Source: a virus (Duplodnaviria; Caudoviricetes). From it: a stretch of DNA of 64,000 bases. A program made the translations under genes and the position numbers. Positions within the stretch are counted from its first letter, which is position 1; every line of letters begins with the position of its first letter. The notes beneath the pieces were generated by a model. It searched no databases, was not told the DNA's origin, and saw nothing but the letters and a program-made list of their open reading frames with translations. Below, piece by piece: positions 1-64,000 of this stretch. The stretch lies in the IMG/VR virus record IMGVR_UViG_3300030085_002029, positions 588-64,587 of that record; one strand, 5' to 3'.

Positions 1-103
1 GCCAGCTTGAAAAGTTCATCAAGTGGAGTGTTGAAAGTAAAGGGTATTTAAAATTAAAAGAGTTAGTAGAGTATGAGAACAGATACTTTACCAAATAAAA
101 AAA

Positions 104-1966
104 ATGGAGTTATCAAATAGTATACTAAGTGAAATAACAGTATATATGAAATATGCTAAGTATATACCTGAATTAAACAGAAGAGAAACATGGGAAGAAC
201 TTGTCACTAGAAACAAGAACATGCATATAAAAAAATACCCTGATTTAAAAGAACAAATAGAAGAAAAATATAAATTAGTATATGAAAAGAAAGTTTTACC
301 GTCTATGCGAAGTCTTCAATTCGGAGGCAAGCCAATTGAAATTTCGCCTAATCGTGTATATAATTGCGCTTATTTACCTATCGATCATATTGAATCGTTT
401 AATGAGATAATGTTCTTGTTATTAGGTGGAACTGGTGTGGGTTACTCAGTACAAAAACACCACACAGAAAAACTTCCTCCAATAACAAAGCCGTATACAA
501 AAAGAACTAGAAGATTTTTAATAGGTGACTCAATTGAAGGTTGGGCTGACGCTATTAAAGTGTTAATGAAATCATATTTAGGTGACAAGAGAAGTTCACG
601 AATAGAGTTTGACTACTCTGATATACGTCCTAAGGGCGCGTTATTAGTAACGTCTGGTGGTAAAGCACCCGGACCTCAACCACTTAAAGAATGTATAGTA
701 AAAATAACAGGAGTTTTAGATTCAAAGGAAGAAGCAGATACCTTATCCACATTAGAGGTACACGACATAGTTTGCCATATAGCAGACGCCGTCTTAGCTG
801 GTGGGATACGTCGAGCAGCTTTGATAAGTTTGTTCTCAGCAGACGACGACGAAATGATCTCAGCTAAAATAGGTCATTGGTGGGAGAAAAACCCACAACG
901 TGGAAGAGCTAATAATTCAGCTGTTCTTATGAGACATAAAGTAACTAAGGAGTTTTTTATGGATCTATGGAAACGAGTTGAATTATCTGGAGCAGGTGAA
1001 CCAGGTATTTACTTTAACAACGATAAAGACTGGGGTACAAACCCTTGTTGTGAAATAGCTTTACGACCATATCAGTTTTGTAACCTGTGTGAAGTAAATG
1101 CTAGTGATATTGAATCACAAGAAGATTTAAATGAACGAGTGAAAGCTGCTGCCTTTATAGGTACGTTACAAGCAGGTTATACTGACTTTCACTATTTAAG
1201 AGAAGTATGGCAACAAACAACAGAGAAAGACGCTTTAATAGGCGTCTCGATGACTGGGATAGGCTCGGGCACGGTGTTAGGATACGACATGCAGAAAGCC
1301 GCAAGCTTAGTCAAAAGAGAAAACGCAAGAGTCGCGAAGCTGATTGGAATTAATTCAGCAGCACGATGCACAACCGTAAAGCCTGCAGGGACAACATCTC
1401 TGGCATTAGGAACTTCTTCGGGTATACATGCATGGCATAACGATTATTACATTCGTAGAATCAGAGTTGGTAAAAACGAAAGCATATATAAATACTTAGT
1501 TGAAAACCACCCTGAGTTAGTTGAAGATGAATATTTTAGACCTCATGATACAGCTGTAATAGGTATACCTCAAAAAGCACCAGCGGGTTCTATACTTAGA
1601 GATGAATCACCATTTGATTTACTTGAACGTATAAAGAAAGTTGCTACAGAGTGGGTTAAACCAGGTCATAGGAAAGGATCCAATACTCATAATGTTTCTG
1701 CTACTGTTAGTTTAAAACAACAAGAGTGGAAGTACGCAGGTGAATGGATGTGGGAGAATAGAGAATTTTATAATGGATTATCTGTTTTACCTTATGACGG
1801 AGGTACTTATACTCAAGCACCTTTTGAAGACATAAGCAAGGTTAAATACGATTATATGATGAAGCATTTGACTGAAGTTAATCTACAAAACATTGTAGAA
1901 GTTGAAGATAATACAGATCTATCCGGCGAATTAGCTTGCGCTGGTGGAGCTTGTGAGATTACTTAA
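104..1966 (+). CDS. nrdJ: Class II (adenosylcobalamin-dependent) ribonucleotide reductase
   Basis: 620 aa; YNCAY, GGTGVG, TNPCCEI active-site loop, TVKPAGTTS, C-terminal redox pair ACAGGACEIT; no beta subunit nearby. Confidence 0.93.
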   Translation: MELSNSILSEITVYMKYAKYIPELNRRETWEELVTRNKNMHIKKYPDLKEQIEEKYKLVYEKKVLPSMRSLQFGGKPIEISPNRVYNCAYLPIDHIESFNEIMFLLLGGTGVGYSVQKHHTEKLPPITKPYTKRTRRFLIGDSIEGWADAIKVLMKSYLGDKRSSRIEFDYSDIRPKGALLVTSGGKAPGPQPLKECIVKITGVLDSKEEADTLSTLEVHDIVCHIADAVLAGGIRRAALISLFSADDDEMISAKIGHWWEKNPQRGRANNSAVLMRHKVTKEFFMDLWKRVELSGAGEPGIYFNNDKDWGTNPCCEIALRPYQFCNLCEVNASDIESQEDLNERVKAAAFIGTLQAGYTDFHYLREVWQQTTEKDALIGVSMTGIGSGTVLGYDMQKAASLVKRENARVAKLIGINSAARCTTVKPAGTTSLALGTSSGIHAWHNDYYIRRIRVGKNESIYKYLVENHPELVEDEYFRPHDTAVIGIPQKAPAGSILRDESPFDLLERIKKVATEWVKPGHRKGSNTHNVSATVSLKQQEWKYAGEWMWENREFYNGLSVLPYDGGTYTQAPFEDISKVKYDYMMKHLTEVNLQNIVEVEDNTDLSGELACAGGACEIT

Positions 1967-1981
1967 TTTAAAATAAAAGTT

Positions 1982-2020
1982 ATGTGTCCATATTGTAATG
2001 GCTACTGCGGTGGCTGCTAA
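1982..2020 (+). CDS. Putative 12-aa Cys-rich micropeptide MCPYCNGYCGGC
   Basis: ATG at 1982 after an AT-rich leader, TAA at 2018-2020, lies between the nrdJ stop and a terminator; CxxC-x3-CxxC. Confidence 0.5.
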   Translation: MCPYCNGYCGGC

Positions 2021-2026
2021 ATGAAG

Positions 2027-2055
2027 AAAGGGGCTTACGGCCCCTTTACTTTTTT
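2027..2055. terminator. Intrinsic terminator where the two arms converge, probably bidirectional
   Basis: Stem AAAGGGGC/GCCCCTTT, loop TTACG, followed by a T-tract. Confidence 0.8.
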
Positions 2056-2111
2056 ATAATGCCTGTACAATATAAGTACGTAACTAAGTTCTATACCTCC
2101 AGCCGAGTATA

Positions 2112-3095
2112 TTAATAATTTTTGTAGTAAGTCCAATCAAATGTATTCTCGTTATCTATTGTTACTGTGTCAACATTTACGTTAACATCTTGTTCATAAT
2201 GAAAATCACAATCACCTTGGTAAGATAAATATCCATTAGCACCATCTCTAAAATGTATATACGCAGGCCAAAATATAGTGTCAAGCATATTACAATTAGT
2301 TATAGTAAAGTTAGGGTTGTAAGCACCTTCACCTCCATCAGCTTCAATTACATGATCAGATACATAGTCAGGTATTAATAATAAGTTATCAATTGTACCT
2401 GAATAACCTTGATCAATATCTATAAAGTCATCAGCACATCTCCATACTAGTATATTAGTAGCATTAACCATACCACCAAAAAACTCTACGCCATCATCTC
2501 CATTTGACATTACTTCAATATTGTCTACAATAGTTCCATCTCCTACACAAGCTAGTGTTAATCCGTTAATTTCGTTTCCTTCTCCTATGCTAGCACCTCC
2601 ATGTCTTATAGAAACATATTGCAATATACCTGCATTGTGATTGTTGTTTGTACCTCCGTATAAACCTACCTCATCATTAGCTGGTATACCCTCTATTTGT
2701 AATTGTTCTACCTCACCTGGAAAACTACCAACAGCATCGCCGAGTATAAGTAATCCTCCCCATAAACCTCTTTGTTCAGGGTGAGCTTCCATTATACTTG
2801 TAAATACTATAGGTTGTTGAGGTGTACCTACTGCATTTATCTTAGCACCATTAGTTATTATTAAGCAACTTGCATTAGCACCATCACCAGCTTTGGCTTT
2901 TACGATTGTACCCGGTTCAATGGTTAGCGTGTAACCCGGCATTATACTTACGCGTCCATCGAGTACCCACTCTCTGTCTGCTGTCAATGTAGTATCGTTA
3001 TATATTCTACCGTGTAAATCGTCGTTGACCTCAACTATTGGATCTGGCTTAGTGCAACTTCCTAGCAACAACAAAGCAATTAGTAATTTTTTCAT
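2112..3095 (-). CDS. Bacteroidota-type lipoprotein with a predicted beta-helix, likely host-derived
   Basis: Lipobox MKKLLIALLLLGS-C; LTIEPGT, IVFTS, WGGLLILG, DDGVEFFGG, DDFIDIDQGY repeats typical of parallel beta-helix lipoproteins. Confidence 0.7.
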   Translation of the reverse strand: MKKLLIALLLLGSCTKPDPIVEVNDDLHGRIYNDTTLTADREWVLDGRVSIMPGYTLTIEPGTIVKAKAGDGANASCLIITNGAKINAVGTPQQPIVFTSIMEAHPEQRGLWGGLLILGDAVGSFPGEVEQLQIEGIPANDEVGLYGGTNNNHNAGILQYVSIRHGGASIGEGNEINGLTLACVGDGTIVDNIEVMSNGDDGVEFFGGMVNATNILVWRCADDFIDIDQGYSGTIDNLLLIPDYVSDHVIEADGGEGAYNPNFTITNCNMLDTIFWPAYIHFRDGANGYLSYQGDCDFHYEQDVNVNVDTVTIDNENTFDWTYYKNY

Positions 3096-3156
3096 ACATT
3101 ACCTATCACCCTATTGTCACTATATTTCCTTAAGATAAGGTTAAGTAATTGCTAAT

Positions 3157-3185
3157 AAAAAAAGGGAGACCTTTCGATCTCCCTT
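3157..3185 (-). terminator. Intrinsic terminator after the 3432-aa gene
   Basis: Stem AAGGGAGA/TCTCCCTT with an A-run on the plus strand (U-tract on minus). Confidence 0.75.
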
Positions 3186-3219
3186 GGGTTACAGGAACTT
3201 TGGGTATGGTGCCCATTTG

Positions 3220-6200
3220 TTATTGTTCCTTCATTAGTTCTATTATTTTTTTAACTCTATCTTCTTCGTATTTTAAAGCTTTGATTTGAGCTTTACTTAA
3301 ACCTAAACTATCTAACTTAGCTATTTGCTCTGCTTTGTTAAGCTTTTTATATTTGTAAGTTGCAGCTGCTATTTTATCTACTTTTATTTTACCACCACTA
3401 TTTTTATGTATTATCAACTTTATTTTATCATCTTCCGTCTTAGCATTTTTAATAGTGTACTCCCCATATCCTAAACCTTTAAGCATTTTTATTTGTTCAG
3501 CTGACGTTAGTTTTTTCAATGTATCATAGTCTGTAGATCCTTTAGCTGCTTTAACTCTTTCTCTTGCTTTATCTGCCTTGCTTACAGCCTTTTGTTCTTT
3601 TTTTATTTCCTGTTCTTTAATTTTTTCTTCTGGAGATAATTTAGCTTGTCTTTCTTCCTCTTCCTGCTTTTCAGTTTTAGGTTTTTCTAGCTGCCACTTA
3701 GGCCAACCAGCTGCCATAGCTATCCTTTGCCACATTTCATTATCACTGTTTAAAGCACCCTCAATGTTTTTAAACTTATAGAAAAGTCTATCTATAGGTA
3801 CATTAGCAGTTGCACTTACTATTTTAGCAAAAGCCTCATAAGCAGGATTGTCTAAAGAAAAACCTTTGTCAAATATTTTTTGTCTTCTTTTTTTACTATC
3901 AAACTGCCAAGCCGCTTGTTTTAATTTAGATATTTTAGAATATATAGGAGGAGAAAATCTTAATAATTCCCACACAGAATCTACATACTCCGGTCTTTTT
4001 CTACCTGATCTTTCATATACGTTTAGTAAAAAGTTTTTAGCGGTAGATACTGCTACACCGCCTATACCTAAACCTCTAAGTGTAGAATCTAGAGATCCAT
4101 TAAGCATGTCATATACTCTTTCGTTTATTTTATCCTCGTCTTCATCACCAAAACCTATTGCAAACAACGCTTGTTGTAAAGCATTAAACATTATGTTTTG
4201 TATAACACCATAGTATATTATTTTACTTACGTTTGTTTTAGCATCGCCTCTACCATTAATTAGATCTTGTATAGCTCTTTTTTGTATACGTGCATACTGC
4301 ATAGGTGTATTACCAAACGCTAATATAAGTCTACCAAAGTCACCAGATTGCTGAGCTGATATTCTACTTGGATCAGAAGACTGTTGTGATTCTTCTGCAA
4401 TTTGTCTCCACTCTACTAATGCTTGAGCTTCTGCATCAGCTTGAGACATCCCTTCATTTTTAATTAGATCGTTTATTTTGTTTCTATAGAACGTAGCTCC
4501 ACCTGCAGCTATAGCAAAGCTATCAGCATATTGTGTAGGTAAATAACCTTTTTGTAGTATATAATTTAAAACAGCTTTAGATTTATTTTTAGCAGTAGCA
4601 GCAGCATCAGCTATTTCACTTTCTTGAATATTTAATTTAAGACCATTACGTCTATCTTTTAAATAATCAGAGTTCATTAGTTTTACAAAATCTGTCCAGT
4701 ATTGTTTTTGATTAGCAAAAGCTTTACCAGCTTGATAAGGATTGTTAAAACTCCAATTTAAAAAGTTAATAGAAGATATAGTTTGTAATACAGCTGACCT
4801 AGTGTTGAAGAACATTATAGTACCAATAGAACCGTTTATGTAATCTAACATTTTATTACTAAGTCTATTGCCTGTTTCAAGCCTATTTCTACCAGACTTC
4901 ATTCGAGATAATATTCCTCTTAATGCTTCAACATATTTAGATCCGTATAAAGCTTCTAATTTGTTTAAGTTCTTTTCAGTGTATATAGCATCTGCGTTCT
5001 GTTGCCATTCAGCTAAATACTTGGCTCTTTTCTCTGTGTTAATTAAATCAACTAAATCTGTAGTTATAGTTCCTACTTGCCAATCTGCCTTAGGTTTTAT
5101 ATAACCATCTCCTTTTGTTATTGTAAGAATTTGATCTGCAAAAACTTTTAATTTCCCATCTGAATTAACTATGTCTGTTAACTCTTGCAAGTCTCTTTTA
5201 GATAAACCAGGTACATCATAACCCATTTGATCAAATAAATAAACTCTTACAGCTTGCTCATTTGTTAATCCTGTTTGATTCTTTTTTCTTAAATCTTTAG
5301 GAACATCTAATGATTTTTTAAGTGTCTTAAAATCGTTCATTAAATTTAACCTAGCCGCTGATAAGTTTTCTTGTGCTTTAGTATATGGATCTAATAAGTG
5401 TTTCTTATACCAAGCCATTTGCTTATCGCCTGTAGTACCTTTAGCTAATGTAGGGTATATTAATCCCAAGAAATCTTCAGCTGAGTAAGGTATAAAGAAT
5501 TTAAACTTACCTTTGTTCGCGCCAACAGTTTTAGCTTTAACAGGCGAATACTCTTTGTAAAATTCTACACCAGTGCTTTCTTCTAGTAATTTATTAAAGT
5601 CTTCACTTAACACTTCAGAACTTTTTATCTTAGCTTGCTGTACTTTAGATTTAACATCTAGTTGAGACATAGCTAGTTTAACGGCTGCTACATTTTGATA
5701 AGCATCGTCAGCAAAATAAAAGTCATTGTAACCTTCAGCAGCTTTACCAACTAACCATTCAGCTTTAGCTTCACCTGTAGAATTACCAAGACCAATTATG
5801 TTTTCTTTTTTAAATTCTAAACCTTCTGCTTTTAAAAATTCATATATAGCGTCTTGCGCTTGAGGTGCTCTAGCGGTAAGCACAAATAAATCTTCATTGC
5901 CTCTAGCTTTTTTAATTGTTTGAGCAACATCAAACAAAGGACCACGACCACCGTCAGTAACGTTGTTGAAATCTGAAAAGTCCATATCCCAACCATCTTC
6001 TCTTAATTCTAATCCTTGTTTAGCAAACTCTTCCGCGTTTAATCTTTTTGTTTTACCATCTTTAGTAGCTATTACAATATTATTACTAGTCGCCAACGTG
6101 TCATCAAAATCAAACACTCTAATCTTTTTTATTGGTTGATCTAATGAATTAGCTTTATTTAAAGCGGTATCTAAAGTTCTAGCATCGTTAATTAAACTGT

Positions 6201-9200
6201 TAATATCGTTATTGTCATTGGCATTTGTTACTTCAGAACTTACTATTTCTGCAGCAGTAACCTTAGTTGCTTTATTTTGATTAGTCGCTAGACTACCATT
6301 TCCATTATCTTTTAAATACTGGAACAACTCTTTTTGAGCAGTTTTAGTATCTATTTTTTTAGAAGCTAAATCATATATTAACTGTTGAGTTAACGCTCTT
6401 ACATTAGGGTTCGATCTTTGATTTTTAGGAACTATATTTTCTAATTTATACTTCGCAGCAATAGACTCTCCTAAAAGCATTGTTCCGAACGGATCAAAAC
6501 CTAAAGTACCATCTGGATTCTTTTGCTTGTTTACATCTGGGTGAAAATACCTTGTTTCAAAATCCCACGCCGTAGATAAATCTCCACTACGTAAAGCGTC
6601 ATACCAGCTTTTCCAATATCCATCTGGCATTTTACTTTGGAATCCAGCTTTCTTTAACAAGCCATCTTGGTTGTGACTAATAAATAGTTGTAAAAAGTTT
6701 TTATTAATTAACTTAATGCCTAAATCAGTATCTAAAGATGGATCAGCTATTAAGTCAAATATAAAATCAGCTATATCAGCTTGCGGTATAACATGTTCTC
6801 TTGTTATTCCAGAACCATCATTATAAGTTAAAGTAAGACCAGAAGGATACGCTGCCATTCTCACAACGTGCGAGCTGTTAGCACTTGCAGTTCTAAATAT
6901 ACCACCTATCATTTGAAGAACGCCTACTTTATTTTTAGATTTTTTATAAGTATCATCAAAAGATTTTATCATTTCTCCAAACCCTAAATAGTTTGCTTGT
7001 CTATTCTCTATGTATTTAGGATCATTATAAAACGTGTTAGGACTTGTAGATATCTCTTTCCAAGCTGTACTAACGCTAGCAAAAACTTTTTGTAAGTTTT
7101 CACTTTTCTTTACCTTTAATGGATCTGCTTTACTTTTGTATTTTTTATATAGGCTTTCTAGCTCACTTAAAGAACTGTTTGATAAATCTATATTACCTAC
7201 ATCAGGTATAGTAATTTCATTTAAGTTCCAACCAGACTTTGTTTTATTAGCAAACAATAGTAGTAGCTTAAGCTTTGCTCTATCAACAGCGTTTAAGTTT
7301 TGACCTTTAGACAAACCGCTACTCATGTTAGCAAAACTACCTGATGTTAAAGTTTCAGAACCTAAATCATAAGAATCTAACATGCTAACCATAAAGGCGT
7401 CCCTATCTTTCGCGTTCAACTCACCTTTACTATTGTATCCTCTAAAATCATAAGAACCTATTTTCTTCATTTTCTCGTTTACTCCAGCCGCGCTAAACTT
7501 AATAGTTGGTTCTACTTGCATTTTTTTAGCTATTTCAGCTATTTGATTAGGTGATTTACCCGCTTTTCTTGCTGCAGATGGAGATACATCTTTCCCTAGT
7601 TGATCAGTGATACCCTCGGCAAAGGCTGTTTTTCTATTACCTCGTAAACCACTTCTAACTTCTTTACCAGTTTTCTTACTTGTTATTTTTAATGGTGGTA
7701 ATAAAAAATCTATAAGTTCTTGAGGTTTAAAATCTTTAAACTCATACAAGTTAACACCTTGCTTAGTATTCTCTACATATACTTTGTCATTGTCTAAAGC
7801 TTTATCTATATCAGCTTGCTTAGTTAACCTACGTGGAGGCTTAGTAAATATTCTATCTTCAGGTTTAACTTGACTTTCTAATCTAACAAACCATTGTGGT
7901 GGTAAAAGATCTTTCATTACAGGCGCCATCTTCTTCACTGTAAACTCATACATCTTATTATTACCTAAAGCTTTCTTAACTTTGTCAGTCATTTTACCTC
8001 TAAATATATCTGTAACTACAGCCTTAAATTCTTTTTCAGAAATAGGTGGTAATTCACTTTCGTATATTTCTAAGGCAGCAGCCATGAAATCGTCTTTAAG
8101 TTCTTGATTTATTACTTCAGGAAATGCTTTTGGAATTTTAGATTTAGGAGTTACCCTAGATTTTTTATCTTCAGGTTTAGATTTAGGTGAATCATCAGCG
8201 GCTATTTGCTTAGCTTCTTCATCGTCTATTCTAGATTCTTGTTTTTTCTTTTCTGCTTCTATAGCTAGTTTCTTTCTAGCGTCCATTGATGCAAACCTAG
8301 TGTCTGCAAATATTCTTTCACCAAAACCTTCAGGACCAACAACACTTCCATCTGCTCTAGTTTCTTCAGGGTTAAAGTTAAATAATCTAAACAATGTATT
8401 TTCTATCATTTGATCACCTTCTTCTGGGCTAACTTGTTTAGATCTTATATAGTTGTTTATAGCTCCACCTGGTTTATTTAAAGAATCTATTACAGCTTTA
8501 GCTTTCCTTTCATCTCTTATAAACTCATCATACTTAGCTTTAGTGTTTATGTCTTTAGGTAATAAGTTGTTTATAGCTTCTAGCAAAGTAACATCAGAAG
8601 ATTTAATATCGCTAGCAGCTGCGGCAACTGGTTGATCTGCTGTTTCTGCTTGTTGGTTTATATCTACTACAGGAGTTTGTGATTCTACAAGCTCAGTTAA
8701 TCTTTCAGTATAAGTACCTATATTAATTTCACCTTTGTTTAGTGCAGCTGCCATGCCTATAAAATACTGCACAACATCATTTTGCCCTCTAAATGGTATA
8801 GTGTAATCTCCATCACTAGCCTCGTGCAAACCTTTATTTAACAACGTTGCAAATATAGCTGGAAAATTACCTTTAGTTAAGTCATCAGCTTTTATTTTAG
8901 GATTAGGTCCACCTGTTGCTTCAATAAAAGAAGCTATTACTTCTGTATAATCCCAAGATCCATCTTCATTCTTTAAATTACTATTCTCTGCTTGTATAAC
9001 TTCCCAAACCCTTGGATCTAAATCTTCCATATAAGCGAGCAACTGCTCACCAAAACCAGTAAACTTTTCAGGATTTTCCATCATTAGTTTTGCAGAAGGA
9101 GTATGACTAGTTTCGTGTCCACCAGTATTAAACATAGAGTTATGAGCCATATTAGGAATATAAGCTACTTCAACGTTGTTTCCTTCAGGATTAACTATAG

Positions 9201-12200
9201 TAAAACCATTTTTAGTTTTATTTTTTATTCCATTAATTGTAGCTTTTTTATCTGTCTCGTTTAAATCTGAATTATTAATTATTGTTTCAACATCTTCAAA
9301 ACTTTCAACAATCATTAAGTTTGGATTAGCTCTTTTATCTATATTAGCTTGCTCTAAAGCTAGCTCTGTATTATATATTTCAACCGCCTTGTCTTGTATT
9401 TCTTGAGCTGTTGGGTTGTGTTTTAATCCTTTGTCTTGTAAAATAGCTTCTTCAGCTTTTCTGTCTAATTCTTCTAGTTTAGCTTTGTTTTTCTTATTAA
9501 AAAATCCAGAACCTTGAAGCGAGTAATAAGGATTACTCCAGTACTTAGTAGAAAGATATTTATTTTTAGATTGGTTTAAACCAGAGTACATGTCGTTAAG
9601 CAGCTTCAGTTTTGATTCTTTAAGAGAAGGCGCTATATTTTTATCATTAACTAAAGTCAATGCTTCAGCTTTTATTAAAGACATTTTTTTCATCATAGCA
9701 GTATAGTTGTTTACACCAACGCTATTTACAGTACTATTTAAACCTACATTTTTAAATTGATAATCAAAGTTATTCCAAGACTCAGCTAAATCTATTTCTA
9801 AAGAAGCTATAGCTTCATTATTTAAAGCTATTTGTTGGTTTATATTTTGAACTTTTAAACTAACAGTAGGGTTAAAAGGCTTACCTAGATTAGATGTTAA
9901 CATACCCTGCATTTGTCTAGTGAGATAACCGCTCTTATCTTTTAATTGTTTTAATTCATATGTCTGTTCATCTATCGTGTTTCTTATATCTGCAGCTATA
10001 AAATCTTTAGTAGCCAAACCATAATATACAGGACTAGCCACAGCAATAGGACCTGACATTAATAAACTAGTAGCAGTAACCTCACCTAACCCCTCAGTGT
10101 AAGGATTACCATCCATTATGTTATTAAATATTTGATTTATATTTTCACCACCAACGTCTAATGCTAAATCTTTTATTAAAGGTGAGGCTTGTTGTCTAAA
10201 ATATTGTCTTCTACTAGTAACCCAAACGTCATCAGCAAATTTGCCTGCACCTTTAGCCAAACCAAAACCTTTTTGTATTATTCTAAATTGACCAAGAGAT
10301 CCTAATGTACCTTCACTTATACCGGACAGCAAACTTCTCCACATAATTCCACCTTCATTCATTGTTAGATTTCCCTTTGCTATTTGTGATCTATAGTTAA
10401 GATCTCTATCACCAGTAGCAGATAATCCGAGCAACGTTAATGGTATATAAGCTGAACCACCACTAATAGCCATAGTTGTAAATTGCCAAGCTTGAGTTCC
10501 AGCCATGTTGAAAAACCAACTAGAAAAATCTCCAAAAGAATTAATTGTTTCAAAGTTTGGTAAATTGTAGGTATTCATGTGGTTTTCTTTATAAGTTTTC
10601 CAACCTAACATTACTTCTGTTATAGGATCTTCTTTTATAATACCACCAGCTTTTAAAGCTGAATTTGCCCAACCATACGGGGTTAAATATTTATAACCAC
10701 CATATAGTATATTACCTATAAAATCAGCCCCACCAAGCAAAAAGTTTTCTACGTTCATATCAAAGTCACTGTAGTTTAACTTATAAGCTTCCCATCTTTC
10801 ATTGTCTGACGGCATTTCTTCTAGTAAAGAATCAAACTCAATAATGTTACTTTTAGCTCTTTGACTTAACCATATAGCTTGGTTCATTTGAATCTGCGCT
10901 TGATCTGCTATTCTTTTAGGTATAAGTTTTTTAACAAACTCTCCATCAGCTCCTTTGTAATTTGTTGTTATTTCTACAATTTCCCCATCTGCACCAAATA
11001 AGTCTACATCAATGTCGTAAGAAGGATCGTTCATTATAGCTTGTAAAGTTTCAACAGAATATAAGTTTTGATCCTTGTACTCTTGTGTTATCTTTTTATT
11101 TTCAATGTTTAATGCTGCTAGTTTATTTTTTTGTTGTTGAGAAATTTTTAACTGACCTAACATTAATTTTCCTTGTACTTGTCTTTCTTCTGTTTCCCAT
11201 CTATCTATTTCTATAAAATTTTCAACAGCTTCTTTTCTCGCATCAAACATTTGTTCTGGAACTAGAAAATCAGTGACAGCTAAAGTAGCTATGTGTTGAG
11301 TAAAATTTTTACCATTATTATTTTTACTCCACTCCTCTGTGTCAAATATCTTTTTTGTTCCATCTTTAGCAGTATAAGAAAATAAAGCCTCTTCGTTTTT
11401 TAAAGAATACGCTTTTATTCTTTCGTAGTTTTCTAAACCGGCAAGCTCGTCGTTTACCTCAGCTGCAACTATACTATAGCCTTTTCCTCTAGTCAAGTAT
11501 TTACCGCCTCCTTCAATGTCGTCTCCAAAATCTGTAACTTTAGCATTTTGTCTATATATAGGTAGACTAGACGTATTAACATTACCACCAACTCCGCCAA
11601 TAGAATTAGATTCTAAGAACGCGTTAAATGCTGCGTTTAAAGCTTCTGCATTTTTGTCATTAACATTGTCTTTGTATACTACGCCGTTGACAACATTTCT
11701 ATTTTTATAGCTTACAAAGTCTTGATAATCACCTTCAGTTGGTATTCCTCTATCCTCATATACACGATCAGCATCTTGCACAGGAGAAAAGTGAAACATG
11801 TTAACACTGACTGGAGTTGCTTGAACTTCTCCAAGTGTATTACCGTCAGCTGCAAATAATTGACCTACAGTATTAGCAACATATTTAGTGTTTTCAAATG
11901 AAGGGTTCATGTAAGCATTTATCATTCCTTCTCTTTTCCACTCTACATTTAATCCTCCTTCGTTAGAATCTTTTTCGTTAAGTTTTCTTATATAGTCATT
12001 AATTTCCTCATCTTTCTGTAGCATATAAGTAATGTCTTCAGCGTTTGTATTTAAAGACAACCAATTTGCTAAATCACCCTCTTGTTTAGCTATCTCTTTA
12101 TCAGTCCATTCACCCCACCCAAACAGCTTAGGCATTTTATATCCAAATGAAATTGTTATTTGGCGATTAGGATCTGAGCGATCTAATCTAGTATTGGTCA

Positions 12201-13518
12201 TAGTAACTCTATTGTAACCATTATTAAGAAACTCTATATGTGGCGGTAAAATTTCTTTTAAAGCTGCTATACCTTGAGTAGGCTTTTGTCCAGATATAAT
12301 AGGTTCGTATAAACTAACAAAACCTTCTTCATCTCTAGATGAAAAATATCTTCTTCTATTATCTATATTACTGTAATCAGCTAATCTTTCATTTTTTCGC
12401 TTTATCGCATCTTTAACATCCTGTTTACTAGTTTCAACAACGAATTCATCGAGAAAAACCATGGTTTCGTCATCTTTGTTTACGTACTTTTTATCAGACC
12501 TAAGCCAATAACCTGCTCCTTGTGCTGTGCCATCTGTGTTCCATTTTTCTATATACTCTTCAACGCTGTTGAATTTAGGTAAAGAGTATATACTATTTAG
12601 GTATTCCTTTCTTAATGCTCTTTCAGACTGTTCATTTACATTATCTCCACCATGAAGTTTAGCGTATGTATCAGGATTTTTAAATTCTTTATATGTATAC
12701 CTAGGTCCATCTACGTATATATCTCTTATATCATTATAATTATATACACCTTTTAGTTTACCATTTTTATCATAGTGATAATACAATGTGTTTTCTAAAT
12801 TTAAGGCATGTGCTTCTGACTCAGCTTTCTTTTTTAAAAACAGTTCTTGATGAATTTTATTTTCTACAGTAATCAGCTTGTTATACTCTGTAACTAAAAA
12901 ATCAATATCTTCTTGGGTTTTTAATAATTCCTCTTTCTTTTCAACATGTCTGGCCATTATTTCGTTATAAACATCCAAACTTAACTGATCGCCTAACCAT
13001 TGAGTTTCGCCCTTATCATTGGTTCCTATAAAATTATCTATACCCTCTGGAAACTCTACATTTAATTCTGATTCAAGGTCAGCTGCCGCTTTGTCTGTTA
13101 GAGATTGTAAGTAGTCATTTATAGGATTTGTTTTATCAGTCTTTTTTATTTTTCTTAAGTTGATATTATATTTATCTTCAAAAGCTTTAAGTATTTCTTT
13201 ACTCGTTGTATATGTAGTTGGATCACCGGGCTCTTGATCATTTGCACCATCTAATGGATCAATCTCTATGTTTTCTACATCTGGATCTTCTTCTATTTTG
13301 TTTTTTGCTTCTTCTTCTTTTATTTTAGCTTGAGCTGCGGCTTCTTCTTCTTGTTTCTTTTTAAGTTGCTCTGCTTTTTTCTTTTCTATTAACTCGGCTT
13401 CTTCTCTTTTCTTTTTTTCTTCTTCTGTCTCTATTAAAGTAAAATCATTAGGAACCTCAACTTTGTCTTCTATTAAAGTAAAGTCGGTTGGTATTTGTAA
13501 CTCTTCGTATCCAGCCAT
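3220..13518 (-). CDS. Giant multidomain internal virion (ejection) protein
   Basis: 3432 aa, last gene of the tail operon; HETSH (HExxH), EHVIP, and HAD-type VFDFDDTL...VLTAR...FADD motifs. Confidence 0.7.
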   Translation of the reverse strand: MAGYEELQIPTDFTLIEDKVEVPNDFTLIETEEEKKKREEAELIEKKKAEQLKKKQEEEAAAQAKIKEEEAKNKIEEDPDVENIEIDPLDGANDQEPGDPTTYTTSKEILKAFEDKYNINLRKIKKTDKTNPINDYLQSLTDKAAADLESELNVEFPEGIDNFIGTNDKGETQWLGDQLSLDVYNEIMARHVEKKEELLKTQEDIDFLVTEYNKLITVENKIHQELFLKKKAESEAHALNLENTLYYHYDKNGKLKGVYNYNDIRDIYVDGPRYTYKEFKNPDTYAKLHGGDNVNEQSERALRKEYLNSIYSLPKFNSVEEYIEKWNTDGTAQGAGYWLRSDKKYVNKDDETMVFLDEFVVETSKQDVKDAIKRKNERLADYSNIDNRRRYFSSRDEEGFVSLYEPIISGQKPTQGIAALKEILPPHIEFLNNGYNRVTMTNTRLDRSDPNRQITISFGYKMPKLFGWGEWTDKEIAKQEGDLANWLSLNTNAEDITYMLQKDEEINDYIRKLNEKDSNEGGLNVEWKREGMINAYMNPSFENTKYVANTVGQLFAADGNTLGEVQATPVSVNMFHFSPVQDADRVYEDRGIPTEGDYQDFVSYKNRNVVNGVVYKDNVNDKNAEALNAAFNAFLESNSIGGVGGNVNTSSLPIYRQNAKVTDFGDDIEGGGKYLTRGKGYSIVAAEVNDELAGLENYERIKAYSLKNEEALFSYTAKDGTKKIFDTEEWSKNNNGKNFTQHIATLAVTDFLVPEQMFDARKEAVENFIEIDRWETEERQVQGKLMLGQLKISQQQKNKLAALNIENKKITQEYKDQNLYSVETLQAIMNDPSYDIDVDLFGADGEIVEITTNYKGADGEFVKKLIPKRIADQAQIQMNQAIWLSQRAKSNIIEFDSLLEEMPSDNERWEAYKLNYSDFDMNVENFLLGGADFIGNILYGGYKYLTPYGWANSALKAGGIIKEDPITEVMLGWKTYKENHMNTYNLPNFETINSFGDFSSWFFNMAGTQAWQFTTMAISGGSAYIPLTLLGLSATGDRDLNYRSQIAKGNLTMNEGGIMWRSLLSGISEGTLGSLGQFRIIQKGFGLAKGAGKFADDVWVTSRRQYFRQQASPLIKDLALDVGGENINQIFNNIMDGNPYTEGLGEVTATSLLMSGPIAVASPVYYGLATKDFIAADIRNTIDEQTYELKQLKDKSGYLTRQMQGMLTSNLGKPFNPTVSLKVQNINQQIALNNEAIASLEIDLAESWNNFDYQFKNVGLNSTVNSVGVNNYTAMMKKMSLIKAEALTLVNDKNIAPSLKESKLKLLNDMYSGLNQSKNKYLSTKYWSNPYYSLQGSGFFNKKNKAKLEELDRKAEEAILQDKGLKHNPTAQEIQDKAVEIYNTELALEQANIDKRANPNLMIVESFEDVETIINNSDLNETDKKATINGIKNKTKNGFTIVNPEGNNVEVAYIPNMAHNSMFNTGGHETSHTPSAKLMMENPEKFTGFGEQLLAYMEDLDPRVWEVIQAENSNLKNEDGSWDYTEVIASFIEATGGPNPKIKADDLTKGNFPAIFATLLNKGLHEASDGDYTIPFRGQNDVVQYFIGMAAALNKGEINIGTYTERLTELVESQTPVVDINQQAETADQPVAAAASDIKSSDVTLLEAINNLLPKDINTKAKYDEFIRDERKAKAVIDSLNKPGGAINNYIRSKQVSPEEGDQMIENTLFRLFNFNPEETRADGSVVGPEGFGERIFADTRFASMDARKKLAIEAEKKKQESRIDDEEAKQIAADDSPKSKPEDKKSRVTPKSKIPKAFPEVINQELKDDFMAAALEIYESELPPISEKEFKAVVTDIFRGKMTDKVKKALGNNKMYEFTVKKMAPVMKDLLPPQWFVRLESQVKPEDRIFTKPPRRLTKQADIDKALDNDKVYVENTKQGVNLYEFKDFKPQELIDFLLPPLKITSKKTGKEVRSGLRGNRKTAFAEGITDQLGKDVSPSAARKAGKSPNQIAEIAKKMQVEPTIKFSAAGVNEKMKKIGSYDFRGYNSKGELNAKDRDAFMVSMLDSYDLGSETLTSGSFANMSSGLSKGQNLNAVDRAKLKLLLLFANKTKSGWNLNEITIPDVGNIDLSNSSLSELESLYKKYKSKADPLKVKKSENLQKVFASVSTAWKEISTSPNTFYNDPKYIENRQANYLGFGEMIKSFDDTYKKSKNKVGVLQMIGGIFRTASANSSHVVRMAAYPSGLTLTYNDGSGITREHVIPQADIADFIFDLIADPSLDTDLGIKLINKNFLQLFISHNQDGLLKKAGFQSKMPDGYWKSWYDALRSGDLSTAWDFETRYFHPDVNKQKNPDGTLGFDPFGTMLLGESIAAKYKLENIVPKNQRSNPNVRALTQQLIYDLASKKIDTKTAQKELFQYLKDNGNGSLATNQNKATKVTAAEIVSSEVTNANDNNDINSLINDARTLDTALNKANSLDQPIKKIRVFDFDDTLATSNNIVIATKDGKTKRLNAEEFAKQGLELREDGWDMDFSDFNNVTDGGRGPLFDVAQTIKKARGNEDLFVLTARAPQAQDAIYEFLKAEGLEFKKENIIGLGNSTGEAKAEWLVGKAAEGYNDFYFADDAYQNVAAVKLAMSQLDVKSKVQQAKIKSSEVLSEDFNKLLEESTGVEFYKEYSPVKAKTVGANKGKFKFFIPYSAEDFLGLIYPTLAKGTTGDKQMAWYKKHLLDPYTKAQENLSAARLNLMNDFKTLKKSLDVPKDLRKKNQTGLTNEQAVRVYLFDQMGYDVPGLSKRDLQELTDIVNSDGKLKVFADQILTITKGDGYIKPKADWQVGTITTDLVDLINTEKRAKYLAEWQQNADAIYTEKNLNKLEALYGSKYVEALRGILSRMKSGRNRLETGNRLSNKMLDYINGSIGTIMFFNTRSAVLQTISSINFLNWSFNNPYQAGKAFANQKQYWTDFVKLMNSDYLKDRRNGLKLNIQESEIADAAATAKNKSKAVLNYILQKGYLPTQYADSFAIAAGGATFYRNKINDLIKNEGMSQADAEAQALVEWRQIAEESQQSSDPSRISAQQSGDFGRLILAFGNTPMQYARIQKRAIQDLINGRGDAKTNVSKIIYYGVIQNIMFNALQQALFAIGFGDEDEDKINERVYDMLNGSLDSTLRGLGIGGVAVSTAKNFLLNVYERSGRKRPEYVDSVWELLRFSPPIYSKISKLKQAAWQFDSKKRRQKIFDKGFSLDNPAYEAFAKIVSATANVPIDRLFYKFKNIEGALNSDNEMWQRIAMAAGWPKWQLEKPKTEKQEEEERQAKLSPEEKIKEQEIKKEQKAVSKADKARERVKAAKGSTDYDTLKKLTSAEQIKMLKGLGYGEYTIKNAKTEDDKIKLIIHKNSGGKIKVDKIAAATYKYKKLNKAEQIAKLDSLGLSKAQIKALKYEEDRVKKIIELMKEQ

Positions 13519-13527
13519 TATATTTTA

Positions 13528-14961
13528 TTAAGGGTTTTTCTTAAATTTTCTACCATCAGACAACACTATAATTTGTCCTGGTTTAGCACTTTTAATCAAC
13601 TCTAAATCTTCGTCAAAGTTATTAGACGTTATAATTCTTTCGCTTAATCTAGACGCGCCTCTGTCATCTTCTAACACTGTATTACCTTGATCGTCGTAAC
13701 CAGGTTTAGGTGATCCGTCCTCGTTGAATTTTTCCATTTGACTTACTCTTACTAAATCTATAGCATTTTCTTCTATTGTTCTTTCTACTAAATAGTCAAC
13801 CATAGGTTTATAAAAGGTCGTGTAATATTCACCATAAGCAGCTGATCCTCTTGGAGGTGGTGTTAAAGGGTATTCTTTATCTCCTGTGGTGCTAGTAGGC
13901 ATCATGTCTTCCCATATACTTTCACCATCTTGAAATATAAGTTGTTCATACATACCTCCAGTAAGAACAGTTTCACCGTCAACAACGTAATCCTTACCTC
14001 CAATCTTTACAGGTATACCACTTAAAGCAGATTTTAATTCTAGTTCTTTTTCAGCTGTTAAAGTTCTAGTTGCTGTAGCAAGATCTATACCTTTTTCCTC
14101 TAGTTCTTTTTTTGTTTCTTCTTCTATAATAGTAAACACATCATTATAAGCTGTACCTCTTTTGTTTTTCATAAAAGAATCATAAGCGTTTGTAAGATCA
14201 GGTGATATGTCTTGAACGAGTTTTATGTATGGATTATCTTTGTTTGTTAAAGCTTTACCAAACTCAGCCATATTTAATACTGGGTGTGCCCCATATTTTT
14301 TATACATTTCAGTACCTGGTTTATATGTAATGCTGTGATCTTCTAAGATAATATTAGTACCATCATGAGTTATTAATATATCATCTGCTAATGAACCACC
14401 TCTTCTAACTTTATCTATTATATTTAACTGAGGAGCCCAAGCGCCTGTTACACTTAGTGTGTTAGCTGCACCTGCTCCCTTCTGCCTGTACACCTTCATA
14501 GCATCGTCAATTATCTTTGATGTAGCCATGATGTTTGCTATACCATCTTCATATTGATCTACCATTTGTTCTATTCTAGCTAAGTCTCTTCTAGCAAGTT
14601 CAGGGTTTGTGTGCTCTCCTTTGTCTAAAGCAGATTGTATTTCATTAAAATTACTTATTAGCTCTGAGAAAAAGTACTGGCTTTTATCGTTGAAGTCATC
14701 ATATGGAGTTCCAAATTGAGCTACTTGGTTATTCAATTTATTACTTCTTTCAATCGAAGCAACTGAAAAAGCATCTAATCCTAGTTTTCTTTGAAGTAAA
14801 CTACCAACAACCTGTTCTCCAGCTGAAAAAAGTGTTTGTAGGTTTCTAGCAGTATTAGCTCTTCTCTGTTGTTCTTTTTGACTATCTCTTTCTTGTTGCT
14901 GTGCTTGAACATTAGAAGGTCTATATACCTGAAATTGTGTGTTTGGTTTTTCGTAACTCAT
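13528..14961 (-). CDS. Putative internal virion/ejection protein
   Basis: 477 aa helical protein between tail genes and the giant protein; position-based call. Confidence 0.5.
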   Translation of the reverse strand: MSYEKPNTQFQVYRPSNVQAQQQERDSQKEQQRRANTARNLQTLFSAGEQVVGSLLQRKLGLDAFSVASIERSNKLNNQVAQFGTPYDDFNDKSQYFFSELISNFNEIQSALDKGEHTNPELARRDLARIEQMVDQYEDGIANIMATSKIIDDAMKVYRQKGAGAANTLSVTGAWAPQLNIIDKVRRGGSLADDILITHDGTNIILEDHSITYKPGTEMYKKYGAHPVLNMAEFGKALTNKDNPYIKLVQDISPDLTNAYDSFMKNKRGTAYNDVFTIIEEETKKELEEKGIDLATATRTLTAEKELELKSALSGIPVKIGGKDYVVDGETVLTGGMYEQLIFQDGESIWEDMMPTSTTGDKEYPLTPPPRGSAAYGEYYTTFYKPMVDYLVERTIEENAIDLVRVSQMEKFNEDGSPKPGYDDQGNTVLEDDRGASRLSERIITSNNFDEDLELIKSAKPGQIIVLSDGRKFKKNP

Positions 14962-14970
14962 CTCGTAAAT

Positions 14971-15546
14971 TTAATCATCTCCGCCTGTATAGGCGTTATC
15001 CATTTGCATTTGCATCAAAAGTGATGTAGCAGCTGTTTCGTTTGCTCTAGCAGCATCTAATTGATTAGAAGTTCTATTTATGTCAGCCATTTGTCTTGAT
15101 TCAGTTATACTAAACTTAAATTTTTCTCCTTCAGCTTTTATTCTTTGTACAGCGTCTGCACCTTGCGCAGCAGCTCTAGCGTTAGAAACTTCTTGCTTTT
15201 CTATATTTGCTGCAATACCTTTCTTACTTCTTAATGCAGCTTGTGCCAACGCTGTAGCACCACCAGCACTTTGACCTGTCGCGGCCATAGTATCCAGCGT
15301 GTTAGCTAAAGCTATGTCAGCTTCCTCTGCTTGCATCTCAGAAGCTTTTGTAGCAACTGGCAAATTATTAAATTGATTAGTTATGTTTTCATAAGGATTA
15401 ATAGCAGCCTGTCTGTTTTTAACTAAATAATTTAACTGTTGTTCTTTTATATTAGCGCGTTGTGAGAACTTGGTTTGAGCATCTCTAACAAGATCCATTT
15501 TACCCTCCATCTGTTCGTTATATGCGTCTTCTGATTTGCCTCCCAT
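14971..15546 (-). CDS. Putative small ejection protein
   Basis: 191 aa, Ala/Gln-rich, GQSAGGATALAQAA segment; position-based call. Confidence 0.55.
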   Translation of the reverse strand: MGGKSEDAYNEQMEGKMDLVRDAQTKFSQRANIKEQQLNYLVKNRQAAINPYENITNQFNNLPVATKASEMQAEEADIALANTLDTMAATGQSAGGATALAQAALRSKKGIAANIEKQEVSNARAAAQGADAVQRIKAEGEKFKFSITESRQMADINRTSNQLDAARANETAATSLLMQMQMDNAYTGGDD

Positions 15547-15547
15547 G

Positions 15548-15943
15548 TTATATACTTTTTATTAATTGATCGTAATCAGTATCACCAACTTTAAAGCCGA
15601 TGTCTACTAAAGTGTTATTAAACTTTTTATTATTTCCCCAAAAAAATAGAAACTTACCACCATCTTTTTTCCACTCTTCTTCGCACGTTTTTATTAACTC
15701 TTGTAATACTTTATTTCTATTTTCTTCTCTATAGTTTTTATCCGATACAACCCATTGTATAGCGGCTGTACTTGAATTAGTTTTAAACATAAATATAGCA
15801 GAAATAGGTTTGTTTTCAATTTCTGCAATAAAACCTGTTTCAGGTAATATCTCACGAGGCACGGTTTTACCTTGCCAATCAATCCACCATTTATCTATGT
15901 TTATAAAATCTTTTTCATTTACTTTTCTTATATTTAATTTCAT
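15548..15943 (-). CDS. GNAT-fold-like protein in the tail/ejection operon
   Basis: 131 aa; NIRKV start, WVVSD..YR, LxDIGFK pattern of GNAT folds; a common position in podoviruses. Confidence 0.5.
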   Translation of the reverse strand: MKLNIRKVNEKDFINIDKWWIDWQGKTVPREILPETGFIAEIENKPISAIFMFKTNSSTAAIQWVVSDKNYREENRNKVLQELIKTCEEEWKKDGGKFLFFWGNNKKFNNTLVDIGFKVGDTDYDQLIKSI

Positions 15944-15952
15944 TATATTTAA

Positions 15953-17653
15953 TTATTGAAATCCATTGGACTGAACAAATTCAGTTCCTGTTGACCAAAG
16001 TTCTTTTGGGCCACCTGGATCAGTTGTGGCATCTGTTTTTATTTTAACTGTAGCAAAGTATCCTTTTATACCTGTCATGTCTGCACCAAACCTAATTTCA
16101 CCAGGCCTAGGCGTGGAATTAGAAACTAAATTAGCTACATATTTATTTTCTTTTCTGTTAAAACCTGCTCTTGTAGGTTGTCCTGTTACTGGATCAGAAT
16201 ATAAACCTTCATAATAACTTTTTATAGATTTAATACTGTCTTTAAATTCAACCCAATTTGGATCTATAGAGTCAAATCCTTCATTTCCAGATTTAAAAGC
16301 TTCAACTTCCCAACCACTGCTACCTTCATAACTTATAGTTTTAAAATTTTTAACTGTAGAAGGAGCTTGGTTGAAAACAAAAGTTATATCTGAACCATAA
16401 TCTACACTATAAAATCTTGATCTAAACGTTGAAGCAGGCACAGTATCATAATGCTGTTGCCATAGTTCAGTTTTAATAGTCGTGTAATATTTGTTAAGTA
16501 AACTAAACATAAAGTTAGGTTTATATGTCATAAAAGACACCCAACCGTTTATTTGCTCTTCAAAAACTACAGTATCATATTGATCTTCTATAGGTATGTT
16601 TATGTAATTTTCAACTTTATTAGGGTATTTCTGCAGTGATACAACGTAATTTTTATTATGTATATCCCATCCACCTATTATCTCTGACTTGTAACTTATT
16701 CTAATATTAACCACTGAACCAGACGCAAGTGTAACATCTATAGGTTTACTTAACCAAATGTCATAATTGTTTGCACTTGTTTCATTTATGTAAGTAATAG
16801 TAACGTTTTCAGCTGTAGAGGTTGGCGGCGCAAACAACATGCCAACCTGTGGTAATCCGTCGCCTTCTATTTCTATAGAAACAATCATATCACCCGTATT
16901 CATGTTGCTGGTTAAATCAGCTTGTAATGTAGCAACACTATCTAGATTCATTTCAGATAAATTATCTCTAAACCAATCCATCATTCCATACATGCTAATT
17001 TCAGTAAGACCATCATTAGAGAGTCTCATTATAGCGTTGCGGTTTCTATCAGCAAAGTATTTCCTATAGTTATATATTGCAAAAGATTCTGGATTTTTAC
17101 TTATTCCGTATTCACCTTTATACGGTACAAATTGTCCTATAACAGCAGCGCCAGCTTGTGTTTGTGTACCACTTTCTGTAGTGTATATAGTATCTTTATC
17201 TATTAAAGCTCTATGTATTCTATTTTCTTGAAACACAATTAAGTTAGTGTCTTCAGCATATGTGAATTGTATTGACCCATTTACCGGATCTAAAGACTTG
17301 GTTATGTCCGTACCTACTGAAAAAACATTAGTATCATTTACTCCTGTTCTAGAGTTATATATACCAGAATATATTAAGGTGGCTTTTCTATCTTGCTGGA
17401 GTGGAAATGGATCATCTAAATATGCTCTTACTCCTTGATCTGTACTAACATTATTAAAGCCTCCTCTTATTCTAGATTCTTCTATATACCAATTATCTGT
17501 AATTTGTGCTTCTTGACTAAATGTGTATGCGCCTCTTCTAGTAGCACCAGGCCACCACGTGCCATTTTGACTAAAAAAAACATCTGATCTTTGTGATCTT
17601 ACTTTTCTTACAACATACGAATTAAAAAAATCTACTTCTATAGCTAAACTCAT
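15953..17653 (-). CDS. Tail nozzle/stabilisation protein, C-terminal part
   Basis: 566 aa; GEYGISKNPESFA, GWVSF, KNFKTISYEG, FNRKENKY motifs resembling crAss-like tail stabilisation proteins. Confidence 0.65.
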   Translation of the reverse strand: MSLAIEVDFFNSYVVRKVRSQRSDVFFSQNGTWWPGATRRGAYTFSQEAQITDNWYIEESRIRGGFNNVSTDQGVRAYLDDPFPLQQDRKATLIYSGIYNSRTGVNDTNVFSVGTDITKSLDPVNGSIQFTYAEDTNLIVFQENRIHRALIDKDTIYTTESGTQTQAGAAVIGQFVPYKGEYGISKNPESFAIYNYRKYFADRNRNAIMRLSNDGLTEISMYGMMDWFRDNLSEMNLDSVATLQADLTSNMNTGDMIVSIEIEGDGLPQVGMLFAPPTSTAENVTITYINETSANNYDIWLSKPIDVTLASGSVVNIRISYKSEIIGGWDIHNKNYVVSLQKYPNKVENYINIPIEDQYDTVVFEEQINGWVSFMTYKPNFMFSLLNKYYTTIKTELWQQHYDTVPASTFRSRFYSVDYGSDITFVFNQAPSTVKNFKTISYEGSSGWEVEAFKSGNEGFDSIDPNWVEFKDSIKSIKSYYEGLYSDPVTGQPTRAGFNRKENKYVANLVSNSTPRPGEIRFGADMTGIKGYFATVKIKTDATTDPGGPKELWSTGTEFVQSNGFQ

Positions 17654-17658
17654 AATAT

Positions 17659-20600
17659 TTATTTTTCAATTATTGGTGGTAAAAAAGGATCTGGATCTTG
17701 AGGTATTGGATCAGAACTTGGGCCGTCGCTTACTAAATTGTTTAATTCTGTTACAAGACCAGATGTTGACGTTTCCCAATATATATCTATTTTACTTGGT
17801 TCTGCTTTTACTTCCATCGCAGCAAATAAAGTTCTTTCGCCAGTATCTACTGGTTCTAGACCTATCGACTCTCCATTAGGCATACCTAAAACAATCATTG
17901 TCGGGTTGTTTGAAGCTGACCAAATACCTTGAGAGCTAGGATATCCATTAGTTTCTGTTTCATCTACGTCTTGTAATCCCAAATCTAACATTTTACCATA
18001 AGCTGCTATAGATGCTGTTTTTGTTCCATAATAAAACTGGCTTGCATATTTTTTCTTAATAGGACCTAAAGTAGTTCCTATGCGAGGATATAACAAAGTG
18101 TCACTTGTACCAAATTGTACTTGTTCAGGAGCTACCTTTTGTAAGTCTGCAGGTACTTTATTTACATTGTCAGATATTAAACTAGTACAGTAGCTATCAA
18201 AAGCAAATGGGTTAAACCCTGCAGTAGCGTTTTTCTTAACTTGCGAGTTGTTGTTTATTGTTGTTACAGATCCTAAGTATAAATTATAATACTCATTTAT
18301 TAATTGTTTAACTACTATTTTATAACTATACCAACCTAGTTTATTTCCTGGACTATGAAATGTAACTAAAGACCCGTCTTTTAAATTTTCATCACTAGTT
18401 GATTGATATATAATAGCACCGTCTGGATACGTAGCGTCTCCTTCAGCAATGACAGATTGTACAACACCCATTACCTCATCATCGTTTTCGTCAATACCAA
18501 AAAATATATCTCCTATTTCTATGCCAGAATATTTGTCGGCGTTCCCTGTGCCAACTGGTTCAAACGCTTGAGTAGTACCAGTTGATAAATCACTATTAAC
18601 TTCTCTGGTGTAAGTTTGAGGAGAAAATATACCTGGATAACCTTCAGCGTCAGTTCTTTCGCTTGGAATAGTGTTTGTAAATAACACCTTGATAGAGTCA
18701 CCTCTCCAATTAGCCGGTATCAAATCGCTAGGAGAATCAGGATAAGGGTGGTAAACTGTAGATCCATCATACTCTTCTACTTCTCCATCTTGTCCTTGTT
18801 TAAAGTTAGTTATAGAAGATAAAATTACATCACTTTGTCTTCCATATCTATCTGACAATACTATTCCTACTTGATAGTTTCTGTTTTGTTTCACGGTGTG
18901 ATATGGGTAACTTGTAGCAGGTATAGTAGAAGATTGATTTACCGCTGTATAGTTTTCAGCAATTTTACTATAATCACCTGGCGTATACTTTTCGCTTATT
19001 GTTACATTATATTCTAGTTCTGAAGGTGGTGTATGTTGATTTAATATATTGCCATATATAACTCTATTACCAGTTACAGATTGAGTTTTAGCTCTTACAG
19101 GTACTTTATCAAACACACGTATTGTTTCTGCTTCAGGCAAAACTCTAAATGGTTTTTTAGACTGATAGTCATACACATATGTTTTAGTGCTATTAGATGT
19201 AAAAGATTCGTCATCTATAGGTATTGTTTCCAAAACTGATATAGCTAAACTATCTGATTCTCTATATAGTATATCAACTTCTTTAACTTTTAATTTATCA
19301 GCAAGTTCATTACATGCATACTCAAAAGGTAGATGAACGTCAACGTTGTTTACAGAATTTTCAAAAGACTTAATAGTTGTAGTACTAGCTATAGATATGT
19401 CTTGTTTAGTAAACGAATCAGCGTCATTTGGAATAGGTTCTGTCACTACATAACCATTTTGCTTAGGGATAAAAGCGGGCTGTGTAAAGGGTGATATTAA
19501 AGAATACTCTCCATCATCGAACTTGAATCTATAAGCAAACCTAATAAATTTGTCTTCCATTTGGTTTCTATCGCCAGGCCAAGAACTGTTAAAATTAGGA
19601 TTAAACCAGCTAACCATTAAGAAATCGCCTTCTTCAACGTCATTACCGTCGGCGTTTAACGGTCTATCTAAAGTTACGTTATAGTCGACTATTGCTCCAT
19701 TTGCGTTTAATGTTTCTGTAACAGATGTTATTACAGGAGGATTTGATATTTTTTTAGAGTTAGTTAGCTGCATACCACCTAATACCTCATCAGCGCTAAA
19801 AGAACCAGAATCAAAAGAAAGTCCATCAGCCGCTATAGAGTCAGGCGATATATATTGATGTGGATACAAGTATCTATTAAACTGATCTTGACTAGAAGCT
19901 GCTACAAAAGTTATTTTATTTAAACTATAATCATCACCTGATCCATCATCGTACGGAACAAAAGGACTGTCAGCTACATTTGGCTGAACAGGGAGTTGTT
20001 CTATATTTATTTTTATATAATAACTTTCTCCACCAGGAAGAGTGGCAGGCGCGTACCTTTCTACAATAAAAGCCCTAAACTTAGGATAAGCGTAATATTC
20101 ATCTCCAGCGTTTACATAAGAAGTAACCTCCATACCCACTCTTAACTTGTCTATAGTAGCTTTATTTAAAACCTTGTAATAAGTAGAGATATTAATATCA
20201 CCGTCACCTGGCCAACCTGAATCCCACCACTCTAAATTTGTTCCATCAATTTCAACTTCGTTTATCAACAATGGAGCTTGCCATGGGTAATACTTAGCTA
20301 CAGAAATATGATCTTCGCTGTAATAATAACTTGGATCTTCAAGCGCTCTTTGCCAGTTTATGACTCTTGGTTGGTTTCTGTCATCAGTCCAAAACATTAA
20401 ATCTTCTATTAAATCTACGCATAATATTTTATGAGTCTTAGAAAAATTTAAAAATCTTCCACTAACAAGAGTTTTAGGTGGGTTGTTTGCTTCTTTATAT
20501 AATATATAACAAGTAGCTCCATACGGAGCGGCATTATCTAAATTATTATCTGACTCATCAGTGTAGTCTGTTGCAAAAACATAAACGCCGTTAGTATCAG

Positions 20601-20820
20601 TGTTTGTGGTGTAACCTATTATTTCTAAATTAGGATTTACTTTTCCAAAGTTAGTTAATAAGTAGTTGCCTAGAACATTTTCTAATGCTCCAACATCATC
20701 ACCCTCAGATCTACTTATATTTACGTTCGTTGCGTCTCTATATTCTCCTGGTTGTAAAAGTCTATCGTCTAAGTCTTTATTCATTTTAGACCTGACGAAA
20801 TTATTTTTCATTTGAGCCAT
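17659..20820 (-). CDS. Tail nozzle/stabilisation protein, N-terminal part
   Basis: 1053 aa; MNKDLDDRLL..GEYRDATN, FWTDDRNQPR, RFAYRFKFDDGEYS, YQVGIVLSDRYGRQS. Confidence 0.7.
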   Translation of the reverse strand: MAQMKNNFVRSKMNKDLDDRLLQPGEYRDATNVNISRSEGDDVGALENVLGNYLLTNFGKVNPNLEIIGYTTNTDTNGVYVFATDYTDESDNNLDNAAPYGATCYILYKEANNPPKTLVSGRFLNFSKTHKILCVDLIEDLMFWTDDRNQPRVINWQRALEDPSYYYSEDHISVAKYYPWQAPLLINEVEIDGTNLEWWDSGWPGDGDINISTYYKVLNKATIDKLRVGMEVTSYVNAGDEYYAYPKFRAFIVERYAPATLPGGESYYIKINIEQLPVQPNVADSPFVPYDDGSGDDYSLNKITFVAASSQDQFNRYLYPHQYISPDSIAADGLSFDSGSFSADEVLGGMQLTNSKKISNPPVITSVTETLNANGAIVDYNVTLDRPLNADGNDVEEGDFLMVSWFNPNFNSSWPGDRNQMEDKFIRFAYRFKFDDGEYSLISPFTQPAFIPKQNGYVVTEPIPNDADSFTKQDISIASTTTIKSFENSVNNVDVHLPFEYACNELADKLKVKEVDILYRESDSLAISVLETIPIDDESFTSNSTKTYVYDYQSKKPFRVLPEAETIRVFDKVPVRAKTQSVTGNRVIYGNILNQHTPPSELEYNVTISEKYTPGDYSKIAENYTAVNQSSTIPATSYPYHTVKQNRNYQVGIVLSDRYGRQSDVILSSITNFKQGQDGEVEEYDGSTVYHPYPDSPSDLIPANWRGDSIKVLFTNTIPSERTDAEGYPGIFSPQTYTREVNSDLSTGTTQAFEPVGTGNADKYSGIEIGDIFFGIDENDDEVMGVVQSVIAEGDATYPDGAIIYQSTSDENLKDGSLVTFHSPGNKLGWYSYKIVVKQLINEYYNLYLGSVTTINNNSQVKKNATAGFNPFAFDSYCTSLISDNVNKVPADLQKVAPEQVQFGTSDTLLYPRIGTTLGPIKKKYASQFYYGTKTASIAAYGKMLDLGLQDVDETETNGYPSSQGIWSASNNPTMIVLGMPNGESIGLEPVDTGERTLFAAMEVKAEPSKIDIYWETSTSGLVTELNNLVSDGPSSDPIPQDPDPFLPPIIEK

Positions 20821-20822
20821 AT

Positions 20823-21953
20823 TTAATTTTTAATCCATTTAGATTTTCCTCTAAAGACTTGTACTATCTCGTCTAGCTTAATGTTTTGTAATCTTATTTT
20901 TGCGTTTCTTAACTGAGCTGATCTATCTTTTTTAAACCTTTGAACGATGTACTCAGGCACGTTACTTCTTGTTGACAGTATAGAATAAGCTATATGCATA
21001 TACATGGCTTGTTCTGCCATCTTAGGTATCTTCATATCTTCATCGTATGCTAAACCATCAGATATATATTCTAGTATAATAAGTTTATTAGCTATATTAC
21101 TAGAAAAACAAAATTTATTTTCTCTTCTATTTATATTAAACCACCCGTTCTTCTGAGCATACTGTGGTTCTAACCCATATCTTCTACCATAATTTAACTT
21201 CCACCAATCATAACTATAAACAAAAGTAGAGTCATCTTCTAAGTTTCCATTTATATCTTTAATGTTTTCTACTTTCCATCTTTCTTCAGCTAGAGACTGC
21301 GCGGCTAACAGGTTAGCTTCTAAATTATCGTGAGTAGGCACACCTTCGTCATCTTGTAAAGGTAACTCTGTAGGAGACATTGTTAAATTGTTAGTAGGAT
21401 ATATTATTCTTTGTATACCAGCTTCATCCACCCAAGAAACTTTAACGTAGTTTACATAATCTTGAGGTATAATAACAGATAAACTAGGAGGCACAGTAAG
21501 TTCTTGAGACTTTATAGATTTAAGTGTATCGTAACTAAATTCTTGTAAACCTCTTTTAGCATGAAAAACAACATCTTGTCGTTTTACCCTAGGTATTAAT
21601 TTATCAGTTCCAACATACGCTACTATAAAGTTGTTTATAACATCAACTAACGATATATATTCATAACTTCCATAGTTATTATGTGTAGCTGGTTGAGATA
21701 AACTAACTACAATTATGTCGTCTTCAGCTGGTAAAAACTCAAACTGTACAATGTTAGGATATACTAATGTGTAATCATCTTGATTAACCTCAGCTCCGTT
21801 TAATGTTACACTAAAATTAGTATTAGATACCCCAAATACCGTGTCTAGCAAATCAGTATTAAAAGTACATTGAAAAGCACTTTGCATACCATTAGCTACA
21901 AAGCTTTGTTGTCCTGAGTAGTATTGTGCGTTAGTCTCTGTTATTAATCCCAT
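20823..21953 (-). CDS. Tail tubular/ring protein
   Basis: 376 aa; IPQDYVNYVK, ILEYISDG; lies between capsid and nozzle genes. Confidence 0.6.
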   Translation of the reverse strand: MGLITETNAQYYSGQQSFVANGMQSAFQCTFNTDLLDTVFGVSNTNFSVTLNGAEVNQDDYTLVYPNIVQFEFLPAEDDIIVVSLSQPATHNNYGSYEYISLVDVINNFIVAYVGTDKLIPRVKRQDVVFHAKRGLQEFSYDTLKSIKSQELTVPPSLSVIIPQDYVNYVKVSWVDEAGIQRIIYPTNNLTMSPTELPLQDDEGVPTHDNLEANLLAAQSLAEERWKVENIKDINGNLEDDSTFVYSYDWWKLNYGRRYGLEPQYAQKNGWFNINRRENKFCFSSNIANKLIILEYISDGLAYDEDMKIPKMAEQAMYMHIAYSILSTRSNVPEYIVQRFKKDRSAQLRNAKIRLQNIKLDEIVQVFRGKSKWIKN

Positions 21954-21956
21954 TTT

Positions 21957-22946
21957 TTATCTTTTTTGATTAGCTTCATTAGCTTGTAATTCTTGACCAG
22001 CTGCTTGTATAATTTGAGGATCTCTTACTATAACGCCAGCATATTTTAATATCTCTAATATAACTTCAGTTTGAAAATTATCACTTAATTCAAAGTCTTG
22101 AGAACCTGTGCTAGGTATTATAGCGCTTGCTCCAGTGTAAACTTGATCCCAAATGTATTGATCTAAATCGCCTAAACCGTAAGCCCAAACAACATTTTTA
22201 GGTTTTCTAATATAGTTAAAGGTAACATCATTAACATTTGCGATACCAAAACTAGCAGGGTAAACTTCTAGTTTATCTTGCTGATATGTAGCTATTGGAA
22301 AGTTTTTGCTAGGTTGTAGTATTGGAGATAATACCTGTTGTTTATAACTACGCTTGTCTAATATGCTTATTTCAGGACTAGAAGGTATTAAAGTATAATA
22401 TACAGATCCTAATCTATAAACACCTTGCGTAAGTGCTGTTACTCTAAATGTCGCTGGCTCTAAGCCTGTTTCACTAGCTATTATATCACCTACTTTATAC
22501 CCTTTACCAGGTGTGATTAACGTAAAGTTTTCCACATTTCCACCTAAAGTAAAAAGTTCAAGATCACATCCTGATCCTGATCCGGTCACAGGTGTGGTTG
22601 TCTGCACACCATCTAATACATCTATTCCTTCAAATACTAGTTCTAACTCAACGACTCCAGTTGAATCTGGTTGAGTATATATGTTAGGTGGCTCAACAGT
22701 GTCAGCTACCTTAGTTTCTTCAAAAAACTGAATCTCTTCATAAGCGTGATCTACTTTTGATGCAAATTCAGCTTCTAATTTTGGCATTCTTAAATATTGA
22801 CTATAATCATCGAACAGTCTTTCAAATATTTCTAATTGAACTTGAGTTGCTAGTTTGTTAAACTCATCTGGTGTTAAGTATCCTCGCTGCTCTTTGTTAA
22901 GTATACTTAATACTGTTGTATATACTGTGTTTACGTTTATAGCCAT
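21957..22946 (-). CDS. Head-tail connector/ring protein
   Basis: 329 aa; ILNKEQRGYLTPDEFN, YIRKP..VVW; synteny. Confidence 0.6.
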   Translation of the reverse strand: MAINVNTVYTTVLSILNKEQRGYLTPDEFNKLATQVQLEIFERLFDDYSQYLRMPKLEAEFASKVDHAYEEIQFFEETKVADTVEPPNIYTQPDSTGVVELELVFEGIDVLDGVQTTTPVTGSGSGCDLELFTLGGNVENFTLITPGKGYKVGDIIASETGLEPATFRVTALTQGVYRLGSVYYTLIPSSPEISILDKRSYKQQVLSPILQPSKNFPIATYQQDKLEVYPASFGIANVNDVTFNYIRKPKNVVWAYGLGDLDQYIWDQVYTGASAIIPSTGSQDFELSDNFQTEVILEILKYAGVIVRDPQIIQAAGQELQANEANQKR

Positions 22947-22960
22947 ATCTTATTATGTTT

Positions 22961-22989
22961 AAAAAAAAAGGCGGCCGCATAGCCGCCTT
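22961..22989 (-). terminator. Intrinsic terminator
   Basis: Stem AAGGCGGC/GCCGCCTT with an A9 run on the plus strand. Confidence 0.85.
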
Positions 22990-23004
22990 ATTTATTATCA
23001 CTTG

Positions 23005-23766
23005 TTATTTTAGTTTTTTCTCTATTGATTTATAAACTTCTAAACCTTCATCAGTTTTAAACCAAGCTGCAAGAGCTGAGTAAGGGTTTTCGTCAAATGG
23101 AACAGTCATTAACTTTCTTCCATTAGATCCCCATTTAAAAGTTCTTTGATCATCAGCAAGTCTTAATATACCTTGCTCTGTAGCTACAATTCCAAAGTTT
23201 CTTATTTGTACATTTTCGTCTTGAGCTAACTCAATAAAAAGCTGTGGATTTTTCTTAGCGAAAAGTAAAGTGTCTCTTTTCAATTCTTTGCTACTCATTT
23301 TAGTAACTGAAGAACCAATTTCTACTCTCATTATAGCTTCCATGAAATCTATGTCCATCTGTAGTGCTGCGTTCATTGCTATAACTTGCATTTCTAAATC
23401 TTCAACCACTGTTGAAGCTACAGCAACTTCATCATGCTCATTAAATATAACACCCTTGTGAGGATGGTGAGCTAAAAATTCTTGTAAATTTCTTTTTTCT
23501 TTAGGTACCATTAAGTGTCCATTCTCAAACACTACGTGTTTTAATGTTACTTGTCCTTGCTGTTCATCGACAAAAATACTTTCTTGATTAGTAGCATACC
23601 TTAATTCTCTTTCATAGCCTTTTTCTGGATCAAACCAAACTAAAGGGTATCTTCTCGTGTGCTTGCTAGGTATAGTATGTGTTAATGGTGTTTTATTACC
23701 TATTAAATAATAATTTCTATCTTTATACTCCCATTTAGCTGGAGTTTCTTTTACTTGTTCTTCCAT
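23005..23766 (-). CDS. Conserved structural-module protein downstream of the capsid gene
   Basis: 253 aa ORF in the structural operon. Confidence 0.5.
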   Translation of the reverse strand: MEEQVKETPAKWEYKDRNYYLIGNKTPLTHTIPSKHTRRYPLVWFDPEKGYERELRYATNQESIFVDEQQGQVTLKHVVFENGHLMVPKEKRNLQEFLAHHPHKGVIFNEHDEVAVASTVVEDLEMQVIAMNAALQMDIDFMEAIMRVEIGSSVTKMSSKELKRDTLLFAKKNPQLFIELAQDENVQIRNFGIVATEQGILRLADDQRTFKWGSNGRKLMTVPFDENPYSALAAWFKTDEGLEVYKSIEKKLK

Positions 23767-23786
23767 AATATATAATATAATAATTT

Positions 23787-23815
23787 AAAAAAAGACCCCG
23801 CCTAAGCGGGATCTT
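23787..23815 (-). terminator. Intrinsic terminator after the capsid operon
   Basis: Stem AAGACCCCGC/GCGGGATCTT with an A-run on the plus strand. Confidence 0.75.
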
Positions 23816-23828
23816 GTAATATAAAAGT

Positions 23829-24161
23829 CTACGATTCCGCAGGACCTGATAGTTCAACCGCTTGAAGCACCATATAACCTGGTGTCACGATTATTCCTTC
23901 AGCTCCCCCGCCTATAGCTATAGCTGCTGTACAATTTGCTAATTGTGCATCCTCTCCAGCTTTTGTTAATACGTTAGCCTTTTTTACTTTAGCGTCGTCA
24001 CTAGAACCTGCCAACTCTTTTATAAAAGGTGGCGTTGTGTAGGTTAAAGCCGCTGCATTACCATTTGCGTATGTTACTACAATAGTACCATCGCCATCTG
24101 CTATTGCTTGAATCCCATCTAAATCCCAGATGGAACCGTCATTTGCTTGTATGATTGCCAT
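23829..24161 (-). CDS. Putative capsid decoration protein
   Basis: 110 aa, Ala/Gly-rich, directly after the MCP and before its terminator. Confidence 0.4.
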   Translation of the reverse strand: MAIIQANDGSIWDLDGIQAIADGDGTIVVTYANGNAAALTYTTPPFIKELAGSSDDAKVKKANVLTKAGEDAQLANCTAAIAIGGGAEGIIVTPGYMVLQAVELSGPAES

Positions 24162-24188
24162 AATTTCTAAATTTTAAATGTTAATAAA

Positions 24189-25646
24189 TTACGCTCCTCT
24201 AAATAACACGAAGTTATTAGCAGCTTGTGTAACTAAACATCTTTCAGATAAGAAATTAACTCTCATAGCATCAAGATCAGAAGTGTATGCACCACCAACA
24301 GAACCAGTGATCCAAGACTTATATCTTCTGTCTTCAGTTTCAGAAGCTCTATATCTCACATGTAAGAAAGGACGTCTGATGTTAGTTCCTAACATTTGAT
24401 CATATACTGTAGTAGTTCCAGCAGGTACTAATACACCATCGATTACTTTGTCCATTCCTCTAGTAGTAGCATCATTTAAGTATTTCCAATCAGTTTTGTA
24501 GAAGTCATAAGAACCTCTTCTAAAACCTGAAAATCCAAAGTTTAATGCCATTTCAGCTTCGTTATCAAATAAACCATAAGAAGCAGCAGCTGTAGAGTTA
24601 TAGCCTCCACCAGCTTGAGCAGCTATCATATCATCAAAATCAAGAGCAGTAGATCTTGATAAGAACAACATGTTTTCTTCAATAGCACCTTGCTTGTCTA
24701 GTTGCTTAAGTATTTCGTCAAAATCAGCTAACGCACCGTTACCTGGACCTGCAGCACCTGCAAAACCAGAGTATATATTTCCTCTATCTTCGATAGCAGC
24801 AAATAAACCTTCAGTACCTTTAACGTTAACAGCTCCTGAGTCACCATATGCAAAAGTTACTCCAGCATTGTCCATTTTAACACCTTCAACCATAGACATT
24901 TCTAAGTAATCGTCAAATCTTAATCTTGTTTCAGATTCAGATTTTAGATACCATAAATATCCAGATGTTCCATCTTCAGTTGCAACTTCAACCCAACCGA
25001 TCTGAGCAGTGTCAGAACCATTGATTTCAAAGTTATCTTTTAAGATAATAGGTGAGTTAGAATACTGAGTAAACTGTGGCTGAATAGTACCAGACATTCC
25101 AGTGGAACCTTTAGCAAATTCAGAACCGTAAACAAATAAGTCAACTGGCCCTTCTTTTATACCAGCTGGTAAGTTAGCGAAAGTAGTTTCATAAAGAGAA
25201 ACTGTCAACACATCTAAATTTGCACCAGTTACGTTTTGAACTAAAGCTTTAGCTTCAGTTAATCCAGTAGCACTATCTGTTATCAAAATAGTTTGACCTA
25301 TTCTAACAGCACCGTTTGGATCTGCACCTAGTGTAAGAGTGATTTGAAGCTGTGTTGCTTCACCATCTACCTCTTCAACTTCGTTTTGCTTATAAGCAAC
25401 GTGTAGTCTATTTTGTTCAGACCAAACAACTTGATCAGATGTCATTGGCATTTCAGCGCCAACCATTCTCAAGAAGCCAGATAACGTTCTGTTTCCATAA
25501 CGCTCTACTTCTTGTTCGTACAATTCAGGAAGATATTGCTGTGCAAAATTTCCTCCTTCCTCGCCGGTAAAATCTAAATAGTTTGTATTTAGAGCTAACC
25601 TCTTTGGTTGAGGTTGAATACCGGGAGTCATATCAATTAATCCCAT
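24189..25646 (-). CDS. Major capsid protein
   Basis: 485 aa after portal and scaffold; QQYLPELYEQEVERYG, WSEQNRLH, GTEGLFAAI, NFLSER; highly expressed-type codon usage. Confidence 0.85.
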   Translation of the reverse strand: MGLIDMTPGIQPQPKRLALNTNYLDFTGEEGGNFAQQYLPELYEQEVERYGNRTLSGFLRMVGAEMPMTSDQVVWSEQNRLHVAYKQNEVEEVDGEATQLQITLTLGADPNGAVRIGQTILITDSATGLTEAKALVQNVTGANLDVLTVSLYETTFANLPAGIKEGPVDLFVYGSEFAKGSTGMSGTIQPQFTQYSNSPIILKDNFEINGSDTAQIGWVEVATEDGTSGYLWYLKSESETRLRFDDYLEMSMVEGVKMDNAGVTFAYGDSGAVNVKGTEGLFAAIEDRGNIYSGFAGAAGPGNGALADFDEILKQLDKQGAIEENMLFLSRSTALDFDDMIAAQAGGGYNSTAAASYGLFDNEAEMALNFGFSGFRRGSYDFYKTDWKYLNDATTRGMDKVIDGVLVPAGTTTVYDQMLGTNIRRPFLHVRYRASETEDRRYKSWITGSVGGAYTSDLDAMRVNFLSERCLVTQAANNFVLFRGA

Positions 25647-25664
25647 TTTTATTAGTTTTAAGTT

Positions 25665-26792
25665 TTATTTTTTTCTTGTTTTAATCTTCAACTTAGAACT
25701 GTCAACGCCTGATACAGCTTTAACTTTAAATCCATTTATAAATATATCTTCATTGTTTTGTGGCCTAGAAGCCGTTTCAATGTTTTTAGATTTATTTACT
25801 ATGTCTTTAGTTGCATCTGTTTTACCTTGCTCATAAAAATGTTTGGCTATATCATCTATATTTTGCGCGGCATAAAGAGCTTTGTGATAATTTTTGTAAT
25901 CAACGTTGTCTTCTCCGGATAGAAACCTTCCTACCAGACCTTGAAGTTTCCCTTGATTTTTTATTACATTATCAACATTTTTAACGTTATATCTAAAAGT
26001 TTTTTCTCCTAAGTTAAACTCAAAACCTTTGAAATCCTTAGAAAAATATTCTTTAGTTGCCGTTTCAAATTGTTCCATTTTCTCTTTTCTAACGTCTTGT
26101 TCTTCGTTGTATCTATTGAAAAAATCCATAGCTTTTTGTTGCTCTTGACTAATCGAGGGTTTCAACTTGATCTCCTCGTAATATTTAGCTTTTGTTTGTT
26201 CCAAAAAGTTTTTGGCTTTTGCAATTTCTTCTTTGTGAGCAAGTTTCTTTTTTCTTATATCTCGCTCTTCATCCACTTCTTCATCAAATGAAAATCTATC
26301 TTCCATAATAAAAGATATCTCATCATGATCTAAATGTGGTTTAGTACTTTTGTAATACTCTCGCAGTAGTGTATTTTCGTCTACGCTGTCAAAATCAGTA
26401 TTTAATCTAACGTAGTCGTTTAAGGTACCACCCGTGTCTTTCATAAAGTCAACTACTTTTTTAAGGTCTGTAGGAAGTTCATAAACAGTTTCTTTAGTTT
26501 CAACAACTGGTTCTTGTTTTTCTTCTTTTACTTTTGGTGTTTCTACAGCTTCAATAGTGACCTCATCTTTTTCTACTGGAGTTTCTTCTGTTGTAGTTTC
26601 TTCTTTTTTATCTACATTTAATTCCACTATTTCTTTTTCTTCTTGTGGTTTTTCTTCTTTTTTAGCAGATAAATCTACCTTTGATACAGTAGCGTCTTTA
26701 TTTAGTTTTTTAGGTCTACCAGGTTTTTTCTTTATTTTAAATTCACCTTGTTCTAACTCGCCTTGAGCATTTTCTTTTATTTCTTCTGACAT
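25665..26792 (-). CDS. Scaffolding-like protein
   Basis: 375 aa, acidic low-complexity N-terminus, helical core, HFYEQGK; between portal and MCP. Confidence 0.65.
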   Translation of the reverse strand: MSEEIKENAQGELEQGEFKIKKKPGRPKKLNKDATVSKVDLSAKKEEKPQEEKEIVELNVDKKEETTTEETPVEKDEVTIEAVETPKVKEEKQEPVVETKETVYELPTDLKKVVDFMKDTGGTLNDYVRLNTDFDSVDENTLLREYYKSTKPHLDHDEISFIMEDRFSFDEEVDEERDIRKKKLAHKEEIAKAKNFLEQTKAKYYEEIKLKPSISQEQQKAMDFFNRYNEEQDVRKEKMEQFETATKEYFSKDFKGFEFNLGEKTFRYNVKNVDNVIKNQGKLQGLVGRFLSGEDNVDYKNYHKALYAAQNIDDIAKHFYEQGKTDATKDIVNKSKNIETASRPQNNEDIFINGFKVKAVSGVDSSKLKIKTRKK

Positions 26793-26814
26793 AATATAAT
26801 ATAATAATTAATAA

Positions 26815-29202
26815 TTAACGTGACAATAAATCACTGTACTTCGCATTAAAATCTATAGGAGGTCCATCAGTTTTTCTTTGGTTTATCATTTCACTTTGTT
26901 GACTTCCTTCTAGTTTAATCCGATCATCTTTTCTTTTTTCTATTTCAGCTTCTTTAGCTTTAGTAGCTTGCATATCCATAGACTTTAACTGCATGTCAAA
27001 GTCGTATTTTATCTGCATTAAGTTTTGATCTATTCTAGCTTTGGCTTCCATCTCACTGATCTTAAATTGAGACTTACCTTGCTCTATTTGTAGCTGTGTT
27101 TCAGCTAGTGCTTGTTGTTTTTGCATTTCTGCTAGAGCTGCTCGTTCAGCCGCTTTAGCATTGGCATCTGCTTGAACAATCATATTTTCTTGCGCTCTAA
27201 GTTGATCTTCAGCAGCTTTCTTTTTTCGTCTCATTTTTAAGACTTGATTAGCTAATTTAAGATTTTTTATTTCTCTTATTTCTATAGCATCTTCCAAGAA
27301 TATGCTTTGATTTTGTAAACATATTTGTATACTCTGTTCTAGTTGAGCTTGTTCTTCTTCGTCTGGCGTTAGTTCTAAATATATACCAAACTCAAACAAG
27401 TTTAAATTATACATGTCTTGTAATGTGCCGACGTTGTAAGAGCTTATACTAGATTTTAAAGCTTCTCTAGTTAGTGGATATTCTAAAGCGTCGTTTATTC
27501 TTAGTGATATATTTTCGCAAATTTTAGCCGATAAATACAAACTAGCCTGCACGATGTGTTTTGTAGCTGTGTTGCTATTTGCGGCTGCTAGTTTTTGAAG
27601 ACCAACTAAAGAATCTTTATTGGGAACAGATCCATCTCTTGCCTCGTTGAGACCTGTTACATCTCTCATCATTTGCAAGTAATACTGGTAAGTTTGTATA
27701 AGACTTGCCATTTTTTGACCACCACTAGATGTTTGTAATTCTTGTATTGGAACTTTACCTGGATTCATACCACCATCTTGCGTCATGGATCTACCAACAA
27801 TACTACCAGTTTGAAAGTACATATTTAAAGCTTCTTGTGGGTTATATGTAGTTCCGTTTCCTAAATCAACCTCAGCTAATCCGTCAACATCTAAAAACAC
27901 CCCATCAGGAACTGTTCTAGCTAATACTTGTTGTAACTTTAAATGAGTTAACTGTATCATATCAGCAAAACTAGTCATACGACCAACTAAAGATTCTATT
28001 CTACCTTTATACATTTTAGGCGCACATATGTTATAACTCATGTTTACCTTACATAAATTTGAGTTTGGCCTAGTCATATTTTTCGACATACCCCAACGCA
28101 ACATCATATCGTGACCTAATATTTTAGCTCCACTATATAATACCTCTATAGATCTACTTATTCTTTCAAAGTTATCACTTTTAGGTGGGTTAAAAACATC
28201 TGTTTTTTCTAAAGACTTTTCTAATCCAGTAGCTGTTTGTTTAACCTTCCACACTTGGTTAGTGTAGGTTTTGTATTCAAAATAAAGTACAGCTATATTA
28301 TTACCGTCTCTTCTACCGTTGTATTCGTATATATAACTTTCAGTGCCTGGATATTGCTCTATTCTTTTAAGTTCTTCGTCTGTTAAATGAGGAAATTCTT
28401 TTTTAAGTTCATTAAGACTTATGTATTTAACTTCTCCAACATACCATATATCTTGAAAATTAGGATCATTAGTATAAGAATATACTAAATTTGCTGGATC
28501 AACGTACTTTACTGTAACACCTTCAGATAGATTAAAATCTGTTTTAACCGCTCCTATACCTAATATAACTAAGTCTTCTGCTATTCTTCGTCTAGTTAAA
28601 TCATATTTATTAAAAGCTAATGTATTTGTAATGGCTTCTTCTTCTGCAATTTCTATAGACTGCTTATAGGTTAATTGCATGTGAACGTTTAGCTCTTCTT
28701 TGTTTTCTGGTAACTCTTCAGGGTTGGATGTAGAATACATGTCCATTCCTGTAGTTTTAGATATTTTTTCAATTAACGATTTAGCTTGTATATCTCTCAT
28801 TAAAGCTTCAGCATAAGCAGTTCTAGTTCTTAGTGATTCTGGATCTTGCGCGTATGCTTTAACATCATATAATTTACCATCCATTCCATTAACAACGATA
28901 TCAACAAACTTAGGTATGATAGGTACTGGTTTCCAGTCTAAATTAAGATAAGATAAATCTCCATTTATAGCCAACTCATCTTTGTATTTTTGAACTGGTT
29001 GTTCTGCTCTAGCGTATAATCTTAAGTTTCTAAAATTATTAAACTGGGTATTATATCTCCCTGAAACTGTAGATCTAGTACCACTAAACCAATCTCCTTC
29101 AATAGCCCTAGCAACTTGTCTACCGTAATCTATACTTTCTTTGACCTCGTCAGGTACAACCTGATCTGGAAAAGAACTACCATTATAAGTTTTTATTTGC
29201 AT
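26815..29202 (-). CDS. Portal protein
   Basis: 795 aa; PIIPKFVDIVV, DVTGLNEARDG, C-terminal Gln-rich coiled coil; follows the terminase. Confidence 0.85.
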   Translation of the reverse strand: MQIKTYNGSSFPDQVVPDEVKESIDYGRQVARAIEGDWFSGTRSTVSGRYNTQFNNFRNLRLYARAEQPVQKYKDELAINGDLSYLNLDWKPVPIIPKFVDIVVNGMDGKLYDVKAYAQDPESLRTRTAYAEALMRDIQAKSLIEKISKTTGMDMYSTSNPEELPENKEELNVHMQLTYKQSIEIAEEEAITNTLAFNKYDLTRRRIAEDLVILGIGAVKTDFNLSEGVTVKYVDPANLVYSYTNDPNFQDIWYVGEVKYISLNELKKEFPHLTDEELKRIEQYPGTESYIYEYNGRRDGNNIAVLYFEYKTYTNQVWKVKQTATGLEKSLEKTDVFNPPKSDNFERISRSIEVLYSGAKILGHDMMLRWGMSKNMTRPNSNLCKVNMSYNICAPKMYKGRIESLVGRMTSFADMIQLTHLKLQQVLARTVPDGVFLDVDGLAEVDLGNGTTYNPQEALNMYFQTGSIVGRSMTQDGGMNPGKVPIQELQTSSGGQKMASLIQTYQYYLQMMRDVTGLNEARDGSVPNKDSLVGLQKLAAANSNTATKHIVQASLYLSAKICENISLRINDALEYPLTREALKSSISSYNVGTLQDMYNLNLFEFGIYLELTPDEEEQAQLEQSIQICLQNQSIFLEDAIEIREIKNLKLANQVLKMRRKKKAAEDQLRAQENMIVQADANAKAAERAALAEMQKQQALAETQLQIEQGKSQFKISEMEAKARIDQNLMQIKYDFDMQLKSMDMQATKAKEAEIEKRKDDRIKLEGSQQSEMINQRKTDGPPIDFNAKYSDLLSR

Positions 29203-31428
29203 TTATTTTATTATTTGTGATAAACTACCTTCGTTGTTATATTTTTTTATACCCAAGTTTATTTTTTTCATACCTCTTTCTGCAACAGGTTTGTATCTAT
29301 TTTTATTACAAGCCATTATAGCTAAACCAGAGCTAATAGTAGCATCGTGTTTAGTTCTATTGTTTATATTGAAAGTGGCCCAGTCTTCTAATGTTTTTTG
29401 AAAATACATATCTCCAAAACCATCTTGTAATTGACCTACATATGTTTCTATATAACTTTCGATAGCCGCTGCATGAGCTTGTTTAATATCTTCACTTGAA
29501 TTAGGTATACCACCTATTTCTTTTTCTGTTGTAGAAAGTTTGTTCCAAACTCTGTCTGGTCTATTAATACTAAATCCTCTATAACCTCTACGTTTTAAAT
29601 AATACAAAAGTCTAGGTTTATTATTTTCACATAATATAGGCATTCCATAAAAAACACAAGCCATTAATATTTCTTCAAAGAATATCTCAGCTGTTTGTGG
29701 TCTAGCTATATATTCTAAAAAAAAGTGATTAGGAGGTGCATCCTCCATTGAAAACTTAGTTAATCCATGAAGCGATCCATTAGAACCCTTACCATCAACA
29801 GTACCACTAATGTCGTAGCTATCACATCCAAATGCTCCAATATGTTCGTTTCCTGCATATTTAATACCATTCTTAATAATAACATTGTTTTGTAATTGAA
29901 CTGGTGGTACCCAAGAAATTAAAAATCTACCAGTAGCGCCAGGTATAAAAATCACTCTACTATCTTTTATACCATTTTCCCACATAAAACCACCTCTAGT
30001 AATAGCAGTTATATTATTTATTTCTTCGTTATAATCTATTTGTTGATAAATTTTTGTTAAGTTAAATAAACTGTCCTTTGTTTCATCTCTAAAAGCATGT
30101 TGCTCTGTACGTGGAAACTGTCTATAATATTCATTTAAACTATCGCTGTCATTTTTTAAACCTTCAACCTCATTTTCCCAGTGTTCAATGACTCCAACTG
30201 TAATTGGTAAACCATCAATTCCTTTTTTTTGATCTTGTCCTGAAGTGAATACAGGTAATCCAAAAGTATCCATGAATCCTTCATAGTTCCATTCCATAGG
30301 TATGAAGAAAGAATAGAGTCCGCTAGCTGTTTGTCCGTTTCTATTTCTTTTTGTAACGTCTGAACTGTAGTATAATTTTTTAAAGTTTCCTCCACCTTTG
30401 TCTAACGCATTTGATGTTGAGCCCATCATACATTTACCTACTATTCTACGTCCTAGTCTTAATGTAGTTTTTGTAACTCTCCAGTTATTTAATATATTGT
30501 CAGGTCTTTCCCATTTACCACTTTCATCATGAGCTAACAACTTTAGCTTTTCACCATCGTAAGAGTTGTCACCTGTATTTTTCCAATCAATAGTTGTGTC
30601 TAGTCCTTGTAATTCTTTTAACTTAACGTTAGTGTCTAGTTTTCGTCTAGTAAGCTTTGAAGCTGGGACTCTATATGCCAACTCGGTCTTAGGACGATCC
30701 ATACCATCTTGGATCGGTTTGAAGAAAAACGGATAGTTAACGGATATCGGCACAACTTTATCTGTGAACATTTTTTTAGCATCAGCTCCAGACTTTGAAA
30801 GTATACCGAATCTGGAATCAGAAGATATTGTTGCTTGGTTAACCAGTTCGGCTGATGACATAAAGCTAAATCCACTCCGTCTGTTTTTAAGGTAGCACAT
30901 TCCATAACATCTGTTATCTGCTTTACAAGCTTCCCAGAATATAAAGAAGAGTCTATTTGATTCTCTATAATCTGGTGCTCCAACGTCGATCTTTGACCAT
31001 TGCAAGTACATATAGTGAGTACCTGTGATATAAGTAGGGCTACCGTTATTATAAAACCAATACCCTTCATCTCTTCGTTTAAATTCTTCATCTATATAAT
31101 CGTACCATTTTTCTTTAAAATCTGTAGGATATTCCTCCCAATCAAACCTACTTTTTATTTTTGCTAGTTCTTTGGGATATTCTTGTTTTTCCCAGTATTG
31201 TTCCTCTTGAACCTTGCTTCGTTTAAATGGTTCATCTTCTGCTGGTAATGCAATACGTAGGTTTTGAATTTCAATGATCTGTCCAATTTTACCTGTTTTA
31301 CTTATACAAACAAAGTCATATTCATCGTTATAACCATATTCCCATTTTTTATATCTATTTTGTTTAGATAATATCTTAGGATTTATAACATCCTTTACTT
31401 CTTTCCAAAGTGTTTGCTGATAACTCAT
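29203..31428 (-). CDS. terL: Terminase large subunit
   Basis: 741 aa; KNRRSGFS Walker A-like, LAHDESGKW Walker B, GST motif, nuclease GCDSYD and HDATISSG. Confidence 0.9.
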   Translation of the reverse strand: MSYQQTLWKEVKDVINPKILSKQNRYKKWEYGYNDEYDFVCISKTGKIGQIIEIQNLRIALPAEDEPFKRSKVQEEQYWEKQEYPKELAKIKSRFDWEEYPTDFKEKWYDYIDEEFKRRDEGYWFYNNGSPTYITGTHYMYLQWSKIDVGAPDYRESNRLFFIFWEACKADNRCYGMCYLKNRRSGFSFMSSAELVNQATISSDSRFGILSKSGADAKKMFTDKVVPISVNYPFFFKPIQDGMDRPKTELAYRVPASKLTRRKLDTNVKLKELQGLDTTIDWKNTGDNSYDGEKLKLLAHDESGKWERPDNILNNWRVTKTTLRLGRRIVGKCMMGSTSNALDKGGGNFKKLYYSSDVTKRNRNGQTASGLYSFFIPMEWNYEGFMDTFGLPVFTSGQDQKKGIDGLPITVGVIEHWENEVEGLKNDSDSLNEYYRQFPRTEQHAFRDETKDSLFNLTKIYQQIDYNEEINNITAITRGGFMWENGIKDSRVIFIPGATGRFLISWVPPVQLQNNVIIKNGIKYAGNEHIGAFGCDSYDISGTVDGKGSNGSLHGLTKFSMEDAPPNHFFLEYIARPQTAEIFFEEILMACVFYGMPILCENNKPRLLYYLKRRGYRGFSINRPDRVWNKLSTTEKEIGGIPNSSEDIKQAHAAAIESYIETYVGQLQDGFGDMYFQKTLEDWATFNINNRTKHDATISSGLAIMACNKNRYKPVAERGMKKINLGIKKYNNEGSLSQIIK

Positions 31429-31697
31429 TTACTTCTCCCTTCAGCAAACTTAAATACTCTTTCTTCTTTAACTTCTTTAATCTTACCACTTAACTTTTCT
31501 TCTTCGTCTTGTATGCGTGTTAGTATTTCAAAAGCGTCAAATATAGCTAGCTTTTTTGTAGCTGCTGCATTTTTTAATCTATCGGCAGTAACGTCTTCAC
31601 CTGTATCTACTATAGGTTCTTTTGCAACTTTTATTAGTTCAGCTACAGCTCGTTGTCCTGCTTCTATTATTTTCTTTTTGGTTTCCTTCGTGTTCAT
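31425..31697 (-). CDS. Possible terminase small subunit
   Basis: 90 aa helical protein overlapping the terL start. Confidence 0.4.
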   Translation of the reverse strand: MNTKETKKKIIEAGQRAVAELIKVAKEPIVDTGEDVTADRLKNAAATKKLAIFDAFEILTRIQDEEEKLSGKIKEVKEERVFKFAEGRSK

Positions 31698-32235
31698 TAG
31701 TTAAAGCTATGTCATTTGATTTCATACAATAAAGTTTCTCTTCGTCAATTATAAATTCAAACTCAGAGTTTGGTGTAAAGACCACTAGCGCTCCAGGTGT
31801 TATTCCTACAGCTTCTAAGGCGCTATTAGAATATTTTAATATACCAAAGTGTTCTTTTTCTTTAGACGTGCTTAGATATGATTTATTTTTAATTGGCTTA
31901 ACAAAACAATAGTTTAAATTACATTTACCATTATACATGTATATTTGTTCTGGACTACAAAAATATAAGTCTTCTTTGAAATATAAAGCTGAGTTTCTTT
32001 CTCTTCCTTTTTGATCATACCACCTTCTAAACACGTTGTGATGTACATACACCACGTCACCTGGTTTAACGTCAGTATCAAAAGCAGCAGGTGTAGATAC
32101 AACCACTGCTTTTTTACTAACGAAAATATGATTTTCAATACTCGTATTTATTATTAATTCCTTGTTATCTACTTTTTTTACATTATCATACCTTTGATTA
32201 TAAGGCTTAATAATAAAGTTATATAAACTTTTCAT
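31639..32235 (-). CDS. GroES-like protein with two repeats
   Basis: FIIKP...AVVVSTP...VKPGDVVYVHH followed by FVKP...GILKY...ITPGALVVF. Confidence 0.55.
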   Translation of the reverse strand: MKSLYNFIIKPYNQRYDNVKKVDNKELIINTSIENHIFVSKKAVVVSTPAAFDTDVKPGDVVYVHHNVFRRWYDQKGRERNSALYFKEDLYFCSPEQIYMYNGKCNLNYCFVKPIKNKSYLSTSKEKEHFGILKYSNSALEAVGITPGALVVFTPNSEFEFIIDEEKLYCMKSNDIALTNEHEGNQKENNRSRTTSCS

Positions 32236-32459
32236 TAATACTTGAGATCAAACTCAACAGCAATAGCCATATTACTGTTAAACCTTTTCCATGGTAATAC
32301 TTCGTTGTCTTTTTTTATGTATATGGAATATTCGCCGCTATCTTCATTGTTTAATATATCACAAATCGTATGTCCACCATAAACTTCTTGACCAACTGAG
32401 TAATGCATTGCATCATTTTTATAATCAGAACCTATACTAATTTTTCTAATGTTAGACAT
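32235..32459 (-). CDS. Hypothetical protein
   Basis: 74 aa, translationally coupled to its neighbours. Confidence 0.6.
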   Translation of the reverse strand: MSNIRKISIGSDYKNDAMHYSVGQEVYGGHTICDILNNEDSGEYSIYIKKDNEVLPWKRFNSNMAIAVEFDLKY

Positions 32460-32694
32460 TCTCTAGTTCTTTTACAGGTTCGTAAGATCCATCGCTTAAG
32501 TCTATATTTACTTTACCATACTCTTTCTCTAACTCCGCCTTAACTTTATTTATGTCTTCATTTAAAGTAGCTATACTGTGTAAAGCGGCGTGTTTCTGAG
32601 CTTCTAACATTCCAATGTCGGATAGTATTCTACTTAATTCTGATTGTTGTTTTGTGATTGTTTCTAAATGTTCTTTTTTAATTTTCTTTTTCAT
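32452..32694 (-). CDS. Small coiled-coil hypothetical protein
   Basis: 80 aa heptad pattern, ends YGKVNIDLSDGSY. Confidence 0.6.
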   Translation of the reverse strand: MKKKIKKEHLETITKQQSELSRILSDIGMLEAQKHAALHSIATLNEDINKVKAELEKEYGKVNIDLSDGSYEPVKELENV

Positions 32695-32721
32695 TTTATT
32701 AAATTTAATTGTTTTTTATTG

Positions 32722-34701
32722 TTAATGATTGTGTATTACCCTAATCATTAATGCATTGTCTGTTCCGTCTGTTGATATAGCGCGTCCTATCTTTACAGTG
32801 CTGCTACCAGGATCTGTTACTAAAGCTGATCTAGTAAGATTGGAAGCACTTAGATTTACTGCTGCGTTTAGTGGAACTGATACAGGTGGTTGATCTCCAC
32901 TGTAAGTTGGGGTTGCTTTCATAATAGACGTCCAACCAGATTCATTAGAGAAAGAGTCAGAAATAAAATTAGCTCTAACTCTTGTGTAAGGAGTTCCTGC
33001 GGGACCAAAAACCGGATCATCAACCGAAGATACAAAGTTAATTACTAGATTGTCATCACCTTGAAACGCTTGAGCCCATTCTTTTAATCTAGGTAATGTA
33101 CAACCACCAGCATTTACATACGACCCATCTTCTGTATCGTCCCAGTCTCCGCCATTAAACATATCGTCATTACTACCTACTCCTGGTAAGTTATTTTCTA
33201 CTTTTAATCCCCATTTCCAGTTAAACTGAAAATACTCCTCTCCATCAAAAGAAACTTCAAAAAATAATCTGTCATAAATTCTAGCGTCAGTACCTTCAAA
33301 TTCCCAAGTTTCACTATCAGAAAAATCTAATGACATAAACCTTTCGTCGTTATCACCGTCTATTGTCCACTCTACAGTGCTTGTCGCGCTGTCGCTATAA
33401 TTAGCAGATCCATCAAAGTACGTTCCATTTTCTACAGTGCTAAGGTTAACAGAGGTAAAGCCGTCTTCCATTGGATGATCAACATCATCTCCAGGTTCAG
33501 TTGGTTCAAGAACAGTTAATCTTCTCGCGGTACAAAGACCTTCTGTTAAAACATTGACAGGATCCCCATCACTGGCGTTATTTAAAGCGATACCAATAAG
33601 TTCAATTTGATTAGGTAAAGCACCAGGGGATATAGCTCTTACTAGATTACTAGAATAACTATATACTACTGGTTGACCATTTAAAATAGTCCCAGCTGCG
33701 GTGTATTTTTCAGCATGACCATATGTAGGTTGGGTTGGGTCTGATAAATCAGCTTTGTTATCTACAACGTTAAAGCCAGTATAATCTACTTCTCCACCGC
33801 TGCCAGCTGTTATATTTATTGTTTCATTTTCTGATGCGTTAGCACCAAATGTACCAGCTTCTTCACCATTTACATTTATTGTTAATATACCATTATTAGC
33901 ACTAACTTTAGCCGTGTTGGCTGTAATCTCTTCTGCTTGCTCAGGTGTTATGCCTACTTTCGCTGTATTAGCTGTAATCTCTGCCGCTTGCTCCGGTGTT
34001 ATACCTGTTTTCGCTGTATTAGCTGTAATCTCTTTTGCTTGCTCTGCAGTAAATACTTCACCACTATATGAAATAACATTGTCATTTATTTCTATAGGTT
34101 CTTCTGCTGTGTATTCAATAGGTTCTGGAATATCTGGAAAAGCTGGTAGCGTTAATGTTCCTGCTTCAAAACTAGCTCCATCCATTTCACTAGAAAGATT
34201 AGTCATTATACTACCTTCAAAATTTTGTAATGCCCCTTCTCCTTCTCTACTAAAAAATAATAACGGCTTATCGTCTTCGTTTTTAAGGCTAATTTTAGCT
34301 AATTGAGCAGTGGTAGTATTTTCTTCAGCACCCATATAAATACTACTATCACTCAAAAATAAATGTCTTACTTTATATTCTGCATTACCTAAATCATAAG
34401 CAGCATTTGCGTTTGGTATAAAATGTCCACCTGAGCTTAATTCCCATCCGTAATCGTTCTCACCACCAACGATAAATTCAATTGTTCCGTCGTCTTTTGC
34501 TTCTATTTTACTTTGAGCTACTCCATCTTCAACAACTGATTGTATTTTAAATATACCGTTCATAAGCTCTTCTCCAGTACACTTTATATTGTAAGCTGCC
34601 TCTCCATCTTGCGCGGCAATATAACCAGCAAAGCCTGCAATGTCACCAAGTGTTTTAGTACCCATGGGCGTTAACCCACTTATTTTTTTATTTTCTGCCA
34701 T
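32722..34701 (-). CDS. Tail fibre/spike protein
   Basis: 659 aa; KKISGL start, IPNANAAYDLG fibre motif, 17-aa repeats, acidic beta-rich C-terminus. Confidence 0.65.
   Translation of the reverse strand: MAENKKISGLTPMGTKTLGDIAGFAGYIAAQDGEAAYNIKCTGEELMNGIFKIQSVVEDGVAQSKIEAKDDGTIEFIVGGENDYGWELSSGGHFIPNANAAYDLGNAEYKVRHLFLSDSSIYMGAEENTTTAQLAKISLKNEDDKPLLFFSREGEGALQNFEGSIMTNLSSEMDGASFEAGTLTLPAFPDIPEPIEYTAEEPIEINDNVISYSGEVFTAEQAKEITANTAKTGITPEQAAEITANTAKVGITPEQAEEITANTAKVSANNGILTINVNGEEAGTFGANASENETINITAGSGGEVDYTGFNVVDNKADLSDPTQPTYGHAEKYTAAGTILNGQPVVYSYSSNLVRAISPGALPNQIELIGIALNNASDGDPVNVLTEGLCTARRLTVLEPTEPGDDVDHPMEDGFTSVNLSTVENGTYFDGSANYSDSATSTVEWTIDGDNDERFMSLDFSDSETWEFEGTDARIYDRLFFEVSFDGEEYFQFNWKWGLKVENNLPGVGSNDDMFNGGDWDDTEDGSYVNAGGCTLPRLKEWAQAFQGDDNLVINFVSSVDDPVFGPAGTPYTRVRANFISDSFSNESGWTSIMKATPTYSGDQPPVSVPLNAAVNLSASNLTRSALVTDPGSSTVKIGRAISTDGTDNALMIRVIHNH
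33906..34046 (-). repeat. Three 51-bp (17-aa) tandem repeats, EQAxEITANTAKxGITP, in the fibre gene
   Basis: CTGTAATCTC recurs at 33921, 33972 and 34023. Confidence 0.85.
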
Positions 34702-34868
34702 TACGATTCGTTTTGTTGTTGTAATAATATTTTTCCATCATTTTCTAATAATAAAATATCTTCTAAAGAGCTTTCTAAAGCCATAAAGCTACTAGGTGCT
34801 GGTGGAGGAGTACTACCACTTGAGCTTAGTTTTGTTTGTGGGATTGTATACCCTATGCCTAACCACAT
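34701..34868 (-). CDS. Small structural-module protein, 55 aa (MWLGIGYTIP...)
   Basis: Fills the gap, coupled to the fibre start codon; not in the ORF track. Confidence 0.55.
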   Translation of the reverse strand: MWLGIGYTIPQTKLSSSGSTPPPAPSSFMALESSLEDILLLENDGKILLQQQNES

Positions 34869-34871
34869 AAT

Positions 34872-35528
34872 TTAAAATAAACCTAATATTTGATCAGCAT
34901 CTGTTTCCACTGTACCATCTACCGCAGCTGCTTCAACCTGCTTAATAGCTTTACTAGCAATATCGATAGCTTCCGTTTTTTGATCAAGTTGTTCTTCAAT
35001 TATTGCTAATTCTTCTAGCAACGCGTCTATTTGATCAGTTACATTTTGCACTTGAATATCAATACTAGCTGCAAGTATGTCATTGCCAGCTTCTATAGCG
35101 TTTTTTAAATCAATTAGTAGGTTTTCCTTTTGCTCTTCTAACTTTTCTATTTCAACTTCTATTTCTGCTTTTCGTGCATCAAGATCTGTGGTTTCTTGTT
35201 CTAAACTGTTTATTAAGTTTGTATAGTAATCTACTCTTTGTGAAAAAACCTCTGCATTTGATTCTAAAACTTTTACAACGAGTATAGGTAAAAACATGCC
35301 TGTACCTATATTTGTAAAAATATTTATATTAGTGTCAAACGTATTACCTGCTGCGTCTACAGCTTCGTGAGTACCTTCCATTTCTACAACTAGTGTTCCA
35401 CCAGTGCCAACGTATAAAGCACAACCTCTTTCTTCAGTTCCAGCTATAGGTGACCCAATATCTACTGGTACAGCGCTATGAGCAAATACTCTCGGTTGAG
35501 CCATGAAATTTCCTTCTATTCCTCTCAT
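34872..35528 (-). CDS. Small virion-type beta protein with a coiled-coil insertion
   Basis: ALYVGTGGTLVV...FLPILVVKV domain followed by a long acidic heptad region. Confidence 0.5.
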   Translation of the reverse strand: MRGIEGNFMAQPRVFAHSAVPVDIGSPIAGTEERGCALYVGTGGTLVVEMEGTHEAVDAAGNTFDTNINIFTNIGTGMFLPILVVKVLESNAEVFSQRVDYYTNLINSLEQETTDLDARKAEIEVEIEKLEEQKENLLIDLKNAIEAGNDILAASIDIQVQNVTDQIDALLEELAIIEEQLDQKTEAIDIASKAIKQVEAAAVDGTVETDADQILGLF

Positions 35529-35531
35529 TTT

Positions 35532-35984
35532 TTAATTTTTAATTTTTGTTATTTTTTCAGCGCCTCTTGAACCAAAGTAGGCTACATAAACTGTAATTAG
35601 TAGAGCTTCTAATAAAGAAACCCAACCTGTTTTTATTTCTAATAATACTGTTGAGTCTAGTATTATAAATATTGTCATAGCTAAAGTAAGAAATATAAGC
35701 GTCATAGGTCTCGTGTTTTTACTTAACCATGAGTCACTTTTCATATCACTCGCCCATCGGTTAGATATGTTATTCATTTCAGCTATATCTTGATCTAAAA
35801 GTTTTAAAGCCATTTCTTTATCTTCGGCCTTAATAGTTCTATCACTTGTTATAATATTTTTTACTACACCAAGGCCTCCTTGATCAGGTAAAAATTCCCC
35901 TAATTTAGAAACAAGTTTAGGAGCTTTCTCGATTAAAAAAGCTCCAACTTTAGTTTCTTTAAATTTTTTCTTTTCTTTTTCCAT
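35532..35984 (-). CDS. Holin (3TM-type-like)
   Basis: RWASDMKSDSWLSKNTRP, two TM helices, YFGSRGAEK. Confidence 0.7.
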   Translation of the reverse strand: MEKEKKKFKETKVGAFLIEKAPKLVSKLGEFLPDQGGLGVVKNIITSDRTIKAEDKEMALKLLDQDIAEMNNISNRWASDMKSDSWLSKNTRPMTLIFLTLAMTIFIILDSTVLLEIKTGWVSLLEALLITVYVAYFGSRGAEKITKIKN

Positions 35985-37474
35985 TATCCTCTATATCCAA
36001 ACAACCTAACTTTTAAAGGAACCATGTTTTTAGTTTTACTATTCTTTTTTAAGTTACCTGAATAGCTAGTATCTTTTTTAAACATCTTACCTATTTGTCT
36101 AAGTTTTGCTTGTCTTTTTTGTTGTCGTACAGGTTTCATACTTTCTCTAAAAGCTTTTCTACTAGCTTTATTATAACTTCTCTGCTGTTTGTTCATTGAC
36201 CTAATATCTTTCCTAGTTGGACTTCCAAACATTCCAGAAGCATAAAGTTGACCAGGCGCGCACTTACCTTCTTTAGTACATTTATTACTAAATTCAGTAG
36301 GTTCTAATTTTCCTGGTGGATTCTTTGAGGGTTTATTAGGAGGTGGTTTTATTTTTTCTTTCTTCTTACCTTTTCTTTTTCTCCATGATTCTTCAGTTAT
36401 ACCACCTGATCTTTCAGTTTGAACTACTAATTTTGGTGTTTGAACTACATTAGCAATAGGTTTAGCTTCAATCCTTTTCATTGGCATTATCACCTCTTTT
36501 TTAGGCTTGTAATATGTAGCATCGTAGTTAGCTACATTACCTTGAGATATGTGACCTTTGTCTGCTAATTCTTGACCTGAAGAACCGGGATAAGTTATAG
36601 ACATTTTTTCCATCCATTCACTAGGAGTACCAGTAAATTGCTTTTGTCCTTTTTTAGCTGTTGGTACTTTTTTTCCATCGTCATCATCTGGTACAGTATT
36701 TCCAGGAGTAGGAAGCTTTTCCTTTGGATCAGCTGGTTTTTTATTTGGTGGAGTTGGCTTTGTACTTGGAGGTGTTTCACCACCTGGTTTTTCAGTCTCT
36801 GAACCAGGTGTTGTAGTAATTTTAGCTTTACCACCAGTAACTATATTTAACATATTTTCTGCAGCTACATGACCATGGAAAGTATTTGGTTGTACTTTTT
36901 TAATAGACCCTCCTTTTTCTCCTGTCTTTGTATTAACATATTTGGTTTTAGTTATTACAGTTCCTTTTTCAGGACCAAATCTTTTAGTTTTTACTTTTTC
37001 TTTTACTTTAACATCTGGATCTTTTTTTTCTTCTCCTCCAGAAACTGTGTAGTTCATAGACGGTCCAATTAAACCTTTATCAGCCATTGCTGCAAATGGC
37101 TTACTGTTACCTCTATGTCCTTTCATTGAAAAACCTTCTTTCATGTCATGTTGTTTATTGTTTAGTATTTTGTCGCTTTCTGCATAAGCTTTTTTCTCCC
37201 ATGGTAAGTTTTTATCAAACTCATCTAAATTTTCTCTAGGATATGTTTTACCTTTATAGTAGAAATTATTTTCATCATAGTCTAAATGAGGATCTAACTG
37301 GTGTACAGTTTCATGAGCTACCACAGCATCTTCAACTTCTTTTGGTAAACCTTCTTGAACTATAATACCAGTATGATTTGATTTACCAACAGCGCCATCT
37401 TGTATATTTTTTCTATATACAGGTATATTCATATCTGACTCTGTGTAAGGTGCTCCGTTTAGTTTAAAACCCAT
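35984..37474 (-). CDS. Zincin metallopeptidase domain fused to a long basic Lys/Pro-rich tail
   Basis: VVAHETVHQ (HExxH) and downstream PWEKKAY Glu in the first ~105 aa. Confidence 0.6.
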   Translation of the reverse strand: MGFKLNGAPYTESDMNIPVYRKNIQDGAVGKSNHTGIIVQEGLPKEVEDAVVAHETVHQLDPHLDYDENNFYYKGKTYPRENLDEFDKNLPWEKKAYAESDKILNNKQHDMKEGFSMKGHRGNSKPFAAMADKGLIGPSMNYTVSGGEEKKDPDVKVKEKVKTKRFGPEKGTVITKTKYVNTKTGEKGGSIKKVQPNTFHGHVAAENMLNIVTGGKAKITTTPGSETEKPGGETPPSTKPTPPNKKPADPKEKLPTPGNTVPDDDDGKKVPTAKKGQKQFTGTPSEWMEKMSITYPGSSGQELADKGHISQGNVANYDATYYKPKKEVIMPMKRIEAKPIANVVQTPKLVVQTERSGGITEESWRKRKGKKKEKIKPPPNKPSKNPPGKLEPTEFSNKCTKEGKCAPGQLYASGMFGSPTRKDIRSMNKQQRSYNKASRKAFRESMKPVRQQKRQAKLRQIGKMFKKDTSYSGNLKKNSKTKNMVPLKVRLFGYRG

Positions 37475-37475
37475 A

Positions 37476-38285
37476 TTACTTATTTCTAGCTTTTATTCTT
37501 TCTGTTCTTTCTCCAGCTGATATAGCTCTTCTTTTAGTTCTTTCTGCTTGTCTTAATGCAATGTTTTTTTCACGAGAAGCTATTCTAGCTTTTTTAACAT
37601 CAGGATCTCCTTTTATCATATCTTTTAAATTACCACCTAAGTTTTTTAAATTAATAGAAGGACCATCTCCATAGACCATTTGTCTCCAATTACCACTTTT
37701 TCTACTAGTCATTCTGTCAGCTCTCTTTTGTGTTACAAATTTTGTTTTAGTTTTATAAGCTGACATAGGTAGCCAAGCGCTAGTTTGATCTTTATATTCT
37801 TTTTTAAGTCTTTGTTTTTGAACTGGCACTTTATTTTCTCTAGCTTGTTGGCGTAATTGTTTTTTAGAGTTTTTAGTTTCAGTAGTTGTGTAGTTCATAC
37901 CAGGACCAAAACCACCTTTAAAGTGAGGTCTAAATTGATCGTTAATTATTCTACCTCTAACAGTAACTTCTTCTCCACTGCCACCTTGATTCTGCATTCC
38001 CATTTGATTAGCCATCATGTTAGCTCTCATAGCTTGTATTTTTCCTAGAAAACCAGGAAAAAGACCACCGCCACCACCGCTGCCACCAGCTGGTGGTTGA
38101 GGATCATTACCGCCGCCAGTAAGAGCATTACCAACAGTACTAGCAACATTACCAACGGTATTGGCCACACCTGATATTGCATCTCCTACTTTGTCAAAAA
38201 AACCAGAAGGTCCATATGCTTTTTCAACCATATTAGCTCCTTTGCTTTTCCATCTATTATTATCGTTTATGTAGTTTTTAGCCAT
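37476..38285 (-). CDS. Basic Gly/Lys/Arg-rich protein with G[AP]xM motifs
   Basis: 269 aa; GANMV, GPGMNYT, GPSIN. Confidence 0.6.
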   Translation of the reverse strand: MAKNYINDNNRWKSKGANMVEKAYGPSGFFDKVGDAISGVANTVGNVASTVGNALTGGGNDPQPPAGGSGGGGGLFPGFLGKIQAMRANMMANQMGMQNQGGSGEEVTVRGRIINDQFRPHFKGGFGPGMNYTTTETKNSKKQLRQQARENKVPVQKQRLKKEYKDQTSAWLPMSAYKTKTKFVTQKRADRMTSRKSGNWRQMVYGDGPSINLKNLGGNLKDMIKGDPDVKKARIASREKNIALRQAERTKRRAISAGERTERIKARNK

Positions 38286-38302
38286 AATTTTATTTATTTG
38301 TC

Positions 38303-38740
38303 TTATCTTTCTGGTTTAAAATTCCTAGTCTCCAAACGTTTTTGGATTTTTTTTCTTTCTTGCTCTTCCTTTTTTTTAGATCTAGTTTTAGATGTAACTT
38401 TTGTATTCATTGCAGCTCCACCTTTACCTTCAGCTGATGCTTTAGATTTATCTACAACAGGGTTTTTGTCAAGTAAGTTTTTAGCGTGTTGCTTGTTACT
38501 CATTGATGCTCCTTCGCTAGGTTTTAGTTGAGGATACTTTGCATATACGCAAGCTTTAATTTTGTTAGATCTTCTACCAGCATTATGAGCTAATTTTAAA
38601 GCTGACTTAGCTCTCTTAAGTGTATTAACTGGATATGTTCCATTAGGTCCACAAAAATCCTCTTTTGCAACATTTGGATATTTACCAGCATTAGACATGC
38701 CTGGTTCTTCTCTTATTTCAGATATTTTCTTCTTTGCCAT
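38303..38740 (-). CDS. Basic Lys-rich protein
   Basis: 145 aa; FCGPNGTYPV, GASMS, GAAMN. Confidence 0.6.
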   Translation of the reverse strand: MAKKKISEIREEPGMSNAGKYPNVAKEDFCGPNGTYPVNTLKRAKSALKLAHNAGRRSNKIKACVYAKYPQLKPSEGASMSNKQHAKNLLDKNPVVDKSKASAEGKGGAAMNTKVTSKTRSKKKEEQERKKIQKRLETRNFKPER

Positions 38741-38744
38741 AACT

Positions 38745-38897
38745 TTATTTTTTATTCATGTTATATGGAAAATTTTTGTTAAACCACTGTTTTCTTTTAT
38801 CACAATTACAACCACCAGGTATAGTGTCTACTAATTTTTTTATACCTGTAGCTGTAGTAAATTTTTCTATACTATCTCCTAAACCTCTTGATTTCAT
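38745..38897 (-). CDS. Small protein, 50 aa (MKSRGLGDSIEKFT...GCNCDKRK)
   Basis: Fills the gap exactly; CxC motif; not in the ORF track. Confidence 0.6.
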   Translation of the reverse strand: MKSRGLGDSIEKFTTATGIKKLVDTIPGGCNCDKRKQWFNKNFPYNMNKK

Positions 38898-38898
38898 T

Positions 38899-39162
38899 TT
38901 ACCATTTTACTTTATTAGCCCAATATGCAGCTGACATTTTTCCTTTAGCTATATTCTTGCCATGTCTAGCTTTGAAACTAGCTCTTCTAGCTTTAGATTT
39001 TTTATCTTGCTTTTTACCAGCTGTAGATACGCCTTGTTGACCAAATCTTATTATTTTTTCTTTACCACCTTCACAAGCTTTTACTATATGAGACTTAGTT
39101 TTATGATTAGGAGTTCTTCTTGGTTTATTACAAGGTAAGTCTTTTTTAGTCAACTTACTCAT
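38899..39162 (-). CDS. Small basic conserved-type phage protein
   Basis: 87 aa; KIIRFGQQG, RRASFKARH, SAAYWANKVKW. Confidence 0.65.
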   Translation of the reverse strand: MSKLTKKDLPCNKPRRTPNHKTKSHIVKACEGGKEKIIRFGQQGVSTAGKKQDKKSKARRASFKARHGKNIAKGKMSAAYWANKVKW

Positions 39163-39313
39163 TACTTTTATTTTTAGGTAGTGATTTTATTTTACCGTTT
39201 TCAGTACGAGCGTATCTATGTGTTTCTGTTTCCATGCTGGGAATTAACGTGCCGCAGTACTTTCCTTTACCATACTTCCAGCATATTTTTTTTCCTTTTT
39301 TCTTACGAGCCAT
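39155..39313 (-). CDS. Small basic protein, 52 aa (MARKKGKKICW...)
   Basis: Coupled to both neighbours; not in the ORF track. Confidence 0.5.
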   Translation of the reverse strand: MARKKKGKKICWKYGKGKYCGTLIPSMETETHRYARTENGKIKSLPKNKSNE

Positions 39314-39588
39314 TACTTATCTTTTTTATTACTTAATTTGCCGTCAACTTCTCTACACCAAAAAAGTATTTCATCTACTTTTTCTTCTAAGTCTTCAATA
39401 TGTTTTGTTTGCCACTCTTGTTTTAAATCATATTCAATACGATCTATTACAGCTGGTGGCATTTTTTTAGCTTCTTCTATGTCAGCTTGTAAAGTATAAT
39501 ACATTCCTACAAACATAGAGGTTATAACTATTAAGCTTATGACAGTTTTAAGATCTATCTTAAATTCAGTTCCCTCAGAGATTTTCAT
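39313..39588 (-). CDS. Single-TM coiled-coil protein, possibly a lysis accessory
   Basis: Likely start MKISEG; TM segment VISLIVITSMFVGMYY; follows the amidase. Confidence 0.5.
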   Translation of the reverse strand: MKISEGTEFKIDLKTVISLIVITSMFVGMYYTLQADIEEAKKMPPAVIDRIEYDLKQEWQTKHIEDLEEKVDEILFWCREVDGKLSNKKDK

Positions 39589-39988
39589 ATTCATGTGTAG
39601 CATCAAATGATGGACACGCTTTGTTAGCAAAGTCCTTGTGTGAATGTATTACAGCATTTGGGTACATAGCTTTTAAAGTTCTAAGTACACATAACAATGC
39701 TTCTTTTTGACAGTCTAGTCTAGTATCTTTGGGAGTCTTACCATCTGCTTCAACGCCTCCACAATAACATATCCCTATCGAATTTCGATTGTGCCCTTTA
39801 CAATGAGCTCCCATTTTAGCTATATCTCTACCTTTGTGTATATTACCATATAGGTCGATATAGAAGTGATAGCCAATATCGCTCCAGCCACGTCCTTCAA
39901 CGTGCCATCTACGTATTTCAGCTACATCAAAGTTTTCTCCTTCTCTAGTTGCAGAGCAATGAACTATAATCTTATTTATTTCTCTCAT
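39575..39988 (-). CDS. N-acetylmuramoyl-L-alanine amidase (T7 lysozyme-like endolysin)
   Basis: IIVHCSAT, GWSDIGYHF, GAHCKGHN, SIGICY, KACPSF. Confidence 0.93.
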   Translation of the reverse strand: MREINKIIVHCSATREGENFDVAEIRRWHVEGRGWSDIGYHFYIDLYGNIHKGRDIAKMGAHCKGHNRNSIGICYCGGVEADGKTPKDTRLDCQKEALLCVLRTLKAMYPNAVIHSHKDFANKACPSFDATHEYENL

Positions 39989-40500
39989 GTTTTTTCATAA
40001 TTAAAAAGTTCTGGGCTTTGCTTAAACAACGCTTTCATAGCTTTACTATCTTTCTTACTTTGTTTATCGTGATATTTAACTTTTTCTTTATTTCTGCGTA
40101 AACCGAAATTCTTTATTTGTCTATCACTTTCAAATAATAAATTACCATCACTATCTATTACATCAGCATGCTCCGTAAATATATCTTTATTACCTAAAAT
40201 TTTTTGAGCTAAAGGAATTTTTCTAGGAGTACTTGACTCTTTTGAACTAATAGTGCTAATTTCTCCAGTATTAACATTTGTTTGTTTGCTGTTAAAATTA
40301 GAGCTTTGACTAAAAGTAGATTTATTTTTATTACCAAAAAGCTTTTGTGCTAAACGGTTTTTTCTAGGAGTACTTTTGTCACTTTGATTTGTTTTAATAG
40401 TTGAGTTTGCCTCTATTTTATATTTAGACGGATCTACTCCTCTTGATTTTTTAAGTTTAGCTTCAGCACTTTTTAGGTCTAGTTTAGATTTTGTATTCAT
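39985..40500 (-). CDS. Basic Lys/Ser-rich protein with an internal repeat
   Basis: 171 aa; STPRKNRLAQKLFGNK and STPRKIPLAQKILGNK. Confidence 0.55.
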   Translation of the reverse strand: MNTKSKLDLKSAEAKLKKSRGVDPSKYKIEANSTIKTNQSDKSTPRKNRLAQKLFGNKNKSTFSQSSNFNSKQTNVNTGEISTISSKESSTPRKIPLAQKILGNKDIFTEHADVIDSDGNLLFESDRQIKNFGLRRNKEKVKYHDKQSKKDSKAMKALFKQSPELFNYEKT

Positions 40501-40856
40501 TGTTTGTAGCCTTTTAAGTTTGCACCTTTTTTAACATAGTCGGGAGCATGGTTGTAGTTTACCGTAATTTCTTCTCCTGCTTTAATATCCTTTAATGCAT
40601 AAACATTTAACATATTGTTTTCACTTACGTTCATAGCGTTGGGATCTTTTTGGTGGTTTAAAGATTTACCAAGTATAGTTCTTGTATCTATCATAGGCAT
40701 GTTAACTACTTTAGACTCGTCTTCAAAAGCAGTGTCTATAAATTCTCCTTTTTTAAAATCCCTATCTGCTATTACACCTAAACCATCTACCATACCTTCA
40801 TTAATTATGCTGTATGGCTTGTTGTTAAACTTAGGTCGTTTAAGTTTGAAACTCAT
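40497..40856 (-). CDS. SET-domain protein-lysine methyltransferase
   Basis: GLGVIADRDFKKGEFI, LNHQKDPN, ALKDIKAGEEITVNY match the three SET signature motifs. Confidence 0.85.
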   Translation of the reverse strand: MSFKLKRPKFNNKPYSIINEGMVDGLGVIADRDFKKGEFIDTAFEDESKVVNMPMIDTRTILGKSLNHQKDPNAMNVSENNMLNVYALKDIKAGEEITVNYNHAPDYVKKGANLKGYKQ

Positions 40857-41011
40857 TACGCTTTAAAAGCTAATAAAAATTCTCTTAAACCCATTCCAAA
40901 AGCAACCCCAGCATATAGCATATGTGAGTGCATTAGTAATAATAATCCTATACCTATACAAGCAACAGCTTTAGACAAAGGGTGATTTATAATTTCCTTA
41001 ACAGTTTCCAT
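40856..41011 (-). CDS. Small membrane protein, 51 aa
   Basis: METVKEIINHPLSKAVACIGIGLLLL...; hydrophobic; coupled to the SET start. Confidence 0.5.
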   Translation of the reverse strand: METVKEIINHPLSKAVACIGIGLLLLMHSHMLYAGVAFGMGLREFLLAFKA

Positions 41012-41012
41012 A

Positions 41013-41171
41013 TTATTTATTTTTTTTCATCATCCACCACTTGTGTGCAGTGTAGCCGATGGTTACAAGTAATAATGTAATTTTTAATACAGGCTCTAAC
41101 CAGTCAAAACTAGCTATAGTAAACGAAGTTATGTTTAAGCAATATAACTTCAAATCGTCTAAACCGATCAT
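41013..41171 (-). CDS. Small membrane protein, 52 aa, holin-like
   Basis: MIGLDDLKLYCLNITSF...LKITLLLVTIGYTAHKWW. Confidence 0.55.
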   Translation of the reverse strand: MIGLDDLKLYCLNITSFTIASFDWLEPVLKITLLLVTIGYTAHKWWMMKKNK

Positions 41172-41341
41172 TTCTGAGCGTTTAATACAGCGTTACCTTT
41201 GTAAGCGCAGTTTGTATTAATAACCAAACCTGGTTTAATAGTTGTGTCTCTTGACGTCATAACTTTAACACCTGAAGACATTTTCTTCATTGGTGATTTA
41301 TCTACTCCTGCTGGAGCTTGGAATCTTCCTATACTTGGCAT
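41168..41341 (-). CDS. Hypothetical protein, 57 aa
   Basis: MPSIGRFQAPAG...YKGNAVLNAQK; fills the gap. Confidence 0.5.
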   Translation of the reverse strand: MPSIGRFQAPAGVDKSPMKKMSSGVKVMTSRDTTIKPGLVINTNCAYKGNAVLNAQK

Positions 41342-41360
41342 AATTTTTTTTTTTAATGTT

Positions 41361-42509
41361 TTATTGATATGATCCTAAACTTTTTATAGTAGAATCTTGT
41401 TTTGCTGTATATGCAGATATTTTAGTAGGCACAACAGAGCTTGGTGAAATAGGTTGAGGTGAAGAACTTCTAGATGTATCTGGTTTTAATAGTTGTTTTG
41501 TTTTATCAGCAAGTTCTTTCATTCTTACAGCGTTTCTAAAATCAAACTGAAAGTTACCAATAGATATTGGTAGTTGTCTTTGCATTAATCCTTCCATTAC
41601 TGCTTTTTTATCTCCTTGTCTTTTGTCTATATAAGAACTATCTTGTGAAGCCATTTTAGGTACCATTGATGCTCCACCGTAGGCGTAACCGCCTCCGCCA
41701 TATCCACCCATACCACCACCTGGATTATAAGCTACTTGAGCGTCTTCTGCTTCGTCATCTTTTTTAGAAGTTAGTCTACTAGCTAAATTAGCTGCAGCTG
41801 AGTTAGTTGCTGATTCTATAGCAGTTTTACCTAGAGGTGAAGATGCTGCACTTTTAGCTCTGTTAGTAAATCTATCAACAGCGGCTTTAGGATTTGCTTT
41901 AAAGTTTTGAAACTTTTGATCTAATATACCTCCTGCCATTTTAGCTTTACTACCTATATTTTGAAACATTTTACCAAAGTCAATACCTTTTGATGGACCC
42001 ATTGCAGTACCACCAGTAGCATATCCACCACTACTATGATTTACCGGAGATACACCATGTGGAACAGCATCTGGTCCTGGAATTTCTTCATCTTTTTTAC
42101 TAGTAGCTCTACTTGCTAAATTACCAGCCGCGCTACTTGTTGCACTAGACATAGCTGCTTTAGCCGCTTTTGATTTAGCTGCTTTAGCTGCCGCAACTCC
42201 AACTTTGGATGCTGCTGCTTTTTTAGCTACAGCTGCTGCTTTTATACCTAGTTTCTTTAATATTATAGCTGCGGTAATTGGCTCTGATGCTCCACTTTTT
42301 GAGTCATAAGTATCTACCATGTTTGGAGCTGCATCAGCTCTATCATCAGTTGGATTATATTCTAAGTCTGCAGCTGCTTCTCCCATATATGGACCTGTAT
42401 TATCATACATATTTGGACCTTTATTGCTTTTATACATAGAACCACCATCTCTTCTCTGGTGCATAGCAACACCGTGCATAGGAGTATTTTTAGGTTGATT
42501 ATAAGCCAT
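41361..42509 (-). CDS. Ala/Gly/Lys-rich protein with many GxxM motifs and an internal duplication
   Basis: Likely start MAYNQ at 42509; GVAM, GGSM, GPNM, GPYM, GTAM, GASM; the SATxSAAxNLASRxTSKKD block occurs twice. Confidence 0.6.
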   Translation of the reverse strand: MAYNQPKNTPMHGVAMHQRRDGGSMYKSNKGPNMYDNTGPYMGEAAADLEYNPTDDRADAAPNMVDTYDSKSGASEPITAAIILKKLGIKAAAVAKKAAASKVGVAAAKAAKSKAAKAAMSSATSSAAGNLASRATSKKDEEIPGPDAVPHGVSPVNHSSGGYATGGTAMGPSKGIDFGKMFQNIGSKAKMAGGILDQKFQNFKANPKAAVDRFTNRAKSAASSPLGKTAIESATNSAAANLASRLTSKKDDEAEDAQVAYNPGGGMGGYGGGGYAYGGASMVPKMASQDSSYIDKRQGDKKAVMEGLMQRQLPISIGNFQFDFRNAVRMKELADKTKQLLKPDTSRSSSPQPISPSSVVPTKISAYTAKQDSTIKSLGSYQ

Positions 42510-42945
42510 TGTTTCTTGTTTTATCTTTATTAACATTCAGTATAGATGTATTTAAAACTTTATAAATATATCTATCATTTTTTTCAAATATCTTATTAGG
42601 CATATCTTCTTCACCTAACATAATTCGATACATTCTACTTATTAACTGTTTGCACTTTGTGGATACTTTATATATATGATATTTTTGGGTTGTGCGGTTT
42701 CTTTTTCTCCACACGGTAATCCACCCTTGCTTCAATAATCTGTTCCAGCGCCTGTTGTCCCAGCTATAAGAGTAAGTACCTTTTTTAAAATCATCTTTTG
42801 TAAACAAATCAATTGCTTCAAGATAGATTAAAAGCTCAAGGTCTGCTTCTTTAATATCACAGGTTTTGCACGCCCATTTACGTATAATCCTGTAATGTTT
42901 CAGTAAATTCAATTGTTTCAAGTCAGACGAGCTAATTCTTCGCAT
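42499..42945 (-). CDS. Winged-helix-like DNA-binding protein
   Basis: 148 aa; DLELLIYL...LLKQGWITV...IYKVS..CKQL MarR-like pattern. Confidence 0.45.
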   Translation of the reverse strand: MRRISSSDLKQLNLLKHYRIIRKWACKTCDIKEADLELLIYLEAIDLFTKDDFKKGTYSYSWDNRRWNRLLKQGWITVWRKRNRTTQKYHIYKVSTKCKQLISRMYRIMLGEEDMPNKIFEKNDRYIYKVLNTSILNVNKDKTRNNGL

Positions 42946-42947
42946 GT

Positions 42948-43208
42948 TTATAAGATAATAACTACGTCGTTTTCTTTTATTATTTTCCAGCTTTTTTTAT
43001 CTATTTCAATATTAAAGCCTGCGTTTTTATCGTAGTATATAGTATCGCCTTTTTTAATTGCTTCTACTGCTCCTCCGACTACTAGCACTTCTGCTTGTCT
43101 GTATCTAACATCTTCTCTTTGTGATTCAGCTAGAATTAAACCACCTTTTGTTTTAGTATTAACTTCTTTTAAAGGTTTTATTGCTATATATTTACCAACT
43201 GCTTTCAT
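42948..43208 (-). CDS. groES: Co-chaperonin GroES
   Basis: KTKGGLIL mobile loop, VLVVG, IKKGDTIYY; adjacent to groEL. Confidence 0.88.
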   Translation of the reverse strand: MKAVGKYIAIKPLKEVNTKTKGGLILAESQREDVRYRQAEVLVVGGAVEAIKKGDTIYYDKNAGFNIEIDKKSWKIIKENDVVIIL

Positions 43209-44752
43209 GCTCTTATATTATTAATTACACAATCAGTTGATAATATGGTTGTGGCTACTGAAGCCGCGTTTAACAATGCGCTTTTAGTAACCAGCAAAGG
43301 ATCTATTATTCCGGCTTTAACCATATTAACCATATTTCCTGTAACCACATCTAGTCCTATACCTTCTTCTTCGCATTTATTTTGTTGTGATATACCTGCA
43401 TTTTGTAAAATTAAATTGTATGGTTGTCTTATAGCTTGGTATAAAACTTCTTCACCTATACAATCTGCTGTTAAATGTTGAGCGGCATTTAGTAAAGCTA
43501 TACCACCTCCTGGTAGTATACCTTCTTTAATCGCGGCTTTTGTAGCACATATAGCATCTTCAACCCTATCTCTTTTTTCTTTTAACTCTATTTCGGAACT
43601 TGCACCCACTTTTACTATAGCTACTTTTGCTTTAAGTTTTGCAAGTCTTTTTTCTAAACTTATAATTTTATTTGGGTTTTTTGTTTTTTTAAGTTTAGCT
43701 TCTAAGAACTCAATAGTATGTTTTACTTCTTCGTTGTCTGACAAGTCAACTTGTAGTATTGTGTCTTCCTGGTTAGTTATACTTCTTTTGCATGAACCTA
43801 AGTGTTCTATAGATATTAAGTCCATGTCGTCGCCTAAGTCTTCATTTATTAAAGTAGCACCTGTTACATCACAAAGATCTGACAATGTGTCTTTTCTACT
43901 AACACCAAATGTAGGCGCGTTAATAATATTAACTTTTATATTACCTTTAATTTTATTCATTGCTAATGCAGAAAGTACTTGAGATTCAACTTCTGCAATT
44001 ATAAGTAGACTTTTGTTGTTTTTTATAACATACTCTAATACGTTTTGTATTTTTCTTATATTAGGTATTTTAGATTCTACTATAAGAACTAAAGGGTTTG
44101 TTAACTCACATACTCCTTTATCTTTGTCTGTTATAAAATGATTGCTAGTTAAAGCTTGATCATATTGAACTCCTTCTACTAGTTCTACTATAGTGTTAGG
44201 ATACTCATTAGTTTCCATCATTACTATACCAGTTTCATCTACTAACTTAAATGCTTTTCCTATTACATCTCCTAACGACTTATCATTATTTGATGATATA
44301 GTTGCTACTTGATTTATTTTATTACCTGATACTTTTTTAGTTTTCTTACTTAAGTATTTTATAACTTTATCTACTCCTGAATTAATACCTTCTATTAAAG
44401 ATCTTGTATCATCTAATAAATCATGTTCTCCTGCTTCTTTTAATATAGCTTTAGCAAGAACTGTAGCGGTTGTAGTTCCGTCTCCTGCATCTCTAACTGT
44501 TCTTTGCGCTGCCTCTTTAATTAGTGTAGCGCCAATATTTTCTAGTGGATCTTGTAATGTTATTGAATTAGCAACGGTAACACCATCTTTAGTTATTATT
44601 GGTTTACCATGTTGATCTTCTAATATTACGCACTTACCACTTGCTCCTAGTGTAGAGCTAACCGCGTTAGTCAGTTTGTCTACTCCAGCTAAAATCTTTC
44701 CTCTAGCATCGTCACCAAAGGAAAGACTTTTAACTAATTTTATATCTTCCAT
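43205..44752 (-). CDS. groEL: Chaperonin GroEL
   Basis: [34 protein letters not shown]; lacks the GGM tail. Confidence 0.95.
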
Positions 44753-44777
44753 TATATTTAATTAAATTTAATTGTGT

Positions 44778-45062
44778 TTACTCGAATGTTTTAACTACTT
44801 TTGGTCCTTTTAAAAATTCCAACTTTTTACTGTAATGTTCAATAGATCCATCAATAGCAGCTTCAGCACCGTCCATTGTTTCTCTTCTTGTTACATCTAT
44901 CCAGTCTTCACTTTCAGGGTGTAAGTATTCAGTTTGAAAAAATCCATTTGGTAACTGTACAATCCTCCAGTTCTTTTTTTCGGTTATGTGTTTCCAATGG
45001 TCGATCATTCTTTGATCTGGTTGTATAGCAGCTTTAAAGCCGCTGGTATATAAAAACGTCAT
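44778..45062 (-). CDS. Hypothetical protein
   Basis: 94 aa; NWRIVQLPNGFFQTE, WIDVTRRET. Confidence 0.6.
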   Translation of the reverse strand: MTFLYTSGFKAAIQPDQRMIDHWKHITEKKNWRIVQLPNGFFQTEYLHPESEDWIDVTRRETMDGAEAAIDGSIEHYSKKLEFLKGPKVVKTFE

Positions 45063-45091
45063 GGTTTATGTTTTTAGGTTTATATATAAGT

Positions 45092-45115
45092 ATTCCCCCG
45101 CTTTCGCGGGAGAAT
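45092..45115. terminator. GC-rich hairpin, possible terminator
   Basis: ATTCCCCCGC-TTTC-GCGGGAGAAT in an intergenic gap. Confidence 0.5.
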
Positions 45116-45122
45116 TATTTTT

Positions 45123-46091
45123 TTATTCTTCCACAGGTGGTTCTTCTGCTTCAGCTGGTGCAAATGGTGAGGATGATGGGTCTGCTTCCCACGCGTCAAT
45201 AGTTGCTTTAGCTTCTACTCCGTCAACAGATGCTTTTAAAGCTTCTGATGCTGCTGACTCTGCAGTGCTAGCCGTTTCTGTTGCCTCAACTGCTGCTTCA
45301 TTTGCTTTAGCAGCTGTTGTACTTGCGTCTGTTGCTGCACTTGTTGCCTCAGCTGCTGCTGCTGTAGCAGTTTCTGCTGATGATTGTGCCTCATCAGCTT
45401 TACCATCGGCTGTTTCTGCCAACGCGGCTGCTGCATCCGCTGCTGCTTGGGCTTCGTTTGCTTTACCGTCAGCTGTTGCCGCCGCATTTGCTGCATTTTC
45501 TGCTGCAATTTCCGCGTCAGCTGCTGCTGCTGAAGCTTTTTCAGCGTTACTATTAGCGACTTCTGCATCGGCTGCTGCATTGTCAGCGGTATCTTTTACA
45601 GTTTCTATTTCTTTAGTATTAGCATCAGCGTCTTCTTTCACCGACTCTATCTCTTTAGTGTTAGCATCAACCTCTTTTTCAATTTCATCAATGTCGCCAG
45701 TGTTGGTTTCTACGTCTTCTTTAAGACTTTCAACTTCTTTTTCTAATTCTGACAAATCTCCAATAGGTGAAGCTTCTAGTTTAGCAATTCTTGCTTCAAA
45801 ATCTGCGTTAATTATCGCTTGAGCTGCTGCAAACTCGTTAAATGCAGCGCAACAAGCTTCTAGACTTGCTACTTGTTCTTGTAAAACACTAACAATACTT
45901 GTTAACGATGCTATGTTTTCTGTATTTACCGCTACAAGTTTTTCTAAAAGGTCTAATGCTTCTTTAATATCGGCTAATAAGTTACCAACCGATATTTGTT
46001 TGGTCATTTTTTTCTCTTCTGAGTCTGATATTATGATTAAATCAGAATCAGCGGCCTTACCTTTGGTTGGATATGTATATATTATTGCCAT
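45123..46091 (-). CDS. Fibre-like coiled-coil protein with Ala-rich repeats
   Basis: MAIIYTYP...DLIIISD fibre-type N-terminus, 14-aa ANTKEIE repeats, Ala-rich heptads. Confidence 0.6.
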   Translation of the reverse strand: MAIIYTYPTKGKAADSDLIIISDSEEKKMTKQISVGNLLADIKEALDLLEKLVAVNTENIASLTSIVSVLQEQVASLEACCAAFNEFAAAQAIINADFEARIAKLEASPIGDLSELEKEVESLKEDVETNTGDIDEIEKEVDANTKEIESVKEDADANTKEIETVKDTADNAAADAEVANSNAEKASAAAADAEIAAENAANAAATADGKANEAQAAADAAAALAETADGKADEAQSSAETATAAAAEATSAATDASTTAAKANEAAVEATETASTAESAASEALKASVDGVEAKATIDAWEADPSSSPFAPAEAEEPPVEE

Positions 46092-46095
46092 TTTT

Positions 46096-46806
46096 TTATA
46101 CTTTTAATTTTTTCTCTTGTTCTTTTCTGTATTTATCTCTTGCTGCAGCGTCAGATTTTGGATTTTCTTTAATATATTTTCTAACTAAGCTATTTACAGC
46201 TCTTTCTCTTTTTTTGGTTGACTTTTCTGTAGCTTTATTTTCTTTCTTTTTTATAAAAGCTTTTTTGTCATCTACTTTTTGTCTTTTCTTTCTAGCTTTT
46301 TTTCGTATTTTTTCTACTCTAGTGCTGTTTGGTTTCTTAGCTTCCTTAATATCTGCTTTAGTTTCTAATTTAGTAGCCCTAGTAGACTTTTTAGCTAAAC
46401 GTTTTACACTCATATTGGCACCTTCTCCTTTAATACCTACTGTTTTGTATATACTATACTCACCATATCCATCTAGAGTATCTTTTTCATGCTGAACTTG
46501 GTAATCTAAGTCTTGTGGTAAACCTTCTGGACCATATTTTAAATGCTTGCCTCTTATTAAATCGCCTTCCCTAGGTCCATTCTGCATATTATGAGCCATA
46601 TGTCCGCTTTCAGTTATATACTGGCCTGGTATAGAATGTATTGGCTTTATTGGCTTTGCTGGCATATTAGGCTTTTTAACTGCTGTATTGTCTGCTACAG
46701 CAGGTTTTACCTCCATCGATGCTCCATGCCTTTTACTCTTGGCGCTTCCTGGCGGAATACCACCCATGCTATGTCCGCCTTTTCTATTAAACTTTTTTAA
46801 ACTCAT
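46096..46806 (-). CDS. Highly basic Lys/Arg-rich protein
   Basis: 236 aa; GHSM, GASM, GANM; very basic C-terminal half. Confidence 0.6.
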   Translation of the reverse strand: MSLKKFNRKGGHSMGGIPPGSAKSKRHGASMEVKPAVADNTAVKKPNMPAKPIKPIHSIPGQYITESGHMAHNMQNGPREGDLIRGKHLKYGPEGLPQDLDYQVQHEKDTLDGYGEYSIYKTVGIKGEGANMSVKRLAKKSTRATKLETKADIKEAKKPNSTRVEKIRKKARKKRQKVDDKKAFIKKKENKATEKSTKKRERAVNSLVRKYIKENPKSDAAARDKYRKEQEKKLKV

Positions 46807-47195
46807 TAGCTAAAGTGTTTACTGTAGTGATTATGTCTTAATACTGGATGCTTTGAATGATAAGCAGCTTCGTCATTTTCTAGATAATGAAGTCTAGCAC
46901 TAGCTGTTAGATCTTTATTATGTGCCATTTTAGCATCGTATGCTTCTGCAGACATGCTTGAACCATTGTCAAAAGAAACCGTTGCTACACTTCCAGCATC
47001 TCCAAAAGCTCCCTCTGGTAAAGCTGGATTATCAGATTGAGATCTGGTAACATTCGCTTTAGCGAAATTATCAGCTATCGCCGTGTTCCACTCATCTGTG
47101 GCACCGTGCTGGTTTTTTCTTTTATGTTTGTTGGCTCTGCAGTCTTCTTTTCTTTTTCCACGCTTTAACCAACAATGTCTACTATTTTTTCCCAT
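46806..47195 (-). CDS. Basic hypothetical protein, first gene of the late arm
   Basis: 129 aa; GSSMS; LTASARLHYLEN. Confidence 0.55.
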   Translation of the reverse strand: MGKNSRHCWLKRGKRKEDCRANKHKRKNQHGATDEWNTAIADNFAKANVTRSQSDNPALPEGAFGDAGSVATVSFDNGSSMSAEAYDAKMAHNKDLTASARLHYLENDEAAYHSKHPVLRHNHYSKHFS

Positions 47196-47279
47196 GGTAA
47201 TATTTTAAATATTTACTAATTTCTTTTTATGTACATATTATAGTATTTACAGGTAAAACGTAAAATTTACAAGGTACAC

Positions 47280-47325
47280 TGTGACATAAGGTACTTACTA
47301 GTATACTTAACTACCTAATGTCACA
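47280..47325. promoter_or_regulatory. Inverted-repeat site, copy 1
   Basis: TGTGACATAAGGTA-N18-TACCTAATGTCACA; 14-bp arms with 1 mismatch. Confidence 0.65.
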
Positions 47326-47554
47326 TATATATTTTAGCCCGGTATCAGATATATAGAAGTAAAGTACTGCCCTACCAAAATTTTATTTTGAATTTTTTTA
47401 CAAAATCATTTTTTAAAACTGGGGCTCCCCTACATTTTAATATTTAATTGCATATTCCCCGTAATAATCGAAACGATATTGCGATCATGCGATCGATGCA
47501 TCACGAAATAAATTCTATTCTAACTAAAAACATTTAGCATTTTTATAATTATGC

Positions 47555-47585
47555 ACAAGGCTTTTACGACTACGTATAGATAATA
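47555..47585 (+). promoter_or_regulatory. Phage promoter-like motif, copy 1
   Basis: ACAA-N6-TACG-N9-AGATAATA. Confidence 0.7.
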
Positions 47586-47712
47586 TATATGAATTTAAAA
47601 ATAAACAAAATGTATAAATTAAAATTAATAACTTTCAATATCGCTTTAACTCTCTTTATAATTAACGTAATTAACTTTGTATATCAACTATTAAATATAA
47701 TAATATAATTGC

Positions 47713-47743
47713 ACAAATTAAATACGACTACTTAAAGATAATA
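47713..47743 (+). promoter_or_regulatory. Phage promoter-like motif, copy 2
   Basis: ACAAATTAAATACGACTACTTAAAGATAATA. Confidence 0.75.
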
Positions 47744-47785
47744 TAAACAACTAAACTAAATTAATAATAAATAAATATAATAACT

Positions 47786-48025
47786 ATGAAAACTAATAAT
47801 TTAACTACTAAAAGATTTGTAATAAGAAAATCATTAATTGGCGAAAACGCTATCATTACATTCACTAACAAAAAAGGTATTACTTATACTTATGATCATG
47901 ACGAAATATACTCACTATTTCAAGAAAAGTTTGAAAGTATGAATTGCTTTCAAGAGTATAAAAGTTATACTAACTCAAATGTTGTACCAAAATTCTGTAG
48001 AGAATTAGCTACAATTAGTGAGTAG
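47786..48025 (+). CDS. Early hypothetical protein
   Basis: 79 aa downstream of motif copy 2. Confidence 0.6.
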   Translation: MKTNNLTTKRFVIRKSLIGENAIITFTNKKGITYTYDHDEIYSLFQEKFESMNCFQEYKSYTNSNVVPKFCRELATISE

Positions 48026-48030
48026 TAACA

Positions 48031-48077
48031 TGTGACAGTAGCCTGTTACTCTATATAACTAATAGGCTATTGTCATA
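48031..48077. promoter_or_regulatory. Inverted-repeat site, copy 2
   Basis: TGTGACAGTAGCCT-N19-AGGCTATTGTCATA. Confidence 0.65.
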
Positions 48078-48254
48078 CAACACTTGAATAATAATATATT
48101 CAATATCTATGTAAGATAATGAGAACTCATGTGTTACCACCTACAACAAAAAATAATATATAAACTAATTAACACCTTTAATATGCTAATATTTTTCACA
48201 ATACCACCTGTAATAATATCACTATTTATTCTTTATGATTTCATTAGTGATTAC

Positions 48255-48285
48255 ACAAACTAAATACGTTCACTCGTAGATAATA
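48255..48285 (+). promoter_or_regulatory. Phage promoter-like motif, copy 3
   Basis: ACAAACTAAATACGTTCACTCGTAGATAATA. Confidence 0.75.
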
Positions 48286-48384
48286 TAATAAAACATGTAG
48301 TTGATCGCCATACTTTAGCATGTATAAATAATACGAACACTTGGCGCCACCAAACTAATTTATTAACTTTTAAAACTAACGCTT

Positions 48385-48582
48385 ATGCCTTATAACCCAA
48401 ATAATCCAAGTAATTGGTCATGGTCAAAAGCTTTTGACGAAATGGCTAAAACAGTACATCAAGCTGAAATGACTCAGCAAGTAATTAATCATCTTGGTGG
48501 TTACACAGGTGAAACTAAATATGTAGATTTACCTAAAACTAAACAAGACGAATTGTATCACGTTTTATACCAAATACTATAA
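48385..48582 (+). CDS. Early hypothetical protein
   Basis: 65 aa ORF. Confidence 0.55.
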   Translation: MPYNPNNPSNWSWSKAFDEMAKTVHQAEMTQQVINHLGGYTGETKYVDLPKTKQDELYHVLYQIL

Positions 48583-48584
48583 CT

Positions 48585-48797
48585 ATGTACGAACTAGAAT
48601 TTATACCTAAAAGAAAAGTAGACAACTTTGGTGAACTAGTAGATTCTACTTGGTTACCACACGAGTCATCAGAACTAACTCAAGAACTATTAGACTTTAT
48701 AGAAAACGAGTTTGAAAACGACATCAGTGAATTTGAAACAGTAGTTGTCTACTATGAAGGTTGCTACAATTTACCAATAAAAATAATAAATCTATGA
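48585..48797 (+). CDS. Small acidic early protein
   Basis: 70 aa, Glu/Asp-rich. Confidence 0.55.
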   Translation: MYELEFIPKRKVDNFGELVDSTWLPHESSELTQELLDFIENEFENDISEFETVVVYYEGCYNLPIKIINL

Positions 48798-48892
48798 ATA
48801 AATATAATAACAAGAAAGACGAAGAAAGTGCTAACAAAGTTTTAGCAGTAATTATAATACTATTTTTTATAACAGTAATAATTGACTACGTC

Positions 48893-48923
48893 ACAATATA
48901 AATACGAACAAGTAAAGATAATA
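48893..48923 (+). promoter_or_regulatory. Phage promoter-like motif, copy 4
   Basis: ACAATATAAATACGAACAAGTAAAGATAATA. Confidence 0.75.
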
Positions 48924-48931
48924 ATAATAAT

Positions 48932-49201
48932 ATGAACGATCACATAGAAACATATATAACCACAAAACACTTAGACGCAATAATCTTCAAAGCAGGCGGT
49001 ATGAAACTGCAAGTATTTAAGTGTTACCATAGTCCTTATGGTTGGGATAAGCGTGATCTAATTACTTCTCACTACGGTGTAGAAGACAACGAATTCACTT
49101 ACGATTATGTAAGTAACAAGGTAGACGAGGTGTATTCTACCTTTCCAAACGAAGAAATACACGAGTTAATAACCAAAGTAAAAAAATATAAAAATGGTTA
49201 A
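48932..49201 (+). CDS. Early hypothetical protein
   Basis: 89 aa directly after motif copy 4. Confidence 0.6.
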   Translation: MNDHIETYITTKHLDAIIFKAGGMKLQVFKCYHSPYGWDKRDLITSHYGVEDNEFTYDYVSNKVDEVYSTFPNEEIHELITKVKKYKNG

Positions 49202-49345
49202 AAAAGCAATAATTAAATTCTGCTACAAAGCAGTAGAAGAAAAAATGCTAAAGATATATGCTACAATTATGAGTACTATATTCTTAGCTATATGGATACC
49301 AACTATGGTAATAGCACTTAAAAATATGTTTGTTTTCTGGTTTGA

Positions 49346-49597
49346 ATGGTTGTTCTAATGAAGAAGTTATATGTAATGACCGCACTAATCTGTAGCAGTT
49401 GTACAGTTAGTCAAATGTATCACAAACCAAGCTATAAAAACAGTGTCCGCAATATCGAAGTAATGATGATGTGGTTAGAAAAAGATGTAGAAAATGGTTT
49501 ATTAAGAGAAGATGTAGCTCAAAATTACTTTCAACTATTAGAAGTTACACATTATGGACTAGTAAAAAATACTAAGTATGATAAGCAAGAAGATTAA
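49346..49597 (+). CDS. Possible small lipoprotein
   Basis: MKKLYVMTALICSS-C lipobox-like sequence from the second Met. Confidence 0.45.
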   Translation: MVVLMKKLYVMTALICSSCTVSQMYHKPSYKNSVRNIEVMMMWLEKDVENGLLREDVAQNYFQLLEVTHYGLVKNTKYDKQED

Positions 49598-49726
49598 ACA
49601 ACTACAAAATCTGTACTCATGGAATGAGTTTTATCAAGGCACGGGTAATAAAGAACAGATGAGAAAGTGCCAAACTGAAATCCACCAGTTGAAAAGTGAG
49701 ATTAACGAATTAAAAACTAATAAAAA

Positions 49727-50014
49727 GTGAAAGATACTAACGCGATAGAACAAGCGCTTCAAGTTAAGATTAACGCAGAACTAAGAGAAATAGTAGACAA
49801 GTTTGCTGCTGATGTAGAAAAAATATCAGATAAGTATGGTGGATCTATGTTCTATGACATGCAAAAAGATGCAGCACAAGATTCTCCATCATTTCATGTT
49901 CAAGGTACACATGGTATAACTAACGTGTTACATAGAATGTTGTTAACTAATCATGGTAAATACATGTTAAAGTACAAGTCACAAGAACTAATTAAAAAAC
50001 TAGATCTAATATGA
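49727..50014 (+). CDS. Early hypothetical protein
   Basis: 95 aa, GTG start. Confidence 0.55.
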   Translation: MKDTNAIEQALQVKINAELREIVDKFAADVEKISDKYGGSMFYDMQKDAAQDSPSFHVQGTHGITNVLHRMLLTNHGKYMLKYKSQELIKKLDLI

Positions 50015-50337
50015 CTGAAGAAGAAATAATAGACAAAGTATGTGACAGAATGGTCAACACTATGTATAACGAACTAGATTATTATATGTTTGAGTACTTG
50101 TGGTTTGAAGAAACTAATGATGAGTATGTAGAATATGCTGATAAACTAATAACTAAAATACTAAAACAATTAACAAAATGAGCGATAAAGAAGCATTACA
50201 AGAAATAGTATACATAGTAAATGACTATGTAAACGGTAATACAGGACACTATAAATCAAATGAGTTTATAGAAGATTTAACAGAATTTTTAGAGCAAAAT
50301 GTAATACATTGCGCTATGGATAATAACTATAAATAAT

Positions 50338-50535
50338 ATGGGAAATATGAGTTACTGCAGGTTTGAGAACACTGCAAGAGATCTAGCAGACTGTGCACAA
50401 GTTATAAGACAAGGTGATATACATGACTTAAATAACTACGAGTTAGATGGTTTAAAAGATATACTAGATCTAGCTGAACAAATAGTAGAAGAGAAAGAAT
50501 ATATACAAGAAATCATAAATAACGAATATGAGTAA
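50338..50535 (+). CDS. Early hypothetical protein (MSYCRFENT type)
   Basis: 65 aa; NMSYCRFENTARDL. Confidence 0.6.
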   Translation: MGNMSYCRFENTARDLADCAQVIRQGDIHDLNNYELDGLKDILDLAEQIVEEKEYIQEIINNEYE

Positions 50536-50678
50536 ATACGTAGAAAGAATAATGGACGAAGTGTATGATAACATTAGAAATCACTTTGACGACAAAGATG
50601 AAAAGATATGGTTCTTAGAAGAACTAATATTTGAATTAAAAGATGAACTTGAAGATATAAAACACCAAGACTTTAACA

Positions 50679-50888
50679 ATGACAATGACTGATATACAGA
50701 AAATACAGGCTATAACACAAGATATTCTAGCCGGATATTATGGTGCTACACAGCAATGTGGTACAGAAACACAGAAATATACTTACGCTTTTGAACAAGC
50801 TAAGAAAATATTTGCAGGTGAATTACTAATAGATCCTGATCACACTTGGTTTGACACTGGTTCAGGTATAAAATTTGAAGAACTATGA
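50679..50888 (+). CDS. Early hypothetical protein
   Basis: 69 aa ORF. Confidence 0.55.
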   Translation: MTMTDIQKIQAITQDILAGYYGATQQCGTETQKYTYAFEQAKKIFAGELLIDPDHTWFDTGSGIKFEEL

Positions 50889-51162
50889 GTGATTTTAGAA
50901 CAATACAAGAGTATTTAACTCATCAAGAAGAAACTGCAATACCAAAACTAAGATGGTTACAAGTTAAAACTTTAAAAGAGCAATATCCTAACGATCAAGA
51001 ATTTGGTGAAAAAGTAAGAGAATTAGTAAATAACACAAAGTAATGAGCATGAGAGATTTAGTAGCAAACGATGAGTTTGGCATGGACTATGACCAACTAG
51101 GTGAAAACGAACAACAATGGGTGAAAGATCACATTGAAGAATGTTTAGGAATATAATAAATT

Positions 51163-51193
51163 ACAAACTAAATACGATCACTAATAGATAATA
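51163..51193 (+). promoter_or_regulatory. Phage promoter-like motif, copy 5
   Basis: ACAAACTAAATACGATCACTAATAGATAATA. Confidence 0.75.
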
Positions 51194-51198
51194 ATAAC

Positions 51199-51342
51199 AT
51201 GAAAACAATAAAATTTTACCCAAGCGATAGGTCTAAAATAAGATTAGACGGAAAACTAATTAAAGGTTACACAATAAGTAACATACCAGATGAGTGTAAC
51301 TCATGGTTCAACTACAAAGGTTTAACTTTTGTACTAAATTAA
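51199..51342 (+). CDS. Early protein, 47 aa (MKTIKFYPSD...SWFNYKGLTFVLN)
   Basis: ATG 6 nt after GATAAT of motif copy 5; not in the ORF track. Confidence 0.55.
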   Translation: MKTIKFYPSDRSKIRLDGKLIKGYTISNIPDECNSWFNYKGLTFVLN

Positions 51343-51344
51343 AC

Positions 51345-51545
51345 CACGACTTCAACCCACCGTGTCGTAGCGGTGAAGAAGAAAAACAGTGGGGTTGAGT
51401 GACGGCTCAACTTGGACAGCGAGGTCAGGTGATGGAGCAGTTGTAGAAACGCCATCAGACTGTTCTAGACATGAGAGGTTCGACTCCTCTCTCTCGCTCT
51501 AAAATATAGTAGTGGATTGGGGTTGGTTGGAAACAGCTACTATAT
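51345..51545 (+). ncRNA. Structured non-coding region containing a tRNA-like element (51418-51498)
   Basis: GC-rich gap; AGCGAGG/TCTCGCT acceptor-like stem, GAGAGG-TTCGACT-CCTCTC T-arm; no canonical D or anticodon arm; flanking hairpins. Confidence 0.5.
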
Positions 51546-51559
51546 AAAAATTAAATACT

Positions 51560-51772
51560 ATGAATAAATGTAAATGTGGAAATGAAATCCACCCAGTAAG
51601 AATTAAGTATGGTTACAACAATTGTGTAGCATGTTCTACAGTAGAAAAGTATGGTTGTGCACCAGTTATTAACCACAAAACAGGCAATAGTATACAAGTA
51701 TTGTCTCGAGCAGATGCAGAGCGCATCGCCAAACTAACACGCCGTAAAGGTTATGGAACTATGTTAAGATGA
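51560..51772 (+). CDS. Zinc-finger protein (DksA/TraR C4-like)
   Basis: CKCG..IHPVR...CVAC. Confidence 0.55.
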   Translation: MNKCKCGNEIHPVRIKYGYNNCVACSTVEKYGCAPVINHKTGNSIQVLSRADAERIAKLTRRKGYGTMLR

Positions 51773-51871
51773 AAAAAATCAAAGTAACTATGAAAGAAAT
51801 ATACGACGCTATGAGGCCATCTGTACATAGAAACAAGAAAAAGTATACACGTAAAACTAAACACAAAAACA

Positions 51872-52228
51872 ATGGAGAAGAAAAGAACTATAAATGAACT
51901 TAGGCAAACTAAAGACGCTGTCTATACTAATCCAGGTGCTAAAAAAACTTGGGATACAAATGAACACGGTGGTGGTTATAAAGATATAGCAGGCGACATT
52001 GATCTAATAGATGCAGCTAAAGAGCAGATAATCAAGCAGTTACAAGATGACTTTTATGATGTGATATTTCAAGCAGTAGCTGACAAGATGAACGAAAACT
52101 ATATGTTCAGAGAAAATAATTATTTCACTGAAGCAGGTATGGACGAGTTTGAAGACGCTTGGTTTGAATGGTATCACAATCATCATGGTGATATATTAAC
52201 TGCTGTATTAAAAAACTTAGGACACTAA
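51872..52228 (+). CDS. Acidic early hypothetical protein
   Basis: 118 aa ORF. Confidence 0.6.
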   Translation: MEKKRTINELRQTKDAVYTNPGAKKTWDTNEHGGGYKDIAGDIDLIDAAKEQIIKQLQDDFYDVIFQAVADKMNENYMFRENNYFTEAGMDEFEDAWFEWYHNHHGDILTAVLKNLGH

Positions 52229-52230
52229 TC

Positions 52231-52261
52231 ACAAACTAAATACGAACACTATAAGATAATA
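52231..52261 (+). promoter_or_regulatory. Phage promoter-like motif, copy 6
   Basis: ACAAACTAAATACGAACACTATAAGATAATA. Confidence 0.75.
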
Positions 52262-52266
52262 TTAAT

Positions 52267-52494
52267 ATGACATTATACGACAAACTTAAACCAGAAATCA
52301 AAGCTAAACTCGAAGCAAGCTATGAAGAATATAGCACAGCAGTAGGGTATATCTCTGATAAATTACAAAAAACAAGTCATTACAGTGATTTAAAAATTGA
52401 CGACATAAGAACTATATGTACATTCGGTGACGTATGGCATTATGATCTTACTCAATCTGACTTACTGTATGGCGATTGGCTAACAATAAAATAA
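52267..52494 (+). CDS. Early hypothetical protein
   Basis: 75 aa; ATG 6 nt after GATAAT. Confidence 0.6.
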   Translation: MTLYDKLKPEIKAKLEASYEEYSTAVGYISDKLQKTSHYSDLKIDDIRTICTFGDVWHYDLTQSDLLYGDWLTIK

Positions 52495-52500
52495 AATCTA

Positions 52501-52854
52501 ATGACAGAAAAACAATATGAAGACGCGTTAGTTGCACTAGGTTGCAAAGACGTTACAAGTAAAACACAAAAGAAAAACGGTACTACTGCATTTAGGATGC
52601 CTGATGGTAAAAACATGATCACTGAGCATAAAACAGGTTACATCAGAAGAACTATGCTAAGCGGTACAGGTAGAGTTGCTAGTTGTTATCAACTAAACCC
52701 GCAATACCTTACAGACTATAAGTTTTACGACACACATGGTAATGAGCAAACATTTAAAAGAAATAATAGAGCTCTTATCTGGTCAAGAAAAGCTAGACTT
52801 AAAAGATTATTTTTATACACAATTAAAGCAGTAAACAATGGCAAAGTATCATAG
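52501..52854 (+). CDS. Early hypothetical protein
   Basis: 117 aa; TGYIRR...YQLNP. Confidence 0.6.
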   Translation: MTEKQYEDALVALGCKDVTSKTQKKNGTTAFRMPDGKNMITEHKTGYIRRTMLSGTGRVASCYQLNPQYLTDYKFYDTHGNEQTFKRNNRALIWSRKARLKRLFLYTIKAVNNGKVS

Positions 52855-53275
52855 AGAAGGCGAAATACGTCAAGAAAGACTAGTTGAGCTAGTTAAAAAC
52901 CATCTTGGTTTATCTATATCTACTAGCTTAGATGATTGGTCTAATGTGGATTGTAGAGTATACAGTGAATCTACTGCAGACGGTTATGACTTATTTGTTG
53001 TAACTCAGCAAAAAGATCATCCAATTATATGTGAAGATTGTTACCAATATGATCACGATCTTGCTGATGCAGTAAGAGAAGAGATTAGATATGGTGTTGA
53101 AACTTTTTACATTGATATAGATTTATACAACGATTGCTACATGGAAGACATGCTAGTAGAGATGTTTGTAGATTATGTAGAAGATATAATTGAAGATGAA
53201 GACTTAGATATAACACTAGAAGAAATTAACTACTTAAAAGAAGAATATGGCATCACAGAAGAAGTTGAAGACTGA
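52838..53275 (+). CDS. Very acidic early protein
   Basis: 145 aa, Asp/Glu-dense C-terminal half. Confidence 0.6.
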   Translation: MAKYHREGEIRQERLVELVKNHLGLSISTSLDDWSNVDCRVYSESTADGYDLFVVTQQKDHPIICEDCYQYDHDLADAVREEIRYGVETFYIDIDLYNDCYMEDMLVEMFVDYVEDIIEDEDLDITLEEINYLKEEYGITEEVED

Positions 53276-53525
53276 ACAAAAATTACCTAAATGGTTTAAA
53301 GGTATGATATACAAAGAAGGTGAAACAGTAACAAATCCTTTCTCAGGTGAATCATACGAACTAACAGGTGTAGAACTATCATTGTATGACTTTATAATAG
53401 GTTGTCAAATGGTATTTGATTCAGCACCAAGTACTATGACAAATAAACGAATTAATGAATTTCAAAAAGCATTAAACTGGTTTAGGGTGAATAACCCTGA
53501 AGCATACTACGTGTTGTTAGATTAG
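53247..53525 (+). CDS. Early hypothetical protein
   Basis: 92 aa; VTNPFSGES, WFRVNNPEAYYVLLD. Confidence 0.6.
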   Translation: MASQKKLKTEQKLPKWFKGMIYKEGETVTNPFSGESYELTGVELSLYDFIIGCQMVFDSAPSTMTNKRINEFQKALNWFRVNNPEAYYVLLD

Positions 53526-53539
53526 TAGTAGTTTAGTTT

Positions 53540-53847
53540 CCGCGAATAAGCGCGTGAGGTGTGTCGAGACAGTAACCGAACCAGACATAGATGGTAGTGT
53601 CAGTATCTCTTCTTACTCACTTGGCAAGCTCGTACTTAAGATACCTCAGTCATGGCTGTATAGCTATATGAAGCAGGTGACGGTACGGGCTATTCGTGGT
53701 AGCACGGGTATGAGTGTGATACCGTAACTTGACCTAAAAACAAACAAGCGTGCTCACGAAATATATAAGGCGACCAGGCATCCTTTGAGTGCCCATACTT
53801 TCCCTTCGGTGTAAGCCCACAGGTGACGGTATGGGCTTTTCGTGGTA
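53540..53847 (+). ncRNA. Structured RNA with two tandem copies of one fold
   Basis: 28-nt repeat (26/28 identical) at 53674 and 53820; both differences are compensated in the pairing partners. Confidence 0.65.
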
Positions 53848-54035
53848 TGAAAAGATTTATAAAATTTACACTTATATGGATTAGTCAAAATTTATCAATT
53901 CCTTTTTGGATTGTAGGACACGTGCATTTATCTGTGAATATATATAAAGATGTATACGAACTAGCGAGTTCACTAGGTATGAACTTAATAGTTTTGATTG
54001 GTTTTATTATTGATTACAAACAAAATGCAAAATAA
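53847..54035 (+). CDS. Small membrane protein
   Basis: Likely ATG at 53847 (MKRFIKFTLIW...); hydrophobic segments. Confidence 0.5.
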   Translation: MKRFIKFTLIWISQNLSIPFWIVGHVHLSVNIYKDVYELASSLGMNLIVLIGFIIDYKQNAK

Positions 54036-54543
54036 AGTAAAAAATAATTCAACATATGGTGAGGTTACAACAATAGGCAATGTTCAAGTTTTAAGTTATT
54101 TACATCCTCATATTCCAAAAGAAAATGGCAAATTTTTAGATATTGGCTGTGGTTACGGTAAATTAGTTACATATATGGCAGAAAATACTAATATGTATTG
54201 CGCAGGAATAGATATAGATCAAGAAAAAATTAGCATTGCAAATACGATCTTGTGGACAAACCAAGCTGAAAGAATAAAATTTATTTATGGAGATATACAA
54301 GACAACTGGAAACTAGTAGCTGAAGCTGATTTTATATTTATGAACTGCGTAACTTGGGATCCACAACTTGTTTCATCTATTTTTCAAAAATCAAAAGGAA
54401 TAATTATTCACAATCACATTAAAGCGGTTAAACTTAAAAATGGAAAATGGTGGACATACCCAGGTGAACCTGCTCCAGTTATGTGTAGTTGGGAAAAAGA
54501 AGACCAAAAATATTACAAACTAGATAGTAAAATAGTAAAATGA
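54025..54543 (+). CDS. Class I SAM methyltransferase, DOT1-like, copy 1
   Basis: STYGEV, FLDIGCGYGKLV, GIDID, ADFIFMN, CSW; likely start Met at 54025. Confidence 0.75.
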   Translation: MQNKVKNNSTYGEVTTIGNVQVLSYLHPHIPKENGKFLDIGCGYGKLVTYMAENTNMYCAGIDIDQEKISIANTILWTNQAERIKFIYGDIQDNWKLVAEADFIFMNCVTWDPQLVSSIFQKSKGIIIHNHIKAVKLKNGKWWTYPGEPAPVMCSWEKEDQKYYKLDSKIVK

Positions 54544-55034
54544 ATAAAATTGTTAATATATCAACTTATGGTGAAGTAAACACTTTAGGTTATAAAGATG
54601 TTTTAAATGTTATTCCAGAAAAAATAAAAACAGGTAATTTTATAGATATAGGATGTGGATATGGTAAATTAATACAATATATAGCAGAACACACAGAAAT
54701 GAATTGTACAGGTATTGAAATAGACAATGATAAAATAAAAATTGCAAAGAAAATACTTTGGACTAATAGACAAACTAAATCACGAATAAAATTTTTAGCA
54801 GCAGACATACAAGATAACTATAAATTAGTGGAAAATGCTGATTTTATATTCATGAATTCAATATGTTGGAAACCTGAATTAGTAAAAGAAATAATTAAAA
54901 TTTCTAATTGTATAATACTTACTAACTCGGTAACTGCCACTAAACATTTAGATGTAGAAAAAATTAAAGTAAACTGTAGTTGGTCGCTTAAACCTCAAAC
55001 GTTTCACAAACTAAATACGATTACTAATAGATAA
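54540..55034 (+). CDS. Class I SAM methyltransferase, DOT1-like, copy 2 (tandem paralog)
   Basis: STYGEV, FIDIGCGYGKLI, GIEID, ADFIFMN, CSW. Confidence 0.75.
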   Translation: MNKIVNISTYGEVNTLGYKDVLNVIPEKIKTGNFIDIGCGYGKLIQYIAEHTEMNCTGIEIDNDKIKIAKKILWTNRQTKSRIKFLAADIQDNYKLVENADFIFMNSICWKPELVKEIIKISNCIILTNSVTATKHLDVEKIKVNCSWSLKPQTFHKLNTITNR

Positions 55035-55036
55035 TA
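55006..55036 (+). promoter_or_regulatory. Phage promoter-like motif, copy 7
   Basis: ACAAACTAAATACGATTACTAATAGATAATA, overlapping the 3' end of methyltransferase 2. Confidence 0.75.
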
Positions 55037-55041
55037 TAAAT

Positions 55042-55338
55042 ATGGATAAAAAAACAATGAACGAACTAGCTGATCTTATTATAGCTAAGCTAGAATTAAA
55101 ACAACAACAATGGGACGATGAATTTCACAATTCCATTGTAGATATGTACGGTAAAGAAGGACATAAAGAGGCGTTTGTAATGTCTGAAGAAGAAATGCTA
55201 ATCGGTGAATTAGCTAGATTACAAACTATTCTTATGATATATGAAAACAACGAAGAGTATGAAAAAGCTGCAATTGTACTCAGTAAATTAAACGCAGTAA
55301 AATCTAAATTAAGAAAAGGAGATTATGACGATGATTAA
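55042..55338 (+). CDS. Helical protein with a UVR-like C-terminal motif
   Basis: 98 aa; ENNEEYEKAAIV. Confidence 0.5.
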   Translation: MDKKTMNELADLIIAKLELKQQQWDDEFHNSIVDMYGKEGHKEAFVMSEEEMLIGELARLQTILMIYENNEEYEKAAIVLSKLNAVKSKLRKGDYDDD

Positions 55339-56158
55339 ACCTATGCTAGCGCATAAATATGATCCTGATAAAGCTGATTATCCTGCATACATACAACCAA
55401 AACTAGACGGTGTAAGATGTGTATTTACAAAAGATGGAGCATACAGCAGAACAGGTAAAGAATTTAAAAATGTAGATCACATTAAAAAAGCATTAAAAAA
55501 CGTGTTCTTAGAAAACCCTAGTCTAATATTAGATGGCGAACTATACAACCATGGACTAAAACATGATTTTGAAAAGATTATTTCATTAGTCAGAAAAACT
55601 AAACCAACTGAAGAACACAGACAAGAAGCAGCAGAGCTTATACAATATCACGTATATGACGTAGCTAATTTTGCTCACGCAACTTATACTAACAGATTAT
55701 CTATGCTTACAAGTATGGTTAAATACAACCATATTATATTACCTGTAGAAACTAAAATTGTATTAGACTATGACGAAGCTGTTAAACAACACAATAAATA
55801 CTTAAAACTAGGTTACGAAGGTAGTATATACAGATCTACAGATGGTAAATACAAAAATACTAGGTCATGGGACTTAATGAAGTTCAAAGACTTTGAAGAT
55901 TCAGAAGCCACAATTGTAGGCTATGAAGCAGGTAAAGGTAAGAGGCAAGGCACGATTGGTAAGTTTATTATGCTAGATGACGAAGGCGTTGAGTTCGGCT
56001 GCCCACCGGGTAAGGGATACGACTACAAGGATCTAGCAGCAATGCTCGATAACATTCATGACTATATAGGTCAGCGTGCTACCTTTACTTATTTTCAACG
56101 AACTCAAGCAGGTAGTTATAGACACCCGCTTTATAAATGTATAAGAAATTATGAATAA
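55325..56158 (+). CDS. ATP-dependent DNA ligase
   Basis: QPKLDGVR (KxDG), LDGELY, YEGSIYR, LMKFK, OB-fold tail. Confidence 0.92.
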   Translation: MTMIKPMLAHKYDPDKADYPAYIQPKLDGVRCVFTKDGAYSRTGKEFKNVDHIKKALKNVFLENPSLILDGELYNHGLKHDFEKIISLVRKTKPTEEHRQEAAELIQYHVYDVANFAHATYTNRLSMLTSMVKYNHIILPVETKIVLDYDEAVKQHNKYLKLGYEGSIYRSTDGKYKNTRSWDLMKFKDFEDSEATIVGYEAGKGKRQGTIGKFIMLDDEGVEFGCPPGKGYDYKDLAAMLDNIHDYIGQRATFTYFQRTQAGSYRHPLYKCIRNYE

Positions 56159-56389
56159 AAAAGATATATTAAATATAATAAACACTTATCAGAATTATTA
56201 CAATGATTTTGTCAATGTAAATGAAAAAGACTTAAATAATATATATGAGAAAGTTAATATGGAAATTATATAATGATAATATGATCAGTGAAGAAGTTGC
56301 ATTATTATTATTAGAAAAATACTACGAGTAAAATCAGAGATTGCGCGCGCACCTTGGTACACCTCATGCTGGAAACGGTATGAGGTTTC

Positions 56390-56869
56390 GTGGGTATGAA
56401 TATATTTTATTTACACAGAGACCCAGTTAAAGCTGCACAGTATCAATACAACAAACATGTTGTTAAGATGATCTTAGAATCAGCCCAGATGCTGTGTACG
56501 GCGCATCATGAGATCATGGGAGAAGACGCAGATGTACCTTACAAACGCGCACATGTGAATCACCCATCAACTATATGGTGTCGTAGATCAGCTGAAAATT
56601 ACACGTGGTTATATGACCATATGATGGCATTAGGTAAAGAATATACTAAAAGATATGGTAAAACACATATGTCAATTAACAAGTGCGCGCTACCATTGTA
56701 TAGACTACCAGGTGGTTTAGCTTACACAGGCTTTACACAACCACCTCAAGCTATGCCTGACAAATATAAAGATGAATGCAGCATAAAAGCTTATTGGAAC
56801 TATTATATAGGCGAAAAGCATGTTGTTGCAGGTAAAAATGAAAAGATATATGAGACGATACCGAGATGA
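56390..56869 (+). CDS. Pyrimidine-dimer DNA glycosylase (DenV-like)
   Basis: MNIFYL, HVVKMILESAQML, HVNHPSTIW, EYTKRYGKTH, PPQAMPD. Confidence 0.75.
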   Translation: MGMNIFYLHRDPVKAAQYQYNKHVVKMILESAQMLCTAHHEIMGEDADVPYKRAHVNHPSTIWCRRSAENYTWLYDHMMALGKEYTKRYGKTHMSINKCALPLYRLPGGLAYTGFTQPPQAMPDKYKDECSIKAYWNYYIGEKHVVAGKNEKIYETIPR

Positions 56870-57144
56870 ATTAATAAAGTATCTTAGGTATAAAAAGCAT
56901 TACAACTATGTAGAATCAAGAGTAGTTGAATTACGTGCTAAAATATGCCGAGATGCTACAAAATATGGTACAATAGGTACTATAACAAGAGATTTATATC
57001 TTAAATATAACAACTATCTAATTAAATTAAAAAATGGGAGCAAGTAAAAGAGATTACATGGATTACCATGGACATGCTACATTAGAAGAGATTATATACA
57101 AATATAATTTAGACGCAGAAGAACAAATGTTTTATCAAACATTA

Positions 57145-57189
57145 TGTGACACAAGGTCTAATAATAAATAGTAATAGGCTAATGTCATA
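57145..57189. promoter_or_regulatory. Inverted-repeat site, copy 3, covering the HTH gene start
   Basis: TGTGACACAAGGTCT...TAATAGGCTAATGTCATA; right arm nearly identical to copy 2. Confidence 0.6.
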
Positions 57190-57805
57190 TAGAGCTATGA
57201 AATACTTAAATGATAACCGCATCGTGTACAGGAAGTATTCAGATGATCAACCAACTCAAGAGTATGAGTGGGGTTGGTACTATGCTGATGGTACTCACGG
57301 GTATTATAGTCTATTTAATAGTGACGCTAAGATCAATACTTTAAGATCTTTAAAATGGCATTTGTTGACTTTATGGTGGTTAAATCCTGACATGGATTTA
57401 GATAAATTTAAGCAACTATCTGAGGTTATTTGTTATAAACCAAATGGTTTTGTAACATTTAACGTAACACCTGATTTATTAAATAAAGTAATACAAGATG
57501 TTTTTATGCAAGATCTTGAACAACCACCTAAAAACAAACTACGTAAAGTAGTATTTAAAGATGGAACAGGATTAGATAAAAAACAAAAACTTAGTATTGT
57601 AGGACAATTAATAGGTAGAAAAAGTATAGTTGATGAAGAAGCTATATATCAATATATGTTAAATTTAAACGATATTGGTGAAAATATTACTATTAATAAA
57701 CTAGCTAAATACTTTAAATGTTCAAGTAGAACAATACATAGAAATATGAGCGATGAGCTAAGAAAAGAAAAAGATCTTTTAAATATAGAAAATGAAAAAA
57801 TATAA
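57182..57805 (+). CDS. DNA-binding protein with a C-terminal HTH
   Basis: ITINKLAKYFKCSSRTIHRNM; likely ATG at 57182. Confidence 0.6.
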   Translation: MSYRAMKYLNDNRIVYRKYSDDQPTQEYEWGWYYADGTHGYYSLFNSDAKINTLRSLKWHLLTLWWLNPDMDLDKFKQLSEVICYKPNGFVTFNVTPDLLNKVIQDVFMQDLEQPPKNKLRKVVFKDGTGLDKKQKLSIVGQLIGRKSIVDEEAIYQYMLNLNDIGENITINKLAKYFKCSSRTIHRNMSDELRKEKDLLNIENEKI

Positions 57806-58541
57806 TGTAAAAAACTATATTAGATATAAAGAAGATGTTAAGCTAGCTATTGCAGCTATACCAATTAAAAACTTTATAGATTATACACCTAGCGAACTTA
57901 AAGTTATATTTTTACCATTAGTTGAGAATATAGGTAGAAAGTTTGCTACTAGTCAAGAAGCTTCAGGTGTTATGTCAATTATGGATATAATACAAGAAGG
58001 TAGTTTGCAACTATGTAAAGCTGTAGATAAAATAGATAGAGAAAAATTATTTGTATCTGAAGATATAGAAAAAACATTAAAGTCTTTTTTAGCAAAAAGA
58101 ATACGTGGTGGAATACGTAGAGCTATTGACACTAACAGAGGTACAATGCGTATACCTGAACATAGGCTTAATGAAATGCGTAGTACTAAAGATGAGAAAA
58201 TGGTTAGAATGTTTTTTAATTCTATATTTTTATCTTATGACGCGAAACAAGATGATGAAGATATGGTTTATCAAATACCTGATAAATCAGATCCTTATAA
58301 TGAAACTTTATTAAATGCTTATTTAATGAGTTTATTAAACAAACATCTTGAATGGAACGAAACATTTGTACTGAGCAAAAGTTATGGATTAGACGGACCT
58401 AAGTGGTCTGCTAATGAAATAGCAACAGCTTTAGAGATAAAAGGTGTGTCAGCTTATGTACGAGTTTCAGAGTTAAAAAAACAAGCTGTAGAGAAATTAA
58501 TAGCCAACGTGGATCACTCACAAGTACTTGATTATCTGTGA
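57792..58541 (+). CDS. Sigma70-family RNA polymerase sigma factor
   Basis: LPLVENIGRKF, DIIQEGSLQLCKAVDK, IRGGIRRAI, MRIP, region 4 SYGL...EIA. Confidence 0.8.
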   Translation: MKKYNVKNYIRYKEDVKLAIAAIPIKNFIDYTPSELKVIFLPLVENIGRKFATSQEASGVMSIMDIIQEGSLQLCKAVDKIDREKLFVSEDIEKTLKSFLAKRIRGGIRRAIDTNRGTMRIPEHRLNEMRSTKDEKMVRMFFNSIFLSYDAKQDDEDMVYQIPDKSDPYNETLLNAYLMSLLNKHLEWNETFVLSKSYGLDGPKWSANEIATALEIKGVSAYVRVSELKKQAVEKLIANVDHSQVLDYL

Positions 58542-58584
58542 GTTACCATTGTAAATTGTATAATAAATATGTAATTATAATAGT

Positions 58585-59112
58585 ATGACAATTAACGAAA
58601 AATTATCAAAAATCCAAGTAGAGTTTAAATCAAAGAAAAGTAGATTTAACTCATTCGGTAAGTACTACTTCAGGTCTGCCGAAGATATTCTCGAAGCAAC
58701 AAAACCCTTTTTAAAGGAGCTTAATGTAACAGTTACAGTACACGAGGAACTAGTATCTTTTGACCCGCCAGTTATGCAGGTTACTGCAAAAGTGTCTGAC
58801 GGTAAAGATAGTATAGAATCCAAAGCTGTAGTAGGCGTTGATCTTGAACAAAAGGGTATGCAAATGCCACAGAAATATGGTGCTGCAAGTTCATACGGTA
58901 AAAAGTATGCACTTGGTAATCTGTTCTTGATTGATGACACTCAAGATTCAGATGCAACTAACACACATGGTAAATCATCTGCCAAGCAAAAGATGACAAA
59001 CGAATCGTTAGCTAAAGCTAAGGAGTACATCGCAAAAGGCGGTAGTCTAAACGCTATTAAAGCTAAATACGAAGTAACACCTAAGCAAGCTGAATTATTA
59101 ACCACACTATGA
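58585..59112 (+). CDS. ERF-family single-strand annealing protein
   Basis: FNSFGKYYFRSAEDI, GAASSYGKKYALGNLFLIDDTQDSD. Confidence 0.85.
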   Translation: MTINEKLSKIQVEFKSKKSRFNSFGKYYFRSAEDILEATKPFLKELNVTVTVHEELVSFDPPVMQVTAKVSDGKDSIESKAVVGVDLEQKGMQMPQKYGAASSYGKKYALGNLFLIDDTQDSDATNTHGKSSAKQKMTNESLAKAKEYIAKGGSLNAIKAKYEVTPKQAELLTTL

Positions 59113-59840
59113 AACGTGAAGAAATAATAGAAAAGCTTAGAATAGATGAGCATTATTACGGCGACTTTGGCAAACAGTATTTAAGTAATTCAGATATTAA
59201 AACATTACTTACAAACCCATTAGCATTTAAGGAACCAAGTAAGACAAATGCCCACTTCTTAGTAGGAGGCTATTTTCACACTGCGATACTTGAGCCTGAT
59301 AAAATAAAAAAATATAAAATTATAGATTCAAGTTCTAGAAATACGAAAGTATACAAAGAAATGTCAGGTGGTGAAATGTGCTTGTTACAACATGAGGTTG
59401 ACTTAATTGATAATCTCATTTCTACAATGTTAAACAATAAAGTTTGCAGAGACTTGATAGCTGAAGAAAAAGGCGAATATGAGGTACCTGCAATAACTGA
59501 GCTGTTTGGCCAAATGTGGAAAGGTAAAGCAGACGTTGTTAACCACAACGAAAAATTAATAATAGATCTTAAAACTACTTCTGATCTTGACAACTTTAAA
59601 TGGAATGCTAAGAAATATAATTATGATTCTCAAGCTTACATTTATAGAAAACTATTTGGCTATGAATTTGTATTTATAGCTATAGATAAAAAATCAGGTC
59701 AAATAGGTTTGTTCGATTGTTCTGATAAATTTTATAATTCAGGAGAAGAGAAAGTTGAAAAAGCATCAGAAGCTTATGATCTATTTTATAACACAGAGGG
59801 TTTTGATCCTCAGCAATATTTTATAAATCAAACATTATAA
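59109..59840 (+). CDS. PD-(D/E)XK exonuclease (RecE/Cas4-like)
   Basis: LSNSDIK, GGYFHTAILEP, KGKAD, IDLKTT, YDSQAYIY. Confidence 0.85.
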   Translation: MKREEIIEKLRIDEHYYGDFGKQYLSNSDIKTLLTNPLAFKEPSKTNAHFLVGGYFHTAILEPDKIKKYKIIDSSSRNTKVYKEMSGGEMCLLQHEVDLIDNLISTMLNNKVCRDLIAEEKGEYEVPAITELFGQMWKGKADVVNHNEKLIIDLKTTSDLDNFKWNAKKYNYDSQAYIYRKLFGYEFVFIAIDKKSGQIGLFDCSDKFYNSGEEKVEKASEAYDLFYNTEGFDPQQYFINQTL

Positions 59841-59842
59841 TT

Positions 59843-60151
59843 ATGGCAGGAATAATAAAGGCTAGTATCAATTTAAATAACATTGATAAGAGTAAGATAA
59901 TAGAAGGTAAAAAAGGTAAATACTTGCCCATTACAATTACGGTGAATGATGAACCAGATCAGTTTGGAAATCAAGGACCAGTTTGTATAGAGCAATCTAA
60001 AGAAGAAAGAGAAGCTAAAAACCCTAAAACATACTTAGGTAATGTTAAAGTGGTTTGGACGAACGGAACTTTTCCAGACAGAATACCATTTGAAGGCGGA
60101 GCACCACAAGCAAAACCACAACCCAAAGTAGAAGAAGATCTACCATTTTAA
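59843..60151 (+). CDS. Putative ssDNA-binding protein
   Basis: 102 aa; GKKGKYL, DQFGN, acidic tail EEDLPF. Confidence 0.65.
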   Translation: MAGIIKASINLNNIDKSKIIEGKKGKYLPITITVNDEPDQFGNQGPVCIEQSKEEREAKNPKTYLGNVKVVWTNGTFPDRIPFEGGAPQAKPQPKVEEDLPF

Positions 60152-60164
60152 TTAAATAAAATAA

Positions 60165-61874
60165 ATGCAAGTCGAAGAAATAGAAATAAATGGTTTTCAA
60201 ATTGAAAACTTTAATCAGCACGGCTTAGACGTAGGTAAATCGCAGGGGACTTGTCCCCTGTGTTCTTCTTCTAGGAAACCTGAGAATAGAAAAGCAAAAT
60301 GTGCTAGCTATGATTGGGAACGTGGTCTTGGTACTTGCCATAACTGTGACAAAACTTTTCAAATGCATACATATAAACGTAAAGGCAAAGCTGAACGTGA
60401 ATATGTTATACCTGAATTAAACCGAACACCAGTTAAATCAAAAGCTGTAGAATGGTTTAAAACAAGAGGTATATCTAAACAAACCTTAGATGAGGTTGGT
60501 GTAGGTGAAGGTAAAGAGTATATGCCACAGACCGGTAAAACCGAGAATACTATTCAGTTTAATTATTTTGTAGGTGGAAATATCACAAATGTTAAATATA
60601 GAGATGGTAGAAAAAACTTCAAGCTCTACAAAGGAGCTGAAAAAGTATTTTACAATATTGATAGCATAGTAGGTCACGATGAGTGTGTTATAGTTGAAGG
60701 CGAGATGGATGTATTAGCTTTGCATGAAGCTGGTATTACAAACGCTATATCAGTACCTAACGGCGCTACATTAAACAGTAATAATTTAGATTATTTAGAT
60801 AACTGTATAGATTATTTTGAAGATAAAAAGAAAATAATAATTGCAGTAGATAACGATCCACCTGGTTTAGCATTACAAGCTGAGCTTATACGTAGACTAG
60901 GCGCTGAAACTTGTTATCTAGTTACATTTGATGATTGCAAAGACGCTAACGAATACTTATTAAAGTATTCAGCTAAAGAGCTATTGTCACGTGTTAAGAA
61001 CTCAAAACCTGTACCTCTTGAAAATGTAACTACATTTAGAGACATTGAAGACGAGATCACAGACTTTGTTAGAAATGGTTTTAAACGTGGTTATACTATT
61101 GGTCTTAATAATTTTGATGAAATATTTAGTACTTATACTAAACAGTTTATTACAGTAACTGGAATACCTAGCTCAGGTAAATCAGATTTTGTAGATCAAA
61201 TGTGCGTAGGTTATAATAAAGAGTATGGTTGGAAAACAGCTTTTGCTAGTCCAGAAAATGCTCCTACATACTTACATGCTCACAAGCTTATGCGTAAGGT
61301 ATGGGGTGATATGCCTAATAAAGGGCATATTGGCGGAGCTAAATGGAATGAAGTAGCTAATCATGTTAACGACAATTTCTTTTTTATTGATATGGAGCGT
61401 TATACACTTGAATCTGTATTACGTAAAGGTGCAGAGCTTGTAAAACGTAAAGGTATCAAATGTTTAGTTATAGATCCATTTAATAAAGTTAGAGACGTTG
61501 ACTGTACAACAGAAGATGTTAATAGATATACAATGGAGTATTTAACTAAGATCGAAACTTTTGCTAAGAAATATGATGTGCTAGTATTTATTGTAGCCCA
61601 TCCCACTAAAATGTATAAAAACAATGAAGGTAAAATTGAAGAGCCGACAATGTACAACATTAAAGGTGGTGGAGAATGGTATGACGCGTCATATCATGGT
61701 CTGCTCGTACATAGAGACTATGAAGCTAAAACGACAAAAGTTAAAATACTTAAATGCAAGTTCCAAAACCTTGGTGAAAACGGAGCAGAAGCCTTCTTTA
61801 CGTGGGAACCACGATCAGGATGCTTTGTACCTCACGTACAACCTGAATTAGAAGAAGCAATGCCATGGGAATAA
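60165..61874 (+). CDS. Primase-helicase (T7 gp4/Twinkle-like)
   Basis: Zn ribbon CPLC..CHNC, TOPRIM EGEMD and DND, Walker A GIPSSGKS, VIDP, VAHP. Confidence 0.92.
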   Translation: MQVEEIEINGFQIENFNQHGLDVGKSQGTCPLCSSSRKPENRKAKCASYDWERGLGTCHNCDKTFQMHTYKRKGKAEREYVIPELNRTPVKSKAVEWFKTRGISKQTLDEVGVGEGKEYMPQTGKTENTIQFNYFVGGNITNVKYRDGRKNFKLYKGAEKVFYNIDSIVGHDECVIVEGEMDVLALHEAGITNAISVPNGATLNSNNLDYLDNCIDYFEDKKKIIIAVDNDPPGLALQAELIRRLGAETCYLVTFDDCKDANEYLLKYSAKELLSRVKNSKPVPLENVTTFRDIEDEITDFVRNGFKRGYTIGLNNFDEIFSTYTKQFITVTGIPSSGKSDFVDQMCVGYNKEYGWKTAFASPENAPTYLHAHKLMRKVWGDMPNKGHIGGAKWNEVANHVNDNFFFIDMERYTLESVLRKGAELVKRKGIKCLVIDPFNKVRDVDCTTEDVNRYTMEYLTKIETFAKKYDVLVFIVAHPTKMYKNNEGKIEEPTMYNIKGGGEWYDASYHGLLVHRDYEAKTTKVKILKCKFQNLGENGAEAFFTWEPRSGCFVPHVQPELEEAMPWE

Positions 61875-62122
61875 AAGCCAAATATACTGAATGTAAACCT
61901 CCTGAATGGACTAAAGAAGATTTAAGAGCTTACAGTTGGTGTATTAATCATGGCATATACATATCTGCCTTAGCTGAAGGTAAAGGTAACCACAATAAAC
62001 TGTGGACTATACAAGTTGAAGCTAAAGGCAAGAAAGTCATAAGTCCTAAAACATATGGACCTGATGACTTATATAGTAAAATATTTGAATTATATAGATT
62101 TTATTATGATAAAAACATTTAG
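61865..62122 (+). CDS. Hypothetical protein
   Basis: 85 aa, coupled to its neighbours. Confidence 0.55.
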   Translation: MGIKAKYTECKPPEWTKEDLRAYSWCINHGIYISALAEGKGNHNKLWTIQVEAKGKKVISPKTYGPDDLYSKIFELYRFYYDKNI

Positions 62123-62819
62123 CAATAATTTCAGAAACGCTGATGAAGCTTTTCAGTATTGGTATCAATGTATAGAACATTATGGTACAGACTTTGCTGG
62201 AACTAAAGCTTTGTTTAATATAGGTTTTCAACTTGATGAACCTGATGAAATGATGATTAAACAACCTTGGCGTAAATGGAATCCTGATTATGCTGCAGCT
62301 GAATGGCAATGGTATTTGTCAGGTGATAATAACATTGAAAAACTAGGTGAACTATACGGTAAAATACCTGCTATCTGGAAACGTATGGCAGATAGACATA
62401 ACAACGTAAACTCTAACTATGGTTATCAATGGGATAGATTTCAACAATTAGATAAAGTTATATCTATGTTAAGACGTAATCCAGACACTAGACAAGCTGC
62501 AATTTCAATATATGATGGTAAAGAAATATACAAATACGATAATGATACTCCATGTACGTACGCAATCCAGTTTACAGTTGTAAATGATAAACTGAACATG
62601 TGTGTTACGATGAGATCTAATGATCTCTGGTACGGTTTCTGTAACGATCAGTATTGTTTTGCACAATTACAAATTTTAGTTGCACAGGAGACAGATTATG
62701 AATTAGGTTCATACTATCACTTTGCACATAACTTACATTTATACGAAAAAGATTTAGGTAAGTTTTTACCGCAACGATCTAGTTCTCTGCTACAAAGCAA
62801 ATGGGAGGAGTATGGATAA
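62055..62819 (+). CDS. Thymidylate-synthase-fold enzyme, dCMP hydroxymethylase-like
   Basis: NSNYG, TRQA, PCT catalytic Cys, MRSNDLWYGFCND, HLYE; the real start may be near 62106. Confidence 0.75.
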   Translation: MDLMTYIVKYLNYIDFIMIKTFSNNFRNADEAFQYWYQCIEHYGTDFAGTKALFNIGFQLDEPDEMMIKQPWRKWNPDYAAAEWQWYLSGDNNIEKLGELYGKIPAIWKRMADRHNNVNSNYGYQWDRFQQLDKVISMLRRNPDTRQAAISIYDGKEIYKYDNDTPCTYAIQFTVVNDKLNMCVTMRSNDLWYGFCNDQYCFAQLQILVAQETDYELGSYYHFAHNLHLYEKDLGKFLPQRSSSLLQSKWEEYG

Positions 62820-63633
62820 AGAAATAACATATTATTTATACCACATCCCGGGTAAAAAGATCGGCGTTACGCGTGATCTTAATAGCAGGGTTACACAACA
62901 ACAAGGCTATAGCCCAGACGAGTATGAAGTTCTAGATCAAAGCACAGACATCGATTATATATCGAGCCGCGAGTTAGAACTTCAAAAGTCTTATGGCTAT
63001 AAAGTAGATTTAAAACCATATAACAAATTATTTAAAATGAAGATAAACGCAACCGAACAAACCAGTACGTTTCCAGTTCCATTAAATAAATTAAAAGGAA
63101 GACTTATGGACGAAATGGGTAAAACGTGGGAAACCATGCATGGCACATTTGAATTAACTAAAGAGACTATACAATGGATAATGGAAAATGCTTCAACATC
63201 CATGTTTAATAAAAAGAGATCTTATATATATAATAAAGCTTTTTATGAAAAGTTTTTAAAGGAAGCTAAATCAGAGGCACAATTGTTTTACAATGCTATT
63301 AATGATAGAGTTGTTAAACAAAACGGCAAAGCTTGGGTAGATAAAGATAGATTCCAGCTTATAAGAGACTGGGCTGGAACTAGAGGATTATATACTGGTG
63401 GTGATACTAAAACTCAATACTGTAAATTAATGGAAGAAGCAGGAGAGCTTGGTAGAGCTATACTTAAAAATGATCAAGATGAATTTGTAGATGCCATTGG
63501 TGATATGGTAGTTGTACTAACTAATCTAGCTCATTTAGGCGGAACAACAATTGAACATTGTATTGATTCAGCTTATAATGAAATTAAAGATCGTAAAGGC
63601 GGAATGAAAAATGGAACTTTTGTTAAAGATTAA
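62812..63633 (+). CDS. Fusion protein with a C-terminal MazG-like NTP pyrophosphohydrolase
   Basis: KLMEEAGEL, DAIGDMVVVL, AYNEIKDRKG; N-terminus YYLYH..KIGVT..LNSR. Confidence 0.75.
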   Translation: MDKEITYYLYHIPGKKIGVTRDLNSRVTQQQGYSPDEYEVLDQSTDIDYISSRELELQKSYGYKVDLKPYNKLFKMKINATEQTSTFPVPLNKLKGRLMDEMGKTWETMHGTFELTKETIQWIMENASTSMFNKKRSYIYNKAFYEKFLKEAKSEAQLFYNAINDRVVKQNGKAWVDKDRFQLIRDWAGTRGLYTGGDTKTQYCKLMEEAGELGRAILKNDQDEFVDAIGDMVVVLTNLAHLGGTTIEHCIDSAYNEIKDRKGGMKNGTFVKD

Positions 63634-63713
63634 TCCGTTTGAACAAACTATGATTGCTATAATAGCAGTACAATTTATAGGTTTTTTATTAATATATATA
63701 TGGACTAAAACAA

Positions 63714-64000
63714 ATGAAAGAAAAAACAATTAAATTTAGAGATCCTGTAGTTGAAAGGGTTGTAGATAAATTCGTATCAAGATCAGATGTTGGTTATGAA
63801 AAATACGGTCAAACATTAGATAATGAACGTAAGACTGGAGTTAAAGATCTTGCAGCGTATCTAAATGATGTACAAGAAGAATTAATGGATGCAATACTTT
63901 ATATTCAAAGTGCACGTGAAGAGCTAGCTGAAAAGGTAGTGCTACCTGCAACAGAACCAACATCAGGTTTGCCTTATTACGTAACAGATGTTGCGTCGTA
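63714..64000 (+). CDS. All-alpha nucleotide pyrophosphatase-like protein, runs to the window edge
   Basis: RSDVGYEKYGQTL, QEELMDAILYI. Confidence 0.55.
   Translation, partial: MKEKTIKFRDPVVERVVDKFVSRSDVGYEKYGQTLDNERKTGVKDLAAYLNDVQEELMDAILYIQSAREELAEKVVLPATEPTSGLPYYVTDVAS

Follow-up and report, generated by a model that had tools for sequence, protein, structure and literature searches.

T4 gp21 and gp245 of phiKZ and SPN3US are assemblin/HK97-type serine proteases that cut after Glu. It is established that a motif directs the cleavage of SPN3US head and ejection proteins at multiple positions, with 14 sites in nine substrates (PMC10052503). Similar to the systems of T4 (gp21 and the internal proteins) and of phiKZ/SPN3US (gp245), one short motif recurs in many different proteins at the phage locus studied here. 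SPN3US-type precursors carry several motif copies each, as we observed here, and both short (20-24 aa) and long leaders are removed; short leaders occur here too. Unlike in the T4/phiKZ systems, the candidate enzyme here is a zincin and the motif is G-[AP]-x-M or DGAS. The cleaved proteins of T4/phiKZ type are head proteins, and for those described here a head location is putative.

The protease of adenovirus, a virus of eukaryotes, is a cysteine protease. Inside the particle it cleaves several basic precursors bound to DNA at a short motif that contains Gly, and this processing leaves small basic peptides on the genome. Its core-protein precursors offer a functional analogy only, with no homology. 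For the zincin domains of phage polyvalent proteins, a role in processing packaged polypeptides has been proposed, either before packaging, within the head or after injection (Iyer et al. 2017, PMC5512222). Similar to what we propose here, the zincin described there has HExxH and a downstream Glu and is part of a protein proposed to travel with the DNA. The partners of polyvalent zincins are strings of globular effector domains, whereas here disordered, basic tails and small separate proteins take their place. Unlike in polyvalent proteins, the domain is often stand-alone here (~105 aa) and has a defined candidate site motif.

The window, that is, the whole stretch of viral DNA analysed (64,000 nt), covers nearly the entire genome (64.6 kb) of a podophage (crAss-muzzle type) of marine Flavobacteriia. 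Several of the proteins encoded in its late operon are Lys-rich and intrinsically disordered; only one short linear motif can be aligned between them, and the genes with this motif adjoin a zincin gene (Table 1; proteins are named by the first coordinate of their ORF). No zincin-bearing cultured isolate was found among 50,697 phage records. Pfam and PHROG scans of most ORFs of at least 80 aa and a few shorter ones detected no HK97- or T4-type prohead protease, in agreement with an earlier note on this DNA. Prohead serine protease genes (HK97, T4 gp21 and phiKZ type) usually sit between the portal and capsid genes; a 375-aa ORF in this position had no family match in Pfam or PHROG.

Table 1. 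Features of the motif-bearing late genes and of the candidate proteases in the window
Feature	Position	Strand	Remark
Holin-like gene	35532..35984	-	phrog_3427 holin, E 5e-20; directly downstream of zincin gene
Zincin-tail protein, 496 aa	35984..37474	-	~135-aa N-terminal zincin-like domain, then Lys/Pro-rich disordered tail
Zincin-like domain of 35984 protein	about 37070-37474	-	~135 aa, N-terminal
HETVH codons, 35984 protein	37301..37315	-	residues 54-58; putative zinc-binding and catalytic motif
GFSM, 35984 protein		-	residue 114
GPSM, 35984 protein	37055..37066	-	residues 137-140, followed by NYT; domain/tail joint
269-aa protein	37476..38285	-	Gly-rich, then basic
GANM, 37476 protein	38229-38240	-	residue 16
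GPGM-NYT, 37476 protein	37896-37907	-	residue 127
145-aa basic protein	38303..38740	-	
GASM, 38303 protein	38501-38512	-	residue 77
GAAM, 38303 protein	38408-38419	-	residue 108
391-aa ORF	41361..42536	-	likely true start is ATG at 42509 (MAYNQ...)
GxxM set of 41361 ORF			n = 7: GVAM, GGSM, GPNM, GPYM, GTAM, GASM and GGGM
GxxM sites of 41361 ORF	42462-42473, 42435-42446, 42408-42419, 42384-42395, 42000-42011, 41709-41720, 41664-41675	-	
236-aa basic protein	46096..46806	-	
GHSM, 46096 protein	46765-46776	-	
GASM, 46096 protein	46714-46725	-	
GANM, 46096 protein	46411-46422	-	
129-aa protein	46806..47195	-	
GSSM, 46806 protein	46953-46964	-	
3432-aa late protein	3220..13518	-	single HExxH (HETSH, residue 1468); rival candidate protease domain

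The earlier note had listed 16 GxxM instances in six ORFs. All 16 were present in those ORFs, along with one that it had not listed (GGGM in the 41361 ORF), and 10 of the 17 have the form G[AP]xM. The enrichment over composition that it had proposed to test was present: the six ORFs contain 17 GxxM compared to 5.21 ± 2.11 expected from residue shuffles within each protein (composition-matched, n = 5000; 0/5000 reach 17). G[AP]xM occurred 10 times (0.82 expected, 0/5000) and Gx[SANG]M 16 times (1.72 expected, 0/5000). In the remaining 75 ORFs, GxxM occurred 31 times (23.3 expected), a count reached by 24 of 300 shuffles, and neither G[AP]xM (2 vs 2.56) nor Gx[SANG]M (4 vs 6.15) was enriched. 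The motif codons vary from instance to instance and the signal is therefore at the protein level rather than a DNA repeat.

We considered whether these are Gly/Met tetrapeptides of low-complexity proteins picked after the fact. The six ORFs were selected post hoc, and one listed instance is not conserved: homologues have RFQL, KFKL and similar in the column of GFSM-114 of the 35984 protein, so that this GFSM is probably a chance occurrence. Against such an artefact, the unselected proteome (all 81 ORFs) was also enriched for GxxM (48 vs 28.6 ± 5.2 expected) and for G[APS][SN]M (8 vs 0.6 expected), with none of 200 shuffles reaching either count. We also ranked k-mers without bias in a non-redundant set of 98 basic ORFs taken from 42 related metagenomic contigs (L001, L002, L005-L044) that had been fetched through the zincin. 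The same tetrapeptides led this ranking in independent contigs, with DGAS (31 vs 0.5), GASM (23 vs 0.4) and G.SM (48 vs 2.8) at the top; none of the three was among the top 30 patterns of 183 non-basic ORFs. As far as composition-matched shuffles can do so, the shuffles and the ranking rule out a chance artefact, which we regard as extremely improbable.

An equivalent motif is thus found in related phages. In 26 of the 42 zincin-fetched loci, one or more small, mostly basic ORFs (Lys+Arg fraction 0.14-0.28) carried at least two motifs each; these include loci whose stand-alone zincin is only 38-41% identical. Some copies form tandem arrays, as in a 57-aa ORF of L025 (NG[PA]MMKKK, six times) and a 51-aa ORF of L020 (KKGP[NK]MGH, five times). 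In the 86%-identical relative L001, GxxM is kept at 15 of the 17 positions, and the changes are GASM to GASI and GPSM to APSM. The N-terminal leader of the 46096 protein, with G[GAS]SM near residue 11, is common to small ORFs of L006, L016 and L019. Similarly, the part of the 46806 protein after GSSM resembles motif-bearing basic ORFs of six loci (L016, L031, L032, L036, L037 and L038). The refined consensus reads [K/D]-G-[A>P>S]-[S>N]-[M>A,V,I,L]; [K/Y]-G often comes next, and the fourth position of DGAS variants can be E, K or S. We conclude that this short linear motif is real and conserved, and that it recurs, across many related phages, in Lys-rich late proteins that otherwise cannot be aligned.

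The motif marks joints: it is found where the zincin domain ends, where short leaders end and where swappable basic tails start. Of the 120 zincin homologues listed, most have a domain that closes with GL[IM]G and has [PA]S[ML] or xQD-DGAS behind it, and these joints often hold tandem motif copies (GASM...GSSM...DGAS) ahead of unrelated tails. Compared to L001, the 37476 protein has a 73-aa indel that begins right behind G[PA]GMN, and the 38303 protein is 91% identical over residues 1-112, with a C-terminal tail that diverges right behind GAAMN. Alignment of the 41361 family (n = 10) showed two conserved islands amid divergent sequence: an N-terminal leader that ends in GAS (10/10), and G[APV]S[MYQ] (GSM in two rows) preceding the C-terminal domain (10/10). 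The 41361 ORF also has GASE ahead of an Ala/Lys-rich hydrophobic stretch. In the 46096 protein, net charge changes from -2 to +6 across GANM. The earlier claim that motifs often fall at segment boundaries stood for several sites and not for others. Motifs were not significantly concentrated near N-termini (14/89 vs 11.2 expected, p = 0.23).

Joints bear on whether the motif is a physico-chemical repeat, in which Met/His stretches would bind metal or Gly-Pro turns would lay basic repeats on DNA. Met/His repeats occur in copper proteins, and Ser-Pro-Lys-Lys and AT-hook turns are known; in some relatives, M-G-H, M-x-H-P-M and P-M-M-K runs surround the motif. However, Met/His is absent from many instances, in which DGAS precedes A, V, I, L or E, and the motif is present in acidic as well as basic linkers. 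Positions 2 and 3 are strongly restricted to A/P and S/N, which in one tally is partly by construction and in the unbiased ranking is not. A repeat of this kind would also leave the placement at junctions unexplained, and we consider it improbable.

[quoted passage not shown] Its 126 homologues have only the N-terminal ~140 aa in common; the basic tails are unrelated, and in many relatives the domain is a stand-alone protein of 102-113 aa. H54, E55, H58 and the E93 of PWE were invariant in 47/47 aligned sequences and in 17/17 members of the broader family, and E85 was invariant in the close clade only. In the AF2 model (core pLDDT 77-89, mean 65), HETVH lies within predicted helix 45-60, and E93, a possible third metal ligand, sits at the beginning of predicted helix 91-113. 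Residues 136-153 have pLDDT <50 and the motif in cis is not docked. The tails of the 35984 protein and its homologues are low-complexity and basic, with no family match and no globular effector domains.

The top VIA-align rows were nearly all zincins (PprI, Z 6.2; 6d2s, 5.6; Wss1, 4.9; CapP, 4.6), and further matches were SPRTN (Z 3.7), the protease domain of the polyvalent protein ArdC (Z 3.7), abylysin and selecase. The best Z of 6.2, with all values <8, may reflect a shared arrangement only. Foldseek found no match at E ≤ 0.001, and its top rows were minigluzincins (E 0.1-0.16, prob 0.80-0.89; best selecase, E 0.1, prob 0.89). Pfam and PHROG gave no family for the 35984 protein: no peptidase family reached the Pfam gathering threshold, M78 matched 4/47 homologues (best E 0.13), and a profile found no peptidase among PDB sequences. 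The nearest named Atlas clusters were M78 and SprT-like, with scores of only 0.81-0.82. The best fold neighbours, ImmA/IrrE/PprI/CapP (M78) and Wss1/SPRTN, are small zincins with DNA-associated proteins as their targets and are stimulated by DNA. They are early, regulatory or repair proteins, whereas the 35984 zincin is a late-operon product. The minigluzincins (selecase, abylysin and jannalysin) are about as large (~105-110 aa) and also contain an HExxH core, with 7-15% identity to the 35984 domain; they are archaeal and have no known physiological substrate.

The earlier note's interpretation, a cleavage or packaging signal in polyprotein-like precursors of basic peptides, received partial support. 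We tentatively read the motifs as processing sites for the phage zincin on candidate precursors, which has, in our judgement, somewhat less than an even chance of being right. From these genes we infer cleavage itself, the bond cut, the 35984 zincin as the enzyme and the presence of products in the head. The zincin-like domain would first release itself from its own tail at GL-I-G-P-S-M and would then cut the remaining precursors; the cut would probably separate the small residue from the hydrophobic residue at position four. Thermolysin-type zincins usually prefer a hydrophobic residue after the cut, and the proposed bond matches this expectation; the E, K or S found there in DGAS variants does not fit a simple preference of this kind. 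Processing would yield basic peptides or modules, in the 41361 family with a hydrophobic new N-terminus, which would be packaged with the DNA or ejected. If true, this would be a variant of known head or cargo proteolysis. We counted against it the APSM that replaces GPSM at the domain joint of L001, the middling fold scores, the motif-poor loci with a zincin and the holin adjacency of the zincin gene.

To compare motif and zincin occurrence, we used 79 loci collected through a zincin-independent marker (51 with and 28 without the zincin). The two were weakly associated: motif totals were 55 in zincin-bearing loci (32.5 expected) and 14 in the others (12.7 expected). Motif-rich loci, with at least three motifs, made up 6/51 zincin-bearing and 0/28 zincin-less loci (Fisher p = 0.065, Mann-Whitney p = 0.10). 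An unbiased test for a repeated xyzM was positive in 4/48 loci with and 1/24 without the zincin and revealed no hidden replacement motif; most zincin-bearing phages therefore manage without the motif. The strict motif was likewise not enriched in the tails of 53 more distant fused zincin proteins (8 vs 4.4). The zincin is thus far more widespread than the motif, which weakens the cargo-processing interpretation.

These data also bear on the motif as an uncut docking signal, by which disordered basic proteins, the zincin being merely one carrier, would bind a common partner (portal, capsid interior, scaffold, giant cargo protein or host factor) for co-packaging or for action after ejection. A motif in many copies in disordered Lys-rich proteins of unrelated sequence is typical for binding, the regular ~9-residue spacing of the tandem arrays would suit multivalent contacts, and the motif is missing from most zincin-bearing loci. 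However, all six motif-rich loci of the marker-based sample carry the zincin, and domain ends and recombination or indel breakpoints coincide exactly with the motif, which is found in both acidic and basic linkers. We judge docking to be rather unlikely, though still to be taken seriously.

Processing at the motifs by an enzyme other than the 35984 zincin appears distinctly unlikely. The enzyme could be a host protease, a phage protease that escaped recognition or the HExxH region of the 3432-aa protein, and the small zincin would then have another purpose, such as lysis or the cutting of host proteins after injection. The wider spread of the zincin fits this reading, and at 32% local identity the giant ORFs of L043 and L044 conserve the HExxH column of the giant protein as HEITH. 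Giant virion proteins of this kind have been reported fused to zincin domains (PMC5512222). However, this conservation was seen in two loci only, and the 3432-aa protein had no match in Pfam. In most of the 120 homologues listed it is the small zincin's own domain end that bears the motif, and three relatives that have giant proteins and no small zincin (MW202828, Panino and elemoF) each have no G[APS][SN]M. The frequent adjacency of the zincin gene to a holin gene would also suit a lysis or host-directed role. The zincin gene is directly followed by the holin gene in L020, L021, L024 and L025, as in the window, and extra ORFs lie between the two in L059, L065 and L100.

An earlier note had listed GxxM motifs, usually G[AP]xM, in six otherwise dissimilar late proteins encoded by ORFs 35984, 37476, 38303, 41361, 46096 and 46806 (named by start coordinate). 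All listed instances were found, along with one GGGM that had been overlooked. The proposed enrichment also held: the six ORFs contained 17 GxxM motifs vs 5.21 ± 2.11 in per-protein, composition-matched shuffles (17 reached in 0/5000), and 16 of the form Gx[SANG]M vs 1.72 (0/5000). Under the same shuffles, the refined motif patterns showed no excess in the other 75 ORFs. The whole 81-ORF proteome was also shuffled so that post hoc choice of ORFs was avoided, and both GxxM (48 vs 28.6 ± 5.2) and G[APS][SN]M (8 vs 0.6) exceeded expectation (0/200 shuffles each). We consider a chance origin of the motif extremely improbable. The codons encoding the motif varied from instance to instance, which places the signal in the protein; a DNA-level repeat or an internal start site was rejected on these grounds.

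The window covers 64,000 bases of a single-contig genome of 64,587 bases. From ~47.2 kb down to 2.1 kb, the minus strand forms a single long late block, in which the motif-bearing ORFs are followed by GroEL/GroES, SET, endolysin, holin, terminase, portal, capsid, the muzzle proteins and a 3432-aa ORF. The plus strand past 47.7 kb carries replication and nucleotide-metabolism genes. The capsid protein was 40-52% identical to those of Flavobacterium, Cellulophaga and Maribacter podophages. The two muzzle-model matches show that this 64.6-kb marine flavobacterial-type podophage has tail parts in common with Crassvirales. Among 50,697 phage records, neither megablast of an 11-kb region nor tblastn with the products of ORFs 35984 and 37476 returned a match, and Pfam and PHROG scans of the six motif proteins gave nothing meaningful. 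The GroES-like ORF adjoining the terminase gene is additional to the GroES beside GroEL, and equivalents are annotated in the relatives Panino and elemoF.

Features of the genome discussed in the text
Feature	Coordinates	Strand	Match
GroEL	43205-44752	-	
GroES	42948-43208	-	
Marker, 148-aa protein of unknown function	42499-42945	-	phrog_17028
SET-domain protein, 119 aa	40497-40856	-	PF00856, E 1.4e-13
Amidase_2 endolysin	39575-39988	-	
Very basic 87-aa protein	38899-39162	-	phrog_7595, E 1e-34
Holin	35532-35984	-	phrog_3427
GroES-like ORF	31639-32235	-	PHROG 'co-chaperonin GroES', phrog_13932, E 7e-19
Large terminase subunit, portal, capsid protein	late block	-	
Crassvirus muzzle-domain protein	17659-20820	-	PF25731, E 1.3e-10
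Crassvirus muzzle-domain protein	15953-17653	-	PF25729, E 9e-8
3432-aa late ORF	3220-13518	-	no Pfam match
322-aa Ala/Glu-rich coiled-coil gene	45123-46091	-	
253-aa Ala/Ser-rich ORF	45061-45822	+	
Class I methyltransferase, early region	54540-55034	+	above DOT1 model cut-off (29.7 bits vs 23)

Homologues of the 35984 protein, which begins with an HExxH zincin-like domain, numbered 126 at E ≤ 0.001. All but the nearest few had only the first ~140 residues in common (about 45-75% identity), followed by unrelated basic tails. The cluster members of 10 zincin homologues were marine metagenome entries only. A domain-alignment scan of viral contigs yielded 42 loci, and 42 loci (L001, L002, L005-L044) were surveyed for the motif. 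We observed that 26 of the 42 surveyed had at least one small ORF near the zincin gene (Lys+Arg 0.14-0.28) carrying between two and seven motifs of the G[APS][SN]M type, and BLAST detected almost no homology between these ORFs and those of the window. When every tri- and tetrapeptide pattern was counted without bias across the 98 non-redundant basic ORFs of these loci, the expectation of an equivalent motif in relatives was borne out. DGAS (31 vs 0.5), GASM (23 vs 0.4) and G.SM (48 vs 2.8) ranked at the top, above the patterns of the homologous zincin domain, and were absent from the top 30 patterns of 183 non-basic ORFs. The context logo read K-K-[D]-G-[A>P,S]-[S>N]-[M>A,V,I,L]-[K/Y]-[G], its positions 1-4 being partly fixed by the search pattern. 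Tiny ORFs of tandem motif copies also occur in relatives. L025 has a 57-aa ORF (7121-7294) made almost entirely of NG[PA]MMKKK x6, and L020 a 51-aa ORF (1189-1344) made almost entirely of KKGP[NK]MGH x5; both lie just upstream of GroEL.

We observed the motif at joints between protein segments. Most of the 120 homologues listed had a conserved zincin-like domain that ended in GL[IM]G and ran directly into [PA]S[ML] or DGAS, often as 2-3 copies in a short acidic linker ahead of the tail. Between the window and its 86%-identical relative L001, the 37476 proteins differed by a 73-aa indel starting straight after G[PA]GMN, and the tail of the 38303 protein was replaced straight after GAAMN. A 10-sequence alignment of the 41361 family had, outside the C-terminal domain, only two conserved islands: a 13-16-aa leader ending in GAS (10/10) and followed by an Ala/Lys-rich hydrophobic stretch, and G[APV]S[MYQ] (10/10, two rows reading GSM). 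Several sites showed a charge switch across the motif. An N-terminal leader as a general rule for the motif did not reach significance (14/89 vs 11.2 expected, P = 0.23).

Junction placement, multi-copy linkers, short leaders, a fourth residue that is mostly hydrophobic and a zincin encoded nearby are together best fitted by processing sites, and we tentatively favor the reading that the joints are cut by the phage zincin. In a further-reaching version of this reading, the zincin would be packaged or assembled with the genome and work like the adenovirus protease, cutting Lys-rich precursors at G-[AP]-x-M or DGAS joints. In some lineages, the products of the tandem-array mini-genes would be cut into 8-10-residue basic peptides. 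Such peptides could neutralise DNA in the head or leave with it on ejection, and cutting would also expose hydrophobic N-termini of ejection proteins. In this version, the ~105-aa zincins would be the first metalloprotease found to mature phage cargo; taken as a whole, we regard this scheme as unlikely. The same joints could instead hold a docking signal that stays uncut, a reading we consider somewhat unlikely. A complex prediction of zincin residues 1-132 with residues 1-60 of the 46096 protein and Zn weighed neither way (score 0.01, mark 0.32). It is quite improbable that the motif is a physico-chemical repeat.

We also assessed the candidate enzyme. H54, E55, H58, D67, the NFYxKGKxY block and the E of PWE were invariant in close and distant members. 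In the AlphaFold2 model, the core (residues ~20-105) was confident, with a pLDDT of 77-89 against a mean of 65 for the model, and HExxH lay on a helix. Foldseek returned no match at E ≤ 0.001, its best rows being minigluzincins, IrrE/PprI, Wss1 and SPRTN. VIA-align against 48,161 chains placed PprI first (Z 6.2, 80 residues, rmsd 3.6), followed by an ImmA/IrrE-like regulator, Wss1, CapP, a VgrG metallopeptidase domain, lugdulysin, ERAP1, abylysin, lethal factor, selecase, SPRTN and ArdC. This fold neighborhood is consistent, with only middling scores. No Pfam peptidase family reached threshold for the domain, and PDB sequences searched with a profile of alignment A1 yielded low-complexity tail noise only. 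The family comprised 121 clusters, defined at 50% identity, at E ≤ 0.001 (47 at 1e-10) in 1.84 billion representatives, and occurred either tail-fused or stand-alone (102-113 aa). A pattern-seeded scan of 185,579 species genomes did not find it, nor did a search of 50,697 phage records, and the ~105-aa family has so far been seen only in uncultured marine viruses. When the tails of fused zincins were sought as separate genes elsewhere, there was a single match.

The link between zincin and motif is looser than the 42 loci imply, because these were fetched via the zincin. We therefore used a zincin-independent sample of 80 loci (79 usable), drawn via the unrelated marker gene. The marker protein is extremely conserved (65-84% identity in the 80 loci retained), has 584 tblastn-confirmed relatives in the viral collection and is a good marker of the phage group. 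The zincin was present in 51 of the 79 loci and absent in 28. Loci with the zincin had 55 motifs vs 32.5 expected, and those without had 14 vs 12.7. At least three motifs were found in 6/51 loci with the zincin vs 0/28 without (P = 0.065, Fisher; P = 0.10, Mann-Whitney). An unbiased search for any repeated Met-ending pattern was positive in 4/48 and 1/24 loci, respectively, and revealed no hidden lineage-specific motif in motif-poor zincin loci. The refined motif was absent from three relatives without the zincin (MW202828, Panino and elemoF). These counts and relatives suggest that the motif implies the zincin and that the zincin does not imply the motif. Phage GroEL/GroES was set aside as a candidate partner, its genes occurring in motif-less relatives too. 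The strict motif showed no enrichment in the tails of 53 distant fused zincin proteins (8 vs 4.4). A relaxed [PA]xM just past the domain occurred in 19/49 distant fused forms vs 7.6 ± 2.4 (0/500 shuffles), a post hoc pattern in related sequences that we treat only as a lead. Given the weak phyletic coupling and frequent holin adjacency, the zincin could have other roles.

Processing could also be carried out by another enzyme, which we judge distinctly unlikely. The 3432-aa protein has its own single HExxH (HETSH, residue 1468), and L043 and L044 retain this column as HEITH in ORFs of 2608-2655 aa; its conservation makes this protein an alternative candidate. Giant virion proteins are reported to contain zincin domains, and the HETSH region may be one of these. 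The SET methyltransferase was rejected as a reader of the motif, being present in only 2/42 zincin-selected and 0/79 marker-selected loci. Its gene sits within the run of Lys-rich late genes. At the N-terminus it reads M-S-F-K-L-K...P-Y, similar to the M-G-F-K-L-N...P-Y of the zincin protein, and this likeness might reflect a shared targeting leader. Together with the early-region methyltransferase, it brings the protein-methyltransferase-like genes of this small phage genome to two.

To our knowledge, the serine prohead proteases of large myoviruses are the only enzymes known to cleave head and ejection proteins at coded motifs, and we know of no site assigned to zincin processing of packaged proteins, proposed from domain architectures. 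The motif is a real, widespread and testable feature; the mechanism is one that we infer. Our data supply a concrete candidate site motif and a compact candidate enzyme family, with substrates simple enough for a test-tube assay. If correct, zincin processing at the motif would account for a group of low-complexity late genes that marine flavobacterial phages commonly carry as 'hypothetical' and give a handle on cargo preparation by crAss-muzzle-type podophages. If it is wrong, the motif remains a conserved interaction signal worth a partner search. Motif-coded cleavage at many sites in head and ejection proteins is described for SPN3US (PMC10052503), and zincin domains are proposed to process phage proteins travelling with DNA (PMC5512222), so the general idea of zincin processing of packaged polypeptides is already in print. 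Neither 'cleav' nor 'protease' occurs in the crAss001 atlas (PMC10172136). Within the literature searched, supplementary files aside, we found neither this motif nor a zincin that matures phage cargo described.

The very basic 87-aa protein, with the C-terminus ...YWANKVKW, weakly matched the PHROG 'minor head protein and DNA pilot'. It was 95% identical in L019, and in locus L059 an additional N-terminal segment preceded it in a fusion (165 aa). The 322-aa coiled-coil protein shared its N-terminal ~40-60 residues with much larger ORFs (220-851 aa) in relatives. The 253-aa ORF antisense to its gene is most probably an artefact that mirrors the repeats of the coding strand.

Follow-up and report, generated by a model that had tools for sequence, protein, structure and literature searches.

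The window analyzed here, a stretch of 64,000 nucleotides, is nearly all of a 64,587-base IMG/VR record (IMGVR_UViG_3300030085_002029) that is rated 100% complete; its G+C content is about 33%. A long block of genes occupies the minus strand between about 47,200 and 2,100. Read from the former position, it begins with two Lys-rich ORFs and an acidic ORF, followed by a hairpin, GroEL, GroES and a phrog_17028 protein, continues through a Lys-rich block that includes a SET-domain gene, an amidase and a holin, and then passes to terminase, portal, virion proteins and a 3,432-residue ORF. The SET gene shares strand and contiguity with GroEL/GroES, amidase, holin, terminase and portal. The features around it are collected in Table 1.

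Table 1. Features of the SET region, with positions in the window
Feature	Position	Strand	Remarks
Holin-like protein	35532..35984	-	phrog_3427
496-aa protein	35984..37474	-	Head MGFKLNGAPY, mini HExxH domain of ~110 aa (H54-E55-x2-H58), Lys-rich tail
Four Lys-rich ORFs (269, 145, 87, 52 aa)	37476..39313	-	87-aa ORF is phrog_7595
N-acetylmuramoyl-L-alanine amidase (endolysin)	39575..39988	-	Pfam Amidase_2, E 7e-13; phrog_822, E 4e-55
171-aa Lys-rich protein	39985..40500	-	Two STPRK..LAQK..GNK blocks; start overlaps SET stop (ATGA)
Two 60-nt direct repeats	40175-40234 and 40316-40375		83% identical, spaced 141 nt; encode the doubled block
SET gene	40497..40856	-	119 aa; SET core at residues ~14-119; motifs G25xG27, N67-H68, E95-E96, Y101
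SET codons 1-13, N-terminal head	40818..40856	-	MSFKLKRPKFNNK; outside the SET fold
Three small ORFs upstream of SET (51, 52, 57 aa)	40856..41341	-	First two hydrophobic
391-aa Gly/Ala/Lys-rich protein	41361..42536	-	Internal-Met start MAYNQPKNTPMHG, degenerate head-like
148-aa phrog_17028 protein, GroES, GroEL	42499..44752	-	Upstream of SET; apparently same transcription unit
Terminator-like hairpin	45092..45115	-	Strongest of the region; 10 pairs, 6 G-C; upstream of the GroEL-to-SET unit

Genes around the SET gene

The junctions of the SET gene read TAATG with the 51-residue ORF and ATGA with the gene for the 171-residue protein, and the junction between the latter and the amidase gene is again ATGA. 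All three small upstream ORFs recur in L004, a near-identical IMG/VR contig, and at least two of the three in L005, another IMG/VR locus of the same SET family, and in the metagenome loci L085 and L086. The start of the 391-residue protein, MAYNQPKNTPMHG, is comparable with MAYKQPKGTPMHG in L005. The initial annotation placed the SET gene among Lys-rich proteins and this was borne out by the Lys fractions of the neighbors, which run from 0.10 to 0.23 (496 aa, 0.16; 269 aa, 0.11; 145 aa, 0.19; 87 aa, 0.23; 52 aa, 0.23; 391 aa, 0.10).

A scan for sigma-70 promoters found no enrichment (72 sites vs 65.4 +/- 8.3), and the consensus used may not suit Bacteroidota. The genes for the amidase and the 391-residue protein, but not the SET gene, have contigs from one RNA library (X18); this library may contain DNA and is uninformative on expression. 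DNA contigs of three runs (X4, X5 and X6) cover the SET gene without differences.

A minimal SET-domain protein

The initial annotation read the 119-residue ORF as a SET domain carrying all three motifs of the family, proposed a Pfam search and structure prediction as checks, and noted a likeness to the minimal SET enzyme of chloroviruses, vSET. All of this stood up. The Pfam SET profile (PF00856) matches the ORF at 51.5 bits (cut-off 22.4; E 1.4e-13) over positions 1-105 of its 105 positions and from residue 25 of the protein; in the genome search the same profile scores the ORF at 42.9 bits. The SAM-binding GxG turn is G25-L-G27, aligned with G-Y-G of vSET. The NH motif reads N67-H68-QKD-P72-N73, and the catalytic-tyrosine motif comprises G94 and E95-E96-I-T-V-N-Y101, the latter aligned with EEITISY of vSET. 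As the annotation also said, post-SET cysteines are absent; indeed, the protein has no cysteine at all, and so neither of the zinc-cysteine clusters (pre-SET or post-SET).

The best sequence match in the PDB is vSET of PBCV-1 (E 2.2e-6), in an alignment that starts at residue 17. With 10 sequences as input, AlphaFold2 gave a model of moderate confidence (mean pLDDT 67), with values below 50 at residues 1-10, 53-58 and 113-119. Foldseek with this model ranks vSET first (E 1.4e-6) among 219 matches at E <= 0.001, and every one of the matches listed is a SET-domain protein. VIA-align finds 195 chains at Z >= 8; the top Z is 11.5, for EZH2, and for vSET itself the figures are Z 10.6, rmsd 2.7 and 28% identity over 89 aligned residues. 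A genuine minimal SET domain with a vSET-like core is encoded here, a further member of the minimal viral SET kind.

An alignment of the close family was made from protein searches, IMG/VR and metagenome contigs. It has 23 members that are 47-92% identical to the window protein, with a mean column identity of 58%. Residues G25, G27, N67, H68, E96, Y101, P105 and Y86 are invariant in all 23, as are M1 and K4, which belong to the N-terminal extension discussed below. Because the SAM-binding and catalytic positions are all conserved across the divergence of the family, we predict that the SET protein is probably an active protein-lysine methyltransferase.

Distribution of the SET gene

A word-based search of 5.8 billion proteins returned 10 relatives of the SET protein, and a profile search of 1.84 billion representatives returned 2,638 matches at E <= 0.001, two of them at E <= 1e-30. 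The PF00856 control set included a match in Methanosarcina acetivorans. Searching 50,697 phage records by tblastn with the SET protein gave no match, nor did the same search with the 171-residue protein, the 496-residue protein, the head plus HExxH protein or the 26-residue head, and for each of these queries the low-complexity filter may hide some matches. This SET is rare in cultured phages, in line with the initial annotation, which called it unusual in a phage morphogenesis and lysis region.

In uncultured phages SET genes are by no means rare, with relatives encoded in 363 IMG/VR stretches. Among the best 80 IMG/VR ORFs, 42 are stand-alone proteins of at most 140 residues, 28 are C-terminal fusions (141-330 residues, with the SET match beginning past residue 150), and three have the SET domain at the N-terminus of proteins of 568-909 residues. 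The N-terminal head described below occurs among these 80 only in the family of the window protein (L004-L006). The nearest ESM Atlas clusters consist of SET proteins of 107-120 residues labelled as viral, and there are Atlas SET clusters with 60-96 mostly viral members. One 263-residue protein (P0013), in which an HExxH motif follows the SET domain, was considered as a fusion linking the two families and was rejected; its match to the HExxH-family profile (E 0.19, 14 columns) is not significant.

In the literature, the genome annotation of phage Ps15 mentions a 'SET domain protein (ORF62)' (PMC9025141). Beyond this annotation-level mention, nothing on the function of a SET protein of bacterial viruses was found in the texts covered. 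The 'SET domain' of a crassvirus atlas paper proved to be immunoglobulin 'C2-set domains' and is irrelevant here.

The 171-residue neighbor

The initial annotation drew attention to the coupling of the SET gene with a Lys-rich gene that carries a doubled STPRK block. Both observations are sound: the two genes overlap by ATGA, and the doubling goes back to a 60-nt repeat whose copies are 83% identical. Lysine makes up 18% of the 171-residue protein. Is this protein a specific partner of the SET protein? Its family is small: a search of 5.8 billion proteins gave five clusters, and the L004 contig is the only IMG/VR locus apart from the window. The best conserved part of the family is the C-terminal half and not the blocks, and one relative (P0163) is without the first block. 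The gene follows the SET gene only in L004, whose SET protein is 99% identical to that of the window. It is absent beside the SET gene in L005, L006 and all 13 metagenome loci (L085-L097): an amidase gene comes directly after the SET gene in L005 (SET 62% identical) and L085, a holin-like gene in L006, and other small Lys-rich genes in L088-L097. A dedicated pair of SET and 171-residue proteins is not supported, because the 171-residue gene adjoins the SET gene in L004 only and there is one IMG/VR locus; the part of the earlier reading that made it the specific partner is likewise not supported.

A head shared by the SET protein and its neighbors

The first 13 residues of the SET protein lie outside the SET fold, since the matches to Pfam and to vSET do not begin until residues 25 and 17, respectively, and the model is disordered there. 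Among the 23 aligned SET proteins M1 and K4 of this head are invariant and F3 nearly so. The consensus is MAFKMKG, i.e. M-A-[FY]-K-[ML]-K-G, and the relatives of the SET protein read MAFKMKG.. or MGYKMKGFSGF... Inspection of the 13 metagenome SET loci revealed that ORFs around the SET gene open alike, e.g. MAFKMKGFGGFGNSPAKQ, MAYKMKGWSGYQSSPAKQ, MATPFKMKGHTLPG and MKKSGFKMKGYSYPGTSP. When the motif [FY]K[LM][KR][GS] was counted within the first 34 residues of the ORFs in these loci, it was present in 34 of 94, made up of the 13 SET proteins and 21 neighbors; in 500 shuffles that preserved composition the mean count was 0.03 and the highest 1. In all six frames of the window a relaxed motif has just two occurrences, each at residue 3, in the SET protein (MSFKLKR) and in the 496-residue HExxH protein (MGFKLNG). 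The head of the window SET protein is degenerate, having FKLKR rather than FKMKG. Models of both proteins are disordered in the head.

The head is conserved at the protein level, because its codons vary synonymously (for the Gly codons: GGA 11, GGT 9, GGC 6 and GGG 6) and the DNA upstream of it is not conserved. A full-text literature search for 'FKMKG' found nothing. That the head links the SET protein to a phage-only set of proteins is a new element.

The other enzyme-like domain with a head is that of the 496-residue protein, which opens with a domain of about 110 residues with invariant H54, E55 and H58 and, further on, E85, W92 and E93. Elsewhere among phages the domain stands alone, with the same head, as a protein of 100-127 residues, and in L006 and L087 such a mini HExxH protein is encoded immediately upstream of the SET gene. 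K4 of the head is invariant in all 16 HExxH proteins. The model of the domain (pLDDT 75) gave weak fold matches (E 0.05-0.4), among them the minimal zinc peptidases selecase and abylysin, and Wss1, and a PHROGs search with three of the mini proteins gave two weak matches to unnamed families.

Reach of the head

The exact coding pattern for MAFKMKG is found in at least 139 IMG/VR stretches. Eighty of these loci yielded 88 distinct ORFs, of which 87 start with the first ATG that follows a stop codon; 81 of the 85 ORFs of at least 45 residues have 10% Lys or more. The tails that follow the head are very diverse. Pfam assigned no family to 75 of 79 head-bearing ORFs, the remainder being three matches to DUF6321 and one weak match, and a PHROGs search with 20 head-bearing or neighboring Lys-rich proteins gave no match for 19 and a weak match of 13 residues for one. 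In 596 Gb of bacterial and archaeal genomes the pattern has 74 single matches, mostly inside one unrelated enzyme or in tiny frames, with at most one at the N-terminus of a Lys-rich ORF. The head is phage-restricted, and in cellular genomes it is close to chance level.

Twenty-nine head-bearing viral records are at least 30 kb long, and 27 of them have a terminase 71-78% identical to that of the window, so the head marks the lineage of this phage. A SET gene is missing from 27 of the 29 records, including all eight of at least 90% completeness; three complete SET-less genomes have two to four head ORFs each. The two records with a SET gene have a headless 117-residue form directly after GroES, which is 32% identical to the window protein over 82 residues. 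Outside this group, no head (and no Lys-rich block) was found in positions 30000-50000 of MW202828.1, a 20-kb stretch from the terminase to past GroEL, and no head in the first 50 kb of a cultured Elemovirus isolate.

The SET gene is an accessory gene, sporadic in the lineage. The initial annotation had considered that it might prove sporadic and unlinked to the basic proteins. Sporadic it is, with a SET gene in 2 of 29 head-bearing records and that of the headless type, but unlinked it is not, for every member of the SET family of the window has the N-terminal head of its neighbors.

Phage lineage and host

Eighty-seven phage records, cultured or assembled, have a large terminase that matches that of the window. 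At 63%, MW202828.1, an uncultured freshwater record, is the best match; others are to Flavobacterium Elemovirus phages (45%) and to phages of Cellulophaga, Tenacibaculum and Maribacter (31-38%). These matches make a marine member of the Flavobacteriia the most likely host, and with such a host a histone would therefore be an unlikely target for the SET protein. The names of the cultured relatives suggest that the phage resembles a podovirus.

Possible functions of the SET protein

The shared head suggests that the SET protein goes where the Lys-rich head proteins go. We infer that the head is an address label rather than a part of the enzyme, because it works without SET in most phages, lies at the extreme N-terminus, is disordered, and is found on unrelated proteins that include two enzyme-like domains; if so, the SET protein and the head-tagged basic proteins would share a destination. 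The explanation that we favor, tentatively and at somewhat less than an even chance, is that the SET protein is an accessory lysine methyltransferase recruited into the head-tagged set, and perhaps capsid cargo that then reaches the next host. The protein consists of a vSET-like core (residues 14-119 approximately) preceded by a disordered head of 13 residues, a local version of a phage-specific tag. In this lineage the same tag stands at the start of small Lys-rich proteins, whose set varies, and of a mini HExxH protein that resembles metallopeptidases; the block that encodes them is the one with the SET gene. By analogy with the internal proteins of phage T4 and with packaged vSET, delivery would most likely be to the inside of the capsid and from there into the next host, where lysines would be methylated by the SET protein, either in a host protein or in the basic proteins that came with it. 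The initial annotation had already named the histone-like basic proteins of the phage and, following injection, a protein of the host as candidate substrates; either may be right.

Several observations count against a role as cargo. The SET block lies among lysis genes, upstream of the terminase, and not among known internal-virion genes; the head of the window protein is degenerate (FKLKR); and there is a headless SET in the same lineage, so a SET can do without one. In addition, the SET model is of moderate confidence, no head turned up in the cultured phages covered, a PHROG scan of 26 large ORFs of the window found no prohead protease, and nothing downstream of the head looks like a cleavage site. 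In a bolder form, the idea would be that the MAFKMKG-type head is a loading signal by which one lineage of marine Flavobacteriia phages packs interchangeable virion cargo (Lys-rich DNA-binding proteins, the mini metallopeptidase and, in some members, a SET protein), and that the SET protein is injected with the DNA and methylates host or co-injected proteins at the start of infection; we regard this as possible but doubtful.

The head might instead be a substrate, the SET protein methylating the invariant FK[ML]K lysine on its neighbors and its own head being an auto- or pseudo-substrate. The invariance of K4 in 23 of 23 SET and 16 of 16 HExxH proteins fits this, as do the position of the SET gene within arrays of genes for head-bearing proteins and the modelling of the head as an exposed, disordered N-terminal tail. 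We nevertheless think it decidedly unlikely, because 27 of the 29 head-bearing records, including the eight most complete, are without SET, so the head works without methylation, and because a substrate motif has no need of the extreme N-terminal position that it occupies in 87 of 88 ORFs. It is also unlikely, if less so, that the SET protein stays unpackaged in the cytoplasm as a host-takeover enzyme acting on a nucleoid, ribosomal or transcription protein, with the head serving expression or stability only. SET enzymes that act on cellular proteins are known from archaea and bacteria, PF00856 has its match in Methanosarcina acetivorans, and the gene shares its unit with GroEL/GroES and lysis genes, not with virion genes; however, this leaves unexplained an 18-residue motif shared at the protein level with unrelated Lys-rich proteins, in some of which it lies at residues 5-17.

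Two further explanations are less likely still. That it forms an enzyme-substrate pair with the 171-residue protein, methylating it at the two STPRK..LAQK..GNK blocks, is improbable. The start-stop overlap of the genes, the duplication of a Lys-bearing block and the joint retention of both genes in L004 would suit a pair, but L005, L006 and L085-L097 have no such gene beside SET, the family amounts to five clusters and a single IMG/VR locus besides the window, P0163 is without the first block, and conservation is higher in the C-terminal half than in the blocks. Least probable is that the protein is a pseudoenzyme, an inactive SET-like binding module. Its SET-I insert is very short and the model is of moderate confidence, but the SAM-binding and catalytic positions are all invariant in 23 sequences whose mean column identity is 58%.

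Comparison with known systems

A tag that the SET protein has in common with a phage-only Lys-rich family gives a handle on the function of a phage SET. If that tag is a loading signal, this would point to protein lysine methylation as a tool of phage takeover or counter-defence in bacteria.

Among the SET enzymes of prokaryotes, that of the archaeon Methanosarcina acts on the chromatin protein MC1 and those of bacterial effectors act on host histones. They resemble what is proposed here in acting on basic DNA-binding proteins outside canonical eukaryotic chromatin, and differ from the phage protein in being cellular, larger and without the head. The other mini-SETs of IMG/VR phages include many stand-alone proteins of at most 140 residues; among the best 80 ORFs the head is confined to the family of the window protein.

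The closest described parallel is offered by the internal proteins of T4, a diverse group united only by a capsid targeting sequence that can load foreign proteins as well (PMC3012670). As described there, varied small basic proteins have just a short N-terminal sequence in common, and in this the head found here, which opens Lys-rich proteins, a SET protein and an HExxH protein, is like a T4-type tag. There is, however, no sequence similarity between the T4 capsid targeting sequence and the head, the names of its cultured relatives liken the present phage to podoviruses, and the prohead protease and cleavage site that are T4-type traits were not identified, the PHROG scan covering 26 large ORFs. 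Should the head be a loading signal, it would define a second natural capsid-targeting system after that of T4, and one in abundant uncultured marine phages.

The nearest known protein is vSET (A612L) of the chlorovirus PBCV-1 (PDB 1n3j and 3kma), which is likewise virus-encoded, 119 residues long and a bare SET core. Identity between the two is about 24-28%, and vSET is without the FK[ML]K head. Its substrate is Lys27 of histone H3 in a eukaryotic host, whereas the relatives of the present phage infect Flavobacteriia, which have no nucleosomes. PBCV-1 packages vSET in its virion (PMC7019647), and a packaged phage SET, if that is what the window encodes, would be the bacterial-virus counterpart of packaged vSET.

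SET proteins with and without the head

The head, a short N-terminal tag (consensus MAFKMKG) common to SET and Lys-rich phage proteins, is not confined to the close relatives of the window's SET. Two more distant SET representatives (P0021 and P0016, E about 1e-17 to 1e-18) have head-like starts (..KFKMKGFSYPG.. and MKGFTYPG..), and the head-SET combination therefore extends past the close family. A second SET in the window's lineage is headless; it lies immediately after GroES and shares 32% identity with the window's SET across 82 residues. Another SET relative, P0013 (263 aa), has an HExxH motif within a C-terminal extension; a profile comparison between P0013 and the mini HExxH proteins gave no significant match (E 0.19).

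Coordinates of features in the window and in related loci
Feature	Location	Strand	Remark
3,432-aa ORF	window 3220-13518	minus	
Second protein, 198 aa	window 31639-32235	minus	matches GroES-labelled PHROG family
Mini HExxH domain	window 37100-37474	minus	head-bearing; fused Lys-rich tail
Mini HExxH proteins	L006:2616-2999, L087:290-667, L097:11011-11376		head-bearing
87-aa Lys-rich protein	window 38899-39162	minus	phrog_7595
Head-bearing proteins with Gly/Ala-rich helix	window 41361-42536; L090:985-1254, L094:3090-3356, L093:1096-1542, L097:5737-5991		
GroEL and GroES	window 42948-44752	minus	phage-encoded
Second SET, 117 aa	L377:1465-1818, L378:1465-1818	minus	headless; two phages of the window's lineage

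Lys-rich and head-bearing proteins

Within 38000-43000, DNA-level similarity to other phages is found only in the 87-aa Lys-rich gene (69-78%), the similar phages being Roseobacter phages CRP-9 and CRP-5 and Synechococcus phage S-EIVl. When L005:1612-8024, part of a locus encoding a window-family SET, was read by eye, the tetrapeptide DGAS was seen at least nine times, spread over six Lys-rich proteins; the repeats may mark where these proteins are processed, or may form a linear motif. In several head-bearing proteins a Gly/Ala-rich hydrophobic helix follows the head. Such helices are frequent in membrane-inserting proteins.

One DNA contig, from run X4, has a 2-base insertion (TT) at window position 41343 that is absent from the other runs; it falls in the spacer separating the 57-aa gene from the 391-aa gene.

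Large ORF and mini HExxH proteins

The 3,432-aa ORF has no match in PHROG. Three complete genomes from the lineage encode relatives of 2,545-3,789 aa (41-44% identity), and in one of the Flavobacterium Elemovirus phages the corresponding gene carries a structural-protein annotation.

The mini HExxH proteins (about 100-127 aa) start with the head, and residues H54, E55, H58, E85, W92 and E93 are invariant. Fold comparison suggests a weak resemblance of this family to minigluzincins and Wss1 (E 0.05-0.4).

Follow-up and report, generated by a model that had tools for sequence, protein, structure and literature searches.

A many-copy family of RNA hairpins before accessory genes of marine flavobacterial phages: a tandem cassette as a possible expression gate and recombination linker

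The locus and its features

The window, i.e. the whole stretch of 64,000 nucleotides analysed here, comprises bases 588-64587 of a 64,587-bp virus record that is rated complete. From about 47.7 kb on, its + strand carries small and tightly packed genes. Between the stop of the ORF at 53247-53525 and the ATG at 53847 lies a gap of 321 nt, which holds an element of about 310 nt. The G+C content of the gap is 0.45 versus about 0.30 in its surroundings, in agreement with a preliminary description of the locus. A 28-mer is present in two copies (53674-53701 and 53820-53847; identity 93%, spacing 146 nt) and represents the 3' half of a hairpin core with two nested stems, P1 and P2. In the first copy of the core (unit 1), stem P1a is formed by CCGCGAATA (53540-53548) and TATTCGTGG (53691-53699), and stem P2a by GCTCGTAC (53628-53635) and GTACGGGC (53683-53690). 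In the second copy (unit 2), TCACGAAA (53754-53761) pairs with TTTCGTGG (53838-53845) in P1b, and GCCCATAC (53791-53798) with GTATGGGC (53829-53836) in P2b. The stem AGCACG (53701-53706) / CGTGCT (53749-53754) is located between the units, and 53847 is the A of the next ATG. The repeat, the stems, the linker stem and this A are all found where the preliminary description had placed them. Its statement that both differences between the 28-mers are compensated in the partner strands holds as well: position Y corresponds to G-C versus A-U in P2, and position W to U-A versus A-U at the inner end of P1. The features of the region are:

53526-53539, + strand: conserved 5' flank TAGTAGTTTAGTTT (stop codons and a U/G-rich run), between the stop of the gene at 53247-53525 and P1
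53540-53699, + strand: unit 1, long form; P1a 53540-53548 / 53691-53699, followed by TAG and not by ATG
53627-53635 / 53683-53691, + strand: P2a of unit 1 in its longer form, AGCTCGTAC / GTACGGGCT
53549-53626 and 53636-53682, + strand: 5' insert and apical insert of unit 1
53701-53754, + strand: module M, the "linker" of the preliminary description; outer stem 53701-53706 / 53749-53754
53707-53711 / 53719-53723 (loop GAGTGTG) and 53728-53731 / 53745-53748, + strand: hairpins of module M
53754-53846, + strand: unit 2; P1b 53754-53761 / 53838-53845, P2b 53791-53798 / 53829-53836
53762-53790 and 53799-53828, + strand: 5' insert and apical branch of unit 2, the latter with hairpin GGTGTAAGCC at 53808-53817
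53847-54035, + strand: small membrane-protein gene from the ORF listing; ATG 1 nt past P1b
55013-55035, + strand: promoter-like 23-mer that closes the variable slot, one of six matches
56322-56395, + strand: third, divergent copy; candidate 5' strand of P1 CTACGAG at 56322-56328, overlapping the last codons of the upstream ORF
56361-56370 / 56377-56386, + strand: P2 of the third copy, ACCTCATGCT / GGTATGAGGT
directly behind, + strand: tail of the third copy, TTCGTGGG, then T, then ATG 56396 of a DenV-like gene (Pfam Pyr_excise match)

By two models of the core, R1 and R2, the window contains three core copies in total, namely the tandem pair and a third copy about 2.5 kb downstream. Unit 1 scores 42.9 bits with R1 (53625-53702) and has no gene behind it; its type of 5' insert is also present in the relatives L005, L088, L169 and L347 (loci of relatives carry L numbers), where it is combined with other apical inserts. 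Unit 2 scores 29.9 bits with R1 and 20.5 bits with R2 (E 0.004). It shares its 5' insert with L050, L075, L021 and L051, and its apical branch with L001-L004 and L050. Homologues of the membrane protein in L005 and L235 likewise begin right behind a hairpin. The third copy scores 13.4 bits with R1 and 18.0 bits with R2 (E 0.02, model match 56358-56398). In L235 the same gene is preceded by a homologous copy, L088, L021 and L051 have one in the corresponding position, and P1 of the third copy overlaps the upstream stop codon. The short motif CAGGTGAYGG has 4 matches in the window versus 0.04 expected. Of the 95 stretches matching the 15-mer of the flank TAGTAGTTTAGTTT, 23 have this flank, downstream of two different genes, and the remaining 72 are unrelated sequence. 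The mechanical ORFs at 53554-53727 (+ strand) and 53754-53888 (- strand) were rejected as genes, as they span inserts that are wholly absent from relatives.

A family of hairpins in marine flavobacterial phages

An exact scan of IMG/VR with the 28-mer returned five contigs; on each, a single unit is framed by the flank and an immediately following ATG. Three further IMG/VR scans were performed, one with the flank and two with the 3' strand. The matches listed for the first 3'-strand scan were mostly an unrelated G+C-rich coding sequence, and 24 of the 42 new loci from the second are family members. A metagenome scan with a pattern requiring TATG yielded at least 116 stretches. At least 185 distinct instances on marine viral and metagenome contigs could be parsed, 174 of them with at least three P2 pairs beyond GCYC/GGGC; most were fished with the 3' strand as bait, and hence the conservation of this strand is partly given by construction.

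The constant core consists of P1 (CCACG/CGUGG, often CCACGAA/UUCGUGG), a U-rich internal loop, P2 (AGCUCGUAC/GUACGGGCU) and then UA, which is usually followed by the UG of an ATG. In its minimal form of 46 nt (L025, L038), the apical loop is UCAAAAG. The apical loop is shorter than 10 nt in 140 of the 185 instances listed. Larger forms are extended by structured inserts, for which there are two fixed sites: one separates the 5' strands of P1 and P2, the other is the apex of P2. The loops tolerate inserts of 10-180 nt. In L069 and L222, P2 is lengthened into a hairpin of about 30 bp. The motif CAGGTGACG is confined to some of the apical inserts. It was rejected both as a core motif and as a working Shine-Dalgarno sequence, being present in some inserts only and able to pair with UCCCUU of the same branch. 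A Shine-Dalgarno role is further disfavoured because hosts of this type ignore such sequences, according to passages of PMC6847099.

The element belongs to a previously undescribed, many-copy family of folded RNA hairpins before accessory genes in marine flavobacterial phages. Full-text searches of the literature returned no description of the hairpin cassette. Among 50,697 records of deposited phages, blastn detected no match to the region or to the minimal unit; at this sensitivity deposited phages are without the element, and therefore no cultured system is at hand. No bacterial chromosome was found to carry the motif. In 185,579 species genomes there are 6 exact 19-mer matches, of which four are phage-like contigs of 627-2018 bp binned into MAGs of four phyla and two are chance matches in G+C-rich genes.

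Rfam 15 was searched over the window without a match at the gathering threshold. At E ≤10, only SNORA75 (16.9 bits, cut-off 80) and Corona_FSE (14.3 bits, cut-off 46) appear between 53400 and 54000, neither of which is meaningful. Over the loci of 12 relatives, the sole Rfam match is one tRNA located elsewhere, and ARAGORN predicts no tRNA or tmRNA gene in the window. The preliminary description, whose author did not recognise the family, is borne out in this respect.

Comparative evidence for the fold

The gap region has a minimum free energy of -99.5 kcal/mol (z = -1.04), and 17 of 100 shuffles fold equally well; the minimum-energy fold reproduces unit 2 and misses P1 of unit 1. As the folding energy is no better than that of shuffles, the support for the structure is comparative.

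Model R1, which covers P2 plus the tail, gave 73 matches at E ≤0.05 in 50 sources. In the resulting alignment, which is fitted to the model, 60 distinct rows show 97.4% of 570 P2 cells paired and double-sided changes in 6 of 10 pairs. None of 500 shuffles matched the alignment in any of five measures, and shifting the partner strand of P2 lowers pairing to 27-49%. An unfitted MAFFT alignment of P1 and P2 from 11 minimal forms is paired in 98.2% of cells, and 7 of its 15 pairs have changes on both sides. Six of these are among the 10 pairs of P2 and one is among the 5 pairs of P1, where three more pairs vary on one side, always compatibly. At position 5 of P2, the 174 listed instances have G-C (110), A-U (62), G-U (1), C-G (1) and no A-C, although the independent events behind these counts may be few.

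P1 variants with a matched partner strand include CTACGAA/TTCGTAG (L088, L021, L051), CTGCC/GGTGG (L163, L190, L233) and CTACAT/GTGTGG (L207, L215). Tested per instance against shuffled tails, P1 reaches ≤5% in 11 of 67 cases and is mostly not significant. Alignment A7 (model R2) was left out of the P1 counts, because R2 picks local pseudo-P1 strands where inserts are present. Judged from these alignments, both P1 and P2 covary, P1 weakly when taken alone. A U-G pair is retained in 58 of the 60 distinct rows, where the other strand would have C-A. This indicates that the fold belongs to the sense strand, most simply as RNA. The preliminary description of a tandem structured RNA with compensatory changes, located immediately ahead of a start codon, is supported by these results, which also place the structure on the sense strand.

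Module M and mosaicism

The preliminary description had placed a linker hairpin between the units. Its AGCACG/CGTGCT stem is real, but it turns out to be the outer stem of a three-helix module, termed module M. Seven copies of module M from two clades (the window, L244, L235, L004, L087, L090 and L206) were aligned. They comprise 15 pairs in three helices with 98.1% of cells paired, and 6 pairs show double-sided change. The covariation score was equalled by none of 500 shuffles and the count of double changes by 11 of 500; the number of further pair types was equalled by 468 of 500 and gives no support. Module M is located between tandem cores in the window, L244, L277, L284, L302 and L347. 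In other relatives it occupies the internal loop between P1 and P2 (L235, L087), precedes P1 (L004) or lies directly past a stop codon (L090, L206).

Other parts have moved in a similar manner. The 5' insert of unit 2 is found at another genomic site in L021 and L051. The apical insert of unit 1 of the window sits in unit 2 of L347, while unit 1 of L347 has the 5' insert of the window. One hairpin insert is apical in L069 and L222 and internal in L090. Among the instances listed there are 10 pairs of tandem cores in 9 loci, with module M after 6 of the first units, and at least two copies of the core are present in 26 of the 158 locus-strands listed. Slots between conserved flanks are empty or filled with different genes across relatives. 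The phage encodes an ERF and PDDEXK recombination pair.

In contigs from four RNA libraries, relatives of the element occur in which the order of the modules differs: one joint skips 214 nt, another skips 146 nt, and two step back by 161 and 163 nt. One contig of 929 nt runs from an upstream gene through the element into a downstream gene. These contigs have a depth of 2-9, derive from relatives, do not display ends or strand, and may include DNA carry-over; they hint weakly at sense-strand read-through and support mosaicism well. Stretches that they leave uncovered, 54200-54500 among them, carry no information.

Genomic context and start sites

The large terminase of the phage matches 87 records, among them phages of Flavobacterium (68), Cellulophaga (15), Tenacibaculum (2) and Maribacter (1); the closest match is an uncultured Caudoviricetes record with 63% identity. 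From this kinship, the host is probably a member of the Flavobacteriaceae. The phage is seen in marine metagenomes of several studies.

The promoter-like 23-mer AAATACGnnnACTnnnAGATAAT has six + strand matches between 47.7 and 55.0 kb versus 0.60 expected. In relatives, the slot is ordered as hairpin, no or one small gene, 23-mer and conserved gene. The last of these corresponds to the window ORF at 55042-55338, which has 39% identity (E 2e-17) to its counterpart in L003. In "empty" slots (L046, L088, L169, L221, L236) the hairpin is directly followed by the 23-mer. The slot of the window contains unit 1, module M, unit 2, the membrane-protein gene and two genes for SAM-dependent methyltransferases. 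At a fourth place, 51343-51559 ("site 2"), relatives have a hairpin unit and the window has a different, structured and tRNA-like stretch of 217 nt.

An ATG directly follows the UA of the core in 143 of the 185 instances listed, a share that is inflated by the TATG required in the metagenome pattern. The 132 proteins of at least 25 aa that start at adjoining ATGs in the instances listed fall into 15 unrelated families. Elsewhere, the core abuts the repeated promoter-like 23-mer instead of an ATG. In the divergent relatives L163, L207, L209, L219, L225 and L231, the core is followed by UAGA or UAGG, and the ATG is located 20-35 nt past the hairpin.

The two start codons behind a core, 53847 and 56396, have an atypical context. 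Positions -20 to -1 have A fractions of 0.05 and 0.10, a GC fraction of 0.55 and local minimum free energies of -12.1 and -20.9. The other 35 of 37 crudely called spaced starts show means of 0.50 for A, 0.18 for GC and -4.0 (sd 3.8) for the energy. None of these leaders in the window contains a Shine-Dalgarno sequence. Passages of PMC6847099 describe Bacteroidetes mRNAs as lacking such sequences and their initiation as tuned by mRNA structure, and the leaders of the window fit this statement.

Relation to known systems

As passages of PMC2839356 and PMC4122927 describe them, the PeSL (promoter-early stem-loop) cassettes of T4-type phages are conserved intergenic units of promoter and stem-loop that insulate and shuffle small genes. 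In anatomy and context, they are the closest known kind. Measured against these passages, the likeness includes many copies in a variable early region, mostly before small genes without assigned function; a stem-loop with G-T pairs; a position at points of gene insertion, deletion and replacement; and a reading as expression insulators plus recombination linkers. In contrast to PeSL, the present element is without an internal promoter of sigma-70 type, and the slot is closed on its other side by a promoter-like 23-mer that is separate from the hairpin. It further differs by its two nested covarying stems, by structured inserts of up to about 180 nt that swap at two fixed points, and by a start codon that abuts the helix without a Shine-Dalgarno sequence. 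The phage is a marine podophage related to phages of Flavobacterium, Cellulophaga and Tenacibaculum, and the window has three copies versus about 50 per genome given for phi1 and RB49 in a passage of PMC2839356. A sigma-70 scan of the window found 69 sites versus 62.1 in shuffles and none in the element; the host type uses another promoter consensus than sigma-70.

Solitary CRISPR-repeat-like units in phages are RNA anti-CRISPRs, which the present hairpin resembles as a short unit repeated a few times per phage genome with unrelated sequence between. A CRISPR-repeat mimic was rejected because no bacterial array among the 185,579 species genomes carries the motif; no Rfam CRISPR-DR model matches the element either.

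Proposed function and alternatives

We tentatively read the tandem cassette as an intercistronic gate or insulator that doubles as a recombination linker. This reading draws on the PeSL-like anatomy and context, the nested covarying stems, the swappable inserts and the helix that ends at a start without a Shine-Dalgarno sequence, and from these we infer gating, attenuation and the recombination mechanism. The core would fold in the sense transcript of the early region of the phage, with its 3' strand extending to 1 nt before the next start codon. If the host initiates translation on unstructured, A-rich leaders without Shine-Dalgarno sequences, the folded core would bury positions -1 to about -22 and thereby gate or damp translation of the downstream accessory gene. 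An additional effect may be attenuation of read-through transcription, and the gate might be opened by unwinding or by endonucleolytic cleavage. As copies of the core are present at several sites of one genome and also in relatives, its 40-50 nt may also act as a patch of homology at which cargo genes and optional structured inserts are swapped, and the tandem form of the window would be one such recombination product. The ATG positions 20-35 nt past the hairpin in divergent relatives indicate that burial of the start codon is not the whole story. Translational coupling through an upstream ribosome could operate at the third copy but not at unit 2, where 229 nt separate P1 from the stop.

The main rival, or possibly a complement that overlaps with the gate, is a processing signal at which an endoribonuclease such as RNase III cuts in or beside the U-rich internal loop. 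We consider it rather unlikely as the primary role. By such cuts the upstream RNA would keep a protective 3' hairpin, the downstream start would be freed, and, in tandem arrays, module M and other segments lying between cores would come free as small structured RNAs. T7 early mRNA has RNase III processing hairpins between its genes, and the present element is similar in being intergenic, in having two stems and an internal loop, and in being repeated several times within one podophage genome, at sites that resemble one another and lie just before the next gene. It differs by a shorter P1, by branches at the internal loop and by a host from the Bacteroidota with another mode of translation initiation, and the resemblance is one of two-stem-plus-loop anatomy alone. 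The two coaxial stems with sequence conservation centred on the conserved U-rich loop would suit a nuclease site. So would the near-continuous 3' strand of P1 and P2 (16-18 bp) in units with a 5' insert, the extension of P2 to about 30 bp in L069 and L222, the recurrence in 6 loci of tandem arrays with a conserved module between the cores, and the tRNA-like fold, another classical processing signal, that the window holds at site 2 where relatives have the hairpin. However, RNase III needs about 20 bp, for which the P1 of 5 bp in the minimal form is short, and no cleavage ends are known; the RNA-library contigs cannot display ends. A plain intrinsic terminator or attenuator that ends the early transcription unit, with the downstream P1 strand being incidental, is clearly unlikely. 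A G+C-rich stem followed by UUU(U), a position just past a stop codon and the promoter-like 23-mer directly after the hairpin in empty slots would agree with it, as would the effective termination by PeSL stem-loops reported in a passage of PMC2839356. Yet a consensus scan (G+C-rich stem, short loop and at least 5 T in the 8 bases past the stem) flags neither the units of the window nor the minimal hairpins of L038 (373-410, 2495-2532), as only 4 of these 8 bases are T. Moreover, the U-run and the bases that follow it are engaged in P1, with compensating changes in the partner strand, genes begin 1 nt past the element without a promoter motif of their own, and RNA-library contigs traverse the element. 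The silence of the scan even on minimal hairpins and the covariation of P1 beyond the U-run disfavour this explanation.

Phages also use translational repressors, such as the MS2 coat protein and T4 RegA. The core could accordingly be imagined as an operator for an RNA-binding protein of phage or host that represses or activates an early accessory regulon; we regard this as improbable. Sequence conservation covers lower P2, the loop and P1 but not the variable apex, and several copies per genome stand at a fixed spacing to the ATG before 15 gene families, as an operator would require. On the other hand, conservation of the 3' strand is in part an effect of the bait, copies without a gene behind them exist (unit 1, empty slots), and no candidate protein was identified. 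An element acting at the DNA level, i.e. an N4-type hairpin promoter, a recombinase site or an origin, is very improbable. The N4 virion RNA polymerase uses hairpin promoters, and the phage has a 3432-aa ORF of unassigned nature; TAGAT after some copies resembles the 3' end of the promoter-like 23-mer, and the mosaicism could reflect site-specific exchange. But on the template strand A-C would take the place of the conserved U-G pairs, the loops take 10-180 nt of insert, no integrase or recombinase is encoded beside the sites, and Pfam and PDB sequence searches with the 3432-aa ORF yielded no match to RNA polymerases; the sole PHROG match of this ORF is a weak one to polynucleotide kinase. The N4-type DNA hairpin promoter in particular was rejected because of strand asymmetry and loop tolerance. 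Least probable by far is the tandem riboswitch-like leader or pair of self-cleaving ribozymes considered in the preliminary description. As in tandem riboswitches and cis-regulatory leaders of Rfam, tandem structured units lie in the 5' leader directly before a gene, genes for SAM-dependent methyltransferases follow, and in the apical branch of unit 2 the junction strands are conserved and AGCCCA (53814-53819) could alternatively pair with the 3' strand of P2. Against this, the repeated 28-mer is the 3' strand of a generic two-stem hairpin, and the part common to all copies is a hairpin of only 46 nt without a conserved pocket. The branch with CAGGTGACG is optional, as the short apical loops of most listed instances illustrate, and the 15 unrelated families downstream share no single pathway. 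No Rfam model matches, all curated ribozymes and riboswitches included, and no model of a self-cleaving ribozyme scores at E ≤10. Optional and shuffled branches together with unrelated cargo thus disfavour both the riboswitch and the ribozyme. Most likely, the element has its role in gating and swapping accessory genes rather than in sensing a small molecule.

Independent of these alternatives, the analysis adds an abundant and well-supported structured RNA family that Rfam and deposited phage genomes lack. With the reading as gate and recombination linker, PeSL-like "linker" cassettes would exist outside T4-type phages in the form of a more elaborate, modular RNA. In hosts that ignore Shine-Dalgarno sequences, the stable helix ending 1 nt before many AUGs may offer a way to study how genes are turned on. 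A core that turned out to be a portable gate or processing signal would be of use in the engineering of Bacteroidota and their phages, and the cassette would aid the annotation of accessory-gene slots in marine viromes.

A simple gate leaves the structured, covarying inserts unexplained. A speculative combination, to which we assign a low probability, is that the cores punctuate and gate an RNA "cassette array" of the phage: cuts of the early polycistronic RNA at each core would free buried starts without Shine-Dalgarno sequences and release the modules between and within cores as small structured RNAs that have their own functions, for instance as decoys or protein sponges. Neighbouring units also have P1-like stems (CCGCG/CGUGG, GCACG/CGUGC and UCACG/CGUGG) that could re-pair with each other as a conformational switch. 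If true, gene expression and the production of small RNAs would be organised in a novel manner in Bacteroidota phages.

Small features of the hairpin element, and an unrelated intergenic hairpin

The element, a multi-copy intergenic two-stem RNA hairpin before accessory genes, has, among its copies in the window, two tandem units separated by module M, a stretch of three helices at 53701-53754.

53711-53728, + strand: mini-ORF of 5 codons (ATG AGT GTG ATR YYG TAA) within module M
48031-48077, + strand: inverted repeat of 12 bp, TGACAGTAGCCT ... AGGCTATTGTCA, directly 3' of ORF 47786-48025

The frame of the mini-ORF is preserved in all seven aligned copies of module M. This conservation may be due to chance, because the same bases form a covarying hairpin. 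In unit 2, the second tandem copy, AGCCCA of the apical branch (53814-53819) can alternatively pair with 53832-53837 in the 3' strand of P2, and this pairing is weaker or absent where the apical hairpin differs (contigs L002 and L169). The intergenic hairpin at 48031-48077 is unrelated in sequence to the hairpin family.

Promoter-like repeats

The promoter-like 23-mer AAATACGnnnACTnnnAGATAAT, whose copy at 55013-55035 closes the variable gene slot on the side opposite the hairpin, has 6 matches in the window versus 0.60 expected, with ATGs standing 10-20 nt downstream of its copies.

47720-47742, 48262-48284, 48900-48922, 51170-51192, 52238-52260, 55013-55035, + strand: motif matches

This repeat resembles T7-type promoters. 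The scanned ORFs of the phage yielded no single-subunit RNA polymerase.

A further, possibly structured gap

51343-51559, + strand: G+C-richer gap of 217 nt, site of a hairpin unit in relatives

The gap opens with CCACGA, contains a tRNA-like T-arm and folds with z = -2.06. ARAGORN made no call on it, and the sole Rfam match was tRNA-Sec at 13.6 bits. It may represent another structured or processing element.

Element-bearing contigs in MAGs

Four contigs bearing the element (L249, L251, L252 and L253; 627-2018 bp) are each binned in a MAG, with the labels Bacteroidetes, Gammaproteobacteria, Chloroflexota and Arcobacter. Most likely these are mis-binned phage fragments.

Other phage genes

3220-13518, - strand: ORF of 3432 aa
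43205-44752, - strand: GroEL-like chaperonin
54025-55034, + strand: two tandem, paralogous SAM methyltransferases
57792-58541, + strand: sigma-factor-like protein
58585-59840, + strand: ERF recombinase and PDDEXK protein

The 3432-aa ORF is without a match in Pfam and without a sequence match in the PDB; its sole match is a weak one to a PHROG polynucleotide kinase at residues 2459-2631.
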